Shown here in pieces: positions 1 through 64,000 of a stretch of 64,000 nucleotides of DNA. This stretch comes from an uncultured Bacteroidaceae bacterium (GTDB lineage: Bacteria; Bacillota; Clostridia; Christensenellales; CAG-917), in the NCBI GenBank assembly GCA_964550635.1, contig CAZJZV010000008.1, positions 691 through 64,690 of the forward strand, in the 5' to 3' direction. The notes under the pieces were generated by a model. The model was given only the letters and a program-made list of their open reading frames with translations. It searched no databases and was not told the DNA's origin. The position numbers and the translations under genes were made by a program. Position 1 is the first letter of the stretch. Each line of letters begins with the position of its first letter.

Positions 1-229
1 AACCGCCTTGGATAAGGACGACTTCGACTGCGTCTTGGATGTCTTCGACGGACACTACGCCGTTTATTGCCTTGTCGTTGAAGGCGGCGGTGGTACGAAG
101 CGCGAGCATATCGAGCATATCGTCGCTATAGACGGTGTTCTCCGCTATGAAAGCCTTTTCGATAGCGTGTTTGATTTTGGACAGGTCAAACGGGACTACG
201 CTCCCGTCACGTTTTTTGACATTCAACAT
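1..229 (-). CDS. ribonucleotide reductase N-terminal fragment (ATP-cone; probably anaerobic class III NrdD); the gene runs off the left edge of the window
   Basis: My own minus-strand translation from the ATG (complement of 227-229) gives MLNVKKRDGSVVPFDLSKIKHAIEKAFIAENTVYSDDMLDMLALRTTAAFNDK... This is an ATP-cone style KRDG..V.F...KI..AI start. GGAGG lies 7 nt upstream. The frame stays open to position 1, so it is missing from the ORF track. The 8..358 plus-strand ORF is its antisense shadow. Confidence 0.55.
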   Translation of the reverse strand, partial: MLNVKKRDGSVVPFDLSKIKHAIEKAFIAENTVYSDDMLDMLALRTTAAFNDKAINGVVSVEDIQDAVEVVLIQGG

Positions 230-299
230 AATGTGTCCTCCGGGGAAATTTTTGCTTTTTCATTCTATAATAGGATTGGCGGTTTGTCAACAACAAAAA

Positions 300-348
300 T
301 CGCAAAATGTGGTAGAATTTTTTTTGGGGTGAACACAAGATATGGTGG
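300..348 (-). promoter_or_regulatory. candidate tandem NrdR boxes upstream of the reductase gene
   Basis: ACACAAGATATGGTGG (333-348) matches about 12/16 positions of the palindromic NrdR-box consensus acaCwAtATaTwGtgt. A weaker copy, TCGCAAAATGTGGTA (300-314), lies 33 bp away. Both are within 120 bp of the reductase start codon. Confidence 0.3.
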
Positions 349-543
349 TTATGCATAAAAATGACGGATTTTGCGAATAGGTGTAAAAACCGTGAATTAT
401 TCACGAAACGACTATCTAAACGGAGTGAAATTTTTGGACGCGCTAAAAAGTGATATTCTAAACGGTGTTTATGAAAATCGTTTACCGTCAAACAGAATAA
501 ATTTATACATTTTTTCCGACGAGAAAATATGCAAAAAAAATTT

Positions 544-1227
544 TTATAAATTTTGCAAGGCGGTGGGTAGGTCGCGAATATCGTTTATCTCGACGTCGGG
601 GGTGTAATCTCCGCGGTCTTGACCGTTTCTGTTCACCCACACCGTCTTTATGCCCGCGTTCATACCGCCTTTTATATCCGACGACAGACTGTCGCCTACG
701 ATGACGGCGGCGGACTTGTCGAAGTTGCGTATCTTCGAGAAAACGACGTCGAAATATTCCTTGTTAGGTTTGTTGAAACCCACTCTTTCGGATATGAATA
801 TGCCGTCGAAGTAGCGGTATAAGTCCGCGCCGGCGAGTCTTTCCGCTTGTACGCTTGCAAGTCCGTTTGACACGAGATACAAGTGGTATCTGCCGTATAG
901 TTCGTCAAGGACTTCGCTTGCGCCTTCCACAAATTCGTGATTATGCGCAAGTTCCGTTTCGTAGTTTGCGGGCAGGTTTTTAAGGGGCGCAACGCCGATT
1001 TTTTCAAAGAATATCTCAAATCGACGACTTTTGACTTCTTGCGCAGTGTGGATTTCACCAAGTTCAAACAACTTCCATTGGGATAGATTGATTTCCGAAT
1101 ATAGCGAAATAAGGTCGTCCGTAGGGGGTATTCCCTCTATCGCAAGGGCGACGGACAACGCTCTGCGCTCTGCGGAGTGGAAGTCAAGGATTGTGTCGTC
1201 AAGGTCGAGAAATACGTGTTTTATCAT
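544..1227 (-). CDS. HAD-IA family hydrolase (YjjG-like nucleotidase/phosphatase)
   Basis: 227-aa ORF with an ATG start. It has the HAD motif I FLDLDDTILDF and motif IV GDSLSSDIKGG. Confidence 0.8.
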   Translation of the reverse strand: MIKHVFLDLDDTILDFHSAERRALSVALAIEGIPPTDDLISLYSEINLSQWKLFELGEIHTAQEVKSRRFEIFFEKIGVAPLKNLPANYETELAHNHEFVEGASEVLDELYGRYHLYLVSNGLASVQAERLAGADLYRYFDGIFISERVGFNKPNKEYFDVVFSKIRNFDKSAAVIVGDSLSSDIKGGMNAGIKTVWVNRNGQDRGDYTPDVEINDIRDLPTALQNL

Positions 1228-1252
1228 ACGTGTGTGCGCGTGCGCGCTATCC

Positions 1253-1561
1253 TTATAGTACGTAGCCGAGTCCGAAAACTACGGCGATTGATACGAGTGC
1301 TACGATTGCAAGGTTGATTTTGAAGAATGACATCACGAGTGCCACCGCCGTGCCGATTGCCGCCGTCGCTACGCTACCCGTCGAGTAGAATATTGCGGGG
1401 AACGTGAGTGCGGATAGGACCGCATATGGCATATAGTACAGGACGGATTTTATATACCGCGACTTGATGGGTTTGCGGAATATCACAAGGGGGAGTACGC
1501 GGGGAATATACGACGCAACCGCCATCAAAAGTACGCATATGAGTTGATAAGTTACGCTCAT
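1253..1561 (-). CDS. azlD: AzlD-like branched-chain amino acid transport protein
   Basis: 102-aa, very hydrophobic ORF. Its ATG overlaps the stop of the upstream azlC-like gene (ATGA), the typical azlCD arrangement. Confidence 0.7.
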   Translation of the reverse strand: MSVTYQLICVLLMAVASYIPRVLPLVIFRKPIKSRYIKSVLYYMPYAVLSALTFPAIFYSTGSVATAAIGTAVALVMSFFKINLAIVALVSIAVVFGLGYVL

Positions 1562-2313
1562 AATTCGCCCTCCCGCTTGTCTTTTTCAGGGAGTATCCGC
1601 TTGTATTCGCAGTCGTCGTCGTAGACGGGGAATAGCCCCGCCGTTATGCAGGCGGACAGTACGGATGCGATGATGACTCTGAATCCCACCGATATTTGAT
1701 TTAGCACGGGGACGTAGTAGAGAGTGCAGGAAAACGCCGTCGCAAGTCCTATCGAAACTATGACCGCAAAGGACTTTCTGGCAGGCGGTACGATGATTGC
1801 AATGAACATGCAATATAGCGCAATCCCCATAGCGACTTGCAATCTTTCGGGGAGTAGGTCGTTGACGAGTCCGCCGAGCAACGTGCCTATCGCCCAACCA
1901 AAATATGGGGTTGTGGCAAGTCCTACGAAGTATTTGAAGTTGAGATTTCTCTTTTGTATGGATGCAAGCGCGAAGATTTCGTCCGTCACGAAACAACTCA
2001 TAAAAAGTCGTTTTAAGGTGCCTACGCTACCGTCTAACTGTTGGGATATGGACAGACTCATCAACATATATCGCGAGTTTATGACGAAAACCGCAAGTGC
2101 GATTTCAAAGTAGCCCGCAAGCGCAAGCATCATTTCCACTCCCGCAAACTGTCCCGCCGACGTCAAATTCGTCGCGGATATGAGAGTGGCAATCCACACG
2201 CTAATCCCGCTTTTCACCGTCACCAAACCGAAAGTGAAAGACACCGCCAAATACGCAAAGCATATAGGCAGTCCGTCTTTCAATCCGTCGATATAGCGCA
2301 AGTTCTTTTCCAT
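1558..2313 (-). CDS. azlC: AzlC family branched-chain amino acid exporter subunit
   Basis: Multi-TM protein. Sequence from the internal ATG at 2313 (MEKNLRYIDGLKDGLPICFAYLAVSFTFGL...TNLTSAGQFAG) fits the AzlC pattern. The 18 upstream codons of the track ORF look non-coding. Confidence 0.75.
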   Translation of the reverse strand: MEKNLRYIDGLKDGLPICFAYLAVSFTFGLVTVKSGISVWIATLISATNLTSAGQFAGVEMMLALAGYFEIALAVFVINSRYMLMSLSISQQLDGSVGTLKRLFMSCFVTDEIFALASIQKRNLNFKYFVGLATTPYFGWAIGTLLGGLVNDLLPERLQVAMGIALYCMFIAIIVPPARKSFAVIVSIGLATAFSCTLYYVPVLNQISVGFRVIIASVLSACITAGLFPVYDDDCEYKRILPEKDKREGEL

Positions 2314-2458
2314 ACGACTAATATAACACTTAATGACGAAATTAGCACGCAAAAAGTCGCTTTTCAATGAGAAAAGCGACCTAAAAATTCATTTTCCCCG
2401 AAAACCCGCCGTTTTATCTCTGCGGAATGGGGATTTTTTTGTGCGTGTCTTTTGCGTT

Positions 2459-3439
2459 TTAGAGTTTTTCGATTTTGTCGGAGTAGACGAGTGCGCCTTG
2501 TTTTCTGCAGTCGTCCATTATGCGCATGACGGCAAGCGTGTCGCTATGGGGCATATATTCGTTTTGTATTTTGCCTGCGCGCACGTCTTCCGCGACCGCG
2601 TCGAATTGATAGATATATCCGCGTTTGCAACGCACGGATTCGACGTGTTTTCCGCCTACGTAAAGCCTTGCGTGCGTGGGTTTGTAGAACATATTCGATT
2701 TGATATATCCGTCGCTTCCGCAGATTATCGAGCCGTAAGTTTTCAGTCCGTCGAACGAACTGTGCAGGTGGCATATCGCATTGTCGTAGACGAGAAGAAT
2801 TTTGTCGTCGTAGTCCACGCCGTTTTGGTTGCGCATAAGGCAGGTTACGCTATTTGGATAGCCGAGCAACATTTGTGCGTAGGCGATTGGGTATACGCCG
2901 AGGTCGAGAAGGGCGCCTCCCGCGTATTTAGCCTTGTATACTCTCGTTGAGATGAACGGTTTTGCGACGTCTACGGGCAGGCAAAAATTCGCATATACGT
3001 CTTTCACAACGCCGATTTTGCCACTTTCAACCCAACTGCGTATGCGTTTCACGACGGGATTGAATCTCGTCCACATACCCTCGGTCACGTAGACTCCCTT
3101 TTCTTCGGCAAGGGATAGGACTTTTTCCGCCTGTTCCGCATTGACCGTGAAGGATTTCTCGCAAAGGACGGGCATGCCTTCTTCGATACACGCAATCAGA
3201 TATTCGTAATGCACAGAGTGCGGCGTTGCGATATAAACGCAATCCGCTTTTCCCGAGCGCAGTGCGGTGCGCACGTCGTCGAAAACTTCCGCGCCGTAGC
3301 GTTTTGCGAATCTCTCCGCCCGTGAGCGCGTGCGCGAATAGACGGCGGTCACCGTGTGTCGTCCCGTTTTGGTGATTTCTCTCATCACCGTGTTTGCGAT
3401 TCTGCCCGTGCCTATGACGAGCCAACGAAATGCCTGCAT
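2459..3439 (-). CDS. Gfo/Idh/MocA family NAD(P)-dependent oxidoreductase
   Basis: 326 aa. It has an N-terminal Rossmann motif (WLVIGTGRIANTV) and an EKSF motif in place of the canonical EKP. An AGGAG-like RBS precedes the ATG. Confidence 0.8.
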   Translation of the reverse strand: MQAFRWLVIGTGRIANTVMREITKTGRHTVTAVYSRTRSRAERFAKRYGAEVFDDVRTALRSGKADCVYIATPHSVHYEYLIACIEEGMPVLCEKSFTVNAEQAEKVLSLAEEKGVYVTEGMWTRFNPVVKRIRSWVESGKIGVVKDVYANFCLPVDVAKPFISTRVYKAKYAGGALLDLGVYPIAYAQMLLGYPNSVTCLMRNQNGVDYDDKILLVYDNAICHLHSSFDGLKTYGSIICGSDGYIKSNMFYKPTHARLYVGGKHVESVRCKRGYIYQFDAVAEDVRAGKIQNEYMPHSDTLAVMRIMDDCRKQGALVYSDKIEKL

Positions 3440-3539
3440 AATTTCTCCTTGTCCTTATATATCCATTATCGCACGAAGAAGTCGAAGTGTCAAGATTGAC
3501 ATATTCCGCAACAAGTGGTATATTTTCGTTGGTGACAAT

Positions 3540-3875
3540 ATGGAAAATCTCGACAATATGATGAAAGAACAAGCCGAAAAGGTTATCGTCCGCATAAACG
3601 CTCAAAAGAAAAAACAAGCGTTATTGACGGGTATGATTTTCGTTGAAGGGCTTATCGCTCTCGGCGCGGGCATTGCGGTTTTGGTGCTTGAAAGCGTGCT
3701 TATAGGCGCGATTTTGATTGCTCTCGGACTGGGTATTACCATTGCGATGAGTATCGTTTTCGTGAGCACGAACAAGAAACTCAACGCTATGCGCGACGAT
3801 GCGCTCCGCTACGTCGAAATGAGCGCGGAAGCACTCAAAAACGTGCCTAATTCGGCGGAAAAAGAACAGGAATAG
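3540..3875 (+). CDS. small membrane protein (2 predicted TM helices), function unknown
   Basis: The internal ATG at 3540 gives MENLDNMMKEQAEK... followed by two hydrophobic helices (LLTGMIFVEGLIALGAGIAVLVL, IGAILIALGLGITIAMSIVFV). No family recognised. Confidence 0.45.
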   Translation: MENLDNMMKEQAEKVIVRINAQKKKQALLTGMIFVEGLIALGAGIAVLVLESVLIGAILIALGLGITIAMSIVFVSTNKKLNAMRDDALRYVEMSAEALKNVPNSAEKEQE

Positions 3876-3877
3876 TT

Positions 3878-4426
3878 ATGAATGCCTTGTATATCGTCCA
3901 CGAAGTTTTGAAAAGATACGTATCGCAGGGCGGTTTTGCCATCGATGCGACCGCGGGCAGAGGGTACGATACCGCTTTTCTTTGCTCTCTCGTCGGCGAA
4001 AACGGCAGAGTGCTTGCATTCGACGTCCAACAAGACGCCATTGACAGCACCCGAAAACTCCTGTCGAGTGAAGGCAAAACGGCAACTCTCGTCCTTGACT
4101 CCCACGCAAATATGGGCAAGTACGCAGAGCCCGATAGCGCGGATGCCATTGTGTTCAATCTCGGCTATCTTCCCCACGGCGACCACTCCGTGTACACCCA
4201 CTTTGAAAGCACCCGCACCGCTATTGAAGAAGGCTTGAAAATCCTGAAAAAAGGCGGCGTTATGTGCGTTAGCGTTTACTACGGCGGGGACTCCGGCTAC
4301 GAAGAAAAAGACGCTCTCATCCCTTGGCTCAAAACCCTTGACGACGGCAAATATCAAGTGCTTGTCACCTATTTCCACAACTGGAAAAAGGATCCCCCTA
4401 TCCCCGTCCTAATCTTCAAAAATTAA
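3878..4426 (+). CDS. ytqB: class I SAM-dependent methyltransferase, YtqB/MnmM-like (putative RNA methylase family)
   Basis: IDATAGRGYDTAFLCSLVGENGRVLAFDVQ closely parallels the B. subtilis YtqB SAM-binding segment (recalled from memory). 182 aa. Confidence 0.7.
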   Translation: MNALYIVHEVLKRYVSQGGFAIDATAGRGYDTAFLCSLVGENGRVLAFDVQQDAIDSTRKLLSSEGKTATLVLDSHANMGKYAEPDSADAIVFNLGYLPHGDHSVYTHFESTRTAIEEGLKILKKGGVMCVSVYYGGDSGYEEKDALIPWLKTLDDGKYQVLVTYFHNWKKDPPIPVLIFKN

Positions 4427-4438
4427 AAATGGTGAGTT

Positions 4439-4993
4439 ATGATTAGAAATATCAGAGAAAGCGACAGAGAAAATTTGCGGACGGTGTGTCACGAAACGGC
4501 GACCGCGCCAAGTCTTGCAAGGTCGAAAGAACTCGTGTGTTTGCTCTACTGCGACAGTTATATCGATCACGAAACGGAGCATTGTTTCGCTCTGACCGAC
4601 GAAAACGACAACGCAGTTGGATATATTCTTTGTGCGGTGGACCAAGCGAAGTTTGAAAAGGATTACGAGCCTTACCGCCTGAAAGCGAAGAAGATTTCTT
4701 TCATAGACGCGCTCGGACAGAAAATCGAAAACAAATTGTTCAAACGACTGTTTGAAGAATATCCCGCACACTTGCACGTGGACATTTTGCCCGCCTATCA
4801 AGGAAACGGAAACGGTACGAAACTGATAAAAACTCTCGAAGACCATTTGAAAGAAATCGGAGTGAAAGCAATCAGATTGAGCGTAGGCACAGGCAACGTG
4901 CGCGCACAAAAATTCTACGTGAAAAACGGCTACGCACGCATAGCGTATCTGCCGGGAATCGCCGCCGTCTACGGCAAAAAACTGAACGAATAA
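4439..4993 (+). CDS. GNAT family N-acetyltransferase
   Basis: Acetyl-CoA binding region LPAYQGNGNGTKLIKTLEDHLKEIG and a C-terminal AQKFYVKNGY motif. 184 aa. Confidence 0.75.
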   Translation: MIRNIRESDRENLRTVCHETATAPSLARSKELVCLLYCDSYIDHETEHCFALTDENDNAVGYILCAVDQAKFEKDYEPYRLKAKKISFIDALGQKIENKLFKRLFEEYPAHLHVDILPAYQGNGNGTKLIKTLEDHLKEIGVKAIRLSVGTGNVRAQKFYVKNGYARIAYLPGIAAVYGKKLNE

Positions 4994-5051
4994 CATCCGA
5001 CCACACCATTCCGCAAAGATAAAACGGCGGGAAATAGTTAAAAGGCAAAAG

Positions 5052-5084
5052 AAAACGCACTCATTCGAGTGCGTTTTTGTTTTG
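5052..5084. terminator. bidirectional rho-independent terminator between convergent genes
   Basis: Stem ACGCACTC (5055-5062) / GAGTGCGT (5067-5074) with loop ATTC, flanked by A-run and T-run. It lies between the GNAT gene end (4993) and the giant minus-strand gene end (5096). Confidence 0.7.
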
Positions 5085-5095
5085 CCGTCGTTCGC

Positions 5096-8000
5096 TTATG
5101 CGAAGAGTTTTTCAAGGTTGACCATTATGTTGCCGTTCGTGTATTCGAGTGCATCGAAGAATTTTTCAAGTCTGACGTCGCCGATGATTGACAGGACTTC
5201 GGGTTTGAGAGATGAGATATTGCCCCAATCGAGTAAGTCGTTGACGGTCATCGATTGCAATTTGGTTTGGAAGACTTTGCCGAGATTGTCAAGGGTGGTG
5301 GACTTGACGTCTTCGTCGTCGAACAAACTGTCGGGTTCGATTGCCATAAGGTCGGAGAGAGTGAAGGTCTTCATTGCGTTGTCAAGGCTACCGACTTTGA
5401 CGTCGTGAGTTGCAAACGCTCTGATGACGTGCGCGCTCTTTGCGGTTACGATTTGAACCTTGCGGGTTGAGATAGGAGTGATGAGCGTACCGCTATCGTC
5501 TTGGAGATAGTTTTCACCGACTGCCGCCACGTATGCGATTGTGTGCGAGAAGGAGCCTTCGCCGACCGCGCCTGCGGGAAGGGAAGTTTTGAGCACGTAG
5601 TCGCCGTTGAAGAGAGTGTAGTCGCCGTCTTCGTCCACGATATACACGTCGTCGCAGATATTCTTCGAGAAGGTTATCACGCTATATCCCGCCTCTTTTG
5701 CCGCGTGGTATTCGGCATCGAGTTTTGCATAGTAGTAGTAAGTTACACTGCCTACAGTCTTTGCGGGGAGTTTTGCAAACGCAAGGTCGATAGTGCTACT
5801 TGACGTTGCGCTCACATAGTCGCCCGTCGTGTAGTCGATGAAGTAACTGCCGCTTGCATTCGGAGTGTAGCCGTTTTCGAGATGGATGTATATATCCATA
5901 TCGGAGTGGGCGGGGTTGGTCGCATCGTAGGGCACGTACGCGCCGTTGAAGTTGACGTAGAGAAGTGCGCTACCGCCCGTGCTTACTTGGCGATAAGTCT
6001 TGCCGGAGTAACCGCTTGTGGTGGTGTCGCGGTAGTAAGTCTTGTTGTAAGTGCCTTTGCTTGCAAGGTAGATTGAGAGAGCGGGATTCAAGGAATATTC
6101 CGCATTTTCCGCGCTTGCATCCGCGCAATAGTACATATAAGGATGAGCCGTCGCCGCGATTGCAAATTCCGCCGCATCGCTTGCGGTGAATTGCGTATAA
6201 CCGTAGGTTATAGTGCCGAGTTCAAACTTTGCGAGTTGTTCTGCGGTGAGTTTTTGATAGACGTCGCTACGCAGATAATACTTGCCGTTTATGTCGTAGG
6301 TGAACGTGTAGTAGTAGTTCACACCGCCGACGGTGGAAGTGTAGTTATCGTCCTTTTCGACGAGCCAACGCGCGCTTTCGTCGCTATCCGCCACGACGGA
6401 ATCTTGTACGACGTCGTATTCGTTGATGCCGATAAGGTCTTTGAGATACATATCGTTGATGACGGTATCCATACTGTTGCCGAGTTCGTTGACGGGGAGA
6501 TACGCCATCTTGCGAAGGACCGCGTGAGTAGTACCGCTTGCGGTGAGTTCGTAGTATTGTTCGCTAGTGTGAGAGCCGACGAATACGGGATCGGATTCGA
6601 CGTAGACGCCGTTTACGTAGCGATAGAATTTTCCGCCGACAAACTCATAGTAAGTTTCGGTGGGGTTGGCGGTGATATAGGTGCGAGTCACCGCGTCGTA
6701 GTTGCCTGCGGAGTAGATGAAGTATGTCTTGCTTTCGTCCGTGGTATCCGCGGCTTCGGTGAAACTGTCGAGAGCGTTTGCTTTTGCGTAGACGTCGCCG
6801 TCGATTGCGATGACGTCCGAGAGAATGACTTCGTCAAACGCGGCGGAGAAGTTGCCGATTTTGACCTTCGCAAAGCGTTGCAAGGTGCTTGAAGACACGG
6901 TGCCTTCAACGTATGCGGTTGCGCCTGCGACTACGGCCGTTTGCATTGCGGAGCCGTTCCAGTAGTACTTGACGACGGAGTCGTCCGCTATTTGTTCCGC
7001 ACTTGCGACGACGTAACTAAATTCAACCATATTACCGCTTCCGTCGTCTTTGAGCCCGACGATTTTCGAGTAACGAGTTGCGGTTTCGCTATGAATTGCG
7101 GGGTTGTAGAGCGTGTAGTAACCGCCGTTTGCAACGTAGACGAATTTGCCGTTGACATCGGGCATATAGAGGTCGACGGTAATATCGATGACTTCGTTGA
7201 GACGCATATCGTCGATTATTTCGTCCATTTTCGTCGCCATATCGTCGATCTTGGTGAATGCGAGTTTTTTAAGGACTGCGTTGCTTGCGCCCGCCACGGA
7301 GATTTCGTAAAATACGGTGTCCGCGTGCGCCGCCATAAAGGTGGAGTCGTGCACGTCCGCAATCTTGTAGACGCCGTTTTCAAAGTAGTAGTAATCGACG
7401 GTGTCTGCAAAAGGAGCGGTAGCGGTGACGTAGACGTCCATTTCGACATCGAGCACGTCGCCAAGGACGAGTTCACTGAAAGAGTCCGAGAAGTCGCCGA
7501 TTGAAATGGATGCAAGACGTTGCAAAACTTTGCTTGACGCACTGCCTTTCACGTAGGCGGGAGCACCGTCGATAGCGGTAGTTTGCATTGCGGTGCCGTT
7601 CCAGTAGTATTTGACGATTGCGCTATCCGCGATTTGAGCGGAAGTTGCAAGGATATAATCGGGAGCGGTGCTATCGCTCTCGTCGGTGAGTTTCGAGTAT
7701 CTCTGCATACCGTCGTGCTCGTCGGGGTTGTAGAGAGTGTAATATCCGCCGTTGTCTATGCGCTCGTATTTGACGATATTATTGTTTGCGATTTCGTCGG
7801 CGGTTGCAAGGACGAAAGTCTTTTCGTAGCGAGTGAGTCCCGCCATATCCGCGTTGTTTTCGTCGTAGAGATAGTACGCACCGTCAATTGCGACGTATTT
7901 TCCGTCGGCGGCGGTTGCGAAGTTTGCAACGTAGCGGTCGCCCGTAAAGTCGCTTGCGGCGGGCTTGTAGGTCGCTTGTTGAGAAACGTAAACGTAGATA

Positions 8001-9517
8001 CCGTTGCTATCCTTGACGTAGGCGGAGTAGGTGATATCGATGACGTCGCCAAGGGTGAGAGTGTCGATAGACTTGCTCAAATCCTTGAGAGCAGTGTCTT
8101 TGAGAGTGAGAAGAATCGCGGGACTTTCGTCGTTGATTTCGATGAGGTCGCAAAGGCGGAGTGCCATAAGGCTATCCGTTGCGTTGTTGAGACCGCTGAC
8201 GGTGGTGCGAGCGATTGCTTGGATTGCGGTGTCCGACGTGCCTTTATGCACGAGAAGGTAACTTTCGTCACCGCCTACGATAAGGCGGGTGTCCGCGGAA
8301 GGATATTCTTCGACGTCTTTGCCGTAGACTTCCATATTGACGAGAGTTTCGCCGTCGAGATATTTATCCGCGCTCGTGACGATAACGCTCGTGCCTGCAG
8401 TGCCTGCGATAGTGAGAGTGTCGAGTGCGATGAAACCGCTTTCGATAGGCGCATAAGAACCGTCCTTTTCGGCGAAGTGGTTGGAGTAGGTTTGGAGATA
8501 GAGTTTCGCACCTTCGGTGATATTGGTTGTGGTCGCCTTTTCGTATTCGACGAAACGATAATAGGTCTTGCTTTCTTCACCTTCTTCGGTGGTGGTGTAG
8601 CAAGAATTATCCACTTTATAGACGGGATTTCCCGCTTCGTCGGTGACCGCGACTTTGTTGCCGTTTTCGTCGGTGGTAGCCTTTTCCACAAAACGAAGTT
8701 CTTTATAGATGAGATTTCCTTCATCGTCCGCACCCGCGACGTAGGTCGTTGCGCCCGCTTTCACGGAGTCGATGTCGCTTGCGCCGACTTGCTCGTAGCG
8801 GTCGACTTTGACGAAGACGGGGTTTGCGCCGTTGAGAATGAAAGCATCGCAGTCCGCGTCGATAATCGTGCCGACTTCGAGTCCGTTGACGATTGAGCCG
8901 AAAGCGGAAAGGGGAGAATCTTTGATTTGGTCGAAGATTGCGTTTTCACCGAGAGTCAAACCGAAGTTTTCTTCGATTTGGCGGAGAGTCATATTGTCGC
9001 CGTCGATACCGGACAGGATTTCGTCAATCGCTTTGGTGACGCTGTTGTAGAGATTGTCCTTGATGACGGGAATATCGTAGGTGCCGAAGTCGATACCCGC
9101 AAGAGTGCCGATGTCGTCGAGAGTGATATTTTCGACGATGAGATGCACGCTCGAGCCGATTTCACTGATAGGGACTTCGAAGATAGGGGAGAAGTCGATG
9201 CCGTCGATGATTGCACCGAGACTATCGAGTTTTCCGTTCAAGCCGTATTTATCCGCGATTTCACGGAGAGACATATTCGAGAAATTGCCGAAATCGCCGA
9301 TGAGCGACTTGCCGAGATCCCAAAGCGATTTATTTTCCGCTTCGCTACCCGCGTCGATGATTGCGCTTTCTCCTTCGAGACCGACTTTTTGTTGCAGGTC
9401 GCCGACGGTGATTTGAGTCGTGATTCCGAAAACGGTGCCGACGATTGCGACGATAAGGAGTATGATTCCGAGAATCATACCGAGAACGAAAGTTAACGTG
9501 CCTCTCAATACTTTCAT
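5096..9517 (-). CDS. giant N-terminally membrane-anchored, repeat-containing cell-envelope protein (1473 aa), function unknown
   Basis: N-terminal TM helix (TLTFVLGMILGIILLIVAIVGTVFGI). The body is Thr/Tyr/Asp/Gly-rich with internal tandem repeats and a recurring LxDV(I/L)D(I/V) motif. ATG preceded by AGGAG. Confidence 0.8.
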   Translation of the reverse strand: MKVLRGTLTFVLGMILGIILLIVAIVGTVFGITTQITVGDLQQKVGLEGESAIIDAGSEAENKSLWDLGKSLIGDFGNFSNMSLREIADKYGLNGKLDSLGAIIDGIDFSPIFEVPISEIGSSVHLIVENITLDDIGTLAGIDFGTYDIPVIKDNLYNSVTKAIDEILSGIDGDNMTLRQIEENFGLTLGENAIFDQIKDSPLSAFGSIVNGLEVGTIIDADCDAFILNGANPVFVKVDRYEQVGASDIDSVKAGATTYVAGADDEGNLIYKELRFVEKATTDENGNKVAVTDEAGNPVYKVDNSCYTTTEEGEESKTYYRFVEYEKATTTNITEGAKLYLQTYSNHFAEKDGSYAPIESGFIALDTLTIAGTAGTSVIVTSADKYLDGETLVNMEVYGKDVEEYPSADTRLIVGGDESYLLVHKGTSDTAIQAIARTTVSGLNNATDSLMALRLCDLIEINDESPAILLTLKDTALKDLSKSIDTLTLGDVIDITYSAYVKDSNGIYVYVSQQATYKPAASDFTGDRYVANFATAADGKYVAIDGAYYLYDENNADMAGLTRYEKTFVLATADEIANNNIVKYERIDNGGYYTLYNPDEHDGMQRYSKLTDESDSTAPDYILATSAQIADSAIVKYYWNGTAMQTTAIDGAPAYVKGSASSKVLQRLASISIGDFSDSFSELVLGDVLDVEMDVYVTATAPFADTVDYYYFENGVYKIADVHDSTFMAAHADTVFYEISVAGASNAVLKKLAFTKIDDMATKMDEIIDDMRLNEVIDITVDLYMPDVNGKFVYVANGGYYTLYNPAIHSETATRYSKIVGLKDDGSGNMVEFSYVVASAEQIADDSVVKYYWNGSAMQTAVVAGATAYVEGTVSSSTLQRFAKVKIGNFSAAFDEVILSDVIAIDGDVYAKANALDSFTEAADTTDESKTYFIYSAGNYDAVTRTYITANPTETYYEFVGGKFYRYVNGVYVESDPVFVGSHTSEQYYELTASGTTHAVLRKMAYLPVNELGNSMDTVINDMYLKDLIGINEYDVVQDSVVADSDESARWLVEKDDNYTSTVGGVNYYYTFTYDINGKYYLRSDVYQKLTAEQLAKFELGTITYGYTQFTASDAAEFAIAATAHPYMYYCADASAENAEYSLNPALSIYLASKGTYNKTYYRDTTTSGYSGKTYRQVSTGGSALLYVNFNGAYVPYDATNPAHSDMDIYIHLENGYTPNASGSYFIDYTTGDYVSATSSSTIDLAFAKLPAKTVGSVTYYYYAKLDAEYHAAKEAGYSVITFSKNICDDVYIVDEDGDYTLFNGDYVLKTSLPAGAVGEGSFSHTIAYVAAVGENYLQDDSGTLITPISTRKVQIVTAKSAHVIRAFATHDVKVGSLDNAMKTFTLSDLMAIEPDSLFDDEDVKSTTLDNLGKVFQTKLQSMTVNDLLDWGNISSLKPEVLSIIGDVRLEKFFDALEYTNGNIMVNLEKLFA
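6400..7770 (-). repeat. tandem intragenic repeat (two units of about 210-250 codons) inside the giant protein gene
   Basis: NGGYYTLYNP...KYYWNG(T/S)AMQT...(I/V)GDV(L/I) occurs twice. Nucleotide similarity is visible: GTTTGCATTGCGG(A/T)GCCGTTCCAGTAGTA at about 6938 and about 7580, 642 bp apart. The antisense shadow ORFs at 6941 and 7583 both start MHCGAVPVV. Confidence 0.65.
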
Positions 9518-9536
9518 AATAACTCCTAATTATGCG

Positions 9537-10280
9537 TTAGTTTTTGGTGAATATTTTCGCAAAAACTTTTCCGATGGGGTTGAGTTCATAGAAGAACTTG
9601 CAGACTGATGATTGCTCGATATAGTTCATGATCGACGGCGCCTTGTCCGACAATGCGGAGAATATCGCAAGCACGAGGAATATGATGACCGCGCCCACGA
9701 CGAGTCCGATAAGACCGCCGAAAACTTTGTCTATGATACGTACCGTTTTGTTGTCGCTGTCGTGAAGCCCTTTCGTTGCGCCCTTGATGACGGTGCAGAC
9801 GATTGAAAGCCCTATCGCGCACACCACGAAGAGTGCGATTGCCATGATAAGACTCGTCACGTTGTAAACGCAGACGCTTGCAACGGAATGAACACCGCTT
9901 TCGGTGATGAGAGTTTTCGCGAGCCAACCCGCGAGTTTACCCTTGAAACTGATTGAACCGAGTTCGGTGAGTTCGCCGTTTTGGAGAATGGAATAGGTGC
10001 CGTCGTTGATGAAAACGGTTTCGTTGAACTCCGCGCCCCAACCCGTCGACGCACTTGCGATTTTCTCTTGTAGGGATGCGCTCAAACTAGAATTCATCAC
10101 GGTTTCGTGGAATGCGCCCATGAGAAGCAAGGACAAAAGTATCACGACGATTGTGACGAAAAAGCCTTTGAAAGATTTGCCGAATCCTTTGATGACTCCG
10201 CCCAACGTGAAAAGAAGCAACACTGCAATCAGTGCCACGTCGGCGTACCAAGTCGTATCGGCAATAATAGTGGAAAACAT
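9537..10280 (-). CDS. CvpA family membrane protein
   Basis: 247 aa and multi-TM. The N-terminus (DVALIAVLLLFTLGGVIKGFGKSFKGFF) is typical of colicin V production protein CvpA-like proteins. GGAGG RBS. Confidence 0.6.
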   Translation of the reverse strand: MFSTIIADTTWYADVALIAVLLLFTLGGVIKGFGKSFKGFFVTIVVILLSLLLMGAFHETVMNSSLSASLQEKIASASTGWGAEFNETVFINDGTYSILQNGELTELGSISFKGKLAGWLAKTLITESGVHSVASVCVYNVTSLIMAIALFVVCAIGLSIVCTVIKGATKGLHDSDNKTVRIIDKVFGGLIGLVVGAVIIFLVLAIFSALSDKAPSIMNYIEQSSVCKFFYELNPIGKVFAKIFTKN

Positions 10281-10414
10281 TTATAACTTCCTCCTATTTA
10301 TAACATTATATACGCACGCGCGAACAAAATCAAGAAAAACTATTCAAAACAATTTATATGTGACAAAATGCAACGAAATTCCGCCGTTGCGATTTTTGCG
10401 GAGCGGTGTAGAAA

Positions 10415-10453
10415 AAGAAAGAAAAGCGCGCCTAAAAGGCGCGCGATTTTTTT
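10415..10453. terminator. rho-independent terminator (bidirectional)
   Basis: Stem GCGCGCC (10426-10432) / GGCGCGC (10438-10444) with loop TAAAA, flanked by A-rich and T-rich runs. It lies downstream of the minus-strand gene that ends at 10496. Confidence 0.65.
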
Positions 10454-10495
10454 AGGTTGATTGCTTTTTCTACTATTTTGCCGAAAAATCAGCAA

Positions 10496-11542
10496 TTACC
10501 ACTTGTTATGCACTTTTTCCGCAAAGCCCAATTCGTCCTTGACTTCGATGACGGTGCCGTCGTCAAGCACGCACTTTCCGTTGAAAATGCCGAAAACTTG
10601 GTGGGGTATCATGCACATAACCTTCAAATCGAAAGGCTCGTAGCGGTCGATAATCGGGTGGAAAGTGCAGTCGAATCTGCCGTCCTCACTGACGAAGTGC
10701 CAATCTTCCATATAGCGCGGTTTGCCTTCGCCGTCGCCGGGGATACGGAATTCCACTTTTGACGGAAGTTTGTGAGATTTTCCGTCGTAGAAGAGCATAT
10801 CTTCGGTCGCTTGAGAAGTGTTGCCGAAACCGTAGCCGAGATTCCAACCGAAAGTTTTTCCGTCGGGCAGGCGGGTTTGCAAACTTCCCCAATACCAAGT
10901 GTTGTCGTAAGTCCACACACCGCGTCCCCAGTCGAGAGCGCCGAATGAGTCGTCCGCGGAGAAGGGGTATTCTCTGTCGTTAAGGAAGAAAGAGCCTTCC
11001 GCTTTCATGCAGTTGATTTTCGCATTGAAATAGAAGTGCTTATCCTTGTCGAAAGGAGTCGCAATTACCATACATTCTTCGGGAAATTCCGAGAGAGTGA
11101 CGTCGAAACGGACGGTCGTCCCGCGTTTGTCCGCGTTGGGATATTCACCGGTTAGGCGACGAGTGGTGCCGTCGTTTTCAAACTTCATCCAAACTTTGCC
11201 GTTGTGCCATTCGCAGTTACCGCTCTCGAAGGTCGCGGGCATATTGACCTTGCCCATAGGGAAAAGGAAGATACTGCTATTCGTGAATTGCGCGGGGGTG
11301 ACGAAGTCCATAATGGAAAGGGAGAGCGCACCCACGTAACCCATATCCGCCATAGTCAGACAAAGGGCGTATTCCTTGTTCGCGATATAATAGTAGTCCC
11401 ACTCTTTGATGCGGGTACGTTTTGCAAGGATTTTCTTGTTGTCGTATTCCCAATTCAAGCGTTTAGCAAAGCCCGGCTCGGCGATATTTCCGCTTTCGTC
11501 GAGGAGCGGTTTCTTGACCAAAACTTCGTGTTGATTTTGCAT
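10496..11542 (-). CDS. DUF2804 domain-containing protein
   Basis: About 348 aa and beta-rich (MQNQHEVLVKKPLLDESGNIAEPGFAKRLNWEYD...). It resembles the DUF2804 family as I remember it. The true start is probably ATG at 11542, 5 nt after GGAGGAAACT. The track ORF start at 11554 is a TTG inside the RBS. Confidence 0.55.
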   Translation of the reverse strand: MQNQHEVLVKKPLLDESGNIAEPGFAKRLNWEYDNKKILAKRTRIKEWDYYYIANKEYALCLTMADMGYVGALSLSIMDFVTPAQFTNSSIFLFPMGKVNMPATFESGNCEWHNGKVWMKFENDGTTRRLTGEYPNADKRGTTVRFDVTLSEFPEECMVIATPFDKDKHFYFNAKINCMKAEGSFFLNDREYPFSADDSFGALDWGRGVWTYDNTWYWGSLQTRLPDGKTFGWNLGYGFGNTSQATEDMLFYDGKSHKLPSKVEFRIPGDGEGKPRYMEDWHFVSEDGRFDCTFHPIIDRYEPFDLKVMCMIPHQVFGIFNGKCVLDDGTVIEVKDELGFAEKVHNKW

Positions 11543-11670
11543 AGTTTCCTCCAAACGATGAGTTTAAGTGGTGTTTTTGCTTGCATAAACCGTTTTTTCA
11601 GTCGATATACGGACTGATTGTCTTAATTCGATTTCAGGGTGAAATCCTTTCGGTTTCGGCGTCGCAAGAT

Positions 11671-11699
11671 ATAAAAACCCCGCTCGAAAACGAGCGGGG
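11671..11699 (-). terminator. rho-independent terminator of nifJ
   Basis: Minus-strand stem CCCCGCTCG / CGAGCGGGG with loop TTTT followed by TTTTTAT, 10 nt after the nifJ stop. Confidence 0.75.
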
Positions 11700-11708
11700 T
11701 TAGGGTGC

Positions 11709-15236
<3,528 letters not shown>

Positions 15237-15411
15237 TTATTTTTACAATTATTTTTTCGTACTCACCCGCGTGTGCGAGTTTATAAAGATTATAATCATA
15301 TAAACATTTTAAGTCAAGAAAAAAAGCAATAATAGGAATTTGGCACTTTCAAAATTGCCGAAATTCCGTCTGAAGAGAGAAATGAAATTTGAGCGAAAAC
15401 CGCTCGATAAT

Positions 15412-15442
15412 CGCAAACAAAAAACCGCCGTTTCAGGCGGTT
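15412..15442 (-). terminator. rho-independent terminator downstream of the MarR-family gene
   Basis: Stem AACCGCC / GGCGGTT with loop GTTTCA. On the minus strand it is followed by TTTTTGTTTG. Confidence 0.65.
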
Positions 15443-15545
15443 GATGCGTTGTTTTCGTTGTTCGTTTCAACAAGTTTCAAATTGCATATTTTGTCAAAAC
15501 AAACCGTTTATCTTGTCGTTTCTCGACGATAAAACCAAGATTTCG

Positions 15546-15986
15546 TCAAATCGTGATATTCAGATTTCTCATCATCATATCGAGAAGTGCGCTCAAAAGT
15601 TCGAGTTCGTTTTCTTCAAAATTTGCAAAGGCGGTTGCGAAAAATCTTCTCACCGCTTCGTCGATAAGTCCGGCGATTTTTTCACCCTCTTCGGTGAGTG
15701 TAAGACGTTGTTCGCGCTTGTCGTCTTCGGACACCGTCACGGTGATATATTTGCGTTCTTTCAAAAACTTCACACTGCGCGATACGAGTGCTTTGCTCAC
15801 GTCCGCATTCACCGCGATTTCGCTCGCCGTGACAGAGCCTTTTTCAAGTGAGCTTAAAACGACTATCTCGTTGGGGGATAGTTCGTAGTCCGCAAGGGCG
15901 TTCATTTGAAAGTCCGTGTAGGATTTTTCGAGTTTGCGATAGGCGCTGAAATAGTATGCAGCGTGTTTTATATCCATGATTTCCAT
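15546..15986 (-). CDS. MarR family transcriptional regulator
   Basis: 146 aa. Winged-helix segment LSPNEIVVLSSLEKGSVTASEIAVNADVSKALVSRSVKFLKERKYI is typical of MarR. Confidence 0.8.
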   Translation of the reverse strand: MEIMDIKHAAYYFSAYRKLEKSYTDFQMNALADYELSPNEIVVLSSLEKGSVTASEIAVNADVSKALVSRSVKFLKERKYITVTVSEDDKREQRLTLTEEGEKIAGLIDEAVRRFFATAFANFEENELELLSALLDMMMRNLNITI

Positions 15987-16164
15987 GCGATTAGTATACT
16001 AAATTAACTAATGAATGTCAATATAAATAGTTAACTAAATTAATTTTTAACAATTCAACTTTTATTTTGCTCGAAAAAGCGATTATTTTCGTTCTTTTTG
16101 CATAAAATCCTTGACGAGAGAAGTCGCGCGGTGCTATAACGGTTTCATCAAAAAGAGGTGTAAT

Positions 16165-16458
16165 ATGAAAGAATTTTTGGCAAACTATATCAAAACTTAC
16201 GAGAACCTTGAAAAATGGATAAAGATAGTTTTTTGTCTTCTTTGGGACATCCCCGCAAATCTCTATCGTTTTGCAAAGAGTGCGCAAAAAGACGACCTTC
16301 TCGGAATGGTCATCGCAGTGTTGCTCGGCATCTTCGGCGGATGGGTACTTTTCGTCATCGACTTGCTCTGCCTTGTCTTCAAAGACAAAATCTTCTGGCT
16401 CGACGACTTCTCGGACAACTCCACCAACAACAACTCCGACCAAACCCCCAACGCCTAA
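16165..16458 (+). CDS. small membrane protein, function unknown
   Basis: ATG at 16165 lies 6 nt after AGAGGTG. 97 aa with a hydrophobic core (GMVIAVLLGIFGGWVLFVIDLLCLVF) and an Asn/Ser-rich tail. No family recognised. Confidence 0.4.
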   Translation: MKEFLANYIKTYENLEKWIKIVFCLLWDIPANLYRFAKSAQKDDLLGMVIAVLLGIFGGWVLFVIDLLCLVFKDKIFWLDDFSDNSTNNNSDQTPNA

Positions 16459-16483
16459 TCGGCTTATCATCAAATCCAAAAAA

Positions 16484-16516
16484 TAAAAAACGAGGCGATT
16501 GCCCCGTTTTTATTTT
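16484..16516. terminator. probable bidirectional terminator between convergent genes
   Basis: Imperfect stem AACGAGGC / GCCCCGTT with loop GATT, flanked by AAAAAA and TTTTTATTTTT. Confidence 0.5.
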
Positions 16517-16528
16517 TGTCGGTAACGT

Positions 16529-17303
16529 TTATTCTTCGTCGTCGTATTCGTGAAATTCTTCGTAGTAACCAAAGTTATCGTTTACTTTGACAACGGTTTC
16601 GTTCTCCGAAAGGTCGCCGATGTTGTCGTATTGTTCTTTGAACCACGCAATATCTTTTTCGGTCGCATCGTCGGTAAGGTAGTTAAAACCGCGAGAGTAG
16701 TATACAGAATCATTTGGATGAATGCTTGAAGACGAATATATCCTGCCCTTTGAAAAGACGCAAGAAACGTATCCCATGCTGCCGATTGAGTCTTCGGATA
16801 GCAATTGCGTTACGTGATACTTGTAGCGGTCGATTACGTATGAGGGAAGAAGATCGTTGATTTTGTTTTCGTAGTTTTTGATGGTTTCATAGTATGAACC
16901 GTTACCGCTATCCCAAATCACGATATTATTGTTTTGGAAAATAGTTCCTTTTTCGCCTCCGCTTATGTACTCTTTGAGAGAAGGAATTGCGGATTCTGCT
17001 TCTTCCGCGTTGTCGTAACAGACGAGATAAAGTCCTTGGTAAGCACCATTGAGATATCCGCCACTTGCAAGCAACCAATTATACATTGGAACAAGGTCCG
17101 CGTCATCTTCCGGCAACTCAAAGTTCATTTGATAGTCGTCGCCGTCGGCAATTTCGTCGGTGTGGTCGATGACGTAGGATGCGAGTCTGCCCGCGAAATC
17201 TTCGAGATTTGCTTTGTCGGCAGTGGTGTTGTCGTTGTTTTTGTCGTCGCAGGCGCACAGGCAGAGAGCGGAGAGTGCCAATACGAGTTGCTTTTTGTTT
17301 CAT
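16529..17303 (-). CDS. putative lipoprotein; its 5' end (ATG + RBS) is out of frame with its body by 1 nt at an A5 run
   Basis: The body ORF (16529..17281) begins LALSALCLCACDD, a lipobox LCAC. A strong GGAGGA RBS plus ATG sits at 17303 in the adjacent frame (ATG AAA CAA AAA GCA...). Removing one A from CAAAAAG would give MKQKQLVLALSALCLCAC, a textbook lipoprotein signal peptide. Confidence 0.6.
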
Positions 17304-17480
17304 TGTTGTTTCCTCCTATATGGTGATTGCGACAGAATACAAATATAAAAATATAACAAGTGCATTCTGCCAATTTTTGCCACAAAATTGAATACTCTCG
17401 AAGAGAATACCTATGCAGAAATGCACCTGTTACCGAAAGGAAATAGGCATTCTCCGTCAAATATTCAATTTTGTGGCAAG

Positions 17481-17890
17481 GATATGATATACCAAAAGCG
17501 GGCGGGTGTCAAGTTGGCGGGAAACAAGGGTGGTAAGGTATGCGGATAGGCATATGATATGCGGGTGGTTTTTGGGAAAAGGACGGACGGTAGAAAACGA
17601 TAGGGCAAGGTGCGCGGATGCGGTTTTTGGATTGAGCGACGGTTGCCGAGCGGGATAAACTCCCTGATAAAAGGACGGGTGCGCAAGTGCGCATACGTTG
17701 GGGAATTTCAAAATGCCGTATGGTCGGATTGGAATATATGGAAAGCGGGGGATTGATATATGAAAAAACGAGCATATGACGAAAACACACGTGGTGAGAT
17801 TTGCATACGTTGAAACGGCAGAGAGCGGACAGATTGCCATATATGAAAACGGGTGCGCGCGGGGTATTCGCATATGGTGAAATGAGAAAA
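17481..17890. repeat. array of about 9 degenerate copies of an (G)CATATG-n-GAAAACGGGTG-like motif in a long non-coding spacer
   Basis: Copies read at about 17481, 17550, 17690, 17743, 17756, 17772, 17803, 17838 and 17869. Examples: CCATATATGAAAACGGGTGCGCG, GCATATGATATGCGGGTGG, GCATACGTTG (x2), GCATATGGTGAAATG. ORFs here on either strand have implausible composition. Confidence 0.5.
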
Positions 17891-17920
17891 AGAACACCCG
17901 ACTTGCGGGTGCTCTTTTTT
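17884..17920. terminator. bidirectional rho-independent terminator
   Basis: Stem CACCCG (17895-17900) / CGGGTG (17906-17911) with loop ACTTG, flanked by GAGAAAAA and CTCTTTTTT. It probably ends the M23 peptidase transcript. Confidence 0.55.
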
Positions 17921-18107
17921 AAGGGGAGATTATGTTTTTCGTTGGTACGAAAAGTGATTTTTGTGTTCGGTTGGTTTGTCTTTTCACCGCCGTTTTTATC
18001 TCTGCAATGGTGCGATTTGTCAAAACTCCAACGTTTGATTATCATTGCGATATTGTTTCAATGCGGCGTTTATCTTGCGATAATGCTATGATAAACTGTG
18101 TGTTTTG

Positions 18108-18779
18108 CTATTTATCGTTCATCACGATGACAGACAAGGGGTTGACGTCTTTGCCGTTTTTGCTCATCTCGAAGTGCAGGTGATTGCCGTCAAGACTCTC
18201 TTTTGCCATGCTCGTTGAGATAGAACCGATTTGTTGTCCTTTGGCCACTTTGTCCCCTTTCTTTACGTTCACGTTTTCGGACAGGGAATAGTAGCGCGAC
18301 TCGTAGTTTTCCGCATGGGTGACGATAATATAGTGTCCGTCGAGAGCATCGTAGCCGACTTCTTTAACCGTGCCGTCCGCGACCGAAAGCACTTTGCCGT
18401 CTGCGGGCGCGAAGTCCATTCCGAGATGAGTGGAATACTGTCCGAGAGTGGCATTCCAAGCAAGTGCGGTTTCACTGTAATCAAGGGTTGAAGTGCAGTT
18501 TGCGGGTGCGCAGAAAGTCAGGGGCTCGACGGTGGGGACTACGTCGTCGGGTTTGATGACGGGCGTATCGTCCTGTTTGTCGTCGGGCCTGACGACGGGT
18601 TCGTCTTGCACGTTGTCGGGTGCGGTGATTGTGGGCGTTACTTCGCCGCCGAAATTGCCCGTCGCCGCCAGTGCAATAACCGTTGCAACCGACGCGATCG
18701 TGAGCAAAATCATTAGATACATTGCATTTCTTTTCATAAAGCCACCGAATCGTTTGGCAGCAACTGTCATTTTACTCAT
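18108..18779 (-). CDS. M23 family metallopeptidase with N-terminal membrane anchor
   Basis: C-terminal LytM-type motifs HLGMDF, DGHYIIVTH and GNHLHFEM. TM helix AMYLMILLTIASVATVIALAA. Start taken at ATG 18779, after the GGAGG RBS. Confidence 0.8.
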   Translation of the reverse strand: MSKMTVAAKRFGGFMKRNAMYLMILLTIASVATVIALAATGNFGGEVTPTITAPDNVQDEPVVRPDDKQDDTPVIKPDDVVPTVEPLTFCAPANCTSTLDYSETALAWNATLGQYSTHLGMDFAPADGKVLSVADGTVKEVGYDALDGHYIIVTHAENYESRYYSLSENVNVKKGDKVAKGQQIGSISTSMAKESLDGNHLHFEMSKNGKDVNPLSVIVMNDK

Positions 18780-18901
18780 TGTGTTACCTCCGTTGGCTGA
18801 ATTATTGACAGCAATTCGGCGGATTATACACAAATAAAAAAAATTTCACAATTATTTCGTTTCTCTGTTGACGGCGGTCGATTTAGATTTATAATTACAG
18901 T

Positions 18902-20380
18902 ATGGACTACAACAAGAGTATGTATGCGTATATGCGCGCGTACCGCGAGAAAAACGACGAAATCGCAGTCGTCCGCGGTCGTAGAAAAACAAGCTTTTCC
19001 GCTCTCGACAAGGAAATCAGACGAGTTGCGGGCGGTTTGTATCGCTTGGGCGTGAGAAAAGGGGACGTGGTTATGTGCGCTCTCCCGAATATCGAACAAG
19101 CGGTTTCTTTGTTGTACGCAACGTCCTTGCTCGGCGGGATTTTTTCGCCTGTGCACCCCCTTCTTGCAAAAGCGGAATTTGAAAAGGAAGTCGAATTGCA
19201 ACGCCCGAAAGTGCTTGTCGTGTCAGACGTAAGCATTGATTTTGCCACTCTTTCACGCGGCGCGAAAATCGTGTATTGTCCCTATTGGGCGCACGTATAC
19301 GTCGGGTTGCCGTACTCCTTGAAATTTGAAGAATACAAGGGCGGTGGGGATATTCCCGCACTGTATATGCACTCGGGCGGTACGTCGGGCGCACCCAAAA
19401 CGGTGGTGTTTTCCGCGTACTCCGCAAATGCGCTCGTGCATAATCTGCTCTCGTCCATACCGTATGATTTTTCGGATAAGGACGGTATGCTCGTCACCCT
19501 TCCGCTATTCCACGGATTCGGACTTATCGTCGGGGTGCATGCGTCCCTTTGCACGAATATGAAAGCGGTGCTCGTGCCGAAATTCAGTGGGGAGCGCGCG
19601 CTCAAAGCAATCGTCCGCAACCGCGTTACGACTATGATTGCCGTGCCGAGAATGATAAGAAAATTGCTCGATACGGACGGATTTTCGGGTGAAAACGTCC
19701 GCACGCTTGAAAACGTATACATCGGCGGGGACGCTCTCGATAGGTCTCTTGCGAAGGAATTCAACGATAGAATGAAAGACGCGGGGGCAGGGGCGGTCGC
19801 GCAACAGGGCTACGGACTCACCGAAATGGGTAGCGTATGCGTGTTGAGTCCCAAAAACTGCGATGAAAATTCCGTCGGTTGCGCAATATCGGGGGTTGAT
19901 ACCGCACTTGTTTACGACGAAGAAGCGGACGGATACGAATTGTATCTGTCGTCCGATCAGATGATGAGCGGGTATCTTTCAGCGGATGGCAAACTCGAAA
20001 GCGGATGCGTGGATATGGACGGCGGTAAGTGGCTTCCCACAGGGGATTTATTCGAGAAAAAAGGGGAGTATCTCTACTATATCGGCAGAAAAAAACGACT
20101 TATTAAGATTTCCGGGATGAACGTTTTCCCGAGCGAAATCGAAAGAATCGCAGGTGAATTTGACTTCGTGCGCGCGGCGGCGGCTTTCCCTATCAAAATC
20201 AATAATAAGACGTATATAAAACTCCTAATCGAAGGAGATGCAAGCGAAGTTCAACTCGAAAAGGTCAAAAAAGAGATAGAAAAACGACTGTCGCATTGGC
20301 ATCGTCCCGAAGTTGTGGAGTGCGTTAAATCGCTTCCGCGGACGAATATCGGCAAGATCGATTTCAAAAATCTGAAATAA
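18902..20380 (+). CDS. AMP-dependent synthetase/ligase (acyl-CoA synthetase family)
   Basis: AMP-binding signature YMHSGGTSGAPKTV, plus GYGLTEMG and TGDLF motifs. 492 aa. Confidence 0.8.
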   Translation: MDYNKSMYAYMRAYREKNDEIAVVRGRRKTSFSALDKEIRRVAGGLYRLGVRKGDVVMCALPNIEQAVSLLYATSLLGGIFSPVHPLLAKAEFEKEVELQRPKVLVVSDVSIDFATLSRGAKIVYCPYWAHVYVGLPYSLKFEEYKGGGDIPALYMHSGGTSGAPKTVVFSAYSANALVHNLLSSIPYDFSDKDGMLVTLPLFHGFGLIVGVHASLCTNMKAVLVPKFSGERALKAIVRNRVTTMIAVPRMIRKLLDTDGFSGENVRTLENVYIGGDALDRSLAKEFNDRMKDAGAGAVAQQGYGLTEMGSVCVLSPKNCDENSVGCAISGVDTALVYDEEADGYELYLSSDQMMSGYLSADGKLESGCVDMDGGKWLPTGDLFEKKGEYLYYIGRKKRLIKISGMNVFPSEIERIAGEFDFVRAAAAFPIKINNKTYIKLLIEGDASEVQLEKVKKEIEKRLSHWHRPEVVECVKSLPRTNIGKIDFKNLK

Positions 20381-20405
20381 AAACGCGCAATACGGCGCGT
20401 TTTTC
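20381..20405. terminator. bidirectional terminator between the acyl-CoA synthetase gene and spoVG
   Basis: Stem ACGCGC / GCGCGT with loop AATACG, AAA upstream and TTTTC downstream. It sits exactly between the two convergent stop codons. Confidence 0.65.
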
Positions 20406-20672
20406 TTATTCTTCTATTTCTTTTTGGTACGCTTCGAGAATGGTGTCTTGGATATAAGTTCTCGTTTCCGCGTTTATCGGGTGCGCTACGTCCTTGAAAA
20501 CTCCGTCGGGAGTGCGTCTTGACGGCATCGCGATGAACAAACTTTCGTCACCTTGCAGAATTTTCACGTCGTGAATTGCGAAACAACCGTCTATGACGAT
20601 AGACGCAACCGCTTTGAATTTCTCGTTTTCTGTGGTGACTTTTCTGATTTTGACGTCTGTGATTGAAATCAT
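20406..20672 (-). CDS. spoVG: septation protein SpoVG
   Basis: 88 aa. MISITDVKIRKV...FKAVASIVIDGCFAIHDVKI...LFIAMPSRRTPDGVFKDVAHPIN is the conserved SpoVG sequence pattern. Confidence 0.9.
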   Translation of the reverse strand: MISITDVKIRKVTTENEKFKAVASIVIDGCFAIHDVKILQGDESLFIAMPSRRTPDGVFKDVAHPINAETRTYIQDTILEAYQKEIEE

Positions 20673-20799
20673 AATTTCTACCCCTATAATGATTGATTAA
20701 TCTATCAATTATATTCTACCGCAAATTCTCATTTATTTCAATAGTTATTTTTTATTTGTGATTTGCACGATTTTTCCGCGGTGAAAATATAATGCTTGT

Positions 20800-22212
20800 A
20801 TGGAAAATCTCAATCGGGAAAGAATACATTTTATCGGAGTGGGCGGAGTAAGTATGAGTGCGCTCGCACTGTTGTCGGCAAAACGCGGTGCGGTAGTTAG
20901 CGGAAGTGACGAGAAGCGGTCGGAAACAATAGAAAAATTGAGAAACGCAGGCATAAACTCCTACGTAGGAATGAGAGCGGAAGTCGTGAAAGGCGCGGAT
21001 TTGGTCGTATACTCATCCGCAGTCAAGCAGACCAACGAAGAATTGTGTGTCGCAAAGAGTCTCGGCATTCGGACGATGGACAGGGCGGAATTTTTGAGTG
21101 CAGTCGCAGGAAAATACGGCTATCAAATCGCAGTCGGCGGGACGCACGGAAAAACCACGGTTACCGCAATGCTCGCCCACGTTTTCAAAAAATTCGGGCT
21201 TGACTTCGTCGGTCACGTCGGCGGTGAAACCGAATACGGCAATCTCGTTTTCGGCGGTGAGTTTGAAAATGCGGATTTTGCAAAATTTGTCGAAAAAGAA
21301 AAGGACGGGATTTTTCTCACTGAAGGTTGCGAATACAAGAAAAATATTCTAAAACTCAAACCAAACGTCGGAGTCGTGCTCAATGCGGAATGCGATCACC
21401 CAGATTGTTATCCCGACACTCAAAGCGTAGACGAAGTTTTTTCAACTTTTCTTTCGGGATGCGAAGTGCAAATTTTTCCGTTTTCCAAAATGGAATTGAG
21501 CACGTATGCTCGCGTGCGCACGTATGCGAATAATATTGATAAAGACAGGGCGGTGGGGGTATTCTCGAATGCTCGTATGGACGTGTTTTCATATGATAAT
21601 TCGAGAGAGAAAAACGGCGAAATTTGCGTGCGAAAAAACGGAGAAATAATCGTTTCCGTCGTCCTGCCCGACTCCCTGCCGTCCATGCCGTTGAACGTGG
21701 TGTTTGTGCTTGCGGTGACCGACCTAATCGGACTGCCGTCAATAGAAGTTTCAAAGACTGTCGAGAATTTTTCAGGGGTGAAAAGACGGCACGAATATGT
21801 GGGACGATTTCAGGGCGCAAGGGTGATTTTCGACTACGCTCATCACCCGACCGAAATCAAAAACGTGCTATTCGCACACCCCGCCGCTCTCGTCGTTTTT
21901 CAACCGCACACGTATTCGAGGACGGCAAAATATATGGACGATTTCGCGGCCGTTTTGTCGGGTGCGAAAACGCTTGTGCTTATGCAAACTTACGGCGCAA
22001 GGGAAGGGGAAATGAAGTCCGCGGATAGCGAAGCGATCGCAAGAGCGGTTTTGTCGAAAAATGCAGAAACCGAAGTTTATCTGACAAAATCACACCAATC
22101 AACTATTGATATTGTGAAAACACTTGCACCACGTTTTAGCGAGATTTTGTTTCTCGGCGCGGGGGATATCTACGACTTGAAATCGAAAATCGCATACGAC
22201 GACGAAAGATAG
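20800..22212 (+). CDS. murC: UDP-N-acetylmuramate--L-alanine ligase
   Basis: N-terminal IHFIGVGGVSMSALA and Mur ligase P-loop GGTHGKTTVTAM. 470 aa. Confidence 0.85.
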   Translation: MENLNRERIHFIGVGGVSMSALALLSAKRGAVVSGSDEKRSETIEKLRNAGINSYVGMRAEVVKGADLVVYSSAVKQTNEELCVAKSLGIRTMDRAEFLSAVAGKYGYQIAVGGTHGKTTVTAMLAHVFKKFGLDFVGHVGGETEYGNLVFGGEFENADFAKFVEKEKDGIFLTEGCEYKKNILKLKPNVGVVLNAECDHPDCYPDTQSVDEVFSTFLSGCEVQIFPFSKMELSTYARVRTYANNIDKDRAVGVFSNARMDVFSYDNSREKNGEICVRKNGEIIVSVVLPDSLPSMPLNVVFVLAVTDLIGLPSIEVSKTVENFSGVKRRHEYVGRFQGARVIFDYAHHPTEIKNVLFAHPAALVVFQPHTYSRTAKYMDDFAAVLSGAKTLVLMQTYGAREGEMKSADSEAIARAVLSKNAETEVYLTKSHQSTIDIVKTLAPRFSEILFLGAGDIYDLKSKIAYDDER

Positions 22213-22213
22213 T

Positions 22214-22591
22214 CTAGATAATATCTTCCAAATTGAAGTCCAAAATCAAGTGCATATTTCTTGACATCGTGACGAGAGATTGACACTTGCTCATTGCGTT
22301 TTGATAGTCGTCCGCTTCAATCGAGCCTTCGATTTCCGCCACCGCAACAGAGAATGCGCGCATGTCGGGAGAGAAGGTGAAAAGTTCCATATATTTGCGT
22401 TTTCCTTCCCACCAGGACGACAGTTCGCGAGTCAAAGTCAACGAGCGTTCGTCTTCTTCGTGTATGGTTTTTTCGAGTTCGTCAAGGCGGGCGTCGAGTT
22501 CTGAAAACACGTTGTCGATATAGATGCTTTCAAGTATTCCCGCGGTCAAAATCACTGCAAGCACCACGAGTGCGATAACTACTTTTTTCAT
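22214..22591 (-). CDS. DUF4363 family protein (small N-terminally anchored protein)
   Basis: 125 aa with an N-terminal TM helix and a helical body. It is translationally coupled to the upstream DUF421 gene, a common DUF421/DUF4363 pair in Firmicutes. Confidence 0.5.
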   Translation of the reverse strand: MKKVVIALVVLAVILTAGILESIYIDNVFSELDARLDELEKTIHEEDERSLTLTRELSSWWEGKRKYMELFTFSPDMRAFSVAVAEIEGSIEADDYQNAMSKCQSLVTMSRNMHLILDFNLEDII

Positions 22592-23292
22592 TGGCTTTCT
22601 CCAAGTTTTGCGACGAAACTTTCGGACTTGTAGGGTTGCACGAAAATCTCTTTTCCCGCAAGCATCAGGAGCATTACGTCCTTTTGTTCGTATCCCTTTT
22701 CGGACAGAGTTTCAAGCACTTGCGTTTTGGTCGCGCCGTCCGTTTCGGATAGGCTCTGTCCCATGAACTTTCCTTCCATAATAAGTGCAACCGGCAATTC
22801 CGCTTTTTCGGGTTGCATTCCCGCACTTTCGGGGGTGAGCGGTTGGCATTCCGATTTCAAAAGCACCGTCATCGAGCCGTTCGTTTCGATGATTGCGTAT
22901 TCCACTTCGGACGGATTGAAACAGTCCTTTCCGCGCAGCGCTTCCATAAGGTCGTCTATATCCATATTCAATTCTTTCATGACGTCGGGGAGTATGTTGC
23001 CCTGTTTTATGACGATGACGGGTTTGCCGTTGAGAATTTTCCGAAATCGTATGCTCTTCGCCGCAAATTTCGTGATGAGTATATGCACGAGAAATAGCGT
23101 GAATACGGGAATTATGCCGTAGAGTAGCGGCATAGTCGGGTCGCTCATAGGCAGACAGACAAGGTCGCTTGCGACAAGGGTGATTGCAAACTCAAACGGT
23201 TGCAATTCTCCTAGTTGTCGTTTCCCCATAAGGCGCATTGCGATGAGCAGAAATGCGTATAGGATGATACTTCTGATGAAAATATTTAGCAT
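22588..23292 (-). CDS. DUF421 (YetF-like) membrane protein
   Basis: From ATG 23292: MLNIFIRSIILYAFLLIAMRLMGKRQLGELQPFEFAITLVASDL, the typical YetF/YdfS N-terminus. Confidence 0.7.
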   Translation of the reverse strand: MLNIFIRSIILYAFLLIAMRLMGKRQLGELQPFEFAITLVASDLVCLPMSDPTMPLLYGIIPVFTLFLVHILITKFAAKSIRFRKILNGKPVIVIKQGNILPDVMKELNMDIDDLMEALRGKDCFNPSEVEYAIIETNGSMTVLLKSECQPLTPESAGMQPEKAELPVALIMEGKFMGQSLSETDGATKTQVLETLSEKGYEQKDVMLLMLAGKEIFVQPYKSESFVAKLGESQ

Positions 23293-23520
23293 ACGGATAG
23301 TTTTCTCTGCGCCCGCGGTTTTATGCGACAAAGAAAACTCTTTGCGAATTAAAAGATAAAAATCGATTTTGCCTACACAAACGGAAACGCAAAATAAAAC
23401 CGCGTGCTTGTTTTCGTAATACGAAAAAAACACAGTCCATTTTCGGGCTGTGCTTTGGACTGATTAAATTTTCACTGTGTTGTCATAAAACCAAAACACC
23501 GCGTGCTTTTCACGTGCGGG

Positions 23521-24879
23521 CTAGTCGAGAGTATAGTTGCCCCTTTTCAGTTTGATTTCCTTTTCGGTGCCGTCGGGGTAGATAAGCGTCAAGTCTTTTG
23601 CCGTCTTTGAATTTTTCCAAATGCCGACAATCTTGCAACCCTTTTCAAACACGATTTCACTTCCGTCGCTATTCTTGTGAGTGACGGTTTTCGGGAAATA
23701 AAGAGTTCCTTTGCCGCCGCCTAAATCGTCGTTATGCCAACAACCCGTGTAGTAACTGCCGTCAGGATAATACATTGAGGAAAAACCACCGCGTTTGCCT
23801 TTGTATAGTTGCCCAACGTACTTGCCTTCGGGGTATTCGAGAGTCACGACGGAGGTGACTAGTACTTTTTTATTCTTTTTGACGAAATCGGCGGCGTTTA
23901 CCGCGGGCGCGGTTTTTGCGGTGCCTGCGGATTTCTTCTTGTTTTTCGTCGGGATTTCGTTTTCGGGGAACGGCTTGTCCGCTTCAATCGGTTCGCCAAG
24001 ACTAATTCGGTTGCCGTTTTCGTCGAATACGGCGGTGCGTTTCAGACCGTTCGGGAAATACCACACGCCCGTGCCTTTGGTTATATCGTGATCCCAAGTG
24101 CCGACGAAACGCTTGCCGTTTTTGTAGATCATCGTGCCGTTGCCGTGGATGCAGTCGTTGTCAAACGTGCCTTCGTAGTATCTGCCGTCGCCGAGATAGA
24201 AGATGCCTTTGCCCTGCTTTTTGCCGTTCTTTATCGAGCCGATATAGGTGCCGCCGTCGGAGTAGCGGATGCTTATCGAAGACGCGGCGATGGGTTTTCC
24301 GTTGTAATCGTAATAGGCGGGGTTGGAGATGGGTTTGTCGTCTTTATACTCCAAAACGTATTTGATTTTGAGATAGGGCAGATAGGCTGTGACGGTGCCC
24401 TGCAGTTTGTCGTCCACAAAAGTGCCGACTTCTTTGTTGCCGGTGTTCAGGTTTATGGTCGCTTCGCCGTTCAATTTGCCGTGAATCCACGTGCCTTCTT
24501 CCGAAGTGCCGTTGGGAAAGCGCAGTTTGCCTTTGCCGTGCGGGCAAAAGTTTTGGTCCCACTCTCCGTAATGTATGCAACCGTCGGAGTAATAGTAGGT
24601 GCCTTTGACGAAGTTGTGGTATCTGAATTCCCCTTCGCATCGTCCGCCGTCCGCGAAAAACATAGTGCCTTTGCCGTGTCTCTCGTTGTTCACCCATTCG
24701 CCTTCGTACCTATTGCCGTCGGCGTTGTAGTAGGTGCCGTGTCCGTGGAAATTTCCGTTTTTCCACCAACCGATATACGTGTTTCCGTTTGAGTAGTGGA
24801 AAGTACCTTCTCCGTCAGGGAGGCCGCCGAGCGACACGTCGCCGTCGTAATAGCCGTAATCAAGTTGAATGAAAGCCAT
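23521..24879 (-). CDS. MORN repeat-containing protein
   Basis: Many YxGxWxxGxxHGxG-type repeats, e.g. YIGWWKNGNFHGHGTYY and YEGEWVNNERHGKGTMFF. Two repeat blocks are separated by a Lys/Ala-rich linker. 452 aa. Confidence 0.8.
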   Translation of the reverse strand: MAFIQLDYGYYDGDVSLGGLPDGEGTFHYSNGNTYIGWWKNGNFHGHGTYYNADGNRYEGEWVNNERHGKGTMFFADGGRCEGEFRYHNFVKGTYYYSDGCIHYGEWDQNFCPHGKGKLRFPNGTSEEGTWIHGKLNGEATINLNTGNKEVGTFVDDKLQGTVTAYLPYLKIKYVLEYKDDKPISNPAYYDYNGKPIAASSISIRYSDGGTYIGSIKNGKKQGKGIFYLGDGRYYEGTFDNDCIHGNGTMIYKNGKRFVGTWDHDITKGTGVWYFPNGLKRTAVFDENGNRISLGEPIEADKPFPENEIPTKNKKKSAGTAKTAPAVNAADFVKKNKKVLVTSVVTLEYPEGKYVGQLYKGKRGGFSSMYYPDGSYYTGCWHNDDLGGGKGTLYFPKTVTHKNSDGSEIVFEKGCKIVGIWKNSKTAKDLTLIYPDGTEKEIKLKRGNYTLD

Positions 24880-24927
24880 AATTTTGCTCCTTTATTGCAA
24901 TAGGCAAATTATAGCACAACCGCACGA

Positions 24928-26433
24928 CTAATGCAATAAGCGTTTCGACCGAGTTTTGTTGCGGACGAGAGACACGATTGTCTTGAAATCAATCACGTTG
25001 AATGCGGACGCAAATATGATGAAGAAGAATATCTCGTAAAACGCAGTGAGCACCATTGACAGACTCTCTCCTGTATAGCGAGAAAGTATGCCGTGAGTGA
25101 AGTAACCGAGAAGTCCCAAGGGTAGCGAAAACGCTATCGTCCCCAAACTCCTGCCGATACCCTCGAATTTGCCCAGTCGCTTTTTCAGAGTTAGCACGTT
25201 CATGACCGCCGTGACCGTAAACGCGAGGAAACTGCCTATCGCCATAGCGTACACACCGACGACGGACGGCAGGAAGAAAATGCAGGGTAGCATGGCAACG
25301 ACGCCCGCGATATAATTCACGAAAGTTCTTTTTTCAAGCCCCAAGGAATTCATGACGGGAGTGGTTGCGTTTGCGATTGCGATAGGGAAAATCAGGGCGG
25401 AGCATACCGACACGTAAGTCCCCGCGCCGACGTCCCCGAAGAAGAGTTTTCCGAGTATTTCACCAAAGGGAAGATAGAGAATGAAGAACAACGACGAAAT
25501 CACTGCAGAGAACACAATCGTGACTTTAAGTTTCGATTTCACCATATCAAACTCTCGTTTTGCGGATAACGTGGCAATGTCTGGGATGAGCACGACTGAC
25601 AGTGCGGAGATTATCGTGATAGGCGCCATGATGAGCGGAAGAGCCATTCCCGACACCCTGCCAAACTCCGCCGTCGCAAGACTTTCGCTCATTCCGCCCG
25701 CTACGAGTCTGCGGGGTATGACGAGTGCGGTTAGCGACGACGATAGAGAAGTCAGTATCCGCATAGACGATAGCGGTATGGTTGCGGTGATTATCTCTCT
25801 CGTGCCCTGCGGTTTTGTCAGTCGTCCGCCCGACGTAAAGAAAAGCACTATCAGGACGAGTACGCAAAGTAGGTCGCTCAACGTGAATGCAAGCGCAACC
25901 CCTTTTGCGCCCGTAAGTCCCGAAACGAGTCCGCTCGTGAAAATCACTGCAAGCACGATTTTGCCTATCTCGTCGACAAGCTCCGTAGATGAAAAACTCA
26001 GAAATTTTTTCCGTCCCCAAAACCAACTCCGCAAGGATGAATATACGCTCGAAGTAACAAGGGTGGGGAGCATAACGAGAAAAATCGGCAAGCACCTTTC
26101 GTCTGAAAACAGGAAGCCTAATCGCGAGTGCAACGAGTAGAATAAAACCGTCAGAAAAACCGACGTGCATACTCCTAAAATCAGGGATGCGGTGAGAAGT
26201 GCGTTTTGCCTTTTCTTATCCCCGTCCGCTTCCGCAATCTTTCGAGATAGGACGGTGGGCGCGCCCGCAGACAGAGAAAAGAGCAGTAGTAGCACGCTCA
26301 AACTGATTTGATATAGCCCGACGATTTCCGCGCCAAGCGACCGCGACATCCACATCTTGAAGAGAAAGGATAGAAAACGCGTCAACGTCGAAAAAATGGT
26401 TACGGTCAGAAATGATTTCAGAGTATCGTTCAT
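24928..26433 (-). CDS. MOP-superfamily polysaccharide/lipid II flippase (SpoVB/MurJ-like)
   Basis: About 500 aa with about 14 TM helices. The N-terminus (TRFLSFLFKMWMSRSLGAEIVGLYQISLSVLLLL...VLSRKIAEA) matches the SpoVB-type pattern. Start taken at ATG 26433. Confidence 0.7.
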   Translation of the reverse strand: MNDTLKSFLTVTIFSTLTRFLSFLFKMWMSRSLGAEIVGLYQISLSVLLLLFSLSAGAPTVLSRKIAEADGDKKRQNALLTASLILGVCTSVFLTVLFYSLHSRLGFLFSDERCLPIFLVMLPTLVTSSVYSSLRSWFWGRKKFLSFSSTELVDEIGKIVLAVIFTSGLVSGLTGAKGVALAFTLSDLLCVLVLIVLFFTSGGRLTKPQGTREIITATIPLSSMRILTSLSSSLTALVIPRRLVAGGMSESLATAEFGRVSGMALPLIMAPITIISALSVVLIPDIATLSAKREFDMVKSKLKVTIVFSAVISSLFFILYLPFGEILGKLFFGDVGAGTYVSVCSALIFPIAIANATTPVMNSLGLEKRTFVNYIAGVVAMLPCIFFLPSVVGVYAMAIGSFLAFTVTAVMNVLTLKKRLGKFEGIGRSLGTIAFSLPLGLLGYFTHGILSRYTGESLSMVLTAFYEIFFFIIFASAFNVIDFKTIVSLVRNKTRSKRLLH

Positions 26434-26692
26434 AAAATACCTTATGCGAAACGAGAATTTTGATGAGAAAAAGTGCGGATTTTTTGTGAGTCGCAACCGT
26501 GATAATTTGTCGTCACCGAAAATTTTTCGGCAAAATCGGGGGTGTTTTTCTGAAATTCAGGCGGTTAGATTATCGATTGCACTCTTCCACCCCGTGCGCG
26601 CAAAAAAAATGTAAATTCAAAATAATTAACTATTGAAATATCAAAAAAGGTGTGCTAAAATATATTCAATAAATCTTTTCAAGGAGAGAATT

Positions 26693-27955
26693 ATGAGAGA
26701 TCTATCTAAAATCATCGAACAAAAAGATGCCCATGCAGATTATATGATCAGCGAAATCGCACATATCTGCAAGGACATGCCGAAACGTAGTCCCGGTTCG
26801 GAAGGCGAGAAAATTGCTTGCGAATATATGGCAGGCGTTCTCAAAGATCAATGCGGTTGCGAACGCTCCGACGTTGAACACTACAAGGAAAACCCCGGCT
26901 CCTTCTTCGGATGGATTTATATCACGCTCACCTGCGCGATTCTTGCCACGGTATCCTTCTTCTTCGTCCCTATCGTAGGCGTCATTCTTCTTGCATTCGG
27001 TTTCCTTACCATGATCTTGCAATTCGGTCTTTACAAGAAATTCGTTGACTTCCTCTTCCCCGAAAAGGAAGGCTCCAACGTCACCGCCGTCAAGAAATGC
27101 ACCGGCGAAGTCAAAGGCAGAGTTTTCTTCAACGGTCACCCCGACGCAGCGTGGAACTGGCCCGTCAACTGCAAGTTCGGCGGCGCAGTCTATGAAGCGC
27201 ATATCATCATCTCCGTTGTCGGCGCACTCCTTCAATTCGCATGCTGCATCGCGGCATCCGTCATCACTGCTTGCAAACCCGGTATCGCAAGTGCGGCTGC
27301 ATACGGTCCTCTCTTCTGGGTTGGCGTAGCATCCCTTATCTTCATCCCCTTCGAAATCGGTATGTACTTCATGTGGGATGAAAAGACCATCGTCGACGGC
27401 GCAAACGACAACCTTACCGCTTGCCTTATCTCTATTGCAATCCTTAAGGCACTCCACGACGAAGGCATCGTCCTCGAACACACCGAAGTCGGCGTCATCC
27501 TCACCGGTTCCGAAGAAGCAGGTCTCCGCGGTGCGAAAGCATGGTGCGAAGCACACAAAGGCGAATTCGACGACGTTCCCACTTGGATCTATTCCTTCGA
27601 TACCATTCACGATCCGAAGTTCCTCATGGTCAACTATCGCGACTTGAACGGCACCGTCAAAGCGGACAAAGAAGTTTCCGACTCCTTCATGGAAGCGGCA
27701 AATCAACTCGGCATCCACTGCAACAAGGGTATGGTTCCTCCTTTCGGCGGAGCAACCGACAGTGCAGCGTTTGCACAAGCAGGTTTCCGTGCGACCGGCG
27801 TCACCGGACTCAACCACGTTCTCGAAAACTACTATCACACCATTCACGACACTTACGACAACCTCAACAAACAAGGTCTTGCAGACTGCTTTGCAATCGC
27901 AGTGAAGTGTCTTGAAAACTTCGACAACCGTATCGAAAAAGGCGAAATCAAATAA
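26693..27955 (+). CDS. M28 family metallopeptidase with internal membrane segments
   Basis: ATG 26693 follows AAGGAGAG. It has TGSEEAGLRGAKAW (M28 metal/catalytic motif) and HTIHDTYDNL. Confidence 0.65.
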   Translation: MRDLSKIIEQKDAHADYMISEIAHICKDMPKRSPGSEGEKIACEYMAGVLKDQCGCERSDVEHYKENPGSFFGWIYITLTCAILATVSFFFVPIVGVILLAFGFLTMILQFGLYKKFVDFLFPEKEGSNVTAVKKCTGEVKGRVFFNGHPDAAWNWPVNCKFGGAVYEAHIIISVVGALLQFACCIAASVITACKPGIASAAAYGPLFWVGVASLIFIPFEIGMYFMWDEKTIVDGANDNLTACLISIAILKALHDEGIVLEHTEVGVILTGSEEAGLRGAKAWCEAHKGEFDDVPTWIYSFDTIHDPKFLMVNYRDLNGTVKADKEVSDSFMEAANQLGIHCNKGMVPPFGGATDSAAFAQAGFRATGVTGLNHVLENYYHTIHDTYDNLNKQGLADCFAIAVKCLENFDNRIEKGEIK

Positions 27956-27978
27956 TTCCGTCAAACAAAAGCCGAAAG

Positions 27979-28007
27979 TCCCTTGGCAATCGCCAAGGGA
28001 TTTTTTT
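27979..28007 (+). terminator. rho-independent terminator of the M28 peptidase gene
   Basis: Stem TCCCTTGGC / GCCAAGGGA with loop AATC, followed by TTTTTTT. Confidence 0.8.
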
Positions 28008-28045
28008 ATTCTTGAAAACGAAACGTTACACGTTTTCTGTCAAAG

Positions 28046-28103
28046 TGCGGTTTGGGGACGGAGCAAAAATACGCACAACTGCGGTTTGGGGACGGAGCAA
28101 AAA
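28046..28103 (+). promoter_or_regulatory. perfect 24-nt direct repeat pair (candidate operator) upstream of the AbrB-like/ABC operon
   Basis: TGCGGTTTGGGGACGGAGCAAAAA occurs at 28046-28069 and again at 28080-28103 (34-bp period). The pair lies between a terminator and the AbrB-like gene start (28180). Confidence 0.45.
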
Positions 28104-28179
28104 GCGGTTGGCAATATTTTTAATTGACAAGAGCGGTGGGAAAAGTTATACTTGTTATACTGAAATGCGGAGGTGCGTT

Positions 28180-28407
28180 ATGCAAGGACCTGACGGTAGG
28201 CATCTTTTCGGCGTGGTGAAAGTCGGCGAAAAAGGACAAATTGTTATCCCGAAAGAAGCAAGAGATTTGTTTGGCATCAAACCCGGCTCTTCCCTTATGG
28301 TCGCGGCGGACAAGAACGGTATCGCCCTTTTCCACGAAGACGGGGAGATTTTCAAAGCGTTTTGTGCGGTGCTTGGGGGCGCGTATGGTGAAAATAAAAA
28401 CGATTGA
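28180..28407 (+). CDS. AbrB/MazE/SpoVT family DNA-binding protein
   Basis: ATG 28180 follows GGAGGTG. VKVGEKGQIVIPKEARDLFGIKPGSSLMV is the swapped-hairpin SpoVT-AbrB motif. About 75 aa. Confidence 0.75.
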   Translation: MQGPDGRHLFGVVKVGEKGQIVIPKEARDLFGIKPGSSLMVAADKNGIALFHEDGEIFKAFCAVLGGAYGENKND

Positions 28408-29104
28408 CCTGACGAAAACATACAAGGATAAGACAGTCGTCGACCGACTCAATCTTGAGATCTGGGACGGGGAAGTTTTCGCTTTGCTCGGACCAAACGG
28501 AGCGGGGAAAACTACGACCATAAAGATGCTTTGCGGGTTGACGGAGTCGACGTCGGGGGATGCGGAGTTGTGCGGATTTAGCGTGAGTCGCGAGCCTATC
28601 GAAGTCAAAAAGCGGATAGGGGTGTCCCCGCAGGAAACGGCGGTTGCAAAGAACCTGACCGCTATCGAAAATCTCGAAATGATTGCGGATATGACGGGCA
28701 AGTCTAAAAATGACGTGCGCGTGATATACGAGAAATTCCGTCTTGACTCACAGGGCAAGAAACTCGCAAAAAAATTGTCGGGCGGTTGGCAACGTATATT
28801 GTCAATTGCAATGGCGGTTTTGCCGGACCCTGAAATCGTCTTTCTCGACGAACCTACGCTCGGACTGGATATCGAAGCAAGGCGCGACCTTTGGGACGTC
28901 ATTACGGATATGAAAAAAACAAAAACCGTCGTGCTCACTACGCACTATCTCGAAGAAACGTATGCACTAGCGGATAGGATAGGCATCATCAAGGACGGCA
29001 AACTCATAGAGCTTGGCACGGGCGCGGAACTTATGGAAAAATACGGAGAAAACGGCTCGTCTTTCGACGACGTATATCTGAAAATCGTGCGGGGTGAAAA
29101 ATGA
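28385..29104 (+). CDS. ABC transporter ATP-binding protein
   Basis: Walker A GPNGAGKTT, signature LSGGWQR, Walker B VFLDEPT. Its start overlaps the AbrB-like gene by 23 nt. Confidence 0.9.
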   Translation: MVKIKTIDLTKTYKDKTVVDRLNLEIWDGEVFALLGPNGAGKTTTIKMLCGLTESTSGDAELCGFSVSREPIEVKKRIGVSPQETAVAKNLTAIENLEMIADMTGKSKNDVRVIYEKFRLDSQGKKLAKKLSGGWQRILSIAMAVLPDPEIVFLDEPTLGLDIEARRDLWDVITDMKKTKTVVLTTHYLEETYALADRIGIIKDGKLIELGTGAELMEKYGENGSSFDDVYLKIVRGEK

Positions 29105-29832
29105 ATTTCAAAGGCTTGCTCAAAAGAAATCTGATTGAATCCATGCGCGATCCGGTGACAATACTTCTTGCGTTGTGTTTCCCGGTGTTTTTGTTGATAT
29201 TGTTCTTCGCAATCGACAAGTCCGTCGATATGGATATATTGACCTTTTCACCCGCAGAGTTGACTCCCGGCGTCGTCGTATTCGGATATTCTATGCTCAT
29301 GATGACCGAAGGAAATCTGATATGCGCCGACCGCACGTCGTCGTTGTTTTCGCGGTTTCGCACTTTGCCTATGCGGACGATTGACTACGTGATAGCGTAC
29401 GCGCTACCTTTTCTTGCAATGGCTGTAGGGCAGTACGTCGTAACCTATGCGATAGCGTTTTGTTTCGGGCTTTGCTGGACTCCGCACGTATTCACGACTT
29501 TTCTATTGCTATTTCCGATAGCAATAATTTTCGTATCTCTCGGAATGCTCATGGGATTCACTTTGAATGCAGGGCAACTTGTCGGAATAGGCAACGGACT
29601 CATCACGGTGATTGCTATTTTGTCGGGTGCTTGGTTTCCTGTTGACGTCGTCGGCGGAGCGTTTGAAATCATCGCAACCGTATTTCCGTTTTACGATGCG
29701 GTCGCACTTTCAAGAGCGTTATTGCAGGGCGCGGAGTTTGAATGGTATCGGCTCTATATTCTTATCGCATACGCGGTCGCCCTTCCGACTCTATCCGTTT
29801 TCGTGACCGCAAGGCGACTTAAAAAGGCGTAA
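29101..29832 (+). CDS. ABC-2 type transporter permease
   Basis: 243 aa with about 6 TM helices. Its ATG overlaps the ATPase stop (ATGA). Confidence 0.75.
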   Translation: MNFKGLLKRNLIESMRDPVTILLALCFPVFLLILFFAIDKSVDMDILTFSPAELTPGVVVFGYSMLMMTEGNLICADRTSSLFSRFRTLPMRTIDYVIAYALPFLAMAVGQYVVTYAIAFCFGLCWTPHVFTTFLLLFPIAIIFVSLGMLMGFTLNAGQLVGIGNGLITVIAILSGAWFPVDVVGGAFEIIATVFPFYDAVALSRALLQGAEFEWYRLYILIAYAVALPTLSVFVTARRLKKA

Positions 29833-29881
29833 AGAGTTCATTTGCGTTGACTACTAATTCAAGGAATGGTACAATCGAAAT

Positions 29882-30358
29882 ATGAAAATTTTGTTCGTAT
29901 GTTCATCAAACGTGTGTCGCAGTCCGTACTGCGAATTTATGCTCCGTCGCATGGTCGCGGAGGACGACGTCCTTTCGCGCGCAGGGATAGAAATCTCGTC
30001 GTCGGCGGTGCTCAACCATAGCAAAGAAATCTTCCCCAAAGCAGTTGTTGCTCTCAAAAACGAAGGGTTTAGCGAAGAAGAATTGCTCCGCCACAAACCG
30101 TCGCACAAGTCGAACGCAAGGGATAGATTTGAAGAAGCGGATATCATCATCGGTATGTCGCGCTTTCACAAATTGCTCACTCCCGCAAGTTGCAGGAGCA
30201 AGTATATCACCCTGTCCGAAGTCGCGGAAGGTAAGTATACTCCGATCCCCGACCCGTGGCTCAAAACGTCGCAAGCGGATTACGACAAGTCAATGGCAGT
30301 CTTGAAGAGGTATCTCGACGAGTATTTCGTCAAACTCAAGGCGCAATTCGCAAAATAA
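29882..30358 (+). CDS. low-molecular-weight protein tyrosine/arginine phosphatase family protein
   Basis: N-terminal CX5R(S) P-loop (ILFVCSSNVCRSP) and a DP general-acid motif (IPDPW). 158 aa. Confidence 0.8.
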   Translation: MKILFVCSSNVCRSPYCEFMLRRMVAEDDVLSRAGIEISSSAVLNHSKEIFPKAVVALKNEGFSEEELLRHKPSHKSNARDRFEEADIIIGMSRFHKLLTPASCRSKYITLSEVAEGKYTPIPDPWLKTSQADYDKSMAVLKRYLDEYFVKLKAQFAK

Positions 30359-30398
30359 CAAAAACCGCTTTTATCTGTCGAAAATAGGTCGTTAAACT

Positions 30399-31187
30399 AT
30401 GGTTATTGATTTTCACACACATATTTTCCCCGATGCGCTTGCTCCGCGTGCATACGCTTCTCTCACCGCAAACGCAAAGGGTTTGTACACTCCGTCCCAC
30501 GATTTGACTAGGGACGGTTTGCTATCGTTTATGGAGAAGTCGGGCGTCGATAAGTCCGTCGTCCTTCCCGTGCTTACAAAAAGAGAACAGGTCTTCAAAA
30601 CGAACGAATGGGCGCGCTCTCTCGAGTCGGATAAGATCGTTCCTTTCGGGGGTGTCTATCCGTCCGAGCATTACAAGGAAGATATCGACTTCGTTTGCTC
30701 TCTCGGTTTCAAAGGCATAAAACTCCATGCGGAATATCAACGCTTTGTTTGCGATAGCGACGATATGCTCCGTTTCTACGACTACGCTTTTTCAAAGGGC
30801 TTGATCATCGTCCAACACGCAGGCTACGATCCCATATCCGTCGGCGAGTTGAACACGTCCCCGAAAAGATTCGCACACGTCGCAGAAGAGTTGCGCGGTG
30901 GCGTAATGGTTTGCGCTCACTTCGGCGGTCAGAGTCAATGGGATGACGTCGAGAAGTATTTGGCAGGCTCGAACGTCTATCTCGATACGTCTATGGGCAC
31001 GGAATACTACGGCGAAGAAAAATTCAAATCAATCGTCGAAAAACACGGCGCGGACAAGATTTTGTTCGGATCGGATTCCCCTTGGAGCGACGCAGGCAAA
31101 GAGATTGTCAACCTTAAATCTATGCTTTCCGCGGACGATCAAGAAAAGGTATTCCACCAAAACGCGGAGAGAATATTAGGTTTATAA
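30399..31187 (+). CDS. amidohydrolase-2 family metal-dependent hydrolase (TIM barrel)
   Basis: N-terminal IDFHTHIFPD metal-binding motif. 262 aa, with a C-terminal GSDSPW motif. Confidence 0.7.
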   Translation: MVIDFHTHIFPDALAPRAYASLTANAKGLYTPSHDLTRDGLLSFMEKSGVDKSVVLPVLTKREQVFKTNEWARSLESDKIVPFGGVYPSEHYKEDIDFVCSLGFKGIKLHAEYQRFVCDSDDMLRFYDYAFSKGLIIVQHAGYDPISVGELNTSPKRFAHVAEELRGGVMVCAHFGGQSQWDDVEKYLAGSNVYLDTSMGTEYYGEEKFKSIVEKHGADKILFGSDSPWSDAGKEIVNLKSMLSADDQEKVFHQNAERILGL

Positions 31188-31204
31188 TTACAAATAATAA
31201 CCAT

Positions 31205-31525
31205 ATGAGTTTCTATGATCTCGTCTACGAGCAGGTGAAGAAAATTCCGAAAGGCAAAGTCGCAACCTACGGTCAAATCGCATGCATGTGCGGCTCCCCC
31301 AAAGCGTCGCGCGCAGTCGGCTACGCCCTGCACTCAAATCCCGATCCCGAACATATCCCTTGTTATAGGGTAGTGAACCGCTACGGCGCGCTTGCCCAAA
31401 AATTCGCCTTCGGCGGCGCGGAAGCCCAAGCCGACCTTCTCCGCACCGACGGCATCGAAGTCTCCACCCGCCTCGACAACGGCATTCTCACGTATTACGT
31501 CGACCTGAATCGCTATCGATTTTAA
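31205..31525 (+). CDS. MGMT-family DNA-binding domain protein (methylated-DNA--protein-cysteine methyltransferase C-terminal domain only)
   Basis: 106 aa. KIPKGKVATYGQIA...SRAVGYAL...IPCYRVV corresponds to the PCHRV active-site region, with His replaced by Tyr. Confidence 0.7.
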   Translation: MSFYDLVYEQVKKIPKGKVATYGQIACMCGSPKASRAVGYALHSNPDPEHIPCYRVVNRYGALAQKFAFGGAEAQADLLRTDGIEVSTRLDNGILTYYVDLNRYRF

Positions 31526-32154
31526 TAAGAAAATTAATATTTTCCACGTTTTCTTATTTTTTAGCAAATGCGCATTTTGAATATTGGCGCATATTTTGTG
31601 TATAAAATTGGTGAAAATATATAATTTGAAAATATTTGCGTATAAAAATCCGATTCTGCGGAGAAAATAAAAATTTATTAAAAATTTTAATTTTAGGTAT
31701 TGAGTTTTTTAATTCGCTGTGCTATTATTATAGAAACGAAGAAATTCGTTTATGGACCAACGAGCGCATTTATCGCGCTTGAAACACACCACTGCCACCG
31801 TGTTTGGCAAAACAAATCCGATGTGTTCGAGATAGAATGCATCGTTCCATCAGTGAGGGGACAATGGAAAGCACGACGAAAAAATATCGTCTGCAAAATT
31901 TTGACAAAAAAGTTAAAGTTACGTCGTCTATTTCTACGACGTGAGATTTATCGGGCGACCCGAGAGGAAATGTTTCTGCCCGAAAACCAAAAAGAAGTCA
32001 ACTCAATAACAACTATCGCCCACGTTCTCGGCGCATTTCTTGCGTTGTTTTGAACGATAGCGAAACGCGTGTATCGCATATAAGCGCCTAATGCGCACGC
32101 GAGCGCACATATAAGAGGCGCACAAAACCGAATATACAACAAGGAGATATATCA

Positions 32155-32796
32155 ATGGCAAAGAAAACCCCAAGGATCGAACGTAAGGCAGTTTATGAAA
32201 CCAACGTCGTTACGTTGTGTCGCGACCGTTATAAAGACAAACTCGACGAAGTCAATGCCGAACTCGAACGCGATAATGCTCAATTGAAAGTTTGTTTGGA
32301 GAAAGGTAAACTCTCAACCGACGAAGAAGAGAAGCGCGCGCTCGCACGCGAAGTGAAGAAGATTCGCGATAAAATCGAAATATTCAAAGGCAATGAATTT
32401 ATGTTCCGCGAAACCGTCGATCTTTTCGACAAGTTGGTTGATATCTTGGATTCGTTGATGATGAGAGAACAATATAGAATCATCGTCCGCAAAATTCCCG
32501 AGAAGAAATTGCCCGATCTCGTCAGAGATCTAAAGCGCGAAAAACTTAACGAACTCTTGATGGAACTCATCAGAGTGCTTGACGTGGCAAACAAAAAGTC
32601 AATGCTTTCGTCAAAAGAATTGAAAGAACAATTGCATACACGCGATATCGAAAATGCAAATTTCATGGAACGCAATGCACCCAACGAGGATGACATTGAC
32701 GCAATCATGGCGGAATTTGAATCGGATACCGCAACCGTTACGGCGACCGTTGTGAATGAAACGAGCAACGTGAACAACGTCGTAAATAATAACTAA
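32155..32796 (+). CDS. ESCRT-III superfamily-like (Snf7/PspA-like) helical protein, paralogue 1
   Basis: 213 aa and predicted all-helical. It has a basic N-terminus (MAKKTPRIERK) and an acidic C-terminus with NEDDIDAIMAEFESD. That tail resembles the Snf7-family acidic tail and the E. coli PspA segment LDEAMARFESFE (recalled from memory). AAGGAG RBS. Confidence 0.45.
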   Translation: MAKKTPRIERKAVYETNVVTLCRDRYKDKLDEVNAELERDNAQLKVCLEKGKLSTDEEEKRALAREVKKIRDKIEIFKGNEFMFRETVDLFDKLVDILDSLMMREQYRIIVRKIPEKKLPDLVRDLKREKLNELLMELIRVLDVANKKSMLSSKELKEQLHTRDIENANFMERNAPNEDDIDAIMAEFESDTATVTATVVNETSNVNNVVNNN

Positions 32797-32822
32797 AAAA
32801 TAATTAAGTGGAGGAATACACT

Positions 32823-33458
32823 ATGAGCAAAATCGACAAAGAACTCAAAAAAGAAGAAACCATCGCAAAGAGTTTGGCTACCATCATCGAGGCACGCGAA
32901 TCCGTTGAAAGCCTTGTGAAACAATACGACGAGTGGATCGACCAAGCGTTTGAACTCGGCGAAACGGAATATAGCGATCAACTCATCGCAGACCAAGTCG
33001 AGCTCGAAGAATTTTCGCGCAATCTTTCGTTCGTCGAAGTGAGAATTCGCGAATCCGCAGTGAGCGCAAGAGCTTTCGGAAAACTCAAATGCTTGCCCAA
33101 CGCGATGAAGTGCTGCAAGGATTTGTCCAGTGGTCTCAATCTTCCCAAAATCGGAAAGGATATGGTTGCATTCAGAAAATCTCTTGATAATGCACGCGCA
33201 TCTCTCAAAGATTTGAGAAGCGAAATGTCCGCCGACGACAAGTTCAGTAAGCTTGTGTTGAACGAAAAACTCGGCAGGAAGATTGATTCCAAAACGGCTC
33301 AAGCAATCGAACAAAAGAAACTTGCTCGCGAAGGACGCCTTGCACAAAAAGTTAGCAACAATTCGGTTGCTCCCGTCGCTTCCGGTATCGGAGCGGACGT
33401 TTCCGCAGGTATCGACGCTATCACCGCAATGATAGACGAAGAAAACAAGAAAAACTAA
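32823..33458 (+). CDS. ESCRT-III-like (CHMP2/Vps2-like) helical protein, paralogue 2
   Basis: 211 aa. ATG 32823 follows GGAGG. The segment AMKCCKDLSSGLNLPKIGKDMVAFRKSLDNA parallels human CHMP2A AMKGVTKAMGTMNRQLKLPQIQKIMMEFERQAE (recalled from memory). The C-terminal GIDAITAMIDEE helix is similar to the tail of paralogue 1. Confidence 0.55.
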   Translation: MSKIDKELKKEETIAKSLATIIEARESVESLVKQYDEWIDQAFELGETEYSDQLIADQVELEEFSRNLSFVEVRIRESAVSARAFGKLKCLPNAMKCCKDLSSGLNLPKIGKDMVAFRKSLDNARASLKDLRSEMSADDKFSKLVLNEKLGRKIDSKTAQAIEQKKLAREGRLAQKVSNNSVAPVASGIGADVSAGIDAITAMIDEENKKN

Positions 33459-33478
33459 CCTGACGAGGAAGAACAAAG

Positions 33479-34753
33479 ATGGCAGATTCAATCAAAGAGT
33501 CCTACGTAGCACTCATTGAAATCTATAATCAACATCGCACTTTGGGGGACAGTGCATCCGCTTTGCGCATTGCAAACGAGATCATCAAAATCGCAAGATC
33601 TCAATGCGCAAGAGACGATCTTCCGAAGCAAGTGAAAGATTACTATGCGTCAAGTTCCACGCCCATCAAAGAGTGGGTTGCGGGCATGAACGTTGCGCCG
33701 TTGCAACAAAAGTCGAATGCAAACAATCCGTCCGAAGACAAAATAAAGTCTACGGACTGGTTCGGCGCGGATATACCCAAACTCACTTTGCGCGACGTAG
33801 CAGGATTGCAACCGCTCAAAGACGAGTTCACCGTGAACGTCTTGGCGCCTATGTCTCCAAAATATGCTCCTATCTATCGGAAGTATAGAAAGGAAGTCGG
33901 CTTGCAAATCTTGATGTACGGCCCTCCGGGATGCGGAAAAACGCATATCGTCAAGTGCTTGGCGGGTACTCTCGGTTGCAAAATCGCGGTCGTTCAAGTG
34001 AAAGACGTCATGGCGAATCTCGTCGGCGACGGCGCGAAAATCATAGCGGAGATATTCGAACAAGCCAAAAAGTTCGACAAATGTATCATATTCTTCGATG
34101 AAATCGATGCAATCGCCGCAAGCCGTGACGACGACGAAAGTCGCCATACGAAAGAGCAGTTGACGACGTTGCTCACGAATATGGACGGGTTCACTTCATC
34201 CACGAAACCCAATCAAATTCGTATCATCATCGCGGCAACCAATCGTCCGTGGGTACTCGATAGCGCGGTTAAGCGCGGTGGACGTTTCGACACTCAAATC
34301 TACGTCCCGCTCCCCGATTTCGAGGCGCGTGCAAGACTTATCGAGCTTGCTCTCGGGAAGGACGAGAAAGTCAAAGACCGTATCGACGTCCCCTGCGACG
34401 ACGACGTGACTATTGAATGGCTTGCAGAGCGATTTGAGGGCTATTCGGGCGGCGATATTAAGGCGATCTGCAAACAGATTATCAACAGACCGCTCAAACG
34501 TGAAATCGACGCATTGCGCACAACCGGTCAGGTTGTGAGCGATCGTATAACTCGGGAAGATTGCGAGTTCGTGATGAAACGCTACATCAATTCTATCACC
34601 GACGAAATGTTGTTCAGTTACGACGCCTACGCCGCCAATATGGACCTTGCAGAATATCTTGCGCTTTACGAGCAAAAGGCAAGAGAAGACGAGGCAAACG
34701 GTATTCCGCTTCCTGCGCACGTGCAACGTTGGCTCGACGATATGGACAACTAA
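33479..34753 (+). CDS. Vps4-like (meiotic-clade) AAA ATPase with N-terminal MIT-like helical domain
   Basis: Walker A GPPGCGKT and Walker B [37 protein letters not shown] is nearly identical in pattern to Vps4 [37 protein letters not shown] is also present. The N-terminal roughly 75 aa is helical with no TM. Confidence 0.8.
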   Translation: [424 protein letters not shown]

Positions 34754-34763
34754 AACGTACCTG

Positions 34764-35705
34764 ATGGGAACGAACTTTGACCAAAAACTGAAAAACGCTT
34801 ACGTTGCGGCAAAATCGTACGCGACGCGCGGAGATGCAGTAAACGCACGAAATTGCGTGCTTGAATGCATGGAGTCTTTGCTTGAATTGTACAAAATCAC
34901 AAAGAGTCCGTCCGAGCGTGCAAAGATATACGCCAAAGTTGTCGAGTTCAAAAATATTTCTTCCGAACTCTACAAGAACGGCGTGAACCAAAAGGTTAAA
35001 GCGTGGTTTTGCATTGCGGAAACCGCCAAGAAAGAAGCGCCGACCGAAAATAAGCGCGGTGCGACTTCGGACGATATGCTTTGGACGGAAAAGGTTTTTC
35101 GCAACAACTGTTCGTCCGTAATGTCAATCCGTTGCTCACTGCGGAACGGTGAGTGCTTTAGCGGGACCGGATTTAGCATATCCGAAAACGGCTATCTGTT
35201 GACGAATCACCATGTGGTGTACGACGAAAACAACGATGAGTATTGCAAAATCATATACGCTACTCCGTTCGGACAGTCGAAATCGTATCAAATAGAATTG
35301 ATCGACGCGGACGAAAAGAACGACGTTGCGCTTTGCAAATACGATCCGACCGAGATGGACGGAGTTACGGCAGTCAAACGCATTGACGACTACGAAAGAG
35401 TGTCTCAAGGTATGGGAGTGTTGTCGATAGGCAACGGACTTTCCATGGGACTTGCTCCGATAAGCGGTATAATCAAGTTCACGAAAGGGACTCTCGTCAC
35501 CACCGTACCGTTGAATAAGGGCGACTCCGGTTCGCCGGTGTTCAACCCCGACGGCGAATGTATCGGCATCAATTGCTCCACTACCGCAGAAGTTATTCGC
35601 GGAAATCACGTATGTGAAGCAGTGGGCATATCCAACGCAACGCCTATGTGCACCATCGATAAACTGCTTGATAAGTGGTGCGCAAAATACGACATACAAT
35701 TATGA
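34764..35705 (+). CDS. MIT-like domain fused to a trypsin-fold (S1/HtrA-like) serine protease
   Basis: The catalytic triad is readable: His in LLTNHHVV, Asp in NDVALCKY, Ser in NKGDSGSPVF. The N-terminal 75 aa (AKSYATRGDAVNARNCVLECMESLLELYKITKSPSERAKIYAKVVEFKNISSELYK) parallels helices 1-3 of the Vps4 MIT domain. Confidence 0.7.
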   Translation: MGTNFDQKLKNAYVAAKSYATRGDAVNARNCVLECMESLLELYKITKSPSERAKIYAKVVEFKNISSELYKNGVNQKVKAWFCIAETAKKEAPTENKRGATSDDMLWTEKVFRNNCSSVMSIRCSLRNGECFSGTGFSISENGYLLTNHHVVYDENNDEYCKIIYATPFGQSKSYQIELIDADEKNDVALCKYDPTEMDGVTAVKRIDDYERVSQGMGVLSIGNGLSMGLAPISGIIKFTKGTLVTTVPLNKGDSGSPVFNPDGECIGINCSTTAEVIRGNHVCEAVGISNATPMCTIDKLLDKWCAKYDIQL

Positions 35706-35712
35706 GGTTAAT

Positions 35713-37308
35713 ATGATACTAGAAAAAATCCGCGACCTATACGTTCAGGCGCGCGAACTAGCAAAAACGGGTAATAATTCCAATAGCCTTATCGTGATAA
35801 ACAATATCACGGAAATTTCTAACTACGTAAAGGAACTTTATGAGCAGAGTACCAATATGGAGCGCATAAAGTGCAGAGCGCAATACGAGGGTTTTGACAA
35901 CGTCGTCAATATCATCAAAGTTTGCGGACTAAAGGATGAAAGAGTAAGGGCGTTTTTCGGGCTTGCACCGTCATCCGCGCACGCTCCGTCGTTCTCCGAT
36001 ATATTGAACGGCAACGTTCCTCAAACACCTCAAAATGCGGGTTCTAACACGGCAAAACCGAGTGCAAACGGTGTTGGCGCACCTGTCGCAAAAAGCAAAA
36101 AGCCCGCCAATCAACCGAAAATCGGCGCCGTTGCATCGGGAGCTGATAGCACTTTCGACGACGGTAAAATAAATCCTAAATACACCCCCGATAGCCTTGA
36201 CGACTTCATAGGTCAAGAGCGTGTGGTTAGGGAACTGAAACGCGAAATCAAAATCGCGAAAACAAACGGACGTCATAACCTTGACAATATCCTGTTGTTC
36301 GGCAATCCCGGACTCGGGAAAACCACTCTTATGAAATTGATTGCGGCGGAGTTGGGCGCGGAATACGAGCCTTTCGACTGCTCGCAAATGGGCAACACGC
36401 AACAAACGTTGAAGAAGATGCAAAGCTTTCTCATCCGCGTGTCCAAAATCAATAAGCCCGTCGTCATCGCATTCGATGAAATACATATGTTGAGTCGCGA
36501 ATTGCAGTCCGCACTTTTGACATTGCTCAACGATAGAGTGTTCGTGTCGCCGCCCGACTTGAACGGTAATATCAAACGAATACCGATTGAAAACTTCACT
36601 TTCATCGGCGCGACGACCAACGACGAAGGCGTCCTGCCCACGATAAAGAACCGTTGCTTGGGACTCACGTTCCAACTTGTCGACTACACGAACGACGAGC
36701 TCAAACGTATATATAGGAATAAGGTCGCGTCCAAGGGCTTGACCATATCCGACGACGCAATCGAAGTTTGTATTCCGAGAAGTCGCGGTGCAATCCGCTA
36801 CGTCAATTCCTTTGTCGACGGACTCGATAAGGCGCTCTATAACGACGACGGTATGCGTACCTCCTTCCATATCGACCTCGACGTCGCTCTCGCATACTTT
36901 GAGAAGAAAGGCATCGACCCCATGGGGCTCACCGATAAGGACCTTGAAATCCTGCATACCCTCGAAGAAACGGACGGTATGGGCGTGGATGTTCTCGCCG
37001 CAAGAGTCGGCTTGGATTCGAAAAAGTATCAATCAGAGTACGAAAAATATCTCATCAAGATAGGGTTCATCGACGTGAACGGCAAAGGTCGCACTCTTAC
37101 GGATAGAGCATTGCGCTATCTCAACGCAACGGGCGGGGATGATGACGGCGAAGTCGCACCCGATTGCCCCGACGAAACCGACAACAACGGCGGTTGCGAC
37201 GATTCTACCATCGACACAACCCCCGAAACGGCCGAACAAGATCAACCAGAAACCTCTTCGGACAACGACGTCCCGAAAGACATCATCGACGACCTATTCG
37301 GCGACTAA
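35713..37308 (+). CDS. MIT-like domain fused to a RuvB-type AAA+ ATPase with an acidic C-terminal tail
   Basis: FIGQERVVRELKREIKIAK...ILLFGNPGLGKTTL (compare RuvB FIGQE...LL.GPPGLGKTTLA), Walker B VIAFDEIHML and sensor FIGATTN. The winged-helix C-domain (GLTDKDLEILHTLEE...YEKYLIKIGFIDVNGKGRTLTDRALRYL) follows the RuvB domain III pattern. The N-terminal 70 aa is helical and MIT-like. The tail ends ...DVPKDIIDDLFGD. Confidence 0.7.
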   Translation: MILEKIRDLYVQARELAKTGNNSNSLIVINNITEISNYVKELYEQSTNMERIKCRAQYEGFDNVVNIIKVCGLKDERVRAFFGLAPSSAHAPSFSDILNGNVPQTPQNAGSNTAKPSANGVGAPVAKSKKPANQPKIGAVASGADSTFDDGKINPKYTPDSLDDFIGQERVVRELKREIKIAKTNGRHNLDNILLFGNPGLGKTTLMKLIAAELGAEYEPFDCSQMGNTQQTLKKMQSFLIRVSKINKPVVIAFDEIHMLSRELQSALLTLLNDRVFVSPPDLNGNIKRIPIENFTFIGATTNDEGVLPTIKNRCLGLTFQLVDYTNDELKRIYRNKVASKGLTISDDAIEVCIPRSRGAIRYVNSFVDGLDKALYNDDGMRTSFHIDLDVALAYFEKKGIDPMGLTDKDLEILHTLEETDGMGVDVLAARVGLDSKKYQSEYEKYLIKIGFIDVNGKGRTLTDRALRYLNATGGDDDGEVAPDCPDETDNNGGCDDSTIDTTPETAEQDQPETSSDNDVPKDIIDDLFGD

Positions 37309-37331
37309 AAAACCAAAGGGAGAGATTACAA

Positions 37332-38147
37332 ATGAAACAAACTAAAATCAGAACAAAAATCGACTTGTTGAAAGCACTCGACAACCTTACAAAAGTCGAT
37401 AACGAGTATTTGCCTGTCAATTCAGACAAGTATAAAAAAGTGAAAGAACACAAAGATCTGATACAACTTATCGCTACCGGTTTGCCAAAAACGGCGGATA
37501 TAAGCGATTTGAGTTCGCTTGACTTCGGCGAGCAGTCGCTTGAAGAATACGTAAAAAACAACAGCGTCGAAACAGTCGAAAAAAGGCTCATCTCGATTGA
37601 GAGCGACATAAACACAAGAACGTCGCAATATGCCAATACGTATTTTGAAAAAAAAGAAGCTGATAAAAAGAAAGAAGACGTTGTAATTTTTGGCGAAGAT
37701 CTTATTGAGGTTTATGATACAATGCAAAGTCGGAACCATAAGAGGCTCATTGCCTTTGCCGTAGTTTTCATAGTATCCTCTGTAATTTTCGCGGCGGCGG
37801 CAATATGCTTGTTGATTGATTCAATAAAATGTTTTTTGGGAGAGAGCGGAGTGACGATTTGTTCCGCTATTTGCACCGTCGCAGGTGTGGCAGATTTTAT
37901 AAACGGTGGAGCGTTTTCTGTATATGAACGCATTGATGACAAGAAAAAGACCAAGGTCAACAATGAAGCCGCAAAATCATTAAAAACTAAAAACCCCGCT
38001 ATTGCTTTTAGGGAAGTAAAGAATAGTATTATTATTGACGGCAAAGCGTGCGGTGTTATTATTAATAAAACGGTGAACAATGGAGGGGAAAATACAAATG
38101 AAAATAATGAAAAAACTGGGCAAGATATTTCCACAACGAAAGAATAA
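37332..38147 (+). CDS. membrane protein with a central 2-TM hairpin, function unknown
   Basis: ATG 37332 follows AAGGGAGAG. 271 aa with a helical N-domain, then LIAFAVVFIVSSVIFAAAAICLLI and VTICSAICTVAGVADFINGGAF. No family recognised. Confidence 0.55.
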   Translation: MKQTKIRTKIDLLKALDNLTKVDNEYLPVNSDKYKKVKEHKDLIQLIATGLPKTADISDLSSLDFGEQSLEEYVKNNSVETVEKRLISIESDINTRTSQYANTYFEKKEADKKKEDVVIFGEDLIEVYDTMQSRNHKRLIAFAVVFIVSSVIFAAAAICLLIDSIKCFLGESGVTICSAICTVAGVADFINGGAFSVYERIDDKKKTKVNNEAAKSLKTKNPAIAFREVKNSIIIDGKACGVIINKTVNNGGENTNENNEKTGQDISTTKE

Positions 38148-39597
38148 GAAGACGGAAGTTGAGTCTGCACAACAGGATAAAAATCTAGTTGGCGGTGAAG
38201 ATAACGGCATCACTTTGAATGCGGTAGACACAGCGCAAACGAATGACGACTACTCTTGTCTTCGTCAGGTTGAAGATTATCAAGACGACCAATCAATAAG
38301 CGAAAGCGATAAAAAAACTGACGGCGTCGCAGATTTTTCTATAGTCGATGACTCTACTGCTACTTTGGATGATGAACAACAAACTGATAGAAATACACAA
38401 GCAGCAAATAGCAGGTCGAAAGAAAACAACAAAGAGAACTCGTCATCACAGCCCAGCAATAATTCTAATGGTGACATTACTAATAGTGTTGTAATAGGGG
38501 GCAACCTCTTTGGATTGGCGCTGAATATTGTTCGAAATGGTGTTTCTAAACTGTGGGTAAAAAATAAAATTAAAGAGTCGGATAAGAAGAACGAAGTTGA
38601 GCGTGCGAAGCTTGAGACTCGAATAGATAAATATTTGCTTATTAAAATTGCGGAGAGCAAAGAAGAAATAATAAAAGAAATCAAGGGTGAATTAGATCAG
38701 CAAATAAAACACCATAATGATTTTGAGTCGGCAATTAAAGCGACGGTTGCTAATCTGTCGGATGCTTGGGGAAGATTTTCTGACGACATAATAAAACGAC
38801 TTGAAAAAGTCGAAAATTTGGATTCTCAAGTTGCTAACGCAAGTAAAATCTTAGAAGAGCACAAAGTAAGAATTGATGCATTAGAAGGTCGGCAAATAGA
38901 ATTCATGGAATATGCAATGGATTATATTAATTCATTGAAAAATTCTTTGGAAGAAGTCAGCAATAAAACTAACGAACTAGAAGAGGAAGTAAGACGATTA
39001 AAAGAAGAACTGGAACGGATAAAAAAACTTATCTCGTCGCAAAAGCTCGACCCTCGCTATGAAATTTGCCCTCGATGCGGATCATACCATTCGTTTGACA
39101 CATACAAAAGAGGTGAAGAAGGAGAAAAACCATATTACATATGTGCAGTCTGTGGCCGAAAAGATAATGATGACGAAGATAATATTCAAATTATAAAGGA
39201 CGATAAGAGTATAAATTCGGAACTTCACGTTCTAGCATCATCGGTATTGGATGATTCGATGAACAAACATGGTTTAACGAGTATAAAACGCGTGTTAGTC
39301 AAAAATAATATACAAAAAATTGGCACATCACAAGGTGGGAGCGCAATTAACAAATATTATGGAAAATTGGAGGTTTTTTCTCTCAGCAATCCAAATGAGA
39401 AAGGTGAACCACATTATACATTGGGCAAAGGGCTGTTTGATTTTAGCAATAATCGGAAATGGATAAAACTATATGGAATGAAGTATGTGAAAACAATTGA
39501 AGACGGATGTTTTAAGGGCATAGAAAGAGGAAAAAGAGAAGCATTTTGGAAAAAATACGGCTTCACACTTAAGCGCGAAGATAAGTATTTTTGCTGA
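38098..39597 (+). CDS. coiled-coil protein with zinc-ribbon (CxxC...CxxC) and C-terminal globular domain, function unknown
   Basis: ATG 38098 lies 9 nt after GGAGGGG and overlaps the previous gene by about 50 nt. It has an acidic, low-complexity N-region and a long heptad-like stretch (LEEVSNKTNELEEEVRRLKEELERIKKL). The zinc ribbon reads CPRCGSYH...CAVCGRKD. The C-terminus is faintly LRR_5/BspA-like. Confidence 0.5.
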   Translation: MKIMKKLGKIFPQRKNKKTEVESAQQDKNLVGGEDNGITLNAVDTAQTNDDYSCLRQVEDYQDDQSISESDKKTDGVADFSIVDDSTATLDDEQQTDRNTQAANSRSKENNKENSSSQPSNNSNGDITNSVVIGGNLFGLALNIVRNGVSKLWVKNKIKESDKKNEVERAKLETRIDKYLLIKIAESKEEIIKEIKGELDQQIKHHNDFESAIKATVANLSDAWGRFSDDIIKRLEKVENLDSQVANASKILEEHKVRIDALEGRQIEFMEYAMDYINSLKNSLEEVSNKTNELEEEVRRLKEELERIKKLISSQKLDPRYEICPRCGSYHSFDTYKRGEEGEKPYYICAVCGRKDNDDEDNIQIIKDDKSINSELHVLASSVLDDSMNKHGLTSIKRVLVKNNIQKIGTSQGGSAINKYYGKLEVFSLSNPNEKGEPHYTLGKGLFDFSNNRKWIKLYGMKYVKTIEDGCFKGIERGKREAFWKKYGFTLKREDKYFC

Positions 39598-39610
39598 TTA
39601 AGGAGGAAAT

Positions 39611-40246
39611 ATGGATTTGTTGACAATAGTTTTGATAGTGGGACTATCGTGTATGACAATGGCGTTTGTATGTGCCTTATGTGTGTGTGTTAAGCAGCAT
39701 TGGAGTTTCGAATGCGAACAAAACGCATTGGCATCTGCACTCAATAATAAGGCTCGGCAAAAAGATTGCGCCAAAGGTGTTGCTCATTTGACTGCTGATG
39801 AATTGATCGCGCAAAAAAACGAAGAAATTGCATCTCTCAATGATATGATAGCAAAATATGAAGAAGAACATAGGCGCAACGTCGAGGTGGAAAAGAAGCT
39901 AGAAAAGCACTACGGCGATGCAGGCATTTCTTTAAGCAATTTGATTGGATATACCGAAGACTGTAGAAAAACGCTTAAACATGATTATATTGAAAGAGGA
40001 GTAGAATATTCTTGTGATGATATTGATTATGTTTTAAAAGCAATTTTGAGAGAAGAAATTTGTATTGTTGAAAGATTGCCCAATTATTATCCACAAATAG
40101 GGGAGAAAATTGATTGCGCGTGCATGGAAGAAGTCGGGGAGAAAAATTATGGTTACATAACTCAAATTGTGGAACCCGGGAAAAAATGTGGAACTTTCGT
40201 GGTTCGCAAAGCAAAAGTAAAAACAGAAAGGAGAATACAAGAATGA
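39611..40246 (+). CDS. N-terminally membrane-anchored coiled-coil protein with GrpE-like C-terminal domain
   Basis: TM helix LLTIVLIVGLSCMTMAFVCALCVCV. Coiled coil EEIASLNDMIAKYEEEHRRNVEVEKKLEK. The C-terminus (IGEKIDCACMEEVGEKNYGYITQIVEPGKKCGTFVVRKAKVKTE) parallels the GrpE beta-domain (VGKPFDP.LHQAVMQVE...V.E.LQKGYKL.DRVIRPSMVKV). It lies immediately upstream of, and overlaps, the Hsp70-like gene. Confidence 0.4.
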   Translation: MDLLTIVLIVGLSCMTMAFVCALCVCVKQHWSFECEQNALASALNNKARQKDCAKGVAHLTADELIAQKNEEIASLNDMIAKYEEEHRRNVEVEKKLEKHYGDAGISLSNLIGYTEDCRKTLKHDYIERGVEYSCDDIDYVLKAILREEICIVERLPNYYPQIGEKIDCACMEEVGEKNYGYITQIVEPGKKCGTFVVRKAKVKTERRIQE

Positions 40247-42039
40247 AACAAATTATTACGATAGGCATCGACATTGGCACTCAATACTGCAGTGCAGGTT
40301 ATGTTTTGGATAATGAATATCATCAAATTGATTTTGCCAACTGTCCGTATGGAATTCCGACAACGGTATGTTTAAGAAGCGCCGATGCCAATGAAAAAGA
40401 AAACATTGTAGAGCAGCATGATGGCAAAAAATACGTAGTGGAATCAGGCACAAATGCGGTTGATAAAATAGATACAGACTATTCTAATGGGAGCGTATAT
40501 ATATTATCGCCTTCACAATCGATAAAAACGCTCATGAGAAAAAATGTGAAACAAGTAAAGTTATTTAATAATATCACGTCACTAGATGAAGATTTCGAAA
40601 CTAAAGAATTAGTATATAACTTTATTTGGCATGTAGTAGATAAAATAATAGATAAATTCCGCGCTAATGGAATTAATTTAAACGATTATAAATTAGTCGT
40701 CAATATGGGCTATCCGGGGAAAGATGAGTTAAATTCCAACGAAGAAGAAAACTACAAGAATGAGATTGCACGCATAGTAGGCAGTGCGTTTAATTTAAAG
40801 GTAGACGGAGCAAATGTAGAGGTTAAAGCTATAAGCGAAGCAGCGCTAGCGGCAGATTTGCTAAAAAATATCTGCTTGGAAAATAATGGATCGCCGAAAC
40901 AAAAAGTTTGTACAATTGACGTGGGTGCTGGAACTACCGATTTGGCTTTTTTGAAATTGGATGAAAAAACACACAAATATTTGTGTGAAGGTCAAACGAC
41001 ATGCAATTTTGGGGGGAAAAGCATCGATCTAGTTCTCGGGGATCAAAGCCTGGAATGGGAACGAGAAAATGGAGGCATTCATAAAGGCGAATTAAATCCC
41101 GCTCACCTTCGTCCGGATACTATAGCAAAACGCAAAAAATGGATTTTCACCGGAAATGCCGAAGATGGTAAGATAACTGGTTATGATAATATATATCTCA
41201 GTAAGAAAATTGGTGAGTATATTGAAAACGATACTATTGTTACAGAAGAACGTGATTTGGGCACTTTAAAAACCAAATTTGAAAAATTTATAGAAGAAAT
41301 TACAATAGAAGTAAAAAATAATGAGGCAGACGTCGCATTTGTTTTATTGGGCAATTCCAGTCATTTGTCTTATATCAGAGATATGATTGAGGAAACAGTG
41401 AAGCGTAAATTGAGCAATCTAATGGTGAAGGTAGACATTTCATTTTTGGAAGATGCATTAAAGAACACGCCGTTGAATTATATAAACAATTCAAATTTTA
41501 TTGCCAGAGCGGCTGCCGGTTATGAAAATGATATGATAACTACTAATTGTTATGCATTTAGTTATTATAACAAAGAAAAGAATGAAAATGGTTATAAAAT
41601 AATTTCGAGCAAGGGAAATCTAAAAGGATCTTATTATGACACCGAGGCGGACTATATGGTTAATAAGGAAAACAACGAATGTGATTTCGAGGTTGGCGGA
41701 ACAGTGTATAGCATTAAAATACTAGAAAGCGAAGCAATGCAAAAAGCAAATGTTGGCAAGGATTTTTATTATTTAAAGGGGAGCGTACAACCTAAAAACG
41801 TAGACATTGATAAAGAAAATATAAAATATTATAAGCCAACACTAAAGGGAAAGGGCTTGAGATACAACGTAGGGTGCAGTATTGACGATCAGGGAAAATT
41901 AAGTATATGCGTCTTCGCTAATGATAATGACAAAAAGACAAGCGAGGAGAGAAAGAATTTTTTGGAAAAAGCGATTAAAACGGCAGACGCACACGGTAAT
42001 CTTAGCCGTTGGTTCGAATTAAAAAATTACAAAGTATAA
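40243..42039 (+). CDS. divergent Hsp70/actin-fold ATPase (DnaK-like nucleotide-binding domain plus unrelated beta-rich C-terminal domain)
   Basis: Phosphate-1 motif ITIGIDIGTQYCSAG and phosphate-2 motif CTIDVGAGTTDLAFLKL. 598 aa. Its ATG overlaps the upstream stop (ATGA). It is Asn/Lys/Ile-rich. Confidence 0.65.
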   Translation: MKQIITIGIDIGTQYCSAGYVLDNEYHQIDFANCPYGIPTTVCLRSADANEKENIVEQHDGKKYVVESGTNAVDKIDTDYSNGSVYILSPSQSIKTLMRKNVKQVKLFNNITSLDEDFETKELVYNFIWHVVDKIIDKFRANGINLNDYKLVVNMGYPGKDELNSNEEENYKNEIARIVGSAFNLKVDGANVEVKAISEAALAADLLKNICLENNGSPKQKVCTIDVGAGTTDLAFLKLDEKTHKYLCEGQTTCNFGGKSIDLVLGDQSLEWERENGGIHKGELNPAHLRPDTIAKRKKWIFTGNAEDGKITGYDNIYLSKKIGEYIENDTIVTEERDLGTLKTKFEKFIEEITIEVKNNEADVAFVLLGNSSHLSYIRDMIEETVKRKLSNLMVKVDISFLEDALKNTPLNYINNSNFIARAAAGYENDMITTNCYAFSYYNKEKNENGYKIISSKGNLKGSYYDTEADYMVNKENNECDFEVGGTVYSIKILESEAMQKANVGKDFYYLKGSVQPKNVDIDKENIKYYKPTLKGKGLRYNVGCSIDDQGKLSICVFANDNDKKTSEERKNFLEKAIKTADAHGNLSRWFELKNYKV

Positions 42040-42062
42040 TATATGTGTTTAATTAAGCAAAA

Positions 42063-42088
42063 AACCGTCCGAGAGGGCGGTTTTTTTG
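42063..42088. terminator. strong hairpin terminator ending the nine-gene operon (also usable on the opposite strand)
   Basis: Stem AACCGTCC / GGGCGGTT (8 bp, one G-U pair) with loop GAGA, preceded by AAAAA and followed by TTTTTG. It starts 24 nt after the stop at 42039. Confidence 0.75.
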
Positions 42089-42136
42089 TGGGGGGAAATG
42101 GTGGGGGAAAGGGGAATCCTTTTCCTGTTTTTTTGT

Positions 42137-42166
42137 ATGAAAAAGGCTCGTCGGGGACGAGCCTTG
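42137..42166 (-). terminator. rho-independent terminator of the giant lipoprotein gene
   Basis: Minus-strand stem AGGCTCGTC / GACGAGCCT with loop CCC followed by TTTTTCAT, about 25 nt after the stop at 42190. Confidence 0.65.
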
Positions 42167-42189
42167 GGGTGTTGGGGGATGAGGATTGA

Positions 42190-45100
42190 TTATTCGTTGT
42201 AGTCCTCGTATTTGTCGCGTTTTTCGGTGATTGCTTCGGTGTTGGTTTCGGCAAGCACTTTGTCTTTCGCGGGTTTGCGGTACTTCTTGACGAAGAACAC
42301 GATTACGACGGCGATGGTTGCGACTGCGATGATGATCGAAGGAATCATCCAAGCAAGGTTGACGAGATTGAAGGAACTTGCTTCGGGAGTTTCGGTGGTG
42401 TCGTCGACTTTGGTTTCGGTGTCACCGGTTTGGGATGCGGGTTTGACTTCGCGCACTTTGACGGTGGAAGCAAGGGTGCCTGCATCTGCTTGCGCCTTCA
42501 TATTGTCGTAGACTTCTTCGGTCACGGTTTCGAAGGTGATAGCGTCGAACATTGCGTAACCGCTTGAGAGTTTGGTTTCGTCGTCCGCGTCGTAGTCACC
42601 GAGTTGGAGTTTGAGAGTTGCGGAAGTGACCTTATCGTCGAGAGTCTTGACGTAGAAGGTGTATTCCGTCCAGCCTTCAGCCTTGATACCTTCGAAGACG
42701 AGCGGATTTTCGCTATCGTTTGCGGAGCCGAGATAGAACTCAACGCTTGCGCCTGCGCCGGTTGCTTTGAACGTACGCACGTACACGCTTACCTTATAGA
42801 AGGTTTCCGCATTGAGAGTGTAACTGTTGCTGGTGTAGAGATAAGAGCTGGGCGCGGTGTTGTTGATGACAAGGAAGTTCTTTCCGATGACGGAAGAAAC
42901 GTCGTTGCCGTTCGCATCCTTCATTGAGAGCAAATCGCTTGCGGAGATGTAGTTTGCCTTCATATCCGCGTACATTTCGCGTTTTTGGAGAATGGTTTCG
43001 ATTTCCGCATCGGTCTTGCCGGGGTAGGTTGCCTTTGCGCTATCGATGTCGCTTTGCTCGATCTTGTAGTTGCTTTGCTTATAGGTCTTGCCGAAGAGAG
43101 AGACGGTTTGTCCCATTTCGCTCAAGATGTCCTTGTAGAGATCGTCTTCAAGGTCTGCGGAGTCGATATCGTGTTTGGGAAGTGCGCTTGCATCCGCATA
43201 GATGACGCCGCCCTTGGTGTCGGAAGCGGATTGTTCGGTGTCTGCGGATCCCGACCAACCGGAAGGAGTGGAGAGTTCGCTTCTGGACGCTACGTTATCG
43301 GAAGCGGTGTCGAAACCGTCGGTAAGGTAGGTGATCTTTCTATCGACGTTATTGTTGAGAGAAAGCGCGTTGAACTCATCGTCGGTCATGGTGGTGAGAG
43401 TGACGTTGTCGAACAAGACGATACCGGAAGACGCTTCGTCCGCGACGTCGCCGAGATCGCCGGAGATTGCTTGGTCGTAGCCAATGCCGAGGCGGAGTTT
43501 CAAGGAAGAAACGCTGGTCAAACCGACTTGGATATAGAAGGTGTATTCAGTCCAATCGGTGGAACCGACGGTCTTGACTACGAAGTTGGTGTTTTCTGCG
43601 ATACTACCGCTCGAACCGCCGGTGAGATAGATACTGAAAGTGGTTGCTTCCAAGGTCTTAACCCACACGCTGAGTTTGTAGTTGTTGTTTGCGGAAGCGG
43701 AGAAGGTGCCGGACGCAAAGGAGCGGGTGTACTTCTTGCCGTTGAGTCCTGCAAACGCAAGGACGTAAGGTGCGCCGATGCGTTCCGCATTCTCGAAGTA
43801 GGTGTCGTCTTCCGCACCGTAGAGAGTGTTGAAGGACGTTGCGACGGAGTCGCCGAACAACGCTTTGATTTGTTCGCTTGCGTCGTAGTAGTTGTCGTTG
43901 TCCGCTTGTTTGTCGAGTTTTACGATACCTGCAACGAGATTTGCATCGTCCTTGTAGGTTTCTTTGTAGGTGTTGGTGTCGTCCGTGTCGTCGCCGTTGG
44001 GCTTGTAGGTGGAGTCGTTGATGGTCCAGTTGGAAGGCACGCCTGCGTAGTTATTCTTCGCAAGGTCGCCTTGAGCGACGTTACCGTCCGTCCACTTGGT
44101 GTCCGAAACGTTGAAGTTGGAGAAACTGCCGTTGGTGAAGGACGGGGAGGTGGATGCCGCGGAAGACGCAAGGCTTACTGCCTTGACGGTGTTGCCGGTG
44201 GAGACGTCCGCATAATCGTCGTATTCGATTTCGGTCATGCTGATATTGGACACGAACGCTACGCCGTTTGCAAGGGTGGAAGAGGACCAACGATTGCCGG
44301 TGCCGTAGGTGATGCGCAAAGAGAGGTTTTGTGCTTCGAGTTCGTTGCCTTTCACGTAGAAGGAGTATTCCTTCCAAGTGGTGGTTTCGACGTTGTCATC
44401 GTCGTAGGTGGAAGTGTTGATGAGAGTGAAGGAAGACTTGTCGTTGCCTTCGCCGTCAACGAGACAGATATAAACGCCGGAAGTGGACTTGATACCTACC
44501 GTCTTAACCCAGAGAGAGATGCGATAAGTGCCGTTCTTGGAGACCGCAAATTCGTCGGTTTCAAAGAGGAAGTAGGAGTCCGCCGCGTTGGACTTGAACA
44601 TAAGGGCGCGTTCGCTTTCGATTGCGTAAGGGGTGCCCGGGTGTTCGACGCCGTATTGAGTGAAGTTTGCATCTGCGGCAAGGCTGACTACGCCTGCGGT
44701 AACGTCGACGACGGGAAGAGTATCGTCGTTGCCGATTTCGTCGAGAAGGCTACTTGCAGAGAAGCCTGCGGGGGTGCCGAGAGTGTTGTTGTCGTAATCC
44801 GCCGCATTGTCCGAAACGTTTTGGAAGTTTGCGGAGATTGCGCTACCGTCGAAAAGGTTGACGGTGGAGAGGTCCACTTTTGCGTATCTTGCGGAGCTAT
44901 CGCTTTCAAGGTCGACTTCGTAGTCGGTGAGTGCGCCTACGTTCGTCCACGCGTCTTCGGTGATTTCTGCAAGGTTGACTTCGTCAAAGAATGCCCAACC
45001 GGTTGCGAAAGTGCCGTTGGATTTGTAAGTGGTTTGGTTTTCGTTGAATTTGGTTGCGCTCTCGTATTCGGTATAGGTCACCGTGGAGTTGTCGTAGGTG

Positions 45101-46629
45101 TTGCCGGTGCCGAGCCACAAGGACATTGCGTAAGAAGTGTTCTTATATTGATTGCCCGCGATATAGAAGGTGTAAGTCGTCCATGCGCCGTTGGTGCCGA
45201 TTGCGGTGCCGCCGTAGTAGCCGTCTTGGAATTGGTCGTCCGTTCTATTTGCGCCGATGCCTTTGATGAGAATATCTTTGCCTTCGCCCGAGAGTTTGAG
45301 AGTAACGCCCGCGCCGTGCACGCTATAAGTCAAGACGGACACGGAGATTGCGTAGAATTTACCTTTTTCGACGACTATATTCTTGGAAGATTTGAGACCG
45401 TTTGCGGTCATCTTTTGTTGAGAGAGCATATAGACGTTGGTGCCGATTCTGTTGTCACCGAAAGTTTTGATGGTGTTGGGGAAGTCGTTGGACGTCAAGT
45501 AGTTTGCGGGATATTTGATGGTTGCGTCGCCTTCGCCTGCTTTCTCGTAGTGAGTGGAAGCGTAGTCGGAGTAATTTTCGTCAAACTTGGACACGTCGAT
45601 GATACCGTTTTTGCCAAGACCGGTGGGTGCGTTGCCGTCGGTGACGACAGACCAGTTGGAAGCCGTTGCGGAAGTGCCGACTTTGGTGGTGCCGAAATCG
45701 AAACGACCGTTGGGGACTTTGACGGTGAGAGTTTGATTGCTTTCGCGGAATTGTGCCGCGGTGACGCTTGCGTTGCCGTTCAATTCGGTTGCGCTTGCGG
45801 TCGCATATTCGGTGTTTTCGATTTCAACGAGATTCACGTTGTCGAAGAATGCGTAACCGCTCGTAAGACCGTTGGTGTATTCGGAAGTGTATTTGCCGAG
45901 ACCGAGTTGCACGGTGAGAGAGGTTGCGGATTCCGCACCGCCTTCGATATAAAGGGTGTAGGTTTTCCATTCGCCGTTGGTGTTGACGTTTGCAAATTCC
46001 GCATACGCGTTGGAAGAAACGTAAATTCTTGCGCCGGGATTGGCGGATGCGCTTTGATTGCCTTCGTCGTCAAGGGTGCCTTGGATGCCGTAGGTGAGAA
46101 CGTCAACGGAGAGTTTGTAGTATTTGTTCGCCTCAAGAGAGAAGGATGCGGAAGTGTAGCCGTATGCGGTGGGACCGTAGTCGTCCTTGCTTGCATCGAC
46201 GATATCCGCTTTCTTGGGCATATAAATCATGAGCGCGTTGTTGACCGCGCCTTCTGCGGAAGAATAGTGGGACTTGAGAAGATTGTAGATGGTCTTATCT
46301 TCGTCTTTCCATGCGGATGCGTTTGCGGAGTAGAGCGCTTCTTCAAGGCTGATTGCGCCTGCGATGACGCCCTTGGGATAAGAACCGCTACTGTACATGG
46401 AAGCGCCTTTCCAGTCCGTTATGGAGAGGGGATAGGTCGAAGAGGACGTATCCACGACTTTGAAATCGGAGTTGGAAATCAAGAGTCCTTCGGTTGCCTC
46501 GATTTTGGTTTCTTCTTCGGGGGTGGCTGCGGGTGCTTCCGCGTTGTTGCACGCGACGAAGAGGGTGAGGGACAGCACCATAAGAAGTGCGGTCATGAGT
46601 GCTAATAAAGTCAGTCTTTTCTTTTTCAT
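42190..46629 (-). CDS. giant cell-surface lipoprotein with five CBM-like beta-sandwich modules and a C-terminal transmembrane anchor
   Basis: Start taken at ATG 46629 (after AAGGAAAG): MKKKRLTLLALMTALLMVLSLTLFVAC|NN, a lipobox. The module pattern recurs five times, e.g. NKYYKLSVDVLTYG...GEWKTYTLYIEG...LTVQLGLG...GYAFFDNVNLVEI. The C-terminus is AWMIPSIIIAVATIAVVIVFFVKKYRK. Confidence 0.8.
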   Translation of the reverse strand: MKKKRLTLLALMTALLMVLSLTLFVACNNAEAPAATPEEETKIEATEGLLISNSDFKVVDTSSSTYPLSITDWKGASMYSSGSYPKGVIAGAISLEEALYSANASAWKDEDKTIYNLLKSHYSSAEGAVNNALMIYMPKKADIVDASKDDYGPTAYGYTSASFSLEANKYYKLSVDVLTYGIQGTLDDEGNQSASANPGARIYVSSNAYAEFANVNTNGEWKTYTLYIEGGAESATSLTVQLGLGKYTSEYTNGLTSGYAFFDNVNLVEIENTEYATASATELNGNASVTAAQFRESNQTLTVKVPNGRFDFGTTKVGTSATASNWSVVTDGNAPTGLGKNGIIDVSKFDENYSDYASTHYEKAGEGDATIKYPANYLTSNDFPNTIKTFGDNRIGTNVYMLSQQKMTANGLKSSKNIVVEKGKFYAISVSVLTYSVHGAGVTLKLSGEGKDILIKGIGANRTDDQFQDGYYGGTAIGTNGAWTTYTFYIAGNQYKNTSYAMSLWLGTGNTYDNSTVTYTEYESATKFNENQTTYKSNGTFATGWAFFDEVNLAEITEDAWTNVGALTDYEVDLESDSSARYAKVDLSTVNLFDGSAISANFQNVSDNAADYDNNTLGTPAGFSASSLLDEIGNDDTLPVVDVTAGVVSLAADANFTQYGVEHPGTPYAIESERALMFKSNAADSYFLFETDEFAVSKNGTYRISLWVKTVGIKSTSGVYICLVDGEGNDKSSFTLINTSTYDDDNVETTTWKEYSFYVKGNELEAQNLSLRITYGTGNRWSSSTLANGVAFVSNISMTEIEYDDYADVSTGNTVKAVSLASSAASTSPSFTNGSFSNFNVSDTKWTDGNVAQGDLAKNNYAGVPSNWTINDSTYKPNGDDTDDTNTYKETYKDDANLVAGIVKLDKQADNDNYYDASEQIKALFGDSVATSFNTLYGAEDDTYFENAERIGAPYVLAFAGLNGKKYTRSFASGTFSASANNNYKLSVWVKTLEATTFSIYLTGGSSGSIAENTNFVVKTVGSTDWTEYTFYIQVGLTSVSSLKLRLGIGYDQAISGDLGDVADEASSGIVLFDNVTLTTMTDDEFNALSLNNNVDRKITYLTDGFDTASDNVASRSELSTPSGWSGSADTEQSASDTKGGVIYADASALPKHDIDSADLEDDLYKDILSEMGQTVSLFGKTYKQSNYKIEQSDIDSAKATYPGKTDAEIETILQKREMYADMKANYISASDLLSMKDANGNDVSSVIGKNFLVINNTAPSSYLYTSNSYTLNAETFYKVSVYVRTFKATGAGASVEFYLGSANDSENPLVFEGIKAEGWTEYTFYVKTLDDKVTSATLKLQLGDYDADDETKLSSGYAMFDAITFETVTEEVYDNMKAQADAGTLASTVKVREVKPASQTGDTETKVDDTTETPEASSFNLVNLAWMIPSIIIAVATIAVVIVFFVKKYRKPAKDKVLAETNTEAITEKRDKYEDYNE

Positions 46630-46845
46630 ACTTTCCTTTATGCCTAATTGTGATGCGAATTTTATTTGCACGCGTTGTCCGCGCGTTATATATAATTATA
46701 GGCTATGATATGATATAACAAAATCAATAATTTGGCAAACGTATTTCATATTTTCTTGCAAATTAAAGAAAATATAATTATGAACAGCGGACTTTTTGTG
46801 GTTGAATACCCGTCGAAATTCAAAAAGAGCAACGAAAAGAGCGGT

Positions 46846-47199
46846 ATGAAAGAGAAGTCGTTCGCGGTATTTTTCGGACTCGTAGTGGGCGCGGTCAACG
46901 GACTTTTCGGGGCAGGCGGGGGAATGCTCGTCGTGCCTATTTTGAGTTATCTTTACGGCTTGAGTGCAAAGAAATCCCACGCAACCGCAATCATGATTAT
47001 CCTGCCCTTATGCGCGGTCAGTGCGGTGGTGTACGCGCTCAAAGGAAGTTACGACTACTCCATATTTCCCGCAACGATTGTCGGGGTGGTGGCAGGCGGA
47101 ATAGCGGGTGCGCTCCTCCTCAAAAAAGCGAACAACGTCGCGCTCCGCTACGTGTTTTATTTCCTTATGTTGCTTGCAGGACTCAAAATGATATTTTGA
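46846..47199 (+). CDS. half-size TauE/SafE family membrane transporter subunit
   Basis: FGLVVGAVNGLFGAGGGMLVVPIL is the TauE/SafE signature. There are about 4 TM helices. The start is uncertain: ATG 46846, ATG 46780 or TTG 46732. Confidence 0.6.
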   Translation: MKEKSFAVFFGLVVGAVNGLFGAGGGMLVVPILSYLYGLSAKKSHATAIMIILPLCAVSAVVYALKGSYDYSIFPATIVGVVAGGIAGALLLKKANNVALRYVFYFLMLLAGLKMIF

Positions 47200-47375
47200 C
47201 AAAACAAAGCGTTTATTATCTCAAAATGCAATATAAAACGCCGATTTTGCGATTTCTCAAAACTCCGAGTGTTTTTTCGGTTTTAGAATAAACGGGTGTG
47301 GTTTTACGGCTTAAACTGCGTGAAAGTTTTGCGCATACAACAAAAAAATAATGACTTGAAAAGGATGATAAGTTT

Positions 47376-47750
47376 ATGAAAAACGGTTGGATTTTTTATC
47401 TTCTATGCGGACTTGCGGGCGGTGTGCTTGCGGGTATGGGAATGGGCGGCGGTACGCTCACGATACCGCTGTTGACCTTTGCTATGGGGGTTGAGCAACT
47501 CACCGCGCAATTTGTCAATTTGCTTGCTTTCGTGCCTACGGGGACGGTGTCTCTCGGATTGCATTTGAAAAACGGATTGGTGTCCTTTGACCGTATAGGT
47601 TATTTGCTTTTTCCCGCCCTTTTGTCGTCGGTGGTAACTTCCTTTTTCGCATTCGACGCGGGGGATAAGATTTTGACTGTTTTATTCGGCGCGTTTCTCT
47701 CTCTAGTAGCGGTTTTTTCTCTCGCCGTCGAAACCTTGAAAAAAAGTTAA
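47376..47750 (+). CDS. half-size TauE/SafE family membrane transporter subunit
   Basis: 124 aa. GGVLAGMGMGGGTLTIPLLTF is the TauE/SafE signature. It has its own RBS (AAGGATG) and ATG. Confidence 0.65.
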   Translation: MKNGWIFYLLCGLAGGVLAGMGMGGGTLTIPLLTFAMGVEQLTAQFVNLLAFVPTGTVSLGLHLKNGLVSFDRIGYLLFPALLSSVVTSFFAFDAGDKILTVLFGAFLSLVAVFSLAVETLKKS

Positions 47751-47759
47751 AATGGGGTA

Positions 47760-47788
47760 TTTACTTTATTGAAAAAGTATTATATAAT
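47760..47788 (+). promoter_or_regulatory. candidate sigma-A type promoter of the rnf operon
   Basis: TTTACT (47760-47765), a 17-nt spacer, then TATAAT (47783-47788), about 110 nt upstream of the rnfC ATG. Confidence 0.3.
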
Positions 47789-47895
47789 ATCAATACTAAT
47801 AACCATAATCGGAGCATCTTCGCATTTGCTTGCGCGGTAGCGGTCTTGCTTCGTGATATTACAACGTGCAGTAGAACTGCAAAAGGAACTATAAG

Positions 47896-49197
47896 ATGTA
47901 CAGAACGTTTCGTCGCGGAACACATCCAAACGCAAACAAACGCACCAAGGATTGTCCGCTTTACGATTTCAGCATTCCTGACAAACTCTATGTTTCTTTA
48001 TCTCAACACATCGGCGCACCCGCAAAAGCGATAGTCGCAGTCGGCGACTACGTCAAAGAGGGACAGATGATAGGCGAGGCGAGTGGATTCGTGTCCGCTC
48101 ACGTTTTCGCACCCGTTTCGGGGACTGTCAGTGCGATAAAACGTCTTTCCACCGCCAACGGCGGCGAGGCGGACCATATCGTCATCGACAACGATTTCAA
48201 GTACGACAAAGTTTCCCTTCCCGTCCTTGAAAACCCCGACCGCGACGAGATATTGGCACGCATAAAAGAAGCAGGAATAGTCGGCATGGGCGGAGCAACT
48301 TTCCCCACTCACGTCAAATTCGCACCGTCGAAACCCGTTGACTCTCTCATCATCAACGGCGCGGAATGCGAGCCTTACATAACTTGCGACTATCGACTTC
48401 TCGTCGAGCACACGGACGAATTCCTCCGCGGTGTCCGCTACGAGATGAAAGCACTTGGCGTCAAGAAAGCGTATATCGGCGTCGAGTCCAACAAGAAAGA
48501 AGCGATCGCAATTCTTGCGAACAAATGCCCCGAAGGCGGAGATATTTCGGTGCTTACCCTTGTTGCGAAATATCCGCAAGGCGCGGAAAAGCAACTCATC
48601 TACGCCATTTTGAAGCGTGCAGTCCCGCCGGGAGGACTTCCTGCGGACGTCGGTTGCGTGGTGTCCAACGTGCATACCGCACTTGCAGTTGCAAGAGCAA
48701 TCGAACTCGGCGAACCGCTTTATAAACGTGCTATGACGGTGTCGGGCAAAGGCGTTGACAAGATCGGAAACTACTGGGTGCGCACAGGCACGCTCTATTC
48801 CTATATCTACGACCATTGTCGCGGTAGCGTTGACGAAGACGCAACCAAAAAGGTTGTCAGCGGCGGTCCTATGATGGGATTTGCGCAGGCGGATTTGAAC
48901 GTGGCATGCACGAAAGGCTCGTCCGCACTTCTGTTCTTGACCAAGAAAGAATTTAATACGGACGGCACCACGCAGTGCATCAACTGCGGAAAGTGCATTC
49001 AACGTTGCCCTATGAACCTTATGCCCAGAGATATTGAAAGGGCAATCATCGCGGGCGACTACGAAACCACTGCGAAACTCGGCGTTATGAACTGTATCGA
49101 ATGCGGAGTTTGCTCCTATTGTTGTCCGTCCAAGCGCCCGCTCGTTCAGGCGATCAGGCTCTCCAAAAAGGAAATAAAAATAAGGGGGATAAAGTGA
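47896..49197 (+). CDS. rnfC: Rnf electron transport complex subunit C
   Basis: GMGGATFPTHVK and two 4Fe-4S motifs (CINCGKCIQRCP, CIECGVCSYCCP). It is the first gene of a CDGEAB cluster. Confidence 0.9.
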   Translation: MYRTFRRGTHPNANKRTKDCPLYDFSIPDKLYVSLSQHIGAPAKAIVAVGDYVKEGQMIGEASGFVSAHVFAPVSGTVSAIKRLSTANGGEADHIVIDNDFKYDKVSLPVLENPDRDEILARIKEAGIVGMGGATFPTHVKFAPSKPVDSLIINGAECEPYITCDYRLLVEHTDEFLRGVRYEMKALGVKKAYIGVESNKKEAIAILANKCPEGGDISVLTLVAKYPQGAEKQLIYAILKRAVPPGGLPADVGCVVSNVHTALAVARAIELGEPLYKRAMTVSGKGVDKIGNYWVRTGTLYSYIYDHCRGSVDEDATKKVVSGGPMMGFAQADLNVACTKGSSALLFLTKKEFNTDGTTQCINCGKCIQRCPMNLMPRDIERAIIAGDYETTAKLGVMNCIECGVCSYCCPSKRPLVQAIRLSKKEIKIRGIK

Positions 49198-49198
49198 T

Positions 49199-50293
49199 AT
49201 GTCTAAATACGTAGTTTCGACTTCTCCCCACATTACCTCTCCGACAAGCACGAGAAAAGTCATGCTCGACGTCATCATCGCGCTTTGTCCTACGCTCATC
49301 GCGTCCGTGTTGATTTACGGATTCTATCCGCTTTTCTTGACGGTTTTGAGTGTTGCGACGGCGGTATTTTGCGAGTGGCTCTTCAACGTGATCACCAAGA
49401 GAGAACAATCGGTCGGAGATTTGTCCGCAATCGTTACGGGCATGATTTTCGCACTCAACTTGCCCGCGGTCGTGCCTTTCTACGTGGCGATCGTCGGCGC
49501 GGCGTTTGCAATTCTCGTCGTCAAGATGCTTTTCGGCGGAATAGGCAGAAACTTCGCAAACCCCGCCATTGCCGCACGTATCTTCGTAATGTTGTGTTGG
49601 ACGGGTGTTATGACGAAATTCGTCGCACCTATCGACCTGTCCGACGGAGCGAATTTGTTCACCTACTTTGGTCAAGCGGTCAATATCAATCTTCCCGACG
49701 CAATCACCACCGCGACTCCGCTTTCGGTCGTTGAAGGCGTGACCAGAGGTTTGAACCCCGCGGAAGGACTCAGCGCACTCGATATGTTCCTTGGCAGAAT
49801 CGGCGGAAGCGCAGGCGAAGTTTGTACGCTCGCGGTTTTGATCGGCGCGGTATACCTTATTATTAGACGCACGATAGACGTCCGTATCCCCGTCATCTAT
49901 ATCGCATCCGTCGTGGTGTTCACCGCAATCTTCTATGCGAATACCGGTTACGTTGGCGAATATATTTGGACGTTCTTGCTCGGCGGCGGTCTTATGTTCG
50001 GTGCGTTCTTCATGGCGACCGATTATGCGACTTCACCGAAATCAACTCTTGCGGTCGTACTGTTCGGCATAGGACTCGGATTTATCACCGTCATCATCAG
50101 ACGGTTCGGCTCGTACCCCGAGGGCGTGTCGTTTGCAATACTCCTTATGAATATCGCGACTCCGCTCCTTGAAAAACTTCGTCCGAAGGCGTTCGGCACT
50201 CCCAGAACGAATATCGCGAAGAAACCTAAAGAAATTATCGTAAAAATCGAAGAAAAGCGTCTTGCCAAAAGAGACGCAAAGGAGGCGGAATGA
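49199..50293 (+). CDS. rnfD: Rnf electron transport complex subunit D
   Basis: 364-aa polytopic membrane protein. SPHITSPTSTRKVMLDVIIALCP is an RnfD/NqrB-type N-terminus. It has the expected position in the operon. Confidence 0.85.
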   Translation: MSKYVVSTSPHITSPTSTRKVMLDVIIALCPTLIASVLIYGFYPLFLTVLSVATAVFCEWLFNVITKREQSVGDLSAIVTGMIFALNLPAVVPFYVAIVGAAFAILVVKMLFGGIGRNFANPAIAARIFVMLCWTGVMTKFVAPIDLSDGANLFTYFGQAVNINLPDAITTATPLSVVEGVTRGLNPAEGLSALDMFLGRIGGSAGEVCTLAVLIGAVYLIIRRTIDVRIPVIYIASVVVFTAIFYANTGYVGEYIWTFLLGGGLMFGAFFMATDYATSPKSTLAVVLFGIGLGFITVIIRRFGSYPEGVSFAILLMNIATPLLEKLRPKAFGTPRTNIAKKPKEIIVKIEEKRLAKRDAKEAE

Positions 50294-50904
50294 TGACTGA
50301 ACAAGTTGCAACCACTCCAAAAAAACAAAGATTTCTCACGAAAGACCTTGTGAAATGCGTCGTAGTACTTGCCGCTATCGCACTCGTTGCGGGCATCCTT
50401 CTCGGCGTTATGAACTGGGTTACCTACGTGGACCCCGACGAAACCATTATGAAAGAAGTCGCAACCTTCTTCGGAGTGGACGTCGGCGGAATCGCAAAAT
50501 CGGAAGACAGAGTGCTTGACGAATACGTCAATTCCTGTTTCGTGGCGACGGCGGACGGAAACGAAATCGGCTATTGCTACTACACGACCGGGAAAGGCGC
50601 AAAGGACGGCACCATTGAAATGCTCGTCTATATCGGAGTGGACGGCGTAATCAAAGACGTCGTAGTCTACGAGCAGGGTGAAACCGCGGGTTATTTCAAC
50701 AAAGTCGAAAAAGCAAACAAAGCAAAATACGTCGGGCTCGACCTCGACGAAATCGACGGTTTGACTTTCTACAAAAAGTCCCCGTTGTCCGACCTCAAGG
50801 ACGGAGAAGTCGTCGCACTTTCGGGCGCAACCTTCACGTCTACCGGTTATCACAACGCGGTCGACGCCGCGGTGCGTGCGTACAAAGCATATAAGGAGGC
50901 GTGA
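50290..50904 (+). CDS. rnfG: Rnf electron transport complex subunit G
   Basis: N-terminal TM helix plus an FMN-binding domain with the SGATFTSTG motif. Its ends overlap both neighbours. Confidence 0.85.
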   Translation: MMTEQVATTPKKQRFLTKDLVKCVVVLAAIALVAGILLGVMNWVTYVDPDETIMKEVATFFGVDVGGIAKSEDRVLDEYVNSCFVATADGNEIGYCYYTTGKGAKDGTIEMLVYIGVDGVIKDVVVYEQGETAGYFNKVEKANKAKYVGLDLDEIDGLTFYKKSPLSDLKDGEVVALSGATFTSTGYHNAVDAAVRAYKAYKEA

Positions 50905-51614
50905 TTATGGCAAAAGATAAAGGCAAAATTTTGACCAACGGCATAATCACCTCAAACCCCGTGTTCAGACTCGTGCTCGGCACCTGTCCTACGCTTGCGG
51001 TTTCGACGTCCGCTTTCAACGGACTCGGCATGGGACTTGCGGCGACCGTGGTTTTGGTTTGCTCGAATATGCTCGTATCGTTGTTGCGTAGCATAATTCC
51101 CGACAAGGTGAGAATCCCTTGCTACGTTCTCATCATAGCGACTTTCGTGACTATCGTCGAAATGTTGCTCAAGAAGTTCGTTCCCGCACTGTATAGTGCG
51201 CTCGGCATATATCTGCCGCTCATAGTCGTCAACTGTATCATCCTTGCAAGAGCGGAAGCGTTCGCAAGCACGAACAAAGTCGGCGACAGCATTCTCGACG
51301 GTCTTGGTATGGGACTCGGATTCACGCTCTCCCTTACCGCAATGGGCTTCATCAGAGAACTCATCGGCGCAGGTACGATATTCGCAGGCTCTCTCGGCTC
51401 GTTGACCTTTGGACTTACGCTTGCTCCCGACTACGCGCTTTCGGTGTTCGTTATGCCGGCGGGCGGATTCCTTGTGTTCGGACTTATGATGGCGCTCATC
51501 AACTATATCTCGGACAAGAATGCGGAGAAACGTAGAGCGAAACTCGAAGAGGCGGCGGCTCACATAGAAGACGCGAAAAACGACCTTGACGGCGCAGAGG
51601 AGGTGGCACAATGA
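50901..51614 (+). CDS. rnfE: Rnf electron transport complex subunit E
   Basis: NGIITSNPVFRLVLGTCPTLAVS and LGIYLPLIVVNCIILARAEAFA are RnfE/NqrD-type motifs. Confidence 0.85.
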   Translation: MIMAKDKGKILTNGIITSNPVFRLVLGTCPTLAVSTSAFNGLGMGLAATVVLVCSNMLVSLLRSIIPDKVRIPCYVLIIATFVTIVEMLLKKFVPALYSALGIYLPLIVVNCIILARAEAFASTNKVGDSILDGLGMGLGFTLSLTAMGFIRELIGAGTIFAGSLGSLTFGLTLAPDYALSVFVMPAGGFLVFGLMMALINYISDKNAEKRRAKLEEAAAHIEDAKNDLDGAEEVAQ

Positions 51615-52198
51615 GTTATTTCTACCTTATTATCGGCGCAATATTCGTGAACAACTTCGTGCTTTGTCAATTCCTTGGATGCTGTCCTTTCTTGGGCGTT
51701 TCCAAAAAGACCGACACTGCACTCGGTATGGGCATAGCGGTTATCTTCGTTATGGGTATCGCGTCCATATTCACTTGGCTCATACAAAAACTGCTCGTCG
51801 TTGCAGGGATAGAGTATTTGCAAACAATAGCGTTCATTCTCGTCATCGCGGCTCTCGTCCAACTTGTCGAAATGGTGCTCAAAAAGTTTATGCCCGCCCT
51901 TTATAGCGCACTCGGAGTTTATCTTCCCTTGATTACGACCAACTGCGCGGTGCTCGGCGTCGCAATTCTCAACATACAGTCCTACGGTGTTGCGGAAGGC
52001 ATCAGTCTGTTGCAATCCTTCTTGAACGGTGTGTTCAGCGGTTGCGGATTCACTCTTTCCATACTCCTGCTTGCAGGCATCCGCGAAAGAATGGATATAA
52101 CCCTTGTTCCCAAACCTTTCAGAGGTTTCCCCATCACCCTCATCACCGCCTCCATTATGGCAATGGCGTTCACTGCGTTCAGCGGTATGATTAGTTAG
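51611..52198 (+). CDS. rnfA: Rnf electron transport complex subunit A
   Basis: FVNNFVLCQFLGCCPFLGVS and LGVYLPLITTNCAVLGVA are RnfA/NqrE-type motifs. Confidence 0.85.
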   Translation: MSYFYLIIGAIFVNNFVLCQFLGCCPFLGVSKKTDTALGMGIAVIFVMGIASIFTWLIQKLLVVAGIEYLQTIAFILVIAALVQLVEMVLKKFMPALYSALGVYLPLITTNCAVLGVAILNIQSYGVAEGISLLQSFLNGVFSGCGFTLSILLLAGIRERMDITLVPKPFRGFPITLITASIMAMAFTAFSGMIS

Positions 52199-52211
52199 GA
52201 GGTATGCGATT

Positions 52212-53039
52212 ATGAATACGTTAATTTCTGCCGCAACCGTCGATCCTATGACGATACTGTATTCAGTGCTCGTCCTGTTCGTCACCGCTCTCGTGCTCGG
52301 TATCCTGCTCGCGGTATGCGGAAAAAAATTCACGGTGCAGGAAGATGAAAGAATAGGTGAAATCACCAAGAAACTTTCGGGTGCTAACTGCGGTGGTTGC
52401 GGTTATGCGGGTTGTGCGGACTTTGCAAAGGCACTCGTAGAAGGAAAAGCGGAAGTGGACGCTTGCTCGGCGACTCCCGCAGAAAACAAAAAACAAATCG
52501 GAGATATACTCGGCGTATCGGTCAGCGGTGAAGAAACCAAACTCGTTGTCTGTTGCAGAGGTGGTAACAACGCGACCGATAAGTACGAATATATGGGTTA
52601 CGGCGATTGCAGAAGTATGGAACTTCTCGGAGGCGGGCGCAAACAGTGCAAATGGGGTTGTCTCGGTATGGGCTCCTGCACCGACTGTTGTCCCGAACAC
52701 GCTATCGACGTGCGCGACGGCGGATTTGCCTACATAGACCACGAGAAATGTATCGCGTGCGGTAGGTGTATCGTCGCTTGCCCGAAGGCAATCATCAAAC
52801 GTATACCCAAACAAGCAAAAGTTTACGTCGCTTGCTCGAACTGTCTACGCGGTGCGAAAGACGTCAGAGCAATGTGCAAAACCGGTTGCGTAGGTTGCGG
52901 ACTTTGCGCAAAAATCTGCCCCGAACACGCAATCGAAATGGTGAACAATCTTCCCGTCATCGACTACTCGAAGTGTATGAGTTGCGGAAAGTGTTCAGAA
53001 AAGTGTCCGTCGAAGTGCATAATCTATCTCGACGAATAA
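52212..53039 (+). CDS. rnfB: Rnf electron transport complex subunit B
   Basis: N-terminal TM helix, the CGGCGYAGCADFA cluster motif and several ferredoxin-type CxxCxxCxxxCP motifs. Confidence 0.85.
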   Translation: MNTLISAATVDPMTILYSVLVLFVTALVLGILLAVCGKKFTVQEDERIGEITKKLSGANCGGCGYAGCADFAKALVEGKAEVDACSATPAENKKQIGDILGVSVSGEETKLVVCCRGGNNATDKYEYMGYGDCRSMELLGGGRKQCKWGCLGMGSCTDCCPEHAIDVRDGGFAYIDHEKCIACGRCIVACPKAIIKRIPKQAKVYVACSNCLRGAKDVRAMCKTGCVGCGLCAKICPEHAIEMVNNLPVIDYSKCMSCGKCSEKCPSKCIIYLDE

Positions 53040-53078
53040 TCATGATTAACAAGGGCAAACGCCCACAGGAGAAATAAT

Positions 53079-54599
53079 ATGGAAAAAATCGCTATAATTG
53101 ACCTTGGCTCCAACTCTGCAAGGCTGGTTTTGGTCAACATACTCGAAGGGGGATATTTCGTGGTGTTCGACGAACTGAAAGAAACGGTTCGTTTGGGACA
53201 GGATATGGATTGGGACGGTTTCATCAAACCCCAACGTATCGCACAAACCATAAAAACACTTACGATGTTCCGCCGTTTGTGCGACGCAAACCATGTTGAC
53301 AAGATTTTCGCCTATGCGACCGCTGCCGTCAGACGCGCTAAAAATCAAAAGTCCTTCCTTGACGAAGTGGCTATGACTTGCGGTATCAAAATCAAAGTCC
53401 TGTCCGTCGAAGAACAAGCGATGCTCGTCTATCAAGGCGTCATCAACTCTATGGACATCCCCAAAGGACTCATCATGGAAATGGGCGGCGGTAGCACCAA
53501 CCTTATCTATTATAATCGTAGAAACCTTATCCACTACGATACGTTGCCTTTCGGTTCCGTCACTCTGACCGACCTGTTCAAAAACGACAGTTCGGAGCCC
53601 GAAGAGCGCGCAAGAAAAATCGAGGAGTTCATCGGCGAACAACTCGACAAAATCCCTTGGCTCTCTCAAGTCGAACCCGACACGAATTTCGTGGGCGTCG
53701 GCGGTGCGTTCAGAAACCTTGGCAGAATAAGCAGAATTATCCGCAAATATCCGTTCAGTATGACTCACAACTACGAAGTCCCCGTCGAAGAGTTTGACAA
53801 TATCTATTCCATCATCAGAAAACTCGACCTCGACAGCACGATGAAAATCAAGGGACTTTCGAGCGGTAGGGCGGATATATTCCCCAGTGCGCTTGCGGTT
53901 ATGAAAGCGGTGCTTTCTCGCTTCACGTTCGAGAAGATAACCATAAGCGGTTGCGGACTCCGCGAAGGCGCAATGTTCCGTTACGCCGTCCCCGGTGTAA
54001 ACGAACGCCCCATAAGCGACGTGCTTGGACATTCTCTCCGCACCCAAATGAAGTACTTCGACATCAACGAAGCGCACGCGGAACAAGTCTACGACTTGTC
54101 AATCCAACTCTTCAAGCAACTCAAAGTGTTGCACAAGATGCCCAGAACTTACGTGAGAGTGCTCAAAATCGCGGCGTTGCTCCACGATAGCGGTATGAGA
54201 ATCAAATACTACAACCACCAGTTGCACTCCGAGTATATCATTCTCAACGCAAACCTTTACGGCGTACCGCACAAGGATATTATTCTTGCGGCACTCGTTG
54301 CGTCGGGGCATAGGAAGACGTCCGAAATCTCAAGGGAAGAAATTGCAAAATATAGCAGTTTGTTCACGCAGGAAGATATTGATGCAATCAGAAAACTCAG
54401 CGTCATTCTCTGCATAGCGGAGAGTTTCGACCGCAGTCAAAGCGGTGTCGTCAAGGGTATCGACTGCGACGTACTGGGCGATAGCGTAATCGTCAAGACC
54501 GCAACCGACGGCGGAGATTGCTCTCTCGAAATCAGAGACGCAATGTCATCCGCGGCAGAGTTCAAAGCGGCGTATGGAAAGAACCTCGAAATCCTATAA
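53079..54599 (+). CDS. Ppx/GppA family phosphatase (exopolyphosphatase / pppGpp phosphohydrolase) with C-terminal HD domain
   Basis: ASKHA phosphate-1 motif IAIIDLGSNSARLV, EMGGGSTN, and an HD region AALLHDSG. 506 aa. Confidence 0.85.
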   Translation: MEKIAIIDLGSNSARLVLVNILEGGYFVVFDELKETVRLGQDMDWDGFIKPQRIAQTIKTLTMFRRLCDANHVDKIFAYATAAVRRAKNQKSFLDEVAMTCGIKIKVLSVEEQAMLVYQGVINSMDIPKGLIMEMGGGSTNLIYYNRRNLIHYDTLPFGSVTLTDLFKNDSSEPEERARKIEEFIGEQLDKIPWLSQVEPDTNFVGVGGAFRNLGRISRIIRKYPFSMTHNYEVPVEEFDNIYSIIRKLDLDSTMKIKGLSSGRADIFPSALAVMKAVLSRFTFEKITISGCGLREGAMFRYAVPGVNERPISDVLGHSLRTQMKYFDINEAHAEQVYDLSIQLFKQLKVLHKMPRTYVRVLKIAALLHDSGMRIKYYNHQLHSEYIILNANLYGVPHKDIILAALVASGHRKTSEISREEIAKYSSLFTQEDIDAIRKLSVILCIAESFDRSQSGVVKGIDCDVLGDSVIVKTATDGGDCSLEIRDAMSSAAEFKAAYGKNLEIL

Positions 54600-55158
54600 G
54601 ATAGTGCTTGCGTCGGGTTCGCCTCGTCGCAAGGAACTTCTTGAAAAGGCGGGGTACGACTTTGAAATTCTCGTGCCCGACGTGGACGAAAAAAGTGTAA
54701 GCGACAAGAGTCCGTCCCGTCTTGTCATCAAGGAATCAAGGCTCAAAAACCGCACTGCCGTTGAAACGTTCGGACTTGAAAACGACGTCGTCATTTCGGC
54801 AGATACGATAGTTTATCGCAAAAAAGAGTACGGTAAACCCCGCGATTTGCAAGATGCGGTGGATATTCTCACCACGCTTTGCGGAAAATGGCATAGCGTT
54901 TATACAGGGGTTACGGTGCGCGCATTCGGCAAGGAAAAGTCCTTCGCGGTGCGCTCTCTCGTCCGTCTGAAACACTTGTCTGAGCAAGAAATCAAAGACT
55001 ACGTCTACACGATGAAACCGCTCGACAAAGCGGGCGCGTACGCAATCCAAGAAAACACTATGGTCGAGAAATTCGTGGGCAGTTATGCAAATATCGTAGG
55101 ACTTCCCATCGAAAGACTTCAAAAAGAATTACAAAGGTTGGGTGTATTAAATGGCTAA
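54574..55158 (+). CDS. maf: Maf-like nucleoside triphosphate pyrophosphatase (septum formation protein)
   Basis: IVLASGSPRRKELL, plus ADTIV and KAGAYAIQ motifs. The ATG at 54574 overlaps ppx by 26 nt. An alternative GTG start exists at 54604. Confidence 0.85.
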   Translation: MERTSKSYKIVLASGSPRRKELLEKAGYDFEILVPDVDEKSVSDKSPSRLVIKESRLKNRTAVETFGLENDVVISADTIVYRKKEYGKPRDLQDAVDILTTLCGKWHSVYTGVTVRAFGKEKSFAVRSLVRLKHLSEQEIKDYVYTMKPLDKAGAYAIQENTMVEKFVGSYANIVGLPIERLQKELQRLGVLNG

Positions 55159-56149
55159 CGTCGAATTGTCAATAGACCTTGGCAGTAAGTATATCACGGT
55201 CTGCCAGACGGGGATTGGGCTTGTCTTGAAAGAGCCTGCAATCGCTATCGTCACCAAGGTTAAGGATAAAATCGAAATCCGCGAGGCAGGTTTCCGCGCG
55301 GAAAGCATTTTGTCCACCGCTCTAGGCGGCGCAAAACTCGTGTCCCCCGTGCACGAAGGGTTTATCGTTGACGAAGAAATGTTCACCCTTATGCTCAAAT
55401 ACTTCCTTGACAAAATCCTTCCGAAGTCCATATTCCCGCACAGGATTAAGGCAATCGTGTCCATAACCTGCGCAATGACCAACTCGGACAGACGACTTGT
55501 CGAGAAGTGTTTCGTGCGTGCGGGTATCAAGGAAGTTACGCTCGTCGAATCTCCGCTTTCTCTCATCGCGTATACGGGGAGTATCGGCGGACTTTTCGTG
55601 GATATGGGTGCGGGGAAAACTGAAATCGCATCCGTCACCAATCACGGTATCGCGTGCGGTGTCGCGGTGAATATCGCGGGAAATACGTTCAATAGCGCGA
55701 TTATCGACTATATCCAAAAGATTTACGGCATAAAACTCGGCGACTATACCGTCGAAAAAATGAAGAAAACCGCCTTGTCGTTCTACGTCAACGATGAGGG
55801 TAGATACGTCGCTAGCGGAAGCGGAAACGACGGAAGTCCCCGCTCGATAAGCGTGTCGGCGGAAGATATGCGCGAAGCGGTCATTCCCCTTGTGGACGAC
55901 GTCATCGAAGTGATAATGTCCGTGCTCGGACAGACTCCCCCCGAACTCAGTGCGGAAGTGTTGAGAAAGGGCATATTCATCACAGGCGGATCAACTCATA
56001 TTCCCGGACTCGTGGAATATATCGAACAAGCAATCGAACTTCCCGTCACCGTGCTCGGCGACGTCGAAAACGCGGTTGCGCTCGGCGGAGAAAAATTCTT
56101 CGCGGACAAAAATATGCTCAACAATTTGCTGGGCATAACTCTCGACTGA
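55151..56149 (+). CDS. mreB: MreB-family actin-like protein (divergent)
   Basis: ELSIDLGSKYITVCQTGIGLVLKEPAIAIV (phosphate-1 region), DMGAGKTEIASV (phosphate-2) and ITGGSTHIPGL. It follows maf, as in B. subtilis. Confidence 0.7.
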   Translation: MANVELSIDLGSKYITVCQTGIGLVLKEPAIAIVTKVKDKIEIREAGFRAESILSTALGGAKLVSPVHEGFIVDEEMFTLMLKYFLDKILPKSIFPHRIKAIVSITCAMTNSDRRLVEKCFVRAGIKEVTLVESPLSLIAYTGSIGGLFVDMGAGKTEIASVTNHGIACGVAVNIAGNTFNSAIIDYIQKIYGIKLGDYTVEKMKKTALSFYVNDEGRYVASGSGNDGSPRSISVSAEDMREAVIPLVDDVIEVIMSVLGQTPPELSAEVLRKGIFITGGSTHIPGLVEYIEQAIELPVTVLGDVENAVALGGEKFFADKNMLNNLLGITLD

Positions 56150-56150
56150 T

Positions 56151-57002
56151 ATGAAATCATTATCCGATTGCTACACCTTATATAACGGGGTTGAAATCCC
56201 TTGCGTAGGCTACGGCACCTACAAAACTCCCGACGGAGAAGTGTGCGCAGAAGGCGTGCGCGTTGCGCTTGAAAACGGCTACCGCCATATCGACACGGCG
56301 GAGTTTTACGCGAACGAAAAAGGGGTTGGCGAAGGGATAAGAAGAAGCGGTATATCTCGTGACGAAATCTTTGTCACGACAAAACTTTGGAACACTCATC
56401 AAGGCTACGATTCCACGTTGTTTTCCTTTGACGAATCCGCAAAGAAACTCGGCGTTGACGTCGTGGATTTATACCTTGTTCATTGGCCTATCGCAAACGA
56501 TTTTCGCGATGTTTATCCCGCTCGTTTTCTCGACACTTGGCGTGCTTTTGAAGAACTCTACAAAAGCGGTCGTGTTTGCGCAATCGGGGTTTGTAACTGC
56601 CTAAAACACCACTTAAACGTGCTTTTGGGTGAATGTGAAGTGAAACCGATGGTCAATCAAATCGAATATCATTACGGTTTCAGAGATGAAGAAACGGTTG
56701 AGTTTTCAAAGCAAAACGGATTGATCGTCGAAGCGTGGGCACCTCTATGCAAGGGTAGATTTTTCGGGCTTGATCCGCTCAAATCCGTCGCGGAAAAATA
56801 CGGCAAAACCGAGGCGCAAATTCTCGTGCGTTATATCCTTGAACACGGCGCACTTCCTTTGCCTAAATCGGTTACCCCCGCAAGAATCATAGAGAATGCG
56901 GACGTGTTCGATTTCTCTTTGTCCTCCGAAGACGTCGCTTTGCTCGACACGTTTGCGGGAGTGGGCAGACTCGGCTCGCACCCCGATCACGTCACTTTCT
57001 AA
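56151..57002 (+). CDS. aldo/keto reductase
   Basis: GYRHIDTAEFYANE, KLWNT and VDLYLVHWP motifs. 283 aa. Confidence 0.9.
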   Translation: MKSLSDCYTLYNGVEIPCVGYGTYKTPDGEVCAEGVRVALENGYRHIDTAEFYANEKGVGEGIRRSGISRDEIFVTTKLWNTHQGYDSTLFSFDESAKKLGVDVVDLYLVHWPIANDFRDVYPARFLDTWRAFEELYKSGRVCAIGVCNCLKHHLNVLLGECEVKPMVNQIEYHYGFRDEETVEFSKQNGLIVEAWAPLCKGRFFGLDPLKSVAEKYGKTEAQILVRYILEHGALPLPKSVTPARIIENADVFDFSLSSEDVALLDTFAGVGRLGSHPDHVTF

Positions 57003-57081
57003 AAACATATTCGGACAAAAGTCGCAATCGCAAAACATTTTAAGACACTCTTCGGAGTGTTTTTTGTTTTATCATTTACCT

Positions 57082-57828
57082 ATGAGAAAAATTGTTGTTA
57101 CGTCAGGTAAAGGCGGAGTCGGGAAAACCACCGTTACCGCTTCTCTCGGTAGGGCGATTGCGGACGAAGGGTTCAGAGTTGTGCTTGTGGACGGGGACGT
57201 CGGTTTGAATAATCTCGACGTCGTGGTCGGAGTGGAAAGCAAAGTGGTTTTCGATATGGGGGACGTTTTGACAGGAAAATGCCGTTTGTCGCAAGCACTC
57301 GTGGACGATAGGGAAAGCGCGGTCAAAGTCTTGCCGTCCGCGGTAAATAATTCGGTGGTAACCGCACAAGCGTTTCGTGGACTCATCGACGGATTGGATG
57401 ACTATGATTTCGTGCTTATTGACTGTCCTGCGGGGATAGAAGACGGATTTCATCGCGCGGTGTCCGCCGCGGACGAAGCGGTCGTCGTTACGACTCCGTC
57501 CGCCTCCGCAATCAGAGATGCGGACAAGGTGATTTCCTTGCTCGGAAGTTACAAGTTGCGGGATATATCCCTTGTTGTAAACCGCGTGCGTTACGATATG
57601 GTCGCGCGGGGTGAAATGCTCGGCGCACTGGATATCGGCAGACTTCTACGTCTACCCGTCGTGGGGATAATCCCCGAAGACGACTGCATAACACTATATC
57701 AACAACTGGGCAGAGTTCCCGATTTCTCGATGTCCGAAAAGTCTATGCGCGCGCTCGCGGACAATATCATCAACTTCACGAAAGAAGCCAAGGAGCCTAT
57801 GAAAAAAAGGAGGTGGCTTTTCATATGA
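57082..57828 (+). CDS. minD: septum site-determining protein MinD
   Basis: ATG 57082. It has the deviant Walker A TSGKGGVGKTT and Walker B LIDCPAG. The C-terminal amphipathic tail is KKRRWLFI. Confidence 0.85.
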   Translation: MRKIVVTSGKGGVGKTTVTASLGRAIADEGFRVVLVDGDVGLNNLDVVVGVESKVVFDMGDVLTGKCRLSQALVDDRESAVKVLPSAVNNSVVTAQAFRGLIDGLDDYDFVLIDCPAGIEDGFHRAVSAADEAVVVTTPSASAIRDADKVISLLGSYKLRDISLVVNRVRYDMVARGEMLGALDIGRLLRLPVVGIIPEDDCITLYQQLGRVPDFSMSEKSMRALADNIINFTKEAKEPMKKRRWLFI

Positions 57829-58082
57829 AACCCGTGAAACTGATGACCGAAAGAATGAAAAACATGCTCGTCCGCGACAAAATGGGTGTGGGAGAAGGTT
57901 TTTCATCCGCACTCAAAGGTGACGTTGAAAGATTGCTACTCGACTATTTCGCCCTGACCGACGTCGATTTGAGAGTCGACCTTGACGACGACGGATATTA
58001 TAAAATCCGCATTGTCGGCACCGCTACCGCCGTCAAAAGTTTTTCGTCAACCGCGGATATGCAAACAAAAAGGAATATATAA
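57825..58082 (+). CDS. minE: cell division topological specificity factor MinE
   Basis: About 85 aa. Its ATG overlaps the minD stop (ATGA) and follows AGGAGG. The size and position fit MinE, but sequence similarity is only loosely recognised. Confidence 0.55.
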   Translation: MKPVKLMTERMKNMLVRDKMGVGEGFSSALKGDVERLLLDYFALTDVDLRVDLDDDGYYKIRIVGTATAVKSFSSTADMQTKRNI

Positions 58083-58118
58083 CGACCGCCTTGCATAAAG
58101 TCTTGCAGAGGTGAAAAT

Positions 58119-58352
58119 ATGGAATTTGACCAAAACAAGAAAATCGACGTGCAAGTGAGTCAAAGCGATTTCGTAGAAAATCAAGTTGAAAGAAAAAAGA
58201 AGTTTTCATTGAAAGATAAGGGTATCGACCTTCTCGACGTAGCGATAGTGCCCGTTGCGGTCGGCGTATTCGTATCTCTCGGATTTTTATTTGCGGGAGT
58301 ATTCGGCGCGATTTCGCCTATCGTCGGCTCAACTCTCGGCGCGCTTGGATGA
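58119..58352 (+). CDS. small membrane protein, function unknown
   Basis: 77 aa with a charged N-half and a C-terminal hydrophobic hairpin (VAIVPVAVGVFVSLGFLFAGVFGAISPIVG). Its stop overlaps the M50 protease start. Confidence 0.4.
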   Translation: MEFDQNKKIDVQVSQSDFVENQVERKKKFSLKDKGIDLLDVAIVPVAVGVFVSLGFLFAGVFGAISPIVGSTLGALG

Positions 58353-59173
58353 AACTCAAAATCAATCCGCTTTTCTTCGTGCTTGTCCTTGTCATGATTG
58401 CATTCGGGCAGGCGCGTTATCTTATATGGACTTTCCTTGCGGTTACGGCGCACGAGTGCGGGCACTCTATCGTGGCGCGGAGTCGGGGGTATATGACGAA
58501 GTCGATTGAGATTATGCCTTTCGGTGCGGTCATGAGCCTTGACAACGATATGGACAGATTGTCGGGGGTGCTTGTCGGACTGGCGGGACCTATCGTCAAT
58601 CTCGTGCTATCCGCCTTGCTCCCGGGGATATGGTGGTTATATCCGTCCGCCTATCCATACACGAAACCGTTTTTGGAAGTCAACTTGTCCCTTGCGCTTT
58701 TCAATCTGCTACCCCTCTATCCCCTTGACGGCGGTCGGGTGGTCGTAGGTGCGTCCAAAAACAAACTGAAAGCGGTGAAAGGAGTGAGAATTGCGGGGAT
58801 TGTCGCGGGGGTATGTTTCCTTGCGCTATTCGTGACGTCCATATTTTACGACGTCAATTTCTCTCTTGCGGTGGTGGGGATATTTCTCATCTACGGCGGA
58901 ATATGCGCGGGGGCGGAAGAAGAGTACGTGAGCGTATTTTCCCCCGGCACGAAGGACTATTCGGCGGGGGTTGAAGATAAGTGCGTTACAATCGACGGCA
59001 AAGTCCCCATATCCCGCCTATTCAGGTTTACGGGGCGGAAGTCGCGGACGGTATTCAAGGTGTTGACGGACGGCGGAGAAGTGGTCATCGACGAAGAAGA
59101 TTTGAGCCGTCTTGCAAGGAAAAACAAACTCTCCGCTCCTATCGGAGTGGCGATTGAAAAATTAAACGATTGA
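58349..59173 (+). CDS. M50 family site-2 metalloprotease (SpoIVFB-like)
   Basis: HExxH motif TAHECGHSI in a TM helix and the second motif NLLPLYPLDGGR. It sits downstream of minDE, like spoIVFB in Bacillus. Confidence 0.8.
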   Translation: MKLKINPLFFVLVLVMIAFGQARYLIWTFLAVTAHECGHSIVARSRGYMTKSIEIMPFGAVMSLDNDMDRLSGVLVGLAGPIVNLVLSALLPGIWWLYPSAYPYTKPFLEVNLSLALFNLLPLYPLDGGRVVVGASKNKLKAVKGVRIAGIVAGVCFLALFVTSIFYDVNFSLAVVGIFLIYGGICAGAEEEYVSVFSPGTKDYSAGVEDKCVTIDGKVPISRLFRFTGRKSRTVFKVLTDGGEVVIDEEDLSRLARKNKLSAPIGVAIEKLND

Positions 59174-59225
59174 GCGCGCACTCGTTCGATTTGACAAAAT
59201 CCGCTCGCTATTATAAAATGGCGGT

Positions 59226-59396
59226 ATGGAACAAAACGACAACAACAATCAAAATCAAGACCAAGAGAAGAAAGGGTATACCCCTATGACCGAGAGCCAA
59301 ATCAAGCACGCGCGCAAAATTTCCACGATAATATCCGTGATTGCGGCGGCGGTTGTGCTTGTCATCTACTATCTCAAAAAGAACGGCATCATTTGA
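59226..59396 (+). CDS. small (56 aa) tail-anchored membrane protein, hypothetical
   Basis: My own translation gives MEQNDNNNQNQDQEKKGYTPMTESQIKHARKISTIISVIAAAVVLVIYYLKKNGII. It is below the ORF-track length cutoff and is followed by a hairpin terminator. Confidence 0.35.
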   Translation: MEQNDNNNQNQDQEKKGYTPMTESQIKHARKISTIISVIAAAVVLVIYYLKKNGII

Positions 59397-59410
59397 TTTT
59401 TATCCACTTC

Positions 59411-59434
59411 GGCGCGCAAGCGCCTTTTTCTTTT
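59411..59434 (+). terminator. rho-independent terminator
   Basis: Stem GGCGC / GCGCC with loop GCAA, followed by TTTTTCTTTT. Confidence 0.55.
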
Positions 59435-59540
59435 CGTTTCCGTTATTTCCCATATGCTCGGCGGGGCGTTGACTTTTTTTGCTATATATATTAAAATAAT
59501 AATATTATTATAGTAAGCGCGTTAGGCGCGGGAGCGAAAA

Positions 59541-60485
59541 ATGTATTACGTAGGTATTGACGTCGGCGGTATGAGTCTCAAAGCAGGCGTAGTCGACGAG
59601 AACGGCAACGTACTTCACAAAAAAGCGGTGACCACCGAACCCGAAAAGGATAGTATGGAAATCGTCGCGGATATCGAAAATCTCGTGAGAGACGTCGTGA
59701 CCGAAAGCGGTTTGACTCTTGACGGAATCGACGGTATCGGTATGGGATTCCCCGGCTCCGTTTGGGACGCGAAAGGGGAAATCGTGTATTGTTGCAATAT
59801 CAATCTCGTCAAAATTCCTATCGTGAAAATTCTCAAAAAATCCCTTGGCGTAGACAATATCAAAATCAGCAACGACGCAAACTGCGCCGCTCTCGGCGAA
59901 ACGAAATTCGGAGCGGGCAAGGGCGCGATGAATAGCGTGCTTATCACTCTCGGCACGGGACTGGGCACTGGTATCGTCGTGGACGGCAAACTGCTCACCG
60001 GCAATCGCTCGGCAGGCGCGGAAGGCGGACATATGCAAATCAACATCGGCGGTCCCGTCTGCGGTTGCGACAAGAAAGGACACTATGAGGCGTACGCTTC
60101 CGCAACTGCGCTCATCCGCCAAACCGAAGACGCTATGGCACGTCACCCCGAAAGCCTTTTGCACGAAGTGGCAAAAGTCGAGGGCGTGAACGGCAAAACG
60201 GCGTTTATCGCTGCAAAACAGGGTGATAAAGTGGCGAATGCGGTGGTTAAACGTTATATCAAATATATCGGTATGGGACTTGTGAACTTTGCAAATCTCT
60301 TCTATCCCGAGATTATCATCGTCGGTGGTGGCATTTCGAAAGAAGGGGACGTCCTTGTCAAACCATTGCAAAGATACGTTTCAAGAAACGTCTACGGCTC
60401 ACAATATAACCCCAAAATCAAGGTGGTCGCGGCAATCCTCGGCAACGACGCGGGTATCATCGGCGCGGCTACGCTTGCTATGTAA
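59541..60485 (+). CDS. ROK family sugar kinase (glucokinase-like)
   Basis: YVGIDVGGMSLKAGVV, an ANCAALGE-like motif and the ROK zinc motif region GGPVCGCDKKGHYEAY. 314 aa. Confidence 0.85.
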   Translation: MYYVGIDVGGMSLKAGVVDENGNVLHKKAVTTEPEKDSMEIVADIENLVRDVVTESGLTLDGIDGIGMGFPGSVWDAKGEIVYCCNINLVKIPIVKILKKSLGVDNIKISNDANCAALGETKFGAGKGAMNSVLITLGTGLGTGIVVDGKLLTGNRSAGAEGGHMQINIGGPVCGCDKKGHYEAYASATALIRQTEDAMARHPESLLHEVAKVEGVNGKTAFIAAKQGDKVANAVVKRYIKYIGMGLVNFANLFYPEIIIVGGGISKEGDVLVKPLQRYVSRNVYGSQYNPKIKVVAAILGNDAGIIGAATLAM

Positions 60486-60487
60486 CG

Positions 60488-62254
60488 ATGCAAAATTACA
60501 AAGATAAATTGGACGATATTTTGCTCTCCGTCGAGAAGCCCGCGCGCTACACCGGCGGTGAGTGGAATACTCCCGACTTCAACAAAAACGCAAGAGCAAA
60601 ATTCTGCTTTTGTTTTCCCGACGTCTATGAAATCGGAATGAGCAATCTCGGATTGCAAATTCTCTACGACGTCATCAACCGCGAAAAAGATTTCGTCGCG
60701 GAGCGTTGCTACGCGCCTTGGATAGATATGGGGCAGAAGTTGAGAGAAAACGATATTCCCTTGCTTTCTCTCGAAACCGCAACTCCCCTTAAAGATTTCG
60801 ACGTCATCGGCTTTTCGGTGCAATTTGAACTTTTGTATTCAAACGTGCTTTACATGCTCGACCTTGCGGGTATTCCCTTCTACGCAAAGGACAGGGGGGA
60901 AGAGTTTCCCATTATCTCGGCGGGCGGTCCTTGTGCGGTCAACCCCGAACCTTTCGCGCCGTTTTTCGACGTGATTTTCATAGGTGAAGGAGAAGAAATC
61001 GACCTAGCGCTTTTGCGCCTTGTCGCAGAAGGTAAGGAGAAGGGTTGGAGCAAAAATCAAATCCTTGAAAAAGCAAAAGAAATCGATGGTATATACGTCC
61101 CCGCACTCACGAAGGAAGGGGAAAAAGTCGTGAAAGCGGTCTTGCAAGACTTTGAAAACGCACCCTATCCCACGAAACCGCTCGTACCTAATATCGAAAT
61201 CGTCCACGACAGGGCGACTTTGGAGTTATACCGCGGTTGCGCAAGCGGTTGTAGATTCTGTCAGGCGGGCTACTACTACCGCCCAATCAGAGAGAGAAGT
61301 GCGGACAAGTGCGCGGAGTACGCAAAAAAAATGGTGGAAAGCACCGGATTTGGTGAAATCTCCCTTTGCTCTCTTTCCACAAGCGACTATACGGGGCTTA
61401 TGGACCTCGAAGGACAACTCCGCCCCTACGTCGAAGAAAAGAATATCACACTTGCTTTGCCGTCCTTGCGTTTGTCCAGTTTCACGAAAGATATGGCGCA
61501 GTCGTCGAGAAGAAGTTCGTTGACTTTCGCGCCCGAAGCAGGCACTCAAAGACTCAGAAACGTCATAAATAAAAACGTAACAGACGAAGAAATTATGAAC
61601 GTCGGCAAGGCTTTCGAGGCGGGTTACGACAGTGTGAAACTCTACTTTATGATGGGACTTCCCACAGAAACCGACGAAGATATTGCGGGAATTGCGGATA
61701 TTTGCCGAAAACTTCGGGAATTATATATTCAAATCCGCCACAAACGTACCTTGAATATTTCGGTGTCTTGCTCGGTGTTTATCCCGAAACCCTGCACCCC
61801 TTTCCAATGGGAAGAGCAGATTTCTTTCGACGAAATGTTGCGTAGACAAGCACTTCTTCGCAGATTGCTCCGTGAAATCAGGGGGGTAACTTTCTCTTGG
61901 CACGGCGCGGAAACTTCCGTGCTCGAAGCCGCTTTGGCAAGGGGGGACAAACGTCTTGCGCCCGTAATCGTGCGCGCGTATGAATTAGGCGCGAAGTTTG
62001 ACAGTTGGACGGAGCATTTCAAGTGGGACGTCTGGACGAAAGCATTCGAGGACTGCGGTCTGACTATGCAGGAATACACCTGCGAAATCCCCGAAGATAA
62101 GGTCTTGCCGTGGGATTTCATTGACGTCGGAGTCACAAAAAAATACCTTCTCGGTCAACGTCATCTCGCCTATCAGGCGGTCACCACGAAAAATTGCAGG
62201 GAAGGTTGCAACGGTTGCGGAGCGAATAGGCTCGGGAGGTGCACGATTATATGA
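60488..62254 (+). CDS. B12-binding-domain radical SAM protein (TIGR03960-like)
   Basis: CxxxCxxC cluster motif CASGCRFCQAGYY. 588 aa. It precedes its usual TIGR03936/DUF2344 partner. Confidence 0.8.
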   Translation: MQNYKDKLDDILLSVEKPARYTGGEWNTPDFNKNARAKFCFCFPDVYEIGMSNLGLQILYDVINREKDFVAERCYAPWIDMGQKLRENDIPLLSLETATPLKDFDVIGFSVQFELLYSNVLYMLDLAGIPFYAKDRGEEFPIISAGGPCAVNPEPFAPFFDVIFIGEGEEIDLALLRLVAEGKEKGWSKNQILEKAKEIDGIYVPALTKEGEKVVKAVLQDFENAPYPTKPLVPNIEIVHDRATLELYRGCASGCRFCQAGYYYRPIRERSADKCAEYAKKMVESTGFGEISLCSLSTSDYTGLMDLEGQLRPYVEEKNITLALPSLRLSSFTKDMAQSSRRSSLTFAPEAGTQRLRNVINKNVTDEEIMNVGKAFEAGYDSVKLYFMMGLPTETDEDIAGIADICRKLRELYIQIRHKRTLNISVSCSVFIPKPCTPFQWEEQISFDEMLRRQALLRRLLREIRGVTFSWHGAETSVLEAALARGDKRLAPVIVRAYELGAKFDSWTEHFKWDVWTKAFEDCGLTMQEYTCEIPEDKVLPWDFIDVGVTKKYLLGQRHLAYQAVTTKNCREGCNGCGANRLGRCTII

Positions 62255-62889
62255 TAGTCTTGAAATATCGCAAAGTCGGCACGTCGAAGTTTATCTCGCA
62301 CGTGGACCTTTTGAAACATATGTCGCGCATTATTCGTCGTGCGGAAATCCCCGTGAAGTATTCGCAGGGGTTCAATCCGCACGCATTGATATTCTTTTCG
62401 TCCCCGTCCGTGCTCGGAGTAGGCTCTGTCGCGGAGTACGTTTCAATCGATACGGATATGACGGCGGATGAAGTCTTGTCAAGATACAATTCGTCCGTCC
62501 CCGACACGCTCAAAGCGGAAAGGGCGTTCGTTTTCGACAAAAATCCGAATATACAGGGCTTGAACGTGTGTGCGGACTACGTGTTCGATACGCCTTATTT
62601 CACTCCCGATTTCTCGGACGGACTGAATATCACTTATATGAAAAAGGACGTCGAAACCACCGAAGATATATCAAAAAAGATATACGGCTCGTTTGACGCG
62701 GACGGAAAATTAGGGTTGAAACTTGCCTCGGGCAACGTCAATCTGCGCCCCGACCGTCTCGTCCCCGCGCTCAACGAAAAGTTCGGACTTGACGTCAAAA
62801 TCACGGACGTCGTGAAAACCAAACAATACGTCCTTGTCGGCGGAAAAGAATACGACGTGGACACCTATCTCGAAAACAAAATTTTGTGA
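62251..62889 (+). CDS. radical SAM-associated protein (TIGR03936/DUF2344-like)
   Basis: MIVLKYRKVGTSKFISHVDLLKHMSRIIRRAEIPV is the conserved DUF2344 N-terminus. Its ATG overlaps the upstream stop (ATGA). Confidence 0.75.
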   Translation: MIVLKYRKVGTSKFISHVDLLKHMSRIIRRAEIPVKYSQGFNPHALIFFSSPSVLGVGSVAEYVSIDTDMTADEVLSRYNSSVPDTLKAERAFVFDKNPNIQGLNVCADYVFDTPYFTPDFSDGLNITYMKKDVETTEDISKKIYGSFDADGKLGLKLASGNVNLRPDRLVPALNEKFGLDVKITDVVKTKQYVLVGGKEYDVDTYLENKIL

Positions 62890-62897
62890 GAATATAA

Positions 62898-64000
62898 ATG
62901 AAAAGTTTGCTTATTGATTACAATCCCCGTTGCGTGCGCGCCGCTCTTGTAGAAGACGGCGACCTCGTGGAATTTCACGTAGAGCACAACGCGATGCGCG
63001 GTATCGTCGGCAATATCTACAAGGGTAAAGTCGAAAACGTCGTGTCGGGTATGAAAGCGTCATTCGTGAATATCGGACTTGAAAGAAACGGTTTTCTTTA
63101 CGTCGGCGAATCTCTCGTGGACGCGGGAAAACTCAAAGAGGGCAGAGAGTTGACCGCAATCAACGTAAGCCCCGGCGACGTCATTATGTGCCAAGTCGTG
63201 AAAGACGAATTCGGCACGAAAGGCGCAAGACTGACAACGGATATTACTCTCCCGGGATACTTCCTTGTGTTGCTTCCCAACAGCACGTTTTTCGGGGTGT
63301 CGAGAAAGATCGAAAACGTCGAAAGACGCACCTATCTTGAAGAGTTCATAAAATCCATTTGTCCGCAGAATATGGGGTTTATCATACGTTCTGCGGCAGA
63401 TAAAGCCACGGATGAGGATATTGTAGCGGAGGCGAAGAGTCTTATCGAGTTGTGGAAAAAGGTGGAAGAAGACTACCAAAAAGCACAACCAAAAACCCTT
63501 GTTTTCAAAGAGGCGGAACTCCTTGAACGCGCTATCCGCGACACGTATAGCGAAGACGTCGAAAGCGTCGTCGTCAACGAGCCCGCGCTTGCTGAGCAAC
63601 TTCGCGAAAAGGCGGGTAAAGTCAAGGTCAGCGTATACGACGGACAAAGAAATATCTTCCGCCACTACGGCATTGCGGAGCAAATCAATAGACTTGCGGA
63701 CAGGCGCGTAAACCTTGAAAACGGCGCGTATCTCATCATCGACAAAACCGAAGCACTCACAGTCATCGACGTGAATACGGGGCATTTCGTCGGGGGTAAG
63801 GACCTTGAAGATACCGTCTACAAAACCAATATGGTTGCCGCGGACGAAATCGCAAAACAGTTGAGAGTGAGAAACATAAGCGGTATAGTCGTCATCGACT
63901 TTATAGATATGACCGTCGACGAGCATAAAGAAGCCGTCATGGACAGATTGAAACAGGCACTCAAAAAGGATAGACTCAAAACTTCCGCCGTCGAAATGAC
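62898..64000 (+). CDS. rng: Rne/Rng family ribonuclease (RNase G/E), 5' part; continues past the window end
   Basis: My own translation from ATG 62898 gives MKSLLIDYNPRCVRAALVEDGDLVEFHVEHNAMRGIVGNIYKGKVENVVSGMKASFVNIGLERNGFLYV... Later come IIDKTEALTVIDVNTGHFVG and the S1 plus DNase-I-like motifs. The frame is open to 64000, so it is absent from the ORF track. The 63060..63926 minus ORF is its shadow. Confidence 0.85.
   Translation, partial: MKSLLIDYNPRCVRAALVEDGDLVEFHVEHNAMRGIVGNIYKGKVENVVSGMKASFVNIGLERNGFLYVGESLVDAGKLKEGRELTAINVSPGDVIMCQVVKDEFGTKGARLTTDITLPGYFLVLLPNSTFFGVSRKIENVERRTYLEEFIKSICPQNMGFIIRSAADKATDEDIVAEAKSLIELWKKVEEDYQKAQPKTLVFKEAELLERAIRDTYSEDVESVVVNEPALAEQLREKAGKVKVSVYDGQRNIFRHYGIAEQINRLADRRVNLENGAYLIIDKTEALTVIDVNTGHFVGGKDLEDTVYKTNMVAADEIAKQLRVRNISGIVVIDFIDMTVDEHKEAVMDRLKQALKKDRLKTSAVEM

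What the first reader, a model, noticed from the sequence alone, without database searches (positions are those of the whole stretch)
39611..42039. Translationally coupled, membrane-anchored GrpE-like protein plus divergent Hsp70-like ATPase, with no J-domain partner
Seen: a 211-aa protein has an N-terminal TM helix and a coiled coil. Its C-terminal segment (IGEKIDCACMEEVGEKNYGYITQIVEPGKKCGTFVVRKAKVKTE) follows the GrpE beta-domain pattern. Its stop overlaps (ATGA) the start of a 598-aa protein with Hsp70/actin phosphate-1 (GIDIGTQYCSAG) and phosphate-2 (IDVGAGTTDLAF) motifs. The C-terminal roughly 200 aa of that protein do not look like a DnaK substrate-binding domain. I found no HPD (J-domain) motif in any of the nine operon proteins. 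Established: GrpE is the nucleotide-exchange factor of DnaK and is normally soluble, and Hsp70 cycles normally need a J-protein. Inference: this is a dedicated, membrane-localised Hsp70-like machine, possibly a sensor or remodeller for the ESCRT-III-like polymer or the two preceding membrane/coiled-coil proteins.
Basis: partly seen in the sequence, partly recalled or inferred. Interest (0 to 1): 0.65.

Follow-up and report, generated by a model that had tools for sequence, protein, structure and literature searches.

The report
Membrane-anchored GrpE-like protein with divergent Hsp70
The last two genes of a nine-gene operon in an uncultured gut bacterium encode a very divergent Hsp70-type ATPase and a membrane-anchored partner whose tail resembles the Hsp70 nucleotide-exchange factor GrpE; the pair lies in a cassette that differs strongly between strains, which points to a role in recognising something, not in general protein folding.

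Summary
Both ORFs, the ATGA overlap, the N-terminal TM helix, the phosphate-1 and phosphate-2 motifs and the absence of HPD are all present.

The 598-aa protein has an Hsp70-type nucleotide-binding domain. All top 50 Foldseek hits are Hsp70s, hhalign against DnaK gives P=1.4e-25, and every catalytic residue is kept. It still falls below every Pfam model. Its last ~170 aa show no DnaK substrate-binding-domain signal.

The 211-aa protein is only weakly GrpE-like. Pfam and PDB searches find nothing. Profile-profile comparison gives P=1e-4, column shuffles never reach the observed score, and in a reciprocal search real GrpEs outrank 2,448 decoy ORFs. Its fold was not confirmed.

A TM protein with this tail sits directly upstream of the Hsp70-like gene in nine divergent loci. 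Three further lineages of the operon also end in a small helical protein plus an Hsp70-like ATPase.

Within one species the flanks and genes 1-5 are 92-100% identical, but genes 7-9 fall to 36-71%. Relatives sit beside integrases, T4SS coupling proteins and defence candidates.

I read the pair as a dedicated Hsp70/exchange-factor module that acts as the variable part of an undescribed, mobile-element-linked system. Its function is inferred. The upstream ESCRT-III/MIT labels could not be verified.

The parts
39611..40246 (+). g8: 211-aa membrane-anchored GrpE-like protein. It has a TM helix at aa 1-28, a long helix at aa 62-129, a helix at aa 135-155, and a conserved C-terminal domain at aa ~156-211.
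   Evidence: ORF. Hydrophobic segment. AF2 secondary structure. Homologues. GrpE similarity.
40076..40243 (+). GrpE-like C-terminal domain of g8 (LPNYYPQIGEKIDCACMEEVGEK..GKKCGTFVVRKAKVKTERRIQE). It is nearly invariant among alleles that otherwise differ.
   Evidence: Alignments A2 and A3. hhalign on the C-terminus alone gives P=3.3e-4. The shuffle null reaches at most 17 against an observed score of 25.7. GrpEs take 4 of the top 5 non-family hits among 2,448 decoy ORFs.
40243..42039 (+). g9: 598-aa divergent Hsp70-type ATPase. The nucleotide-binding domain spans aa 1-~428. An unassigned beta-rich plus helical C-terminal domain spans aa ~430-598.
   Evidence: AF2 model. All top 50 Foldseek hits are Hsp70s. 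hhalign against the DnaK NBD gives P=1.4e-25. Catalytic residue map. The profile search reaches canonical DnaK.
40243..40246 (+). ATGA stop/start overlap between g8 and g9. AGGAGA lies at 40229-40234.
   Evidence: Sequence. The same 4-nt overlap is seen in L001, L019 and L025.
38516..42048 (.). Strain-hypervariable, low-GC cassette running from the rest of g7 through g8 and g9. It contains short conserved islands at 39415-39862, 40068-40373, 40901-41019 and 41458-41661.
   Evidence: blastn breakpoints against same-species loci. Per-gene identities. GC of 0.35-0.37 against ~0.47 elsewhere.
38080..39597 (+). g7: 505-aa protein with a coiled coil, a Zn-ribbon and a C-terminal domain. It co-varies with g8 and g9 and is present in every related locus.
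   Evidence: Zn-ribbon-bearing counterparts in L029, L030 and L032.
37332..38147 (+). g6: 271-aa membrane protein with a hydrophobic segment at aa 136-170.
   Evidence: Homologues in L020 and L004.
35716..37308 (+). g5: RuvB-like AAA+ ATPase with a winged helix and an extra N-terminal helical domain. It is the most constant companion of the pair.
   Evidence: Pfam RuvB_N 6.9e-21 and RuvB_C 7e-13. Also present in L020, L002, L021, L023, L029, L030 and L032.
34767..35705 (+). g4: trypsin-like serine protease with an N-terminal helical extension.
   Evidence: Pfam Trypsin_2, 2.9e-17.
33479..34753 (+). g3: classic-clade AAA ATPase (similar to Cdc48, Vps4, CdvC and IetA) with an N-terminal helical extension.
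   Evidence: Pfam AAA 1.8e-36. PADLOC IetA 7e-41. NCBIfam CdvC 7.9e-40 and IteA 1.7e-33, both far below their cut-offs. PDB p97 1e-68.
32155..33458 (+). g1 (213 aa) and g2 (216 aa): small helical proteins with acidic C-terminal tails.
   Evidence: No Pfam or PDB hit, even with an 18-sequence profile. Conserved at the head of the operon in L025, L027, L029, L030 and L032.
42104..42126 (+). Terminator-like hairpin followed by a T-run, 65 nt after the g9 stop. This is the likely end of the operon.
38035..38062 (+). Promoter-like site (TTGACG-16-TATTAT with a TG extension) just upstream of g7. It could be an internal promoter for the variable cassette.
   Evidence: This is a consensus match only.

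Best explanation
SHOWN. g9 is a highly divergent member of the Hsp70 superfamily. Its nucleotide-binding domain is complete and keeps all catalytic residues. Its ~170-aa C-terminal domain is not recognisably a DnaK substrate-binding domain. g8 is a single-pass membrane protein (N-terminus out, C-terminus in). Its cytoplasmic part is laid out like GrpE: a long helix, a shorter helix and a ~55-aa C-terminal domain. That domain shows weak but reproducible profile similarity to the GrpE C-terminal domain. The two genes are translationally coupled and stay adjacent in nine divergent loci. With g7 they form a cassette that is hypervariable between strains of one species. The cassette is attached to a conserved enzymatic module: AAA ATPase, trypsin-like protease and RuvB-like ATPase.

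INFERRED. A g8 dimer holds g9 at the inner face of the membrane. It uses its GrpE-like domain to release ADP, which resets g9 in place of a general GrpE. No J-protein is encoded, so ATP hydrolysis by g9 is probably triggered by a dedicated ligand. The ligand could be the co-varying coiled-coil/Zn-ribbon protein g7, or a foreign (phage or mobile-element) or envelope-derived protein bound by the variable surfaces and C-terminal domain of g9. The nucleotide state of g9 would then act as the switch that engages the conserved enzymes. In the distant relatives g8 carries a large extracellular repeat domain, which fits signalling across the membrane. The overall system is most likely a mobile, diversifying conflict system (defence or exclusion), not a housekeeping chaperone.
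For: Hsp70 identity of g9:
- The AF2 nucleotide-binding domain has pLDDT 80-90.
- The top 50 Foldseek PDB hits are all DnaK, BiP, Ssz1 or Hsp110, with E down to 2e-13.
- hhalign of the family against the DnaK NBD gives probability 99.7% and P=1.4e-25.
- The family profile reaches canonical DnaK homologues in a 1.84-billion-protein library at E~4e-9.
- D10, K95, E199, D226, T231, D233 and G370 align with DnaK D8, K70, E171, D194, T199, D201 and G341. They are invariant in 50 sequences.

GrpE-likeness of g8:
- hhalign against 11 GrpEs is collinear over 123 columns with P=1e-4.
- The C-terminal domain alone gives P=3.3e-4.
- None of 150 column shuffles reached the observed scores.
- A GrpE HMM scores family members at per-sequence E of 5e-6 to 1e-4.
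- In the reciprocal search, GrpEs are 4 of the top 5 non-family hits among 2,448 decoy ORFs.

Conserved pairing:
- A TM protein with the LP[DN]Y.P...GK.CG..V[RK]KA.V tail lies directly upstream of the Hsp70-like gene in the window, L001, L025, L027, L019/20, L002, L021, L004 and L022.

System membership:
- The operon lineages L029, L030 and L032 also end in a small helical protein plus an Hsp70-like ATPase.

Hypervariability:
- Flanks and g1-g5 are 92-100% identical between strains, while g7, g8 and g9 drop to 56/61/38%, 44/66/36% and 67/86/71%.
- The breakpoints lie at 38516 and 42048, and the cassette has low GC.

Mobile-element and defence context:
- VirD4/TraG and ClpP are neighbours.
- An integrase and a NusG-like gene are neighbours.
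- A PDC-M26A hit of 4.7e-49 lies next door in L032.
- Hsp70-like proteins occur in the defence candidate PDC-M61 and in CoCoNuT systems (PMC11090510).
Against: - No Pfam, NCBIfam or PDB sequence search reports GrpE for g8.
- AF2 could not fold the g8 C-terminal domain (pLDDT below 50), and Foldseek on that model was uninformative.
- The helical part of g8 alone shows no GrpE signal (P=0.69).
- In L029 and L032 the protein upstream of the Hsp70-like gene lacks the GrpE-like tail. In L023 it is missing altogether. An exchange factor may therefore not be essential to the system.
- No expression or functional data exist, and no RNA run holds the locus.
- The defence role rests on context and variability only. 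No PADLOC or PHROG model matches g8, and g9 matches only PDC-M61B weakly (5.5e-5).
- g9 has no relative in sequenced phages, plasmids, IMG/VR or GTDB representative genomes.
Confidence: 0.45

Rival explanations
1. The pair is a dedicated chaperone that assembles or disassembles the polymer formed by g1 and g2. The model is chloroplast HSP70B/cpHsc70 with its GrpE homologue CGE1, which remodels VIPP1 oligomers.
For: g1 and g2 head the operon in every lineage that ends in an Hsp70-like gene. Hsp70 control of an ESCRT-III-superfamily polymer has a precedent (PMC12798727, listed). Membrane anchoring of g8 would put the chaperone where such polymers act.
Against: The ESCRT-III identity of g1 and g2 found no support in Pfam or PDB profile searches. 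Close relatives of the pair occur without g1-g4 in L002, L021 and L004. A remodeller of a 96-99% conserved polymer would not be expected to be the hypervariable part of the locus.
Confidence: 0.2
2. g8 is only a membrane tether or adaptor, and its GrpE resemblance is convergent or spurious. g9 is an Hsp70-fold ATPase that cycles without an exchange factor or uses the host GrpE.
For: Standard HMM searches are negative. The AF2 confidence for the domain is low. Partners in L029 and L032 lack the tail. The similarity rests mainly on ~45 residues.
Against: The similarity is collinear and placed at the C-terminus, as in GrpE. It beats every shuffle. It selects real GrpEs over 2,448 decoys. It also sits next to an Hsp70-type gene, which is the one context where GrpE homology is expected beforehand. 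The tail is the most conserved part of g8.
Confidence: 0.2
3. g9 is a cytoskeletal or segregation ATPase of the actin/ParM/MreB type that serves a mobile element, and is not a chaperone-type Hsp70.
For: Relatives lie near T4SS coupling proteins. Pfam MreB_Mbl gives weak hits on many more distant sequences retrieved by the family profile.
Against: All top 50 structural matches are Hsp70s, with no actin, ParM or MreB among them. The Hsp70-specific catalytic Lys (DnaK K70) is invariant. The profile neighbours are members of Pfam HSP70, on which MreB_Mbl cross-hits.
Confidence: 0.05
4. The cassette belongs to a secretion, conjugation or surface-display apparatus of a mobile element. The Hsp70-like motor would pull or hold substrates at the membrane, as mtHsp70 does at the TIM23 import channel.
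For: g8 is membrane-anchored. Distant g8 homologues have a large extracellular repeat plus coiled-coil domain. VirD4/TraG are neighbours. g6 is a membrane protein.
Against: In the window, L029 and L030 no T4SS genes are nearby. The protease, AAA and RuvB-like set is not typical of secretion systems.
Confidence: 0.1

Closest known systems
DnaK-GrpE (bacterial Hsp70 and its nucleotide-exchange factor; structure 1DKG, recalled from memory; 4ANI appears)
   Same: The nucleotide-binding domain is Hsp70-type with all catalytic residues. The partner has a long helix, a second helix and a C-terminal domain that match the GrpE profile collinearly. The genes are adjacent, as grpE and dnaK are in many operons (seen).
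   Different: g9 falls below every Pfam and NCBIfam Hsp70 threshold and has no detectable substrate-binding domain. g8 has a TM anchor, falls below the GrpE model thresholds and has a Cys-rich tail (GK.CG). No DnaJ is present. The pair is hypervariable and rare, not universal.
Chloroplast HSP70B/cpHsc70 with CGE1 (a GrpE homologue) acting on VIPP1 (PMC12798727)
   Same: An Hsp70 with a GrpE-type factor is functionally tied to a membrane-remodelling polymer of the ESCRT-III superfamily.
   Different: Those are canonical Hsp70 and GrpE proteins that work with a J-protein (CDJ2, recalled from memory). Here the polymer identity is unverified, and the pair also occurs without g1 and g2.
Hsp70-like NBD/SBD proteins of CoCoNuT type III systems (CnuD/CnuCD; PMC11090510) and PADLOC candidate PDC-M61B
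   Same: They are divergent Hsp70-like ATPases built into multi-gene prokaryotic conflict systems, together with coiled-coil proteins and AAA/GTPase motors. PDC-M61B matches g9 weakly (5.5e-5) and matches 30 of 50 related sequences.
   Different: CnuD has degenerate catalytic motifs and is predicted to bind RNA, whereas g9 keeps all catalytic residues. No McrBC-type genes are present. No GrpE-like partner is described for those systems.
Membrane-tethered Hsp70 machines: Tim44-mtHsp70-Mge1 at the mitochondrial import channel, and E. coli DjlA, a membrane-anchored J-protein (both recalled from memory)
   Same: An Hsp70 cycle is localised to a membrane by anchoring a co-factor.
   Different: In those systems the anchor is a J-protein or Tim44, and the GrpE-type factor is soluble. 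Here the exchange-factor-like protein itself carries the TM helix.
IetAS (AAA ATPase plus serine protease anti-plasmid/anti-phage pair)
   Same: g3 matches the PADLOC IetA models (7e-41), and a serine protease gene follows it.
   Different: The NCBIfam IteA score is 116 against a cut-off of 510. IetS is a subtilisin-type protease (recalled from memory), whereas g4 is trypsin-like. This bears on the context, not on the pair itself.

Membership tests
Hsp70 (PF00012 / DnaK family) | Actin-fold nucleotide-binding domain of the Hsp70 type | tested here: met
   All top 50 Foldseek hits are Hsp70s, with E down to 2e-13. hhalign against the DnaK NBD gives P=1.4e-25 over 327 columns.
Hsp70 (PF00012 / DnaK family) | Catalytic and phosphate-binding residues (DnaK D8, K70, E171, D194, T199, D201, G341) | tested here: met
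   g9 D10, K95, E199, D226, T231, D233 and G370 align with them. They are invariant in 50 family and neighbouring sequences.
Hsp70 (PF00012 / DnaK family) | Passes the curated family model (Pfam gathering score or NCBIfam cut-off) | tested here: not met
   No PF00012 hit at E<=0.1. The only NCBIfam trace is PRK11678 at E=0.01, 14.7 bits against a cut-off of 331.
Hsp70 (PF00012 / DnaK family) | C-terminal substrate-binding domain (beta-sandwich plus helical lid) | tested here: inconclusive
   hhalign of residues 400-598 against the DnaK SBD gives P=0.32. The AF2 model is beta-rich and then helical but has pLDDT below 50.
Hsp70 (PF00012 / DnaK family) | Cognate J-domain protein | tested here: not met
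   No HPD in any of the nine operon proteins and no DnaJ Pfam hit. A J-protein encoded elsewhere in the host genome cannot be excluded.
GrpE (PF01025) | Passes the curated family model | tested here: not met
   No GrpE hit for g8 or six homologues, even at E<=10. No GrpE chain appears in the PDB profile search.
GrpE (PF01025) | Sequence-profile similarity to the GrpE C-terminal domain, at the C-terminus and collinear with the helical region | tested here: met
   hhalign gives P=1e-4 for the full length and 3.3e-4 for the C-terminus. None of 150 shuffles reached the observed score. The GrpE HMM gives per-sequence E of 5e-6 to 1e-4. GrpEs rank directly after true family members among 2,448 decoys.
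GrpE (PF01025) | Long dimerising helix followed by a helical bundle | tested here: inconclusive
   AF2 predicts helices at 62-129 and 135-155 with pLDDT 72-94. The helical part alone has no GrpE profile signal (P=0.69). Dimerisation was not tested.
GrpE (PF01025) | Beta-sheet fold of the C-terminal domain | tested here: inconclusive
   Residues 161-211 have pLDDT below 50 with an 8-sequence alignment. Foldseek was uninformative.
GrpE (PF01025) | Binds the Hsp70 NBD and accelerates ADP release | not testable with these tools
   This needs complex prediction or biochemistry. The indirect support is conserved adjacency and translational coupling.
ESCRT-III / Vps4 system (context genes g1-g3) | g1 and g2 recognisable as Snf7, ESCRT-III or PspA family members | tested here: not met
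   No Snf7 or PspA hit for g1 or g2 singly or with an 18-sequence profile, in Pfam or PDB.
ESCRT-III / Vps4 system (context genes g1-g3) | [quoted passage not shown] | tested here: inconclusive
   g3 is a classic-clade AAA. CdvC scores 7.9e-40, far below its cut-off (137 against 650). Cdc48, PAN and FtsH score as well or better. No MIT Pfam hit was found.

The most novel reading that the evidence does not exclude
g7, g8 and g9 form the exchangeable recognition module of a previously undescribed, mobile, multi-gene bacterial immune or exclusion system. In this module a membrane-anchored GrpE-like factor and a J-independent Hsp70-type ATPase act as an ATP-gated sensor. On binding a foreign or envelope-derived ligand, the sensor engages a conserved effector set: an AAA unfoldase, a trypsin-like protease and a RuvB-like ATPase, all docked on a polymer formed by g1 and g2. 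This would be the first Hsp70/exchange-factor pair used as an immune sensor, and the first membrane-anchored GrpE-type protein.
Probability: 0.3. Interest if true: 0.85.

Novelty: new variant of a known kind. Interest (0 to 1): 0.62.

Why it matters
Hsp70 and GrpE are among the best-understood protein machines, and GrpE-type factors are described as soluble housekeeping proteins. This pair would show the Hsp70 cycle turned into a dedicated, membrane-bound module with no J-protein, whose surfaces diversify between strains of one gut species. It would add a new way to build a molecular switch in prokaryotic conflict or mobile-element systems, alongside STAND, AAA+ and GTPase switches.

It also marks a conserved nine- to twelve-gene operon that I could not find described in the searchable literature. 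The family is invisible to Pfam, PADLOC and PHROGs. It is absent from the reference genomes, plasmids and phages searched, so it would be missed by routine annotation.

Tried and rejected
- Standard family searches for GrpE (Pfam, NCBIfam, PADLOC, PHROGs, and PDB by phmmer and hmmsearch) found nothing for g8. I therefore built my own GrpE profile from 11 annotated grpE genes.
- AF2 of g8 with 8 sequences left the key domain unfolded, and Foldseek on it gave only coiled-coil noise.
No complex model of the pair and no models of g1, g2 or the N-terminal domains of g3-g5 could be made.
- The actin/MreB/ParM reading of g9 is rejected.
- A DnaK-like substrate-binding domain in g9 has no signal.
- ESCRT-III identity of g2 was tested with an 18-sequence profile against PDB and Pfam, with no signal.
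- Searches for relatives in GTDB representative genomes, JGI metagenomes, IMG/VR, PLSDB plasmids and INPHARED phages returned nothing.
- No RNA-seq run holds the locus, and no Rfam element lies in the window.
- The literature searches did not find this system described. The CoCoNuT and Menshen papers were read and concern different systems.


Full report
**1. The observation**

The + strand carries a compact nine-gene operon from 32155 to 42039. Its last two ORFs are the ones the finding describes.
- g8 runs from 39611 to 40246 (211 aa) and is preceded by AAGGAGG.
- g9 starts at the ATG at 40243 (598 aa, stop at 42039). Its ATG overlaps the g8 stop as ATGA, and AGGAGA lies 8 nt upstream.
- A terminator-like hairpin with a T-run follows at 42104-42126.
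- g8 has one strongly hydrophobic segment at residues 1-28.
- AlphaFold2 predicts a helix at residues 3-52 that contains this hydrophobic segment, a long helix at 62-129 and a helix at 135-155. Residues 161-211 are not confidently folded.
- No HPD tripeptide occurs in any of the nine proteins, and no DnaJ domain is detected.

**2. The 598-aa protein is an Hsp70-type ATPase, but a very distant one**

Pfam, NCBIfam and PDB sequence searches do not recognise it. The only traces are YegD-type PRK11678 at E=0.01 and human HSPA6 at E=0.95. It has only 11 relatives among 5.8 billion clustered proteins.

A 12-sequence alignment gave an AF2 model with pLDDT mostly 75-93, with short dips, through residue ~430. 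The top 50 Foldseek matches in the PDB are all Hsp70s (DnaK, BiP, Ssz1, mortalin, Hsp110), with E down to 2e-13. No actin, MreB, ParM, FtsA or sugar kinase is among them.

A profile of the family was searched against 1.84 billion representatives. It found 25 proteins below 1e-30, and the sampled ones have no Pfam domain. The next tier consists of Pfam HSP70 members. This tier includes canonical DnaK homologues, for example P0071 at ~4e-9 in the profile search and 4e-191 against E. coli DnaK.

Profile-profile comparison with a DnaK alignment gives probability 99.7% and P=1.4e-25 over the whole nucleotide-binding domain. g9 D10, K95, E199, D226, T231, D233 and G370 align with DnaK D8, K70, E171, D194, T199, D201 and G341. 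They are invariant in 50 sequences, so the protein should hydrolyse ATP.

The domain ends with a conserved NNSNFIARAAAGYEN motif that I place, by eye, at the end of the DnaK nucleotide-binding domain. The remaining ~170 residues are beta-rich and then helical in the model but have pLDDT below 50. They show no profile similarity to the DnaK substrate-binding domain (P=0.32). Whether it is a much-diverged substrate-binding domain cannot be decided.

**3. The 211-aa protein is GrpE-like, weakly but reproducibly**

Standard searches are negative. I extracted 11 annotated GrpE proteins from bacteria and one archaeon and compared profiles.
- The cytoplasmic part of the g8 family aligns collinearly with GrpE over 123 columns at P=1e-4.
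- With four distant homologues added, the C-terminal ~55 residues alone give P=3.3e-4. The alignment is G-x-x-[IF]-D...M/H-E/Q...V-x-x-V-x-x-G-[KY]-x-x-G-x-x-V-[RK]-x-A-x-V.
- The helical part alone gives no signal (P=0.69).
- 150 column shuffles of the GrpE alignment reached at most 18.0 and 17.0, against observed scores of 28.2 and 25.7.
- A GrpE HMM run without filters scores family members at per-sequence E of 5e-6 to 1e-4.
- In the reciprocal test, HMMs of the g8 family were searched against 2,448 real ORFs from the window and all fetched loci plus the 11 GrpEs. After the true family members, GrpEs took 4 of the next 5 places with the C-terminal model and 4 of the next 10 with the full model.

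This similarity sits beside an Hsp70-type gene, which is the one place where GrpE homology is expected beforehand. I rate GrpE-type relationship or function at about 0.7-0.75. The fold itself was not obtained, so this remains inference.

**4. The pairing is conserved**

A TM protein ending in LP[DN]Y.P...GK.CG..V[RK]KA.V lies directly upstream of the Hsp70-like gene in the window and in L001, L025/26, L027, L019/20, L002/3, L021, L004-6 and L022. The ATPases in these loci are only 24-71% identical to g9.

The 4-nt overlap recurs in L001, L019 and L025. In the distant loci the g8 homologue is 434-485 aa. It has a signal-anchor, extracellular repeats, an extracellular coiled coil and a second TM helix, followed by the same cytoplasmic helix-plus-tail unit. 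This architecture suggests communication across the membrane. One locus, L023, has the g7-like gene directly before the ATPase and no g8.

**5. Link to the upstream genes**

Same-species loci (L025, L027) carry the identical nine-gene order. L020, from another genomic context, has protease, RuvB-like, TM protein, coiled-coil protein, GrpE-like and Hsp70-like genes.

Homologues of g2 led to three further operon lineages: L029, L030 and L032/34/35. All have g1-like, g2-like, AAA, trypsin-like protease and RuvB-like genes, then some small genes and a large Zn-ribbon/coiled-coil protein. All end in a small helical protein followed by an Hsp70-like ATPase of 540-780 aa.
- In L030 the partner (366 aa) again aligns weakly with GrpE (P~1e-3).
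- In L029 the partner is a TM plus coiled-coil protein without the tail.
- In L032 the partner is a 145-aa helical protein.
An Hsp70-type ATPase with a small helical partner is therefore an integral terminal component of this operon type. The GrpE-like tail is specific to the window's family and possibly to L030.

Conversely, L002, L021 and L004 keep only the RuvB-like gene (absent in L004), the g7-like gene and the pair. They lie beside VirD4/TraG coupling proteins and ClpP. The pair is thus not strictly tied to g1-g4.

**6. The ESCRT-III and MIT labels**

I could not verify them.
- g1 and g2 have no hit in Pfam or PDB, even with an 18-sequence g2 profile.
- g3 is a classic-clade AAA ATPase that scores similarly against Cdc48, PAN, FtsH, CdvC and IetA models, always far below the family cut-offs.
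- By eye, the g2 segment LNLPKIGKDMVAFRKSL and the acidic tails of g1 and g2 recall ESCRT-III. That is a recollection, not a test.
- Reviews state that Vps4-like ATPases appear absent from bacteria, or are known only as sporadic transfers (PMC7619361; PMC11237479). The question deserves its own structural test.

**7. A hypervariable cassette**

L025, L027 and L001 come from the same species as the window. Their flanking genes are 95-100% identical at protein level, and g1-g5 are 92-99% identical. In contrast, g7, g8 and g9 are 67/86/71%, 56/61/38% and 44/66/36% identical.

At DNA level, identity to L027 is 97.5% up to 38516 and 97.9% from 42048. In between only short islands align:
- the end of g7 and the start of g8;
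- the g8 tail together with the first 43 codons of g9;
- the phosphate-2 region of g9;
- the NNSNF region of g9.
The cassette has 35-37% GC against ~47% around it. A promoter-like site lies just before g7.

Within g9, the variable parts are residues 30-210 and 270-390, which I map roughly to subdomains IB and IIB, and the C-terminal tail. Within g8, the variable part is the central helical region. From memory of the DnaK-GrpE complex, IB and IIB are the GrpE contact areas, as is the loop near DnaK residues 28-33. The counterpart of that loop lies in the conserved island shared with the g8 tail. This fits a co-evolving interface but does not prove one.

**8. Context**

- The locus occurs in gut and faecal metagenomes.
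- L032-type operons are preceded by a phage-type integrase and a NusG-like gene. Their neighbour matches the PADLOC defence candidate PDC-M26A at 4.7e-49.
- L030 is preceded by an SNF2-type helicase with weak DrmD-like hits.
- Decayed versions exist. In L027 the ATPase gene is split by a frameshift in an A13 tract. L033 has a deletion that fuses the AAA and RuvB-like genes, and L036 has a recombinase insertion.
- Hsp70-like proteins are already known as parts of conflict systems: CoCoNuT CnuD (PMC11090510) and PDC-M61B.
Rapid allelic turnover, mobility, decay and the defence neighbourhood together favour a conflict system. No experiment supports this.

**9. Mechanism proposed**

Shown: an ATPase-competent Hsp70-type domain, a membrane-anchored partner with a GrpE-like tail, translational coupling, conserved adjacency and cassette hypervariability.

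Inferred: a g8 dimer tethers g9 under the membrane and resets it by ADP release. Without a J-protein, hydrolysis is triggered by a dedicated ligand. The ligand could be g7, or a foreign or envelope-derived protein bound by the variable surfaces or the C-terminal domain. The nucleotide state of g9 then gates the conserved AAA, protease and RuvB-like module.

It remains possible. It is weakened because the pair occurs without g1-g4, and because the pair is the variable part of the locus while g1 and g2 are conserved.

**10. Verdict**

The pair is a new variant of the Hsp70/GrpE theme, embedded in an operon type I could not find described. Interest is moderate to high. It rests on good fold and family evidence and on striking population-level variability, but function remains inferred.

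Noticed in passing
window 38516-42048, compared with L025, L027 and L001: Within one species the 3' third of the operon (g7-g9) is replaced by alleles that are 36-71% identical, while the flanks and g1-g5 stay 92-100% identical. The block has 35-37% GC against ~47% in the surrounding sequence.
   Followed up: yes
L027 10940-11000: The Hsp70-like gene of this strain is split into 108-aa and 451-aa ORFs by a frameshift inside a run of 13 A. This could be phase variation, decay or an assembly error. P0007 (365 aa) is another truncated form.
   Followed up: partly
L002 6271-7719, L004 6628-7932, L021 7276-8733, L022 2-1387: Distant g8 homologues are 434-485 aa (L022's is cut by the contig end). 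Each has a signal-anchor, tandem extracellular repeats (weak Big_4-type hit), an extracellular coiled coil and a second TM helix. The same cytoplasmic GrpE-like unit follows, so the family looks like a transmembrane receptor.
   Followed up: partly
window 33479-35705 (g3, g4): An AAA ATPase that matches the PADLOC IetA models (7e-41) is followed by a serine protease. This recalls the IetAS defence pair, but the NCBIfam IteA score is far below its cut-off and the protease is trypsin-like.
   Followed up: partly
window 32155-33458 (g1, g2) and the N-termini of g3, g4 and g5: The ESCRT-III-like and MIT-like labels from the first stage get no support from Pfam or PDB profile searches. Reviews say Vps4-like ATPases appear absent from bacteria, so a fold prediction of these five regions would be worthwhile in its own right.
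   Followed up: partly
L033 10664-11710; L036 11527-14889: There are degraded versions of the related operon. L033 has a deletion that fuses the AAA and RuvB-like genes and loses the protease and the Hsp70-like gene. L036 has a serine recombinase inserted after a truncated large Zn-ribbon protein.
   Followed up: no
L032 2688-9301: The related operon is preceded by a 929-aa protein that matches the PADLOC defence candidate PDC-M26A (4.7e-49), a phage-type integrase and a NusG-like gene.
   Followed up: partly
window 42190-46671 (- strand): A 1,493-aa protein with an N-terminal signal-like segment, repetitive Thr/Ser/Asn-rich domains and a C-terminal TM anchor lies convergent to the operon. It is 98-99.5% conserved between strains. 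A 1,206-aa ORF on the opposite strand (42985-46605) is probably spurious.
   Followed up: no
window 38035-38062: A promoter-like site (TTGACG, 16 nt, TATTAT, with a TG extension) lies inside the end of g6, just upstream of g7. It could drive the variable cassette separately.
   Followed up: no
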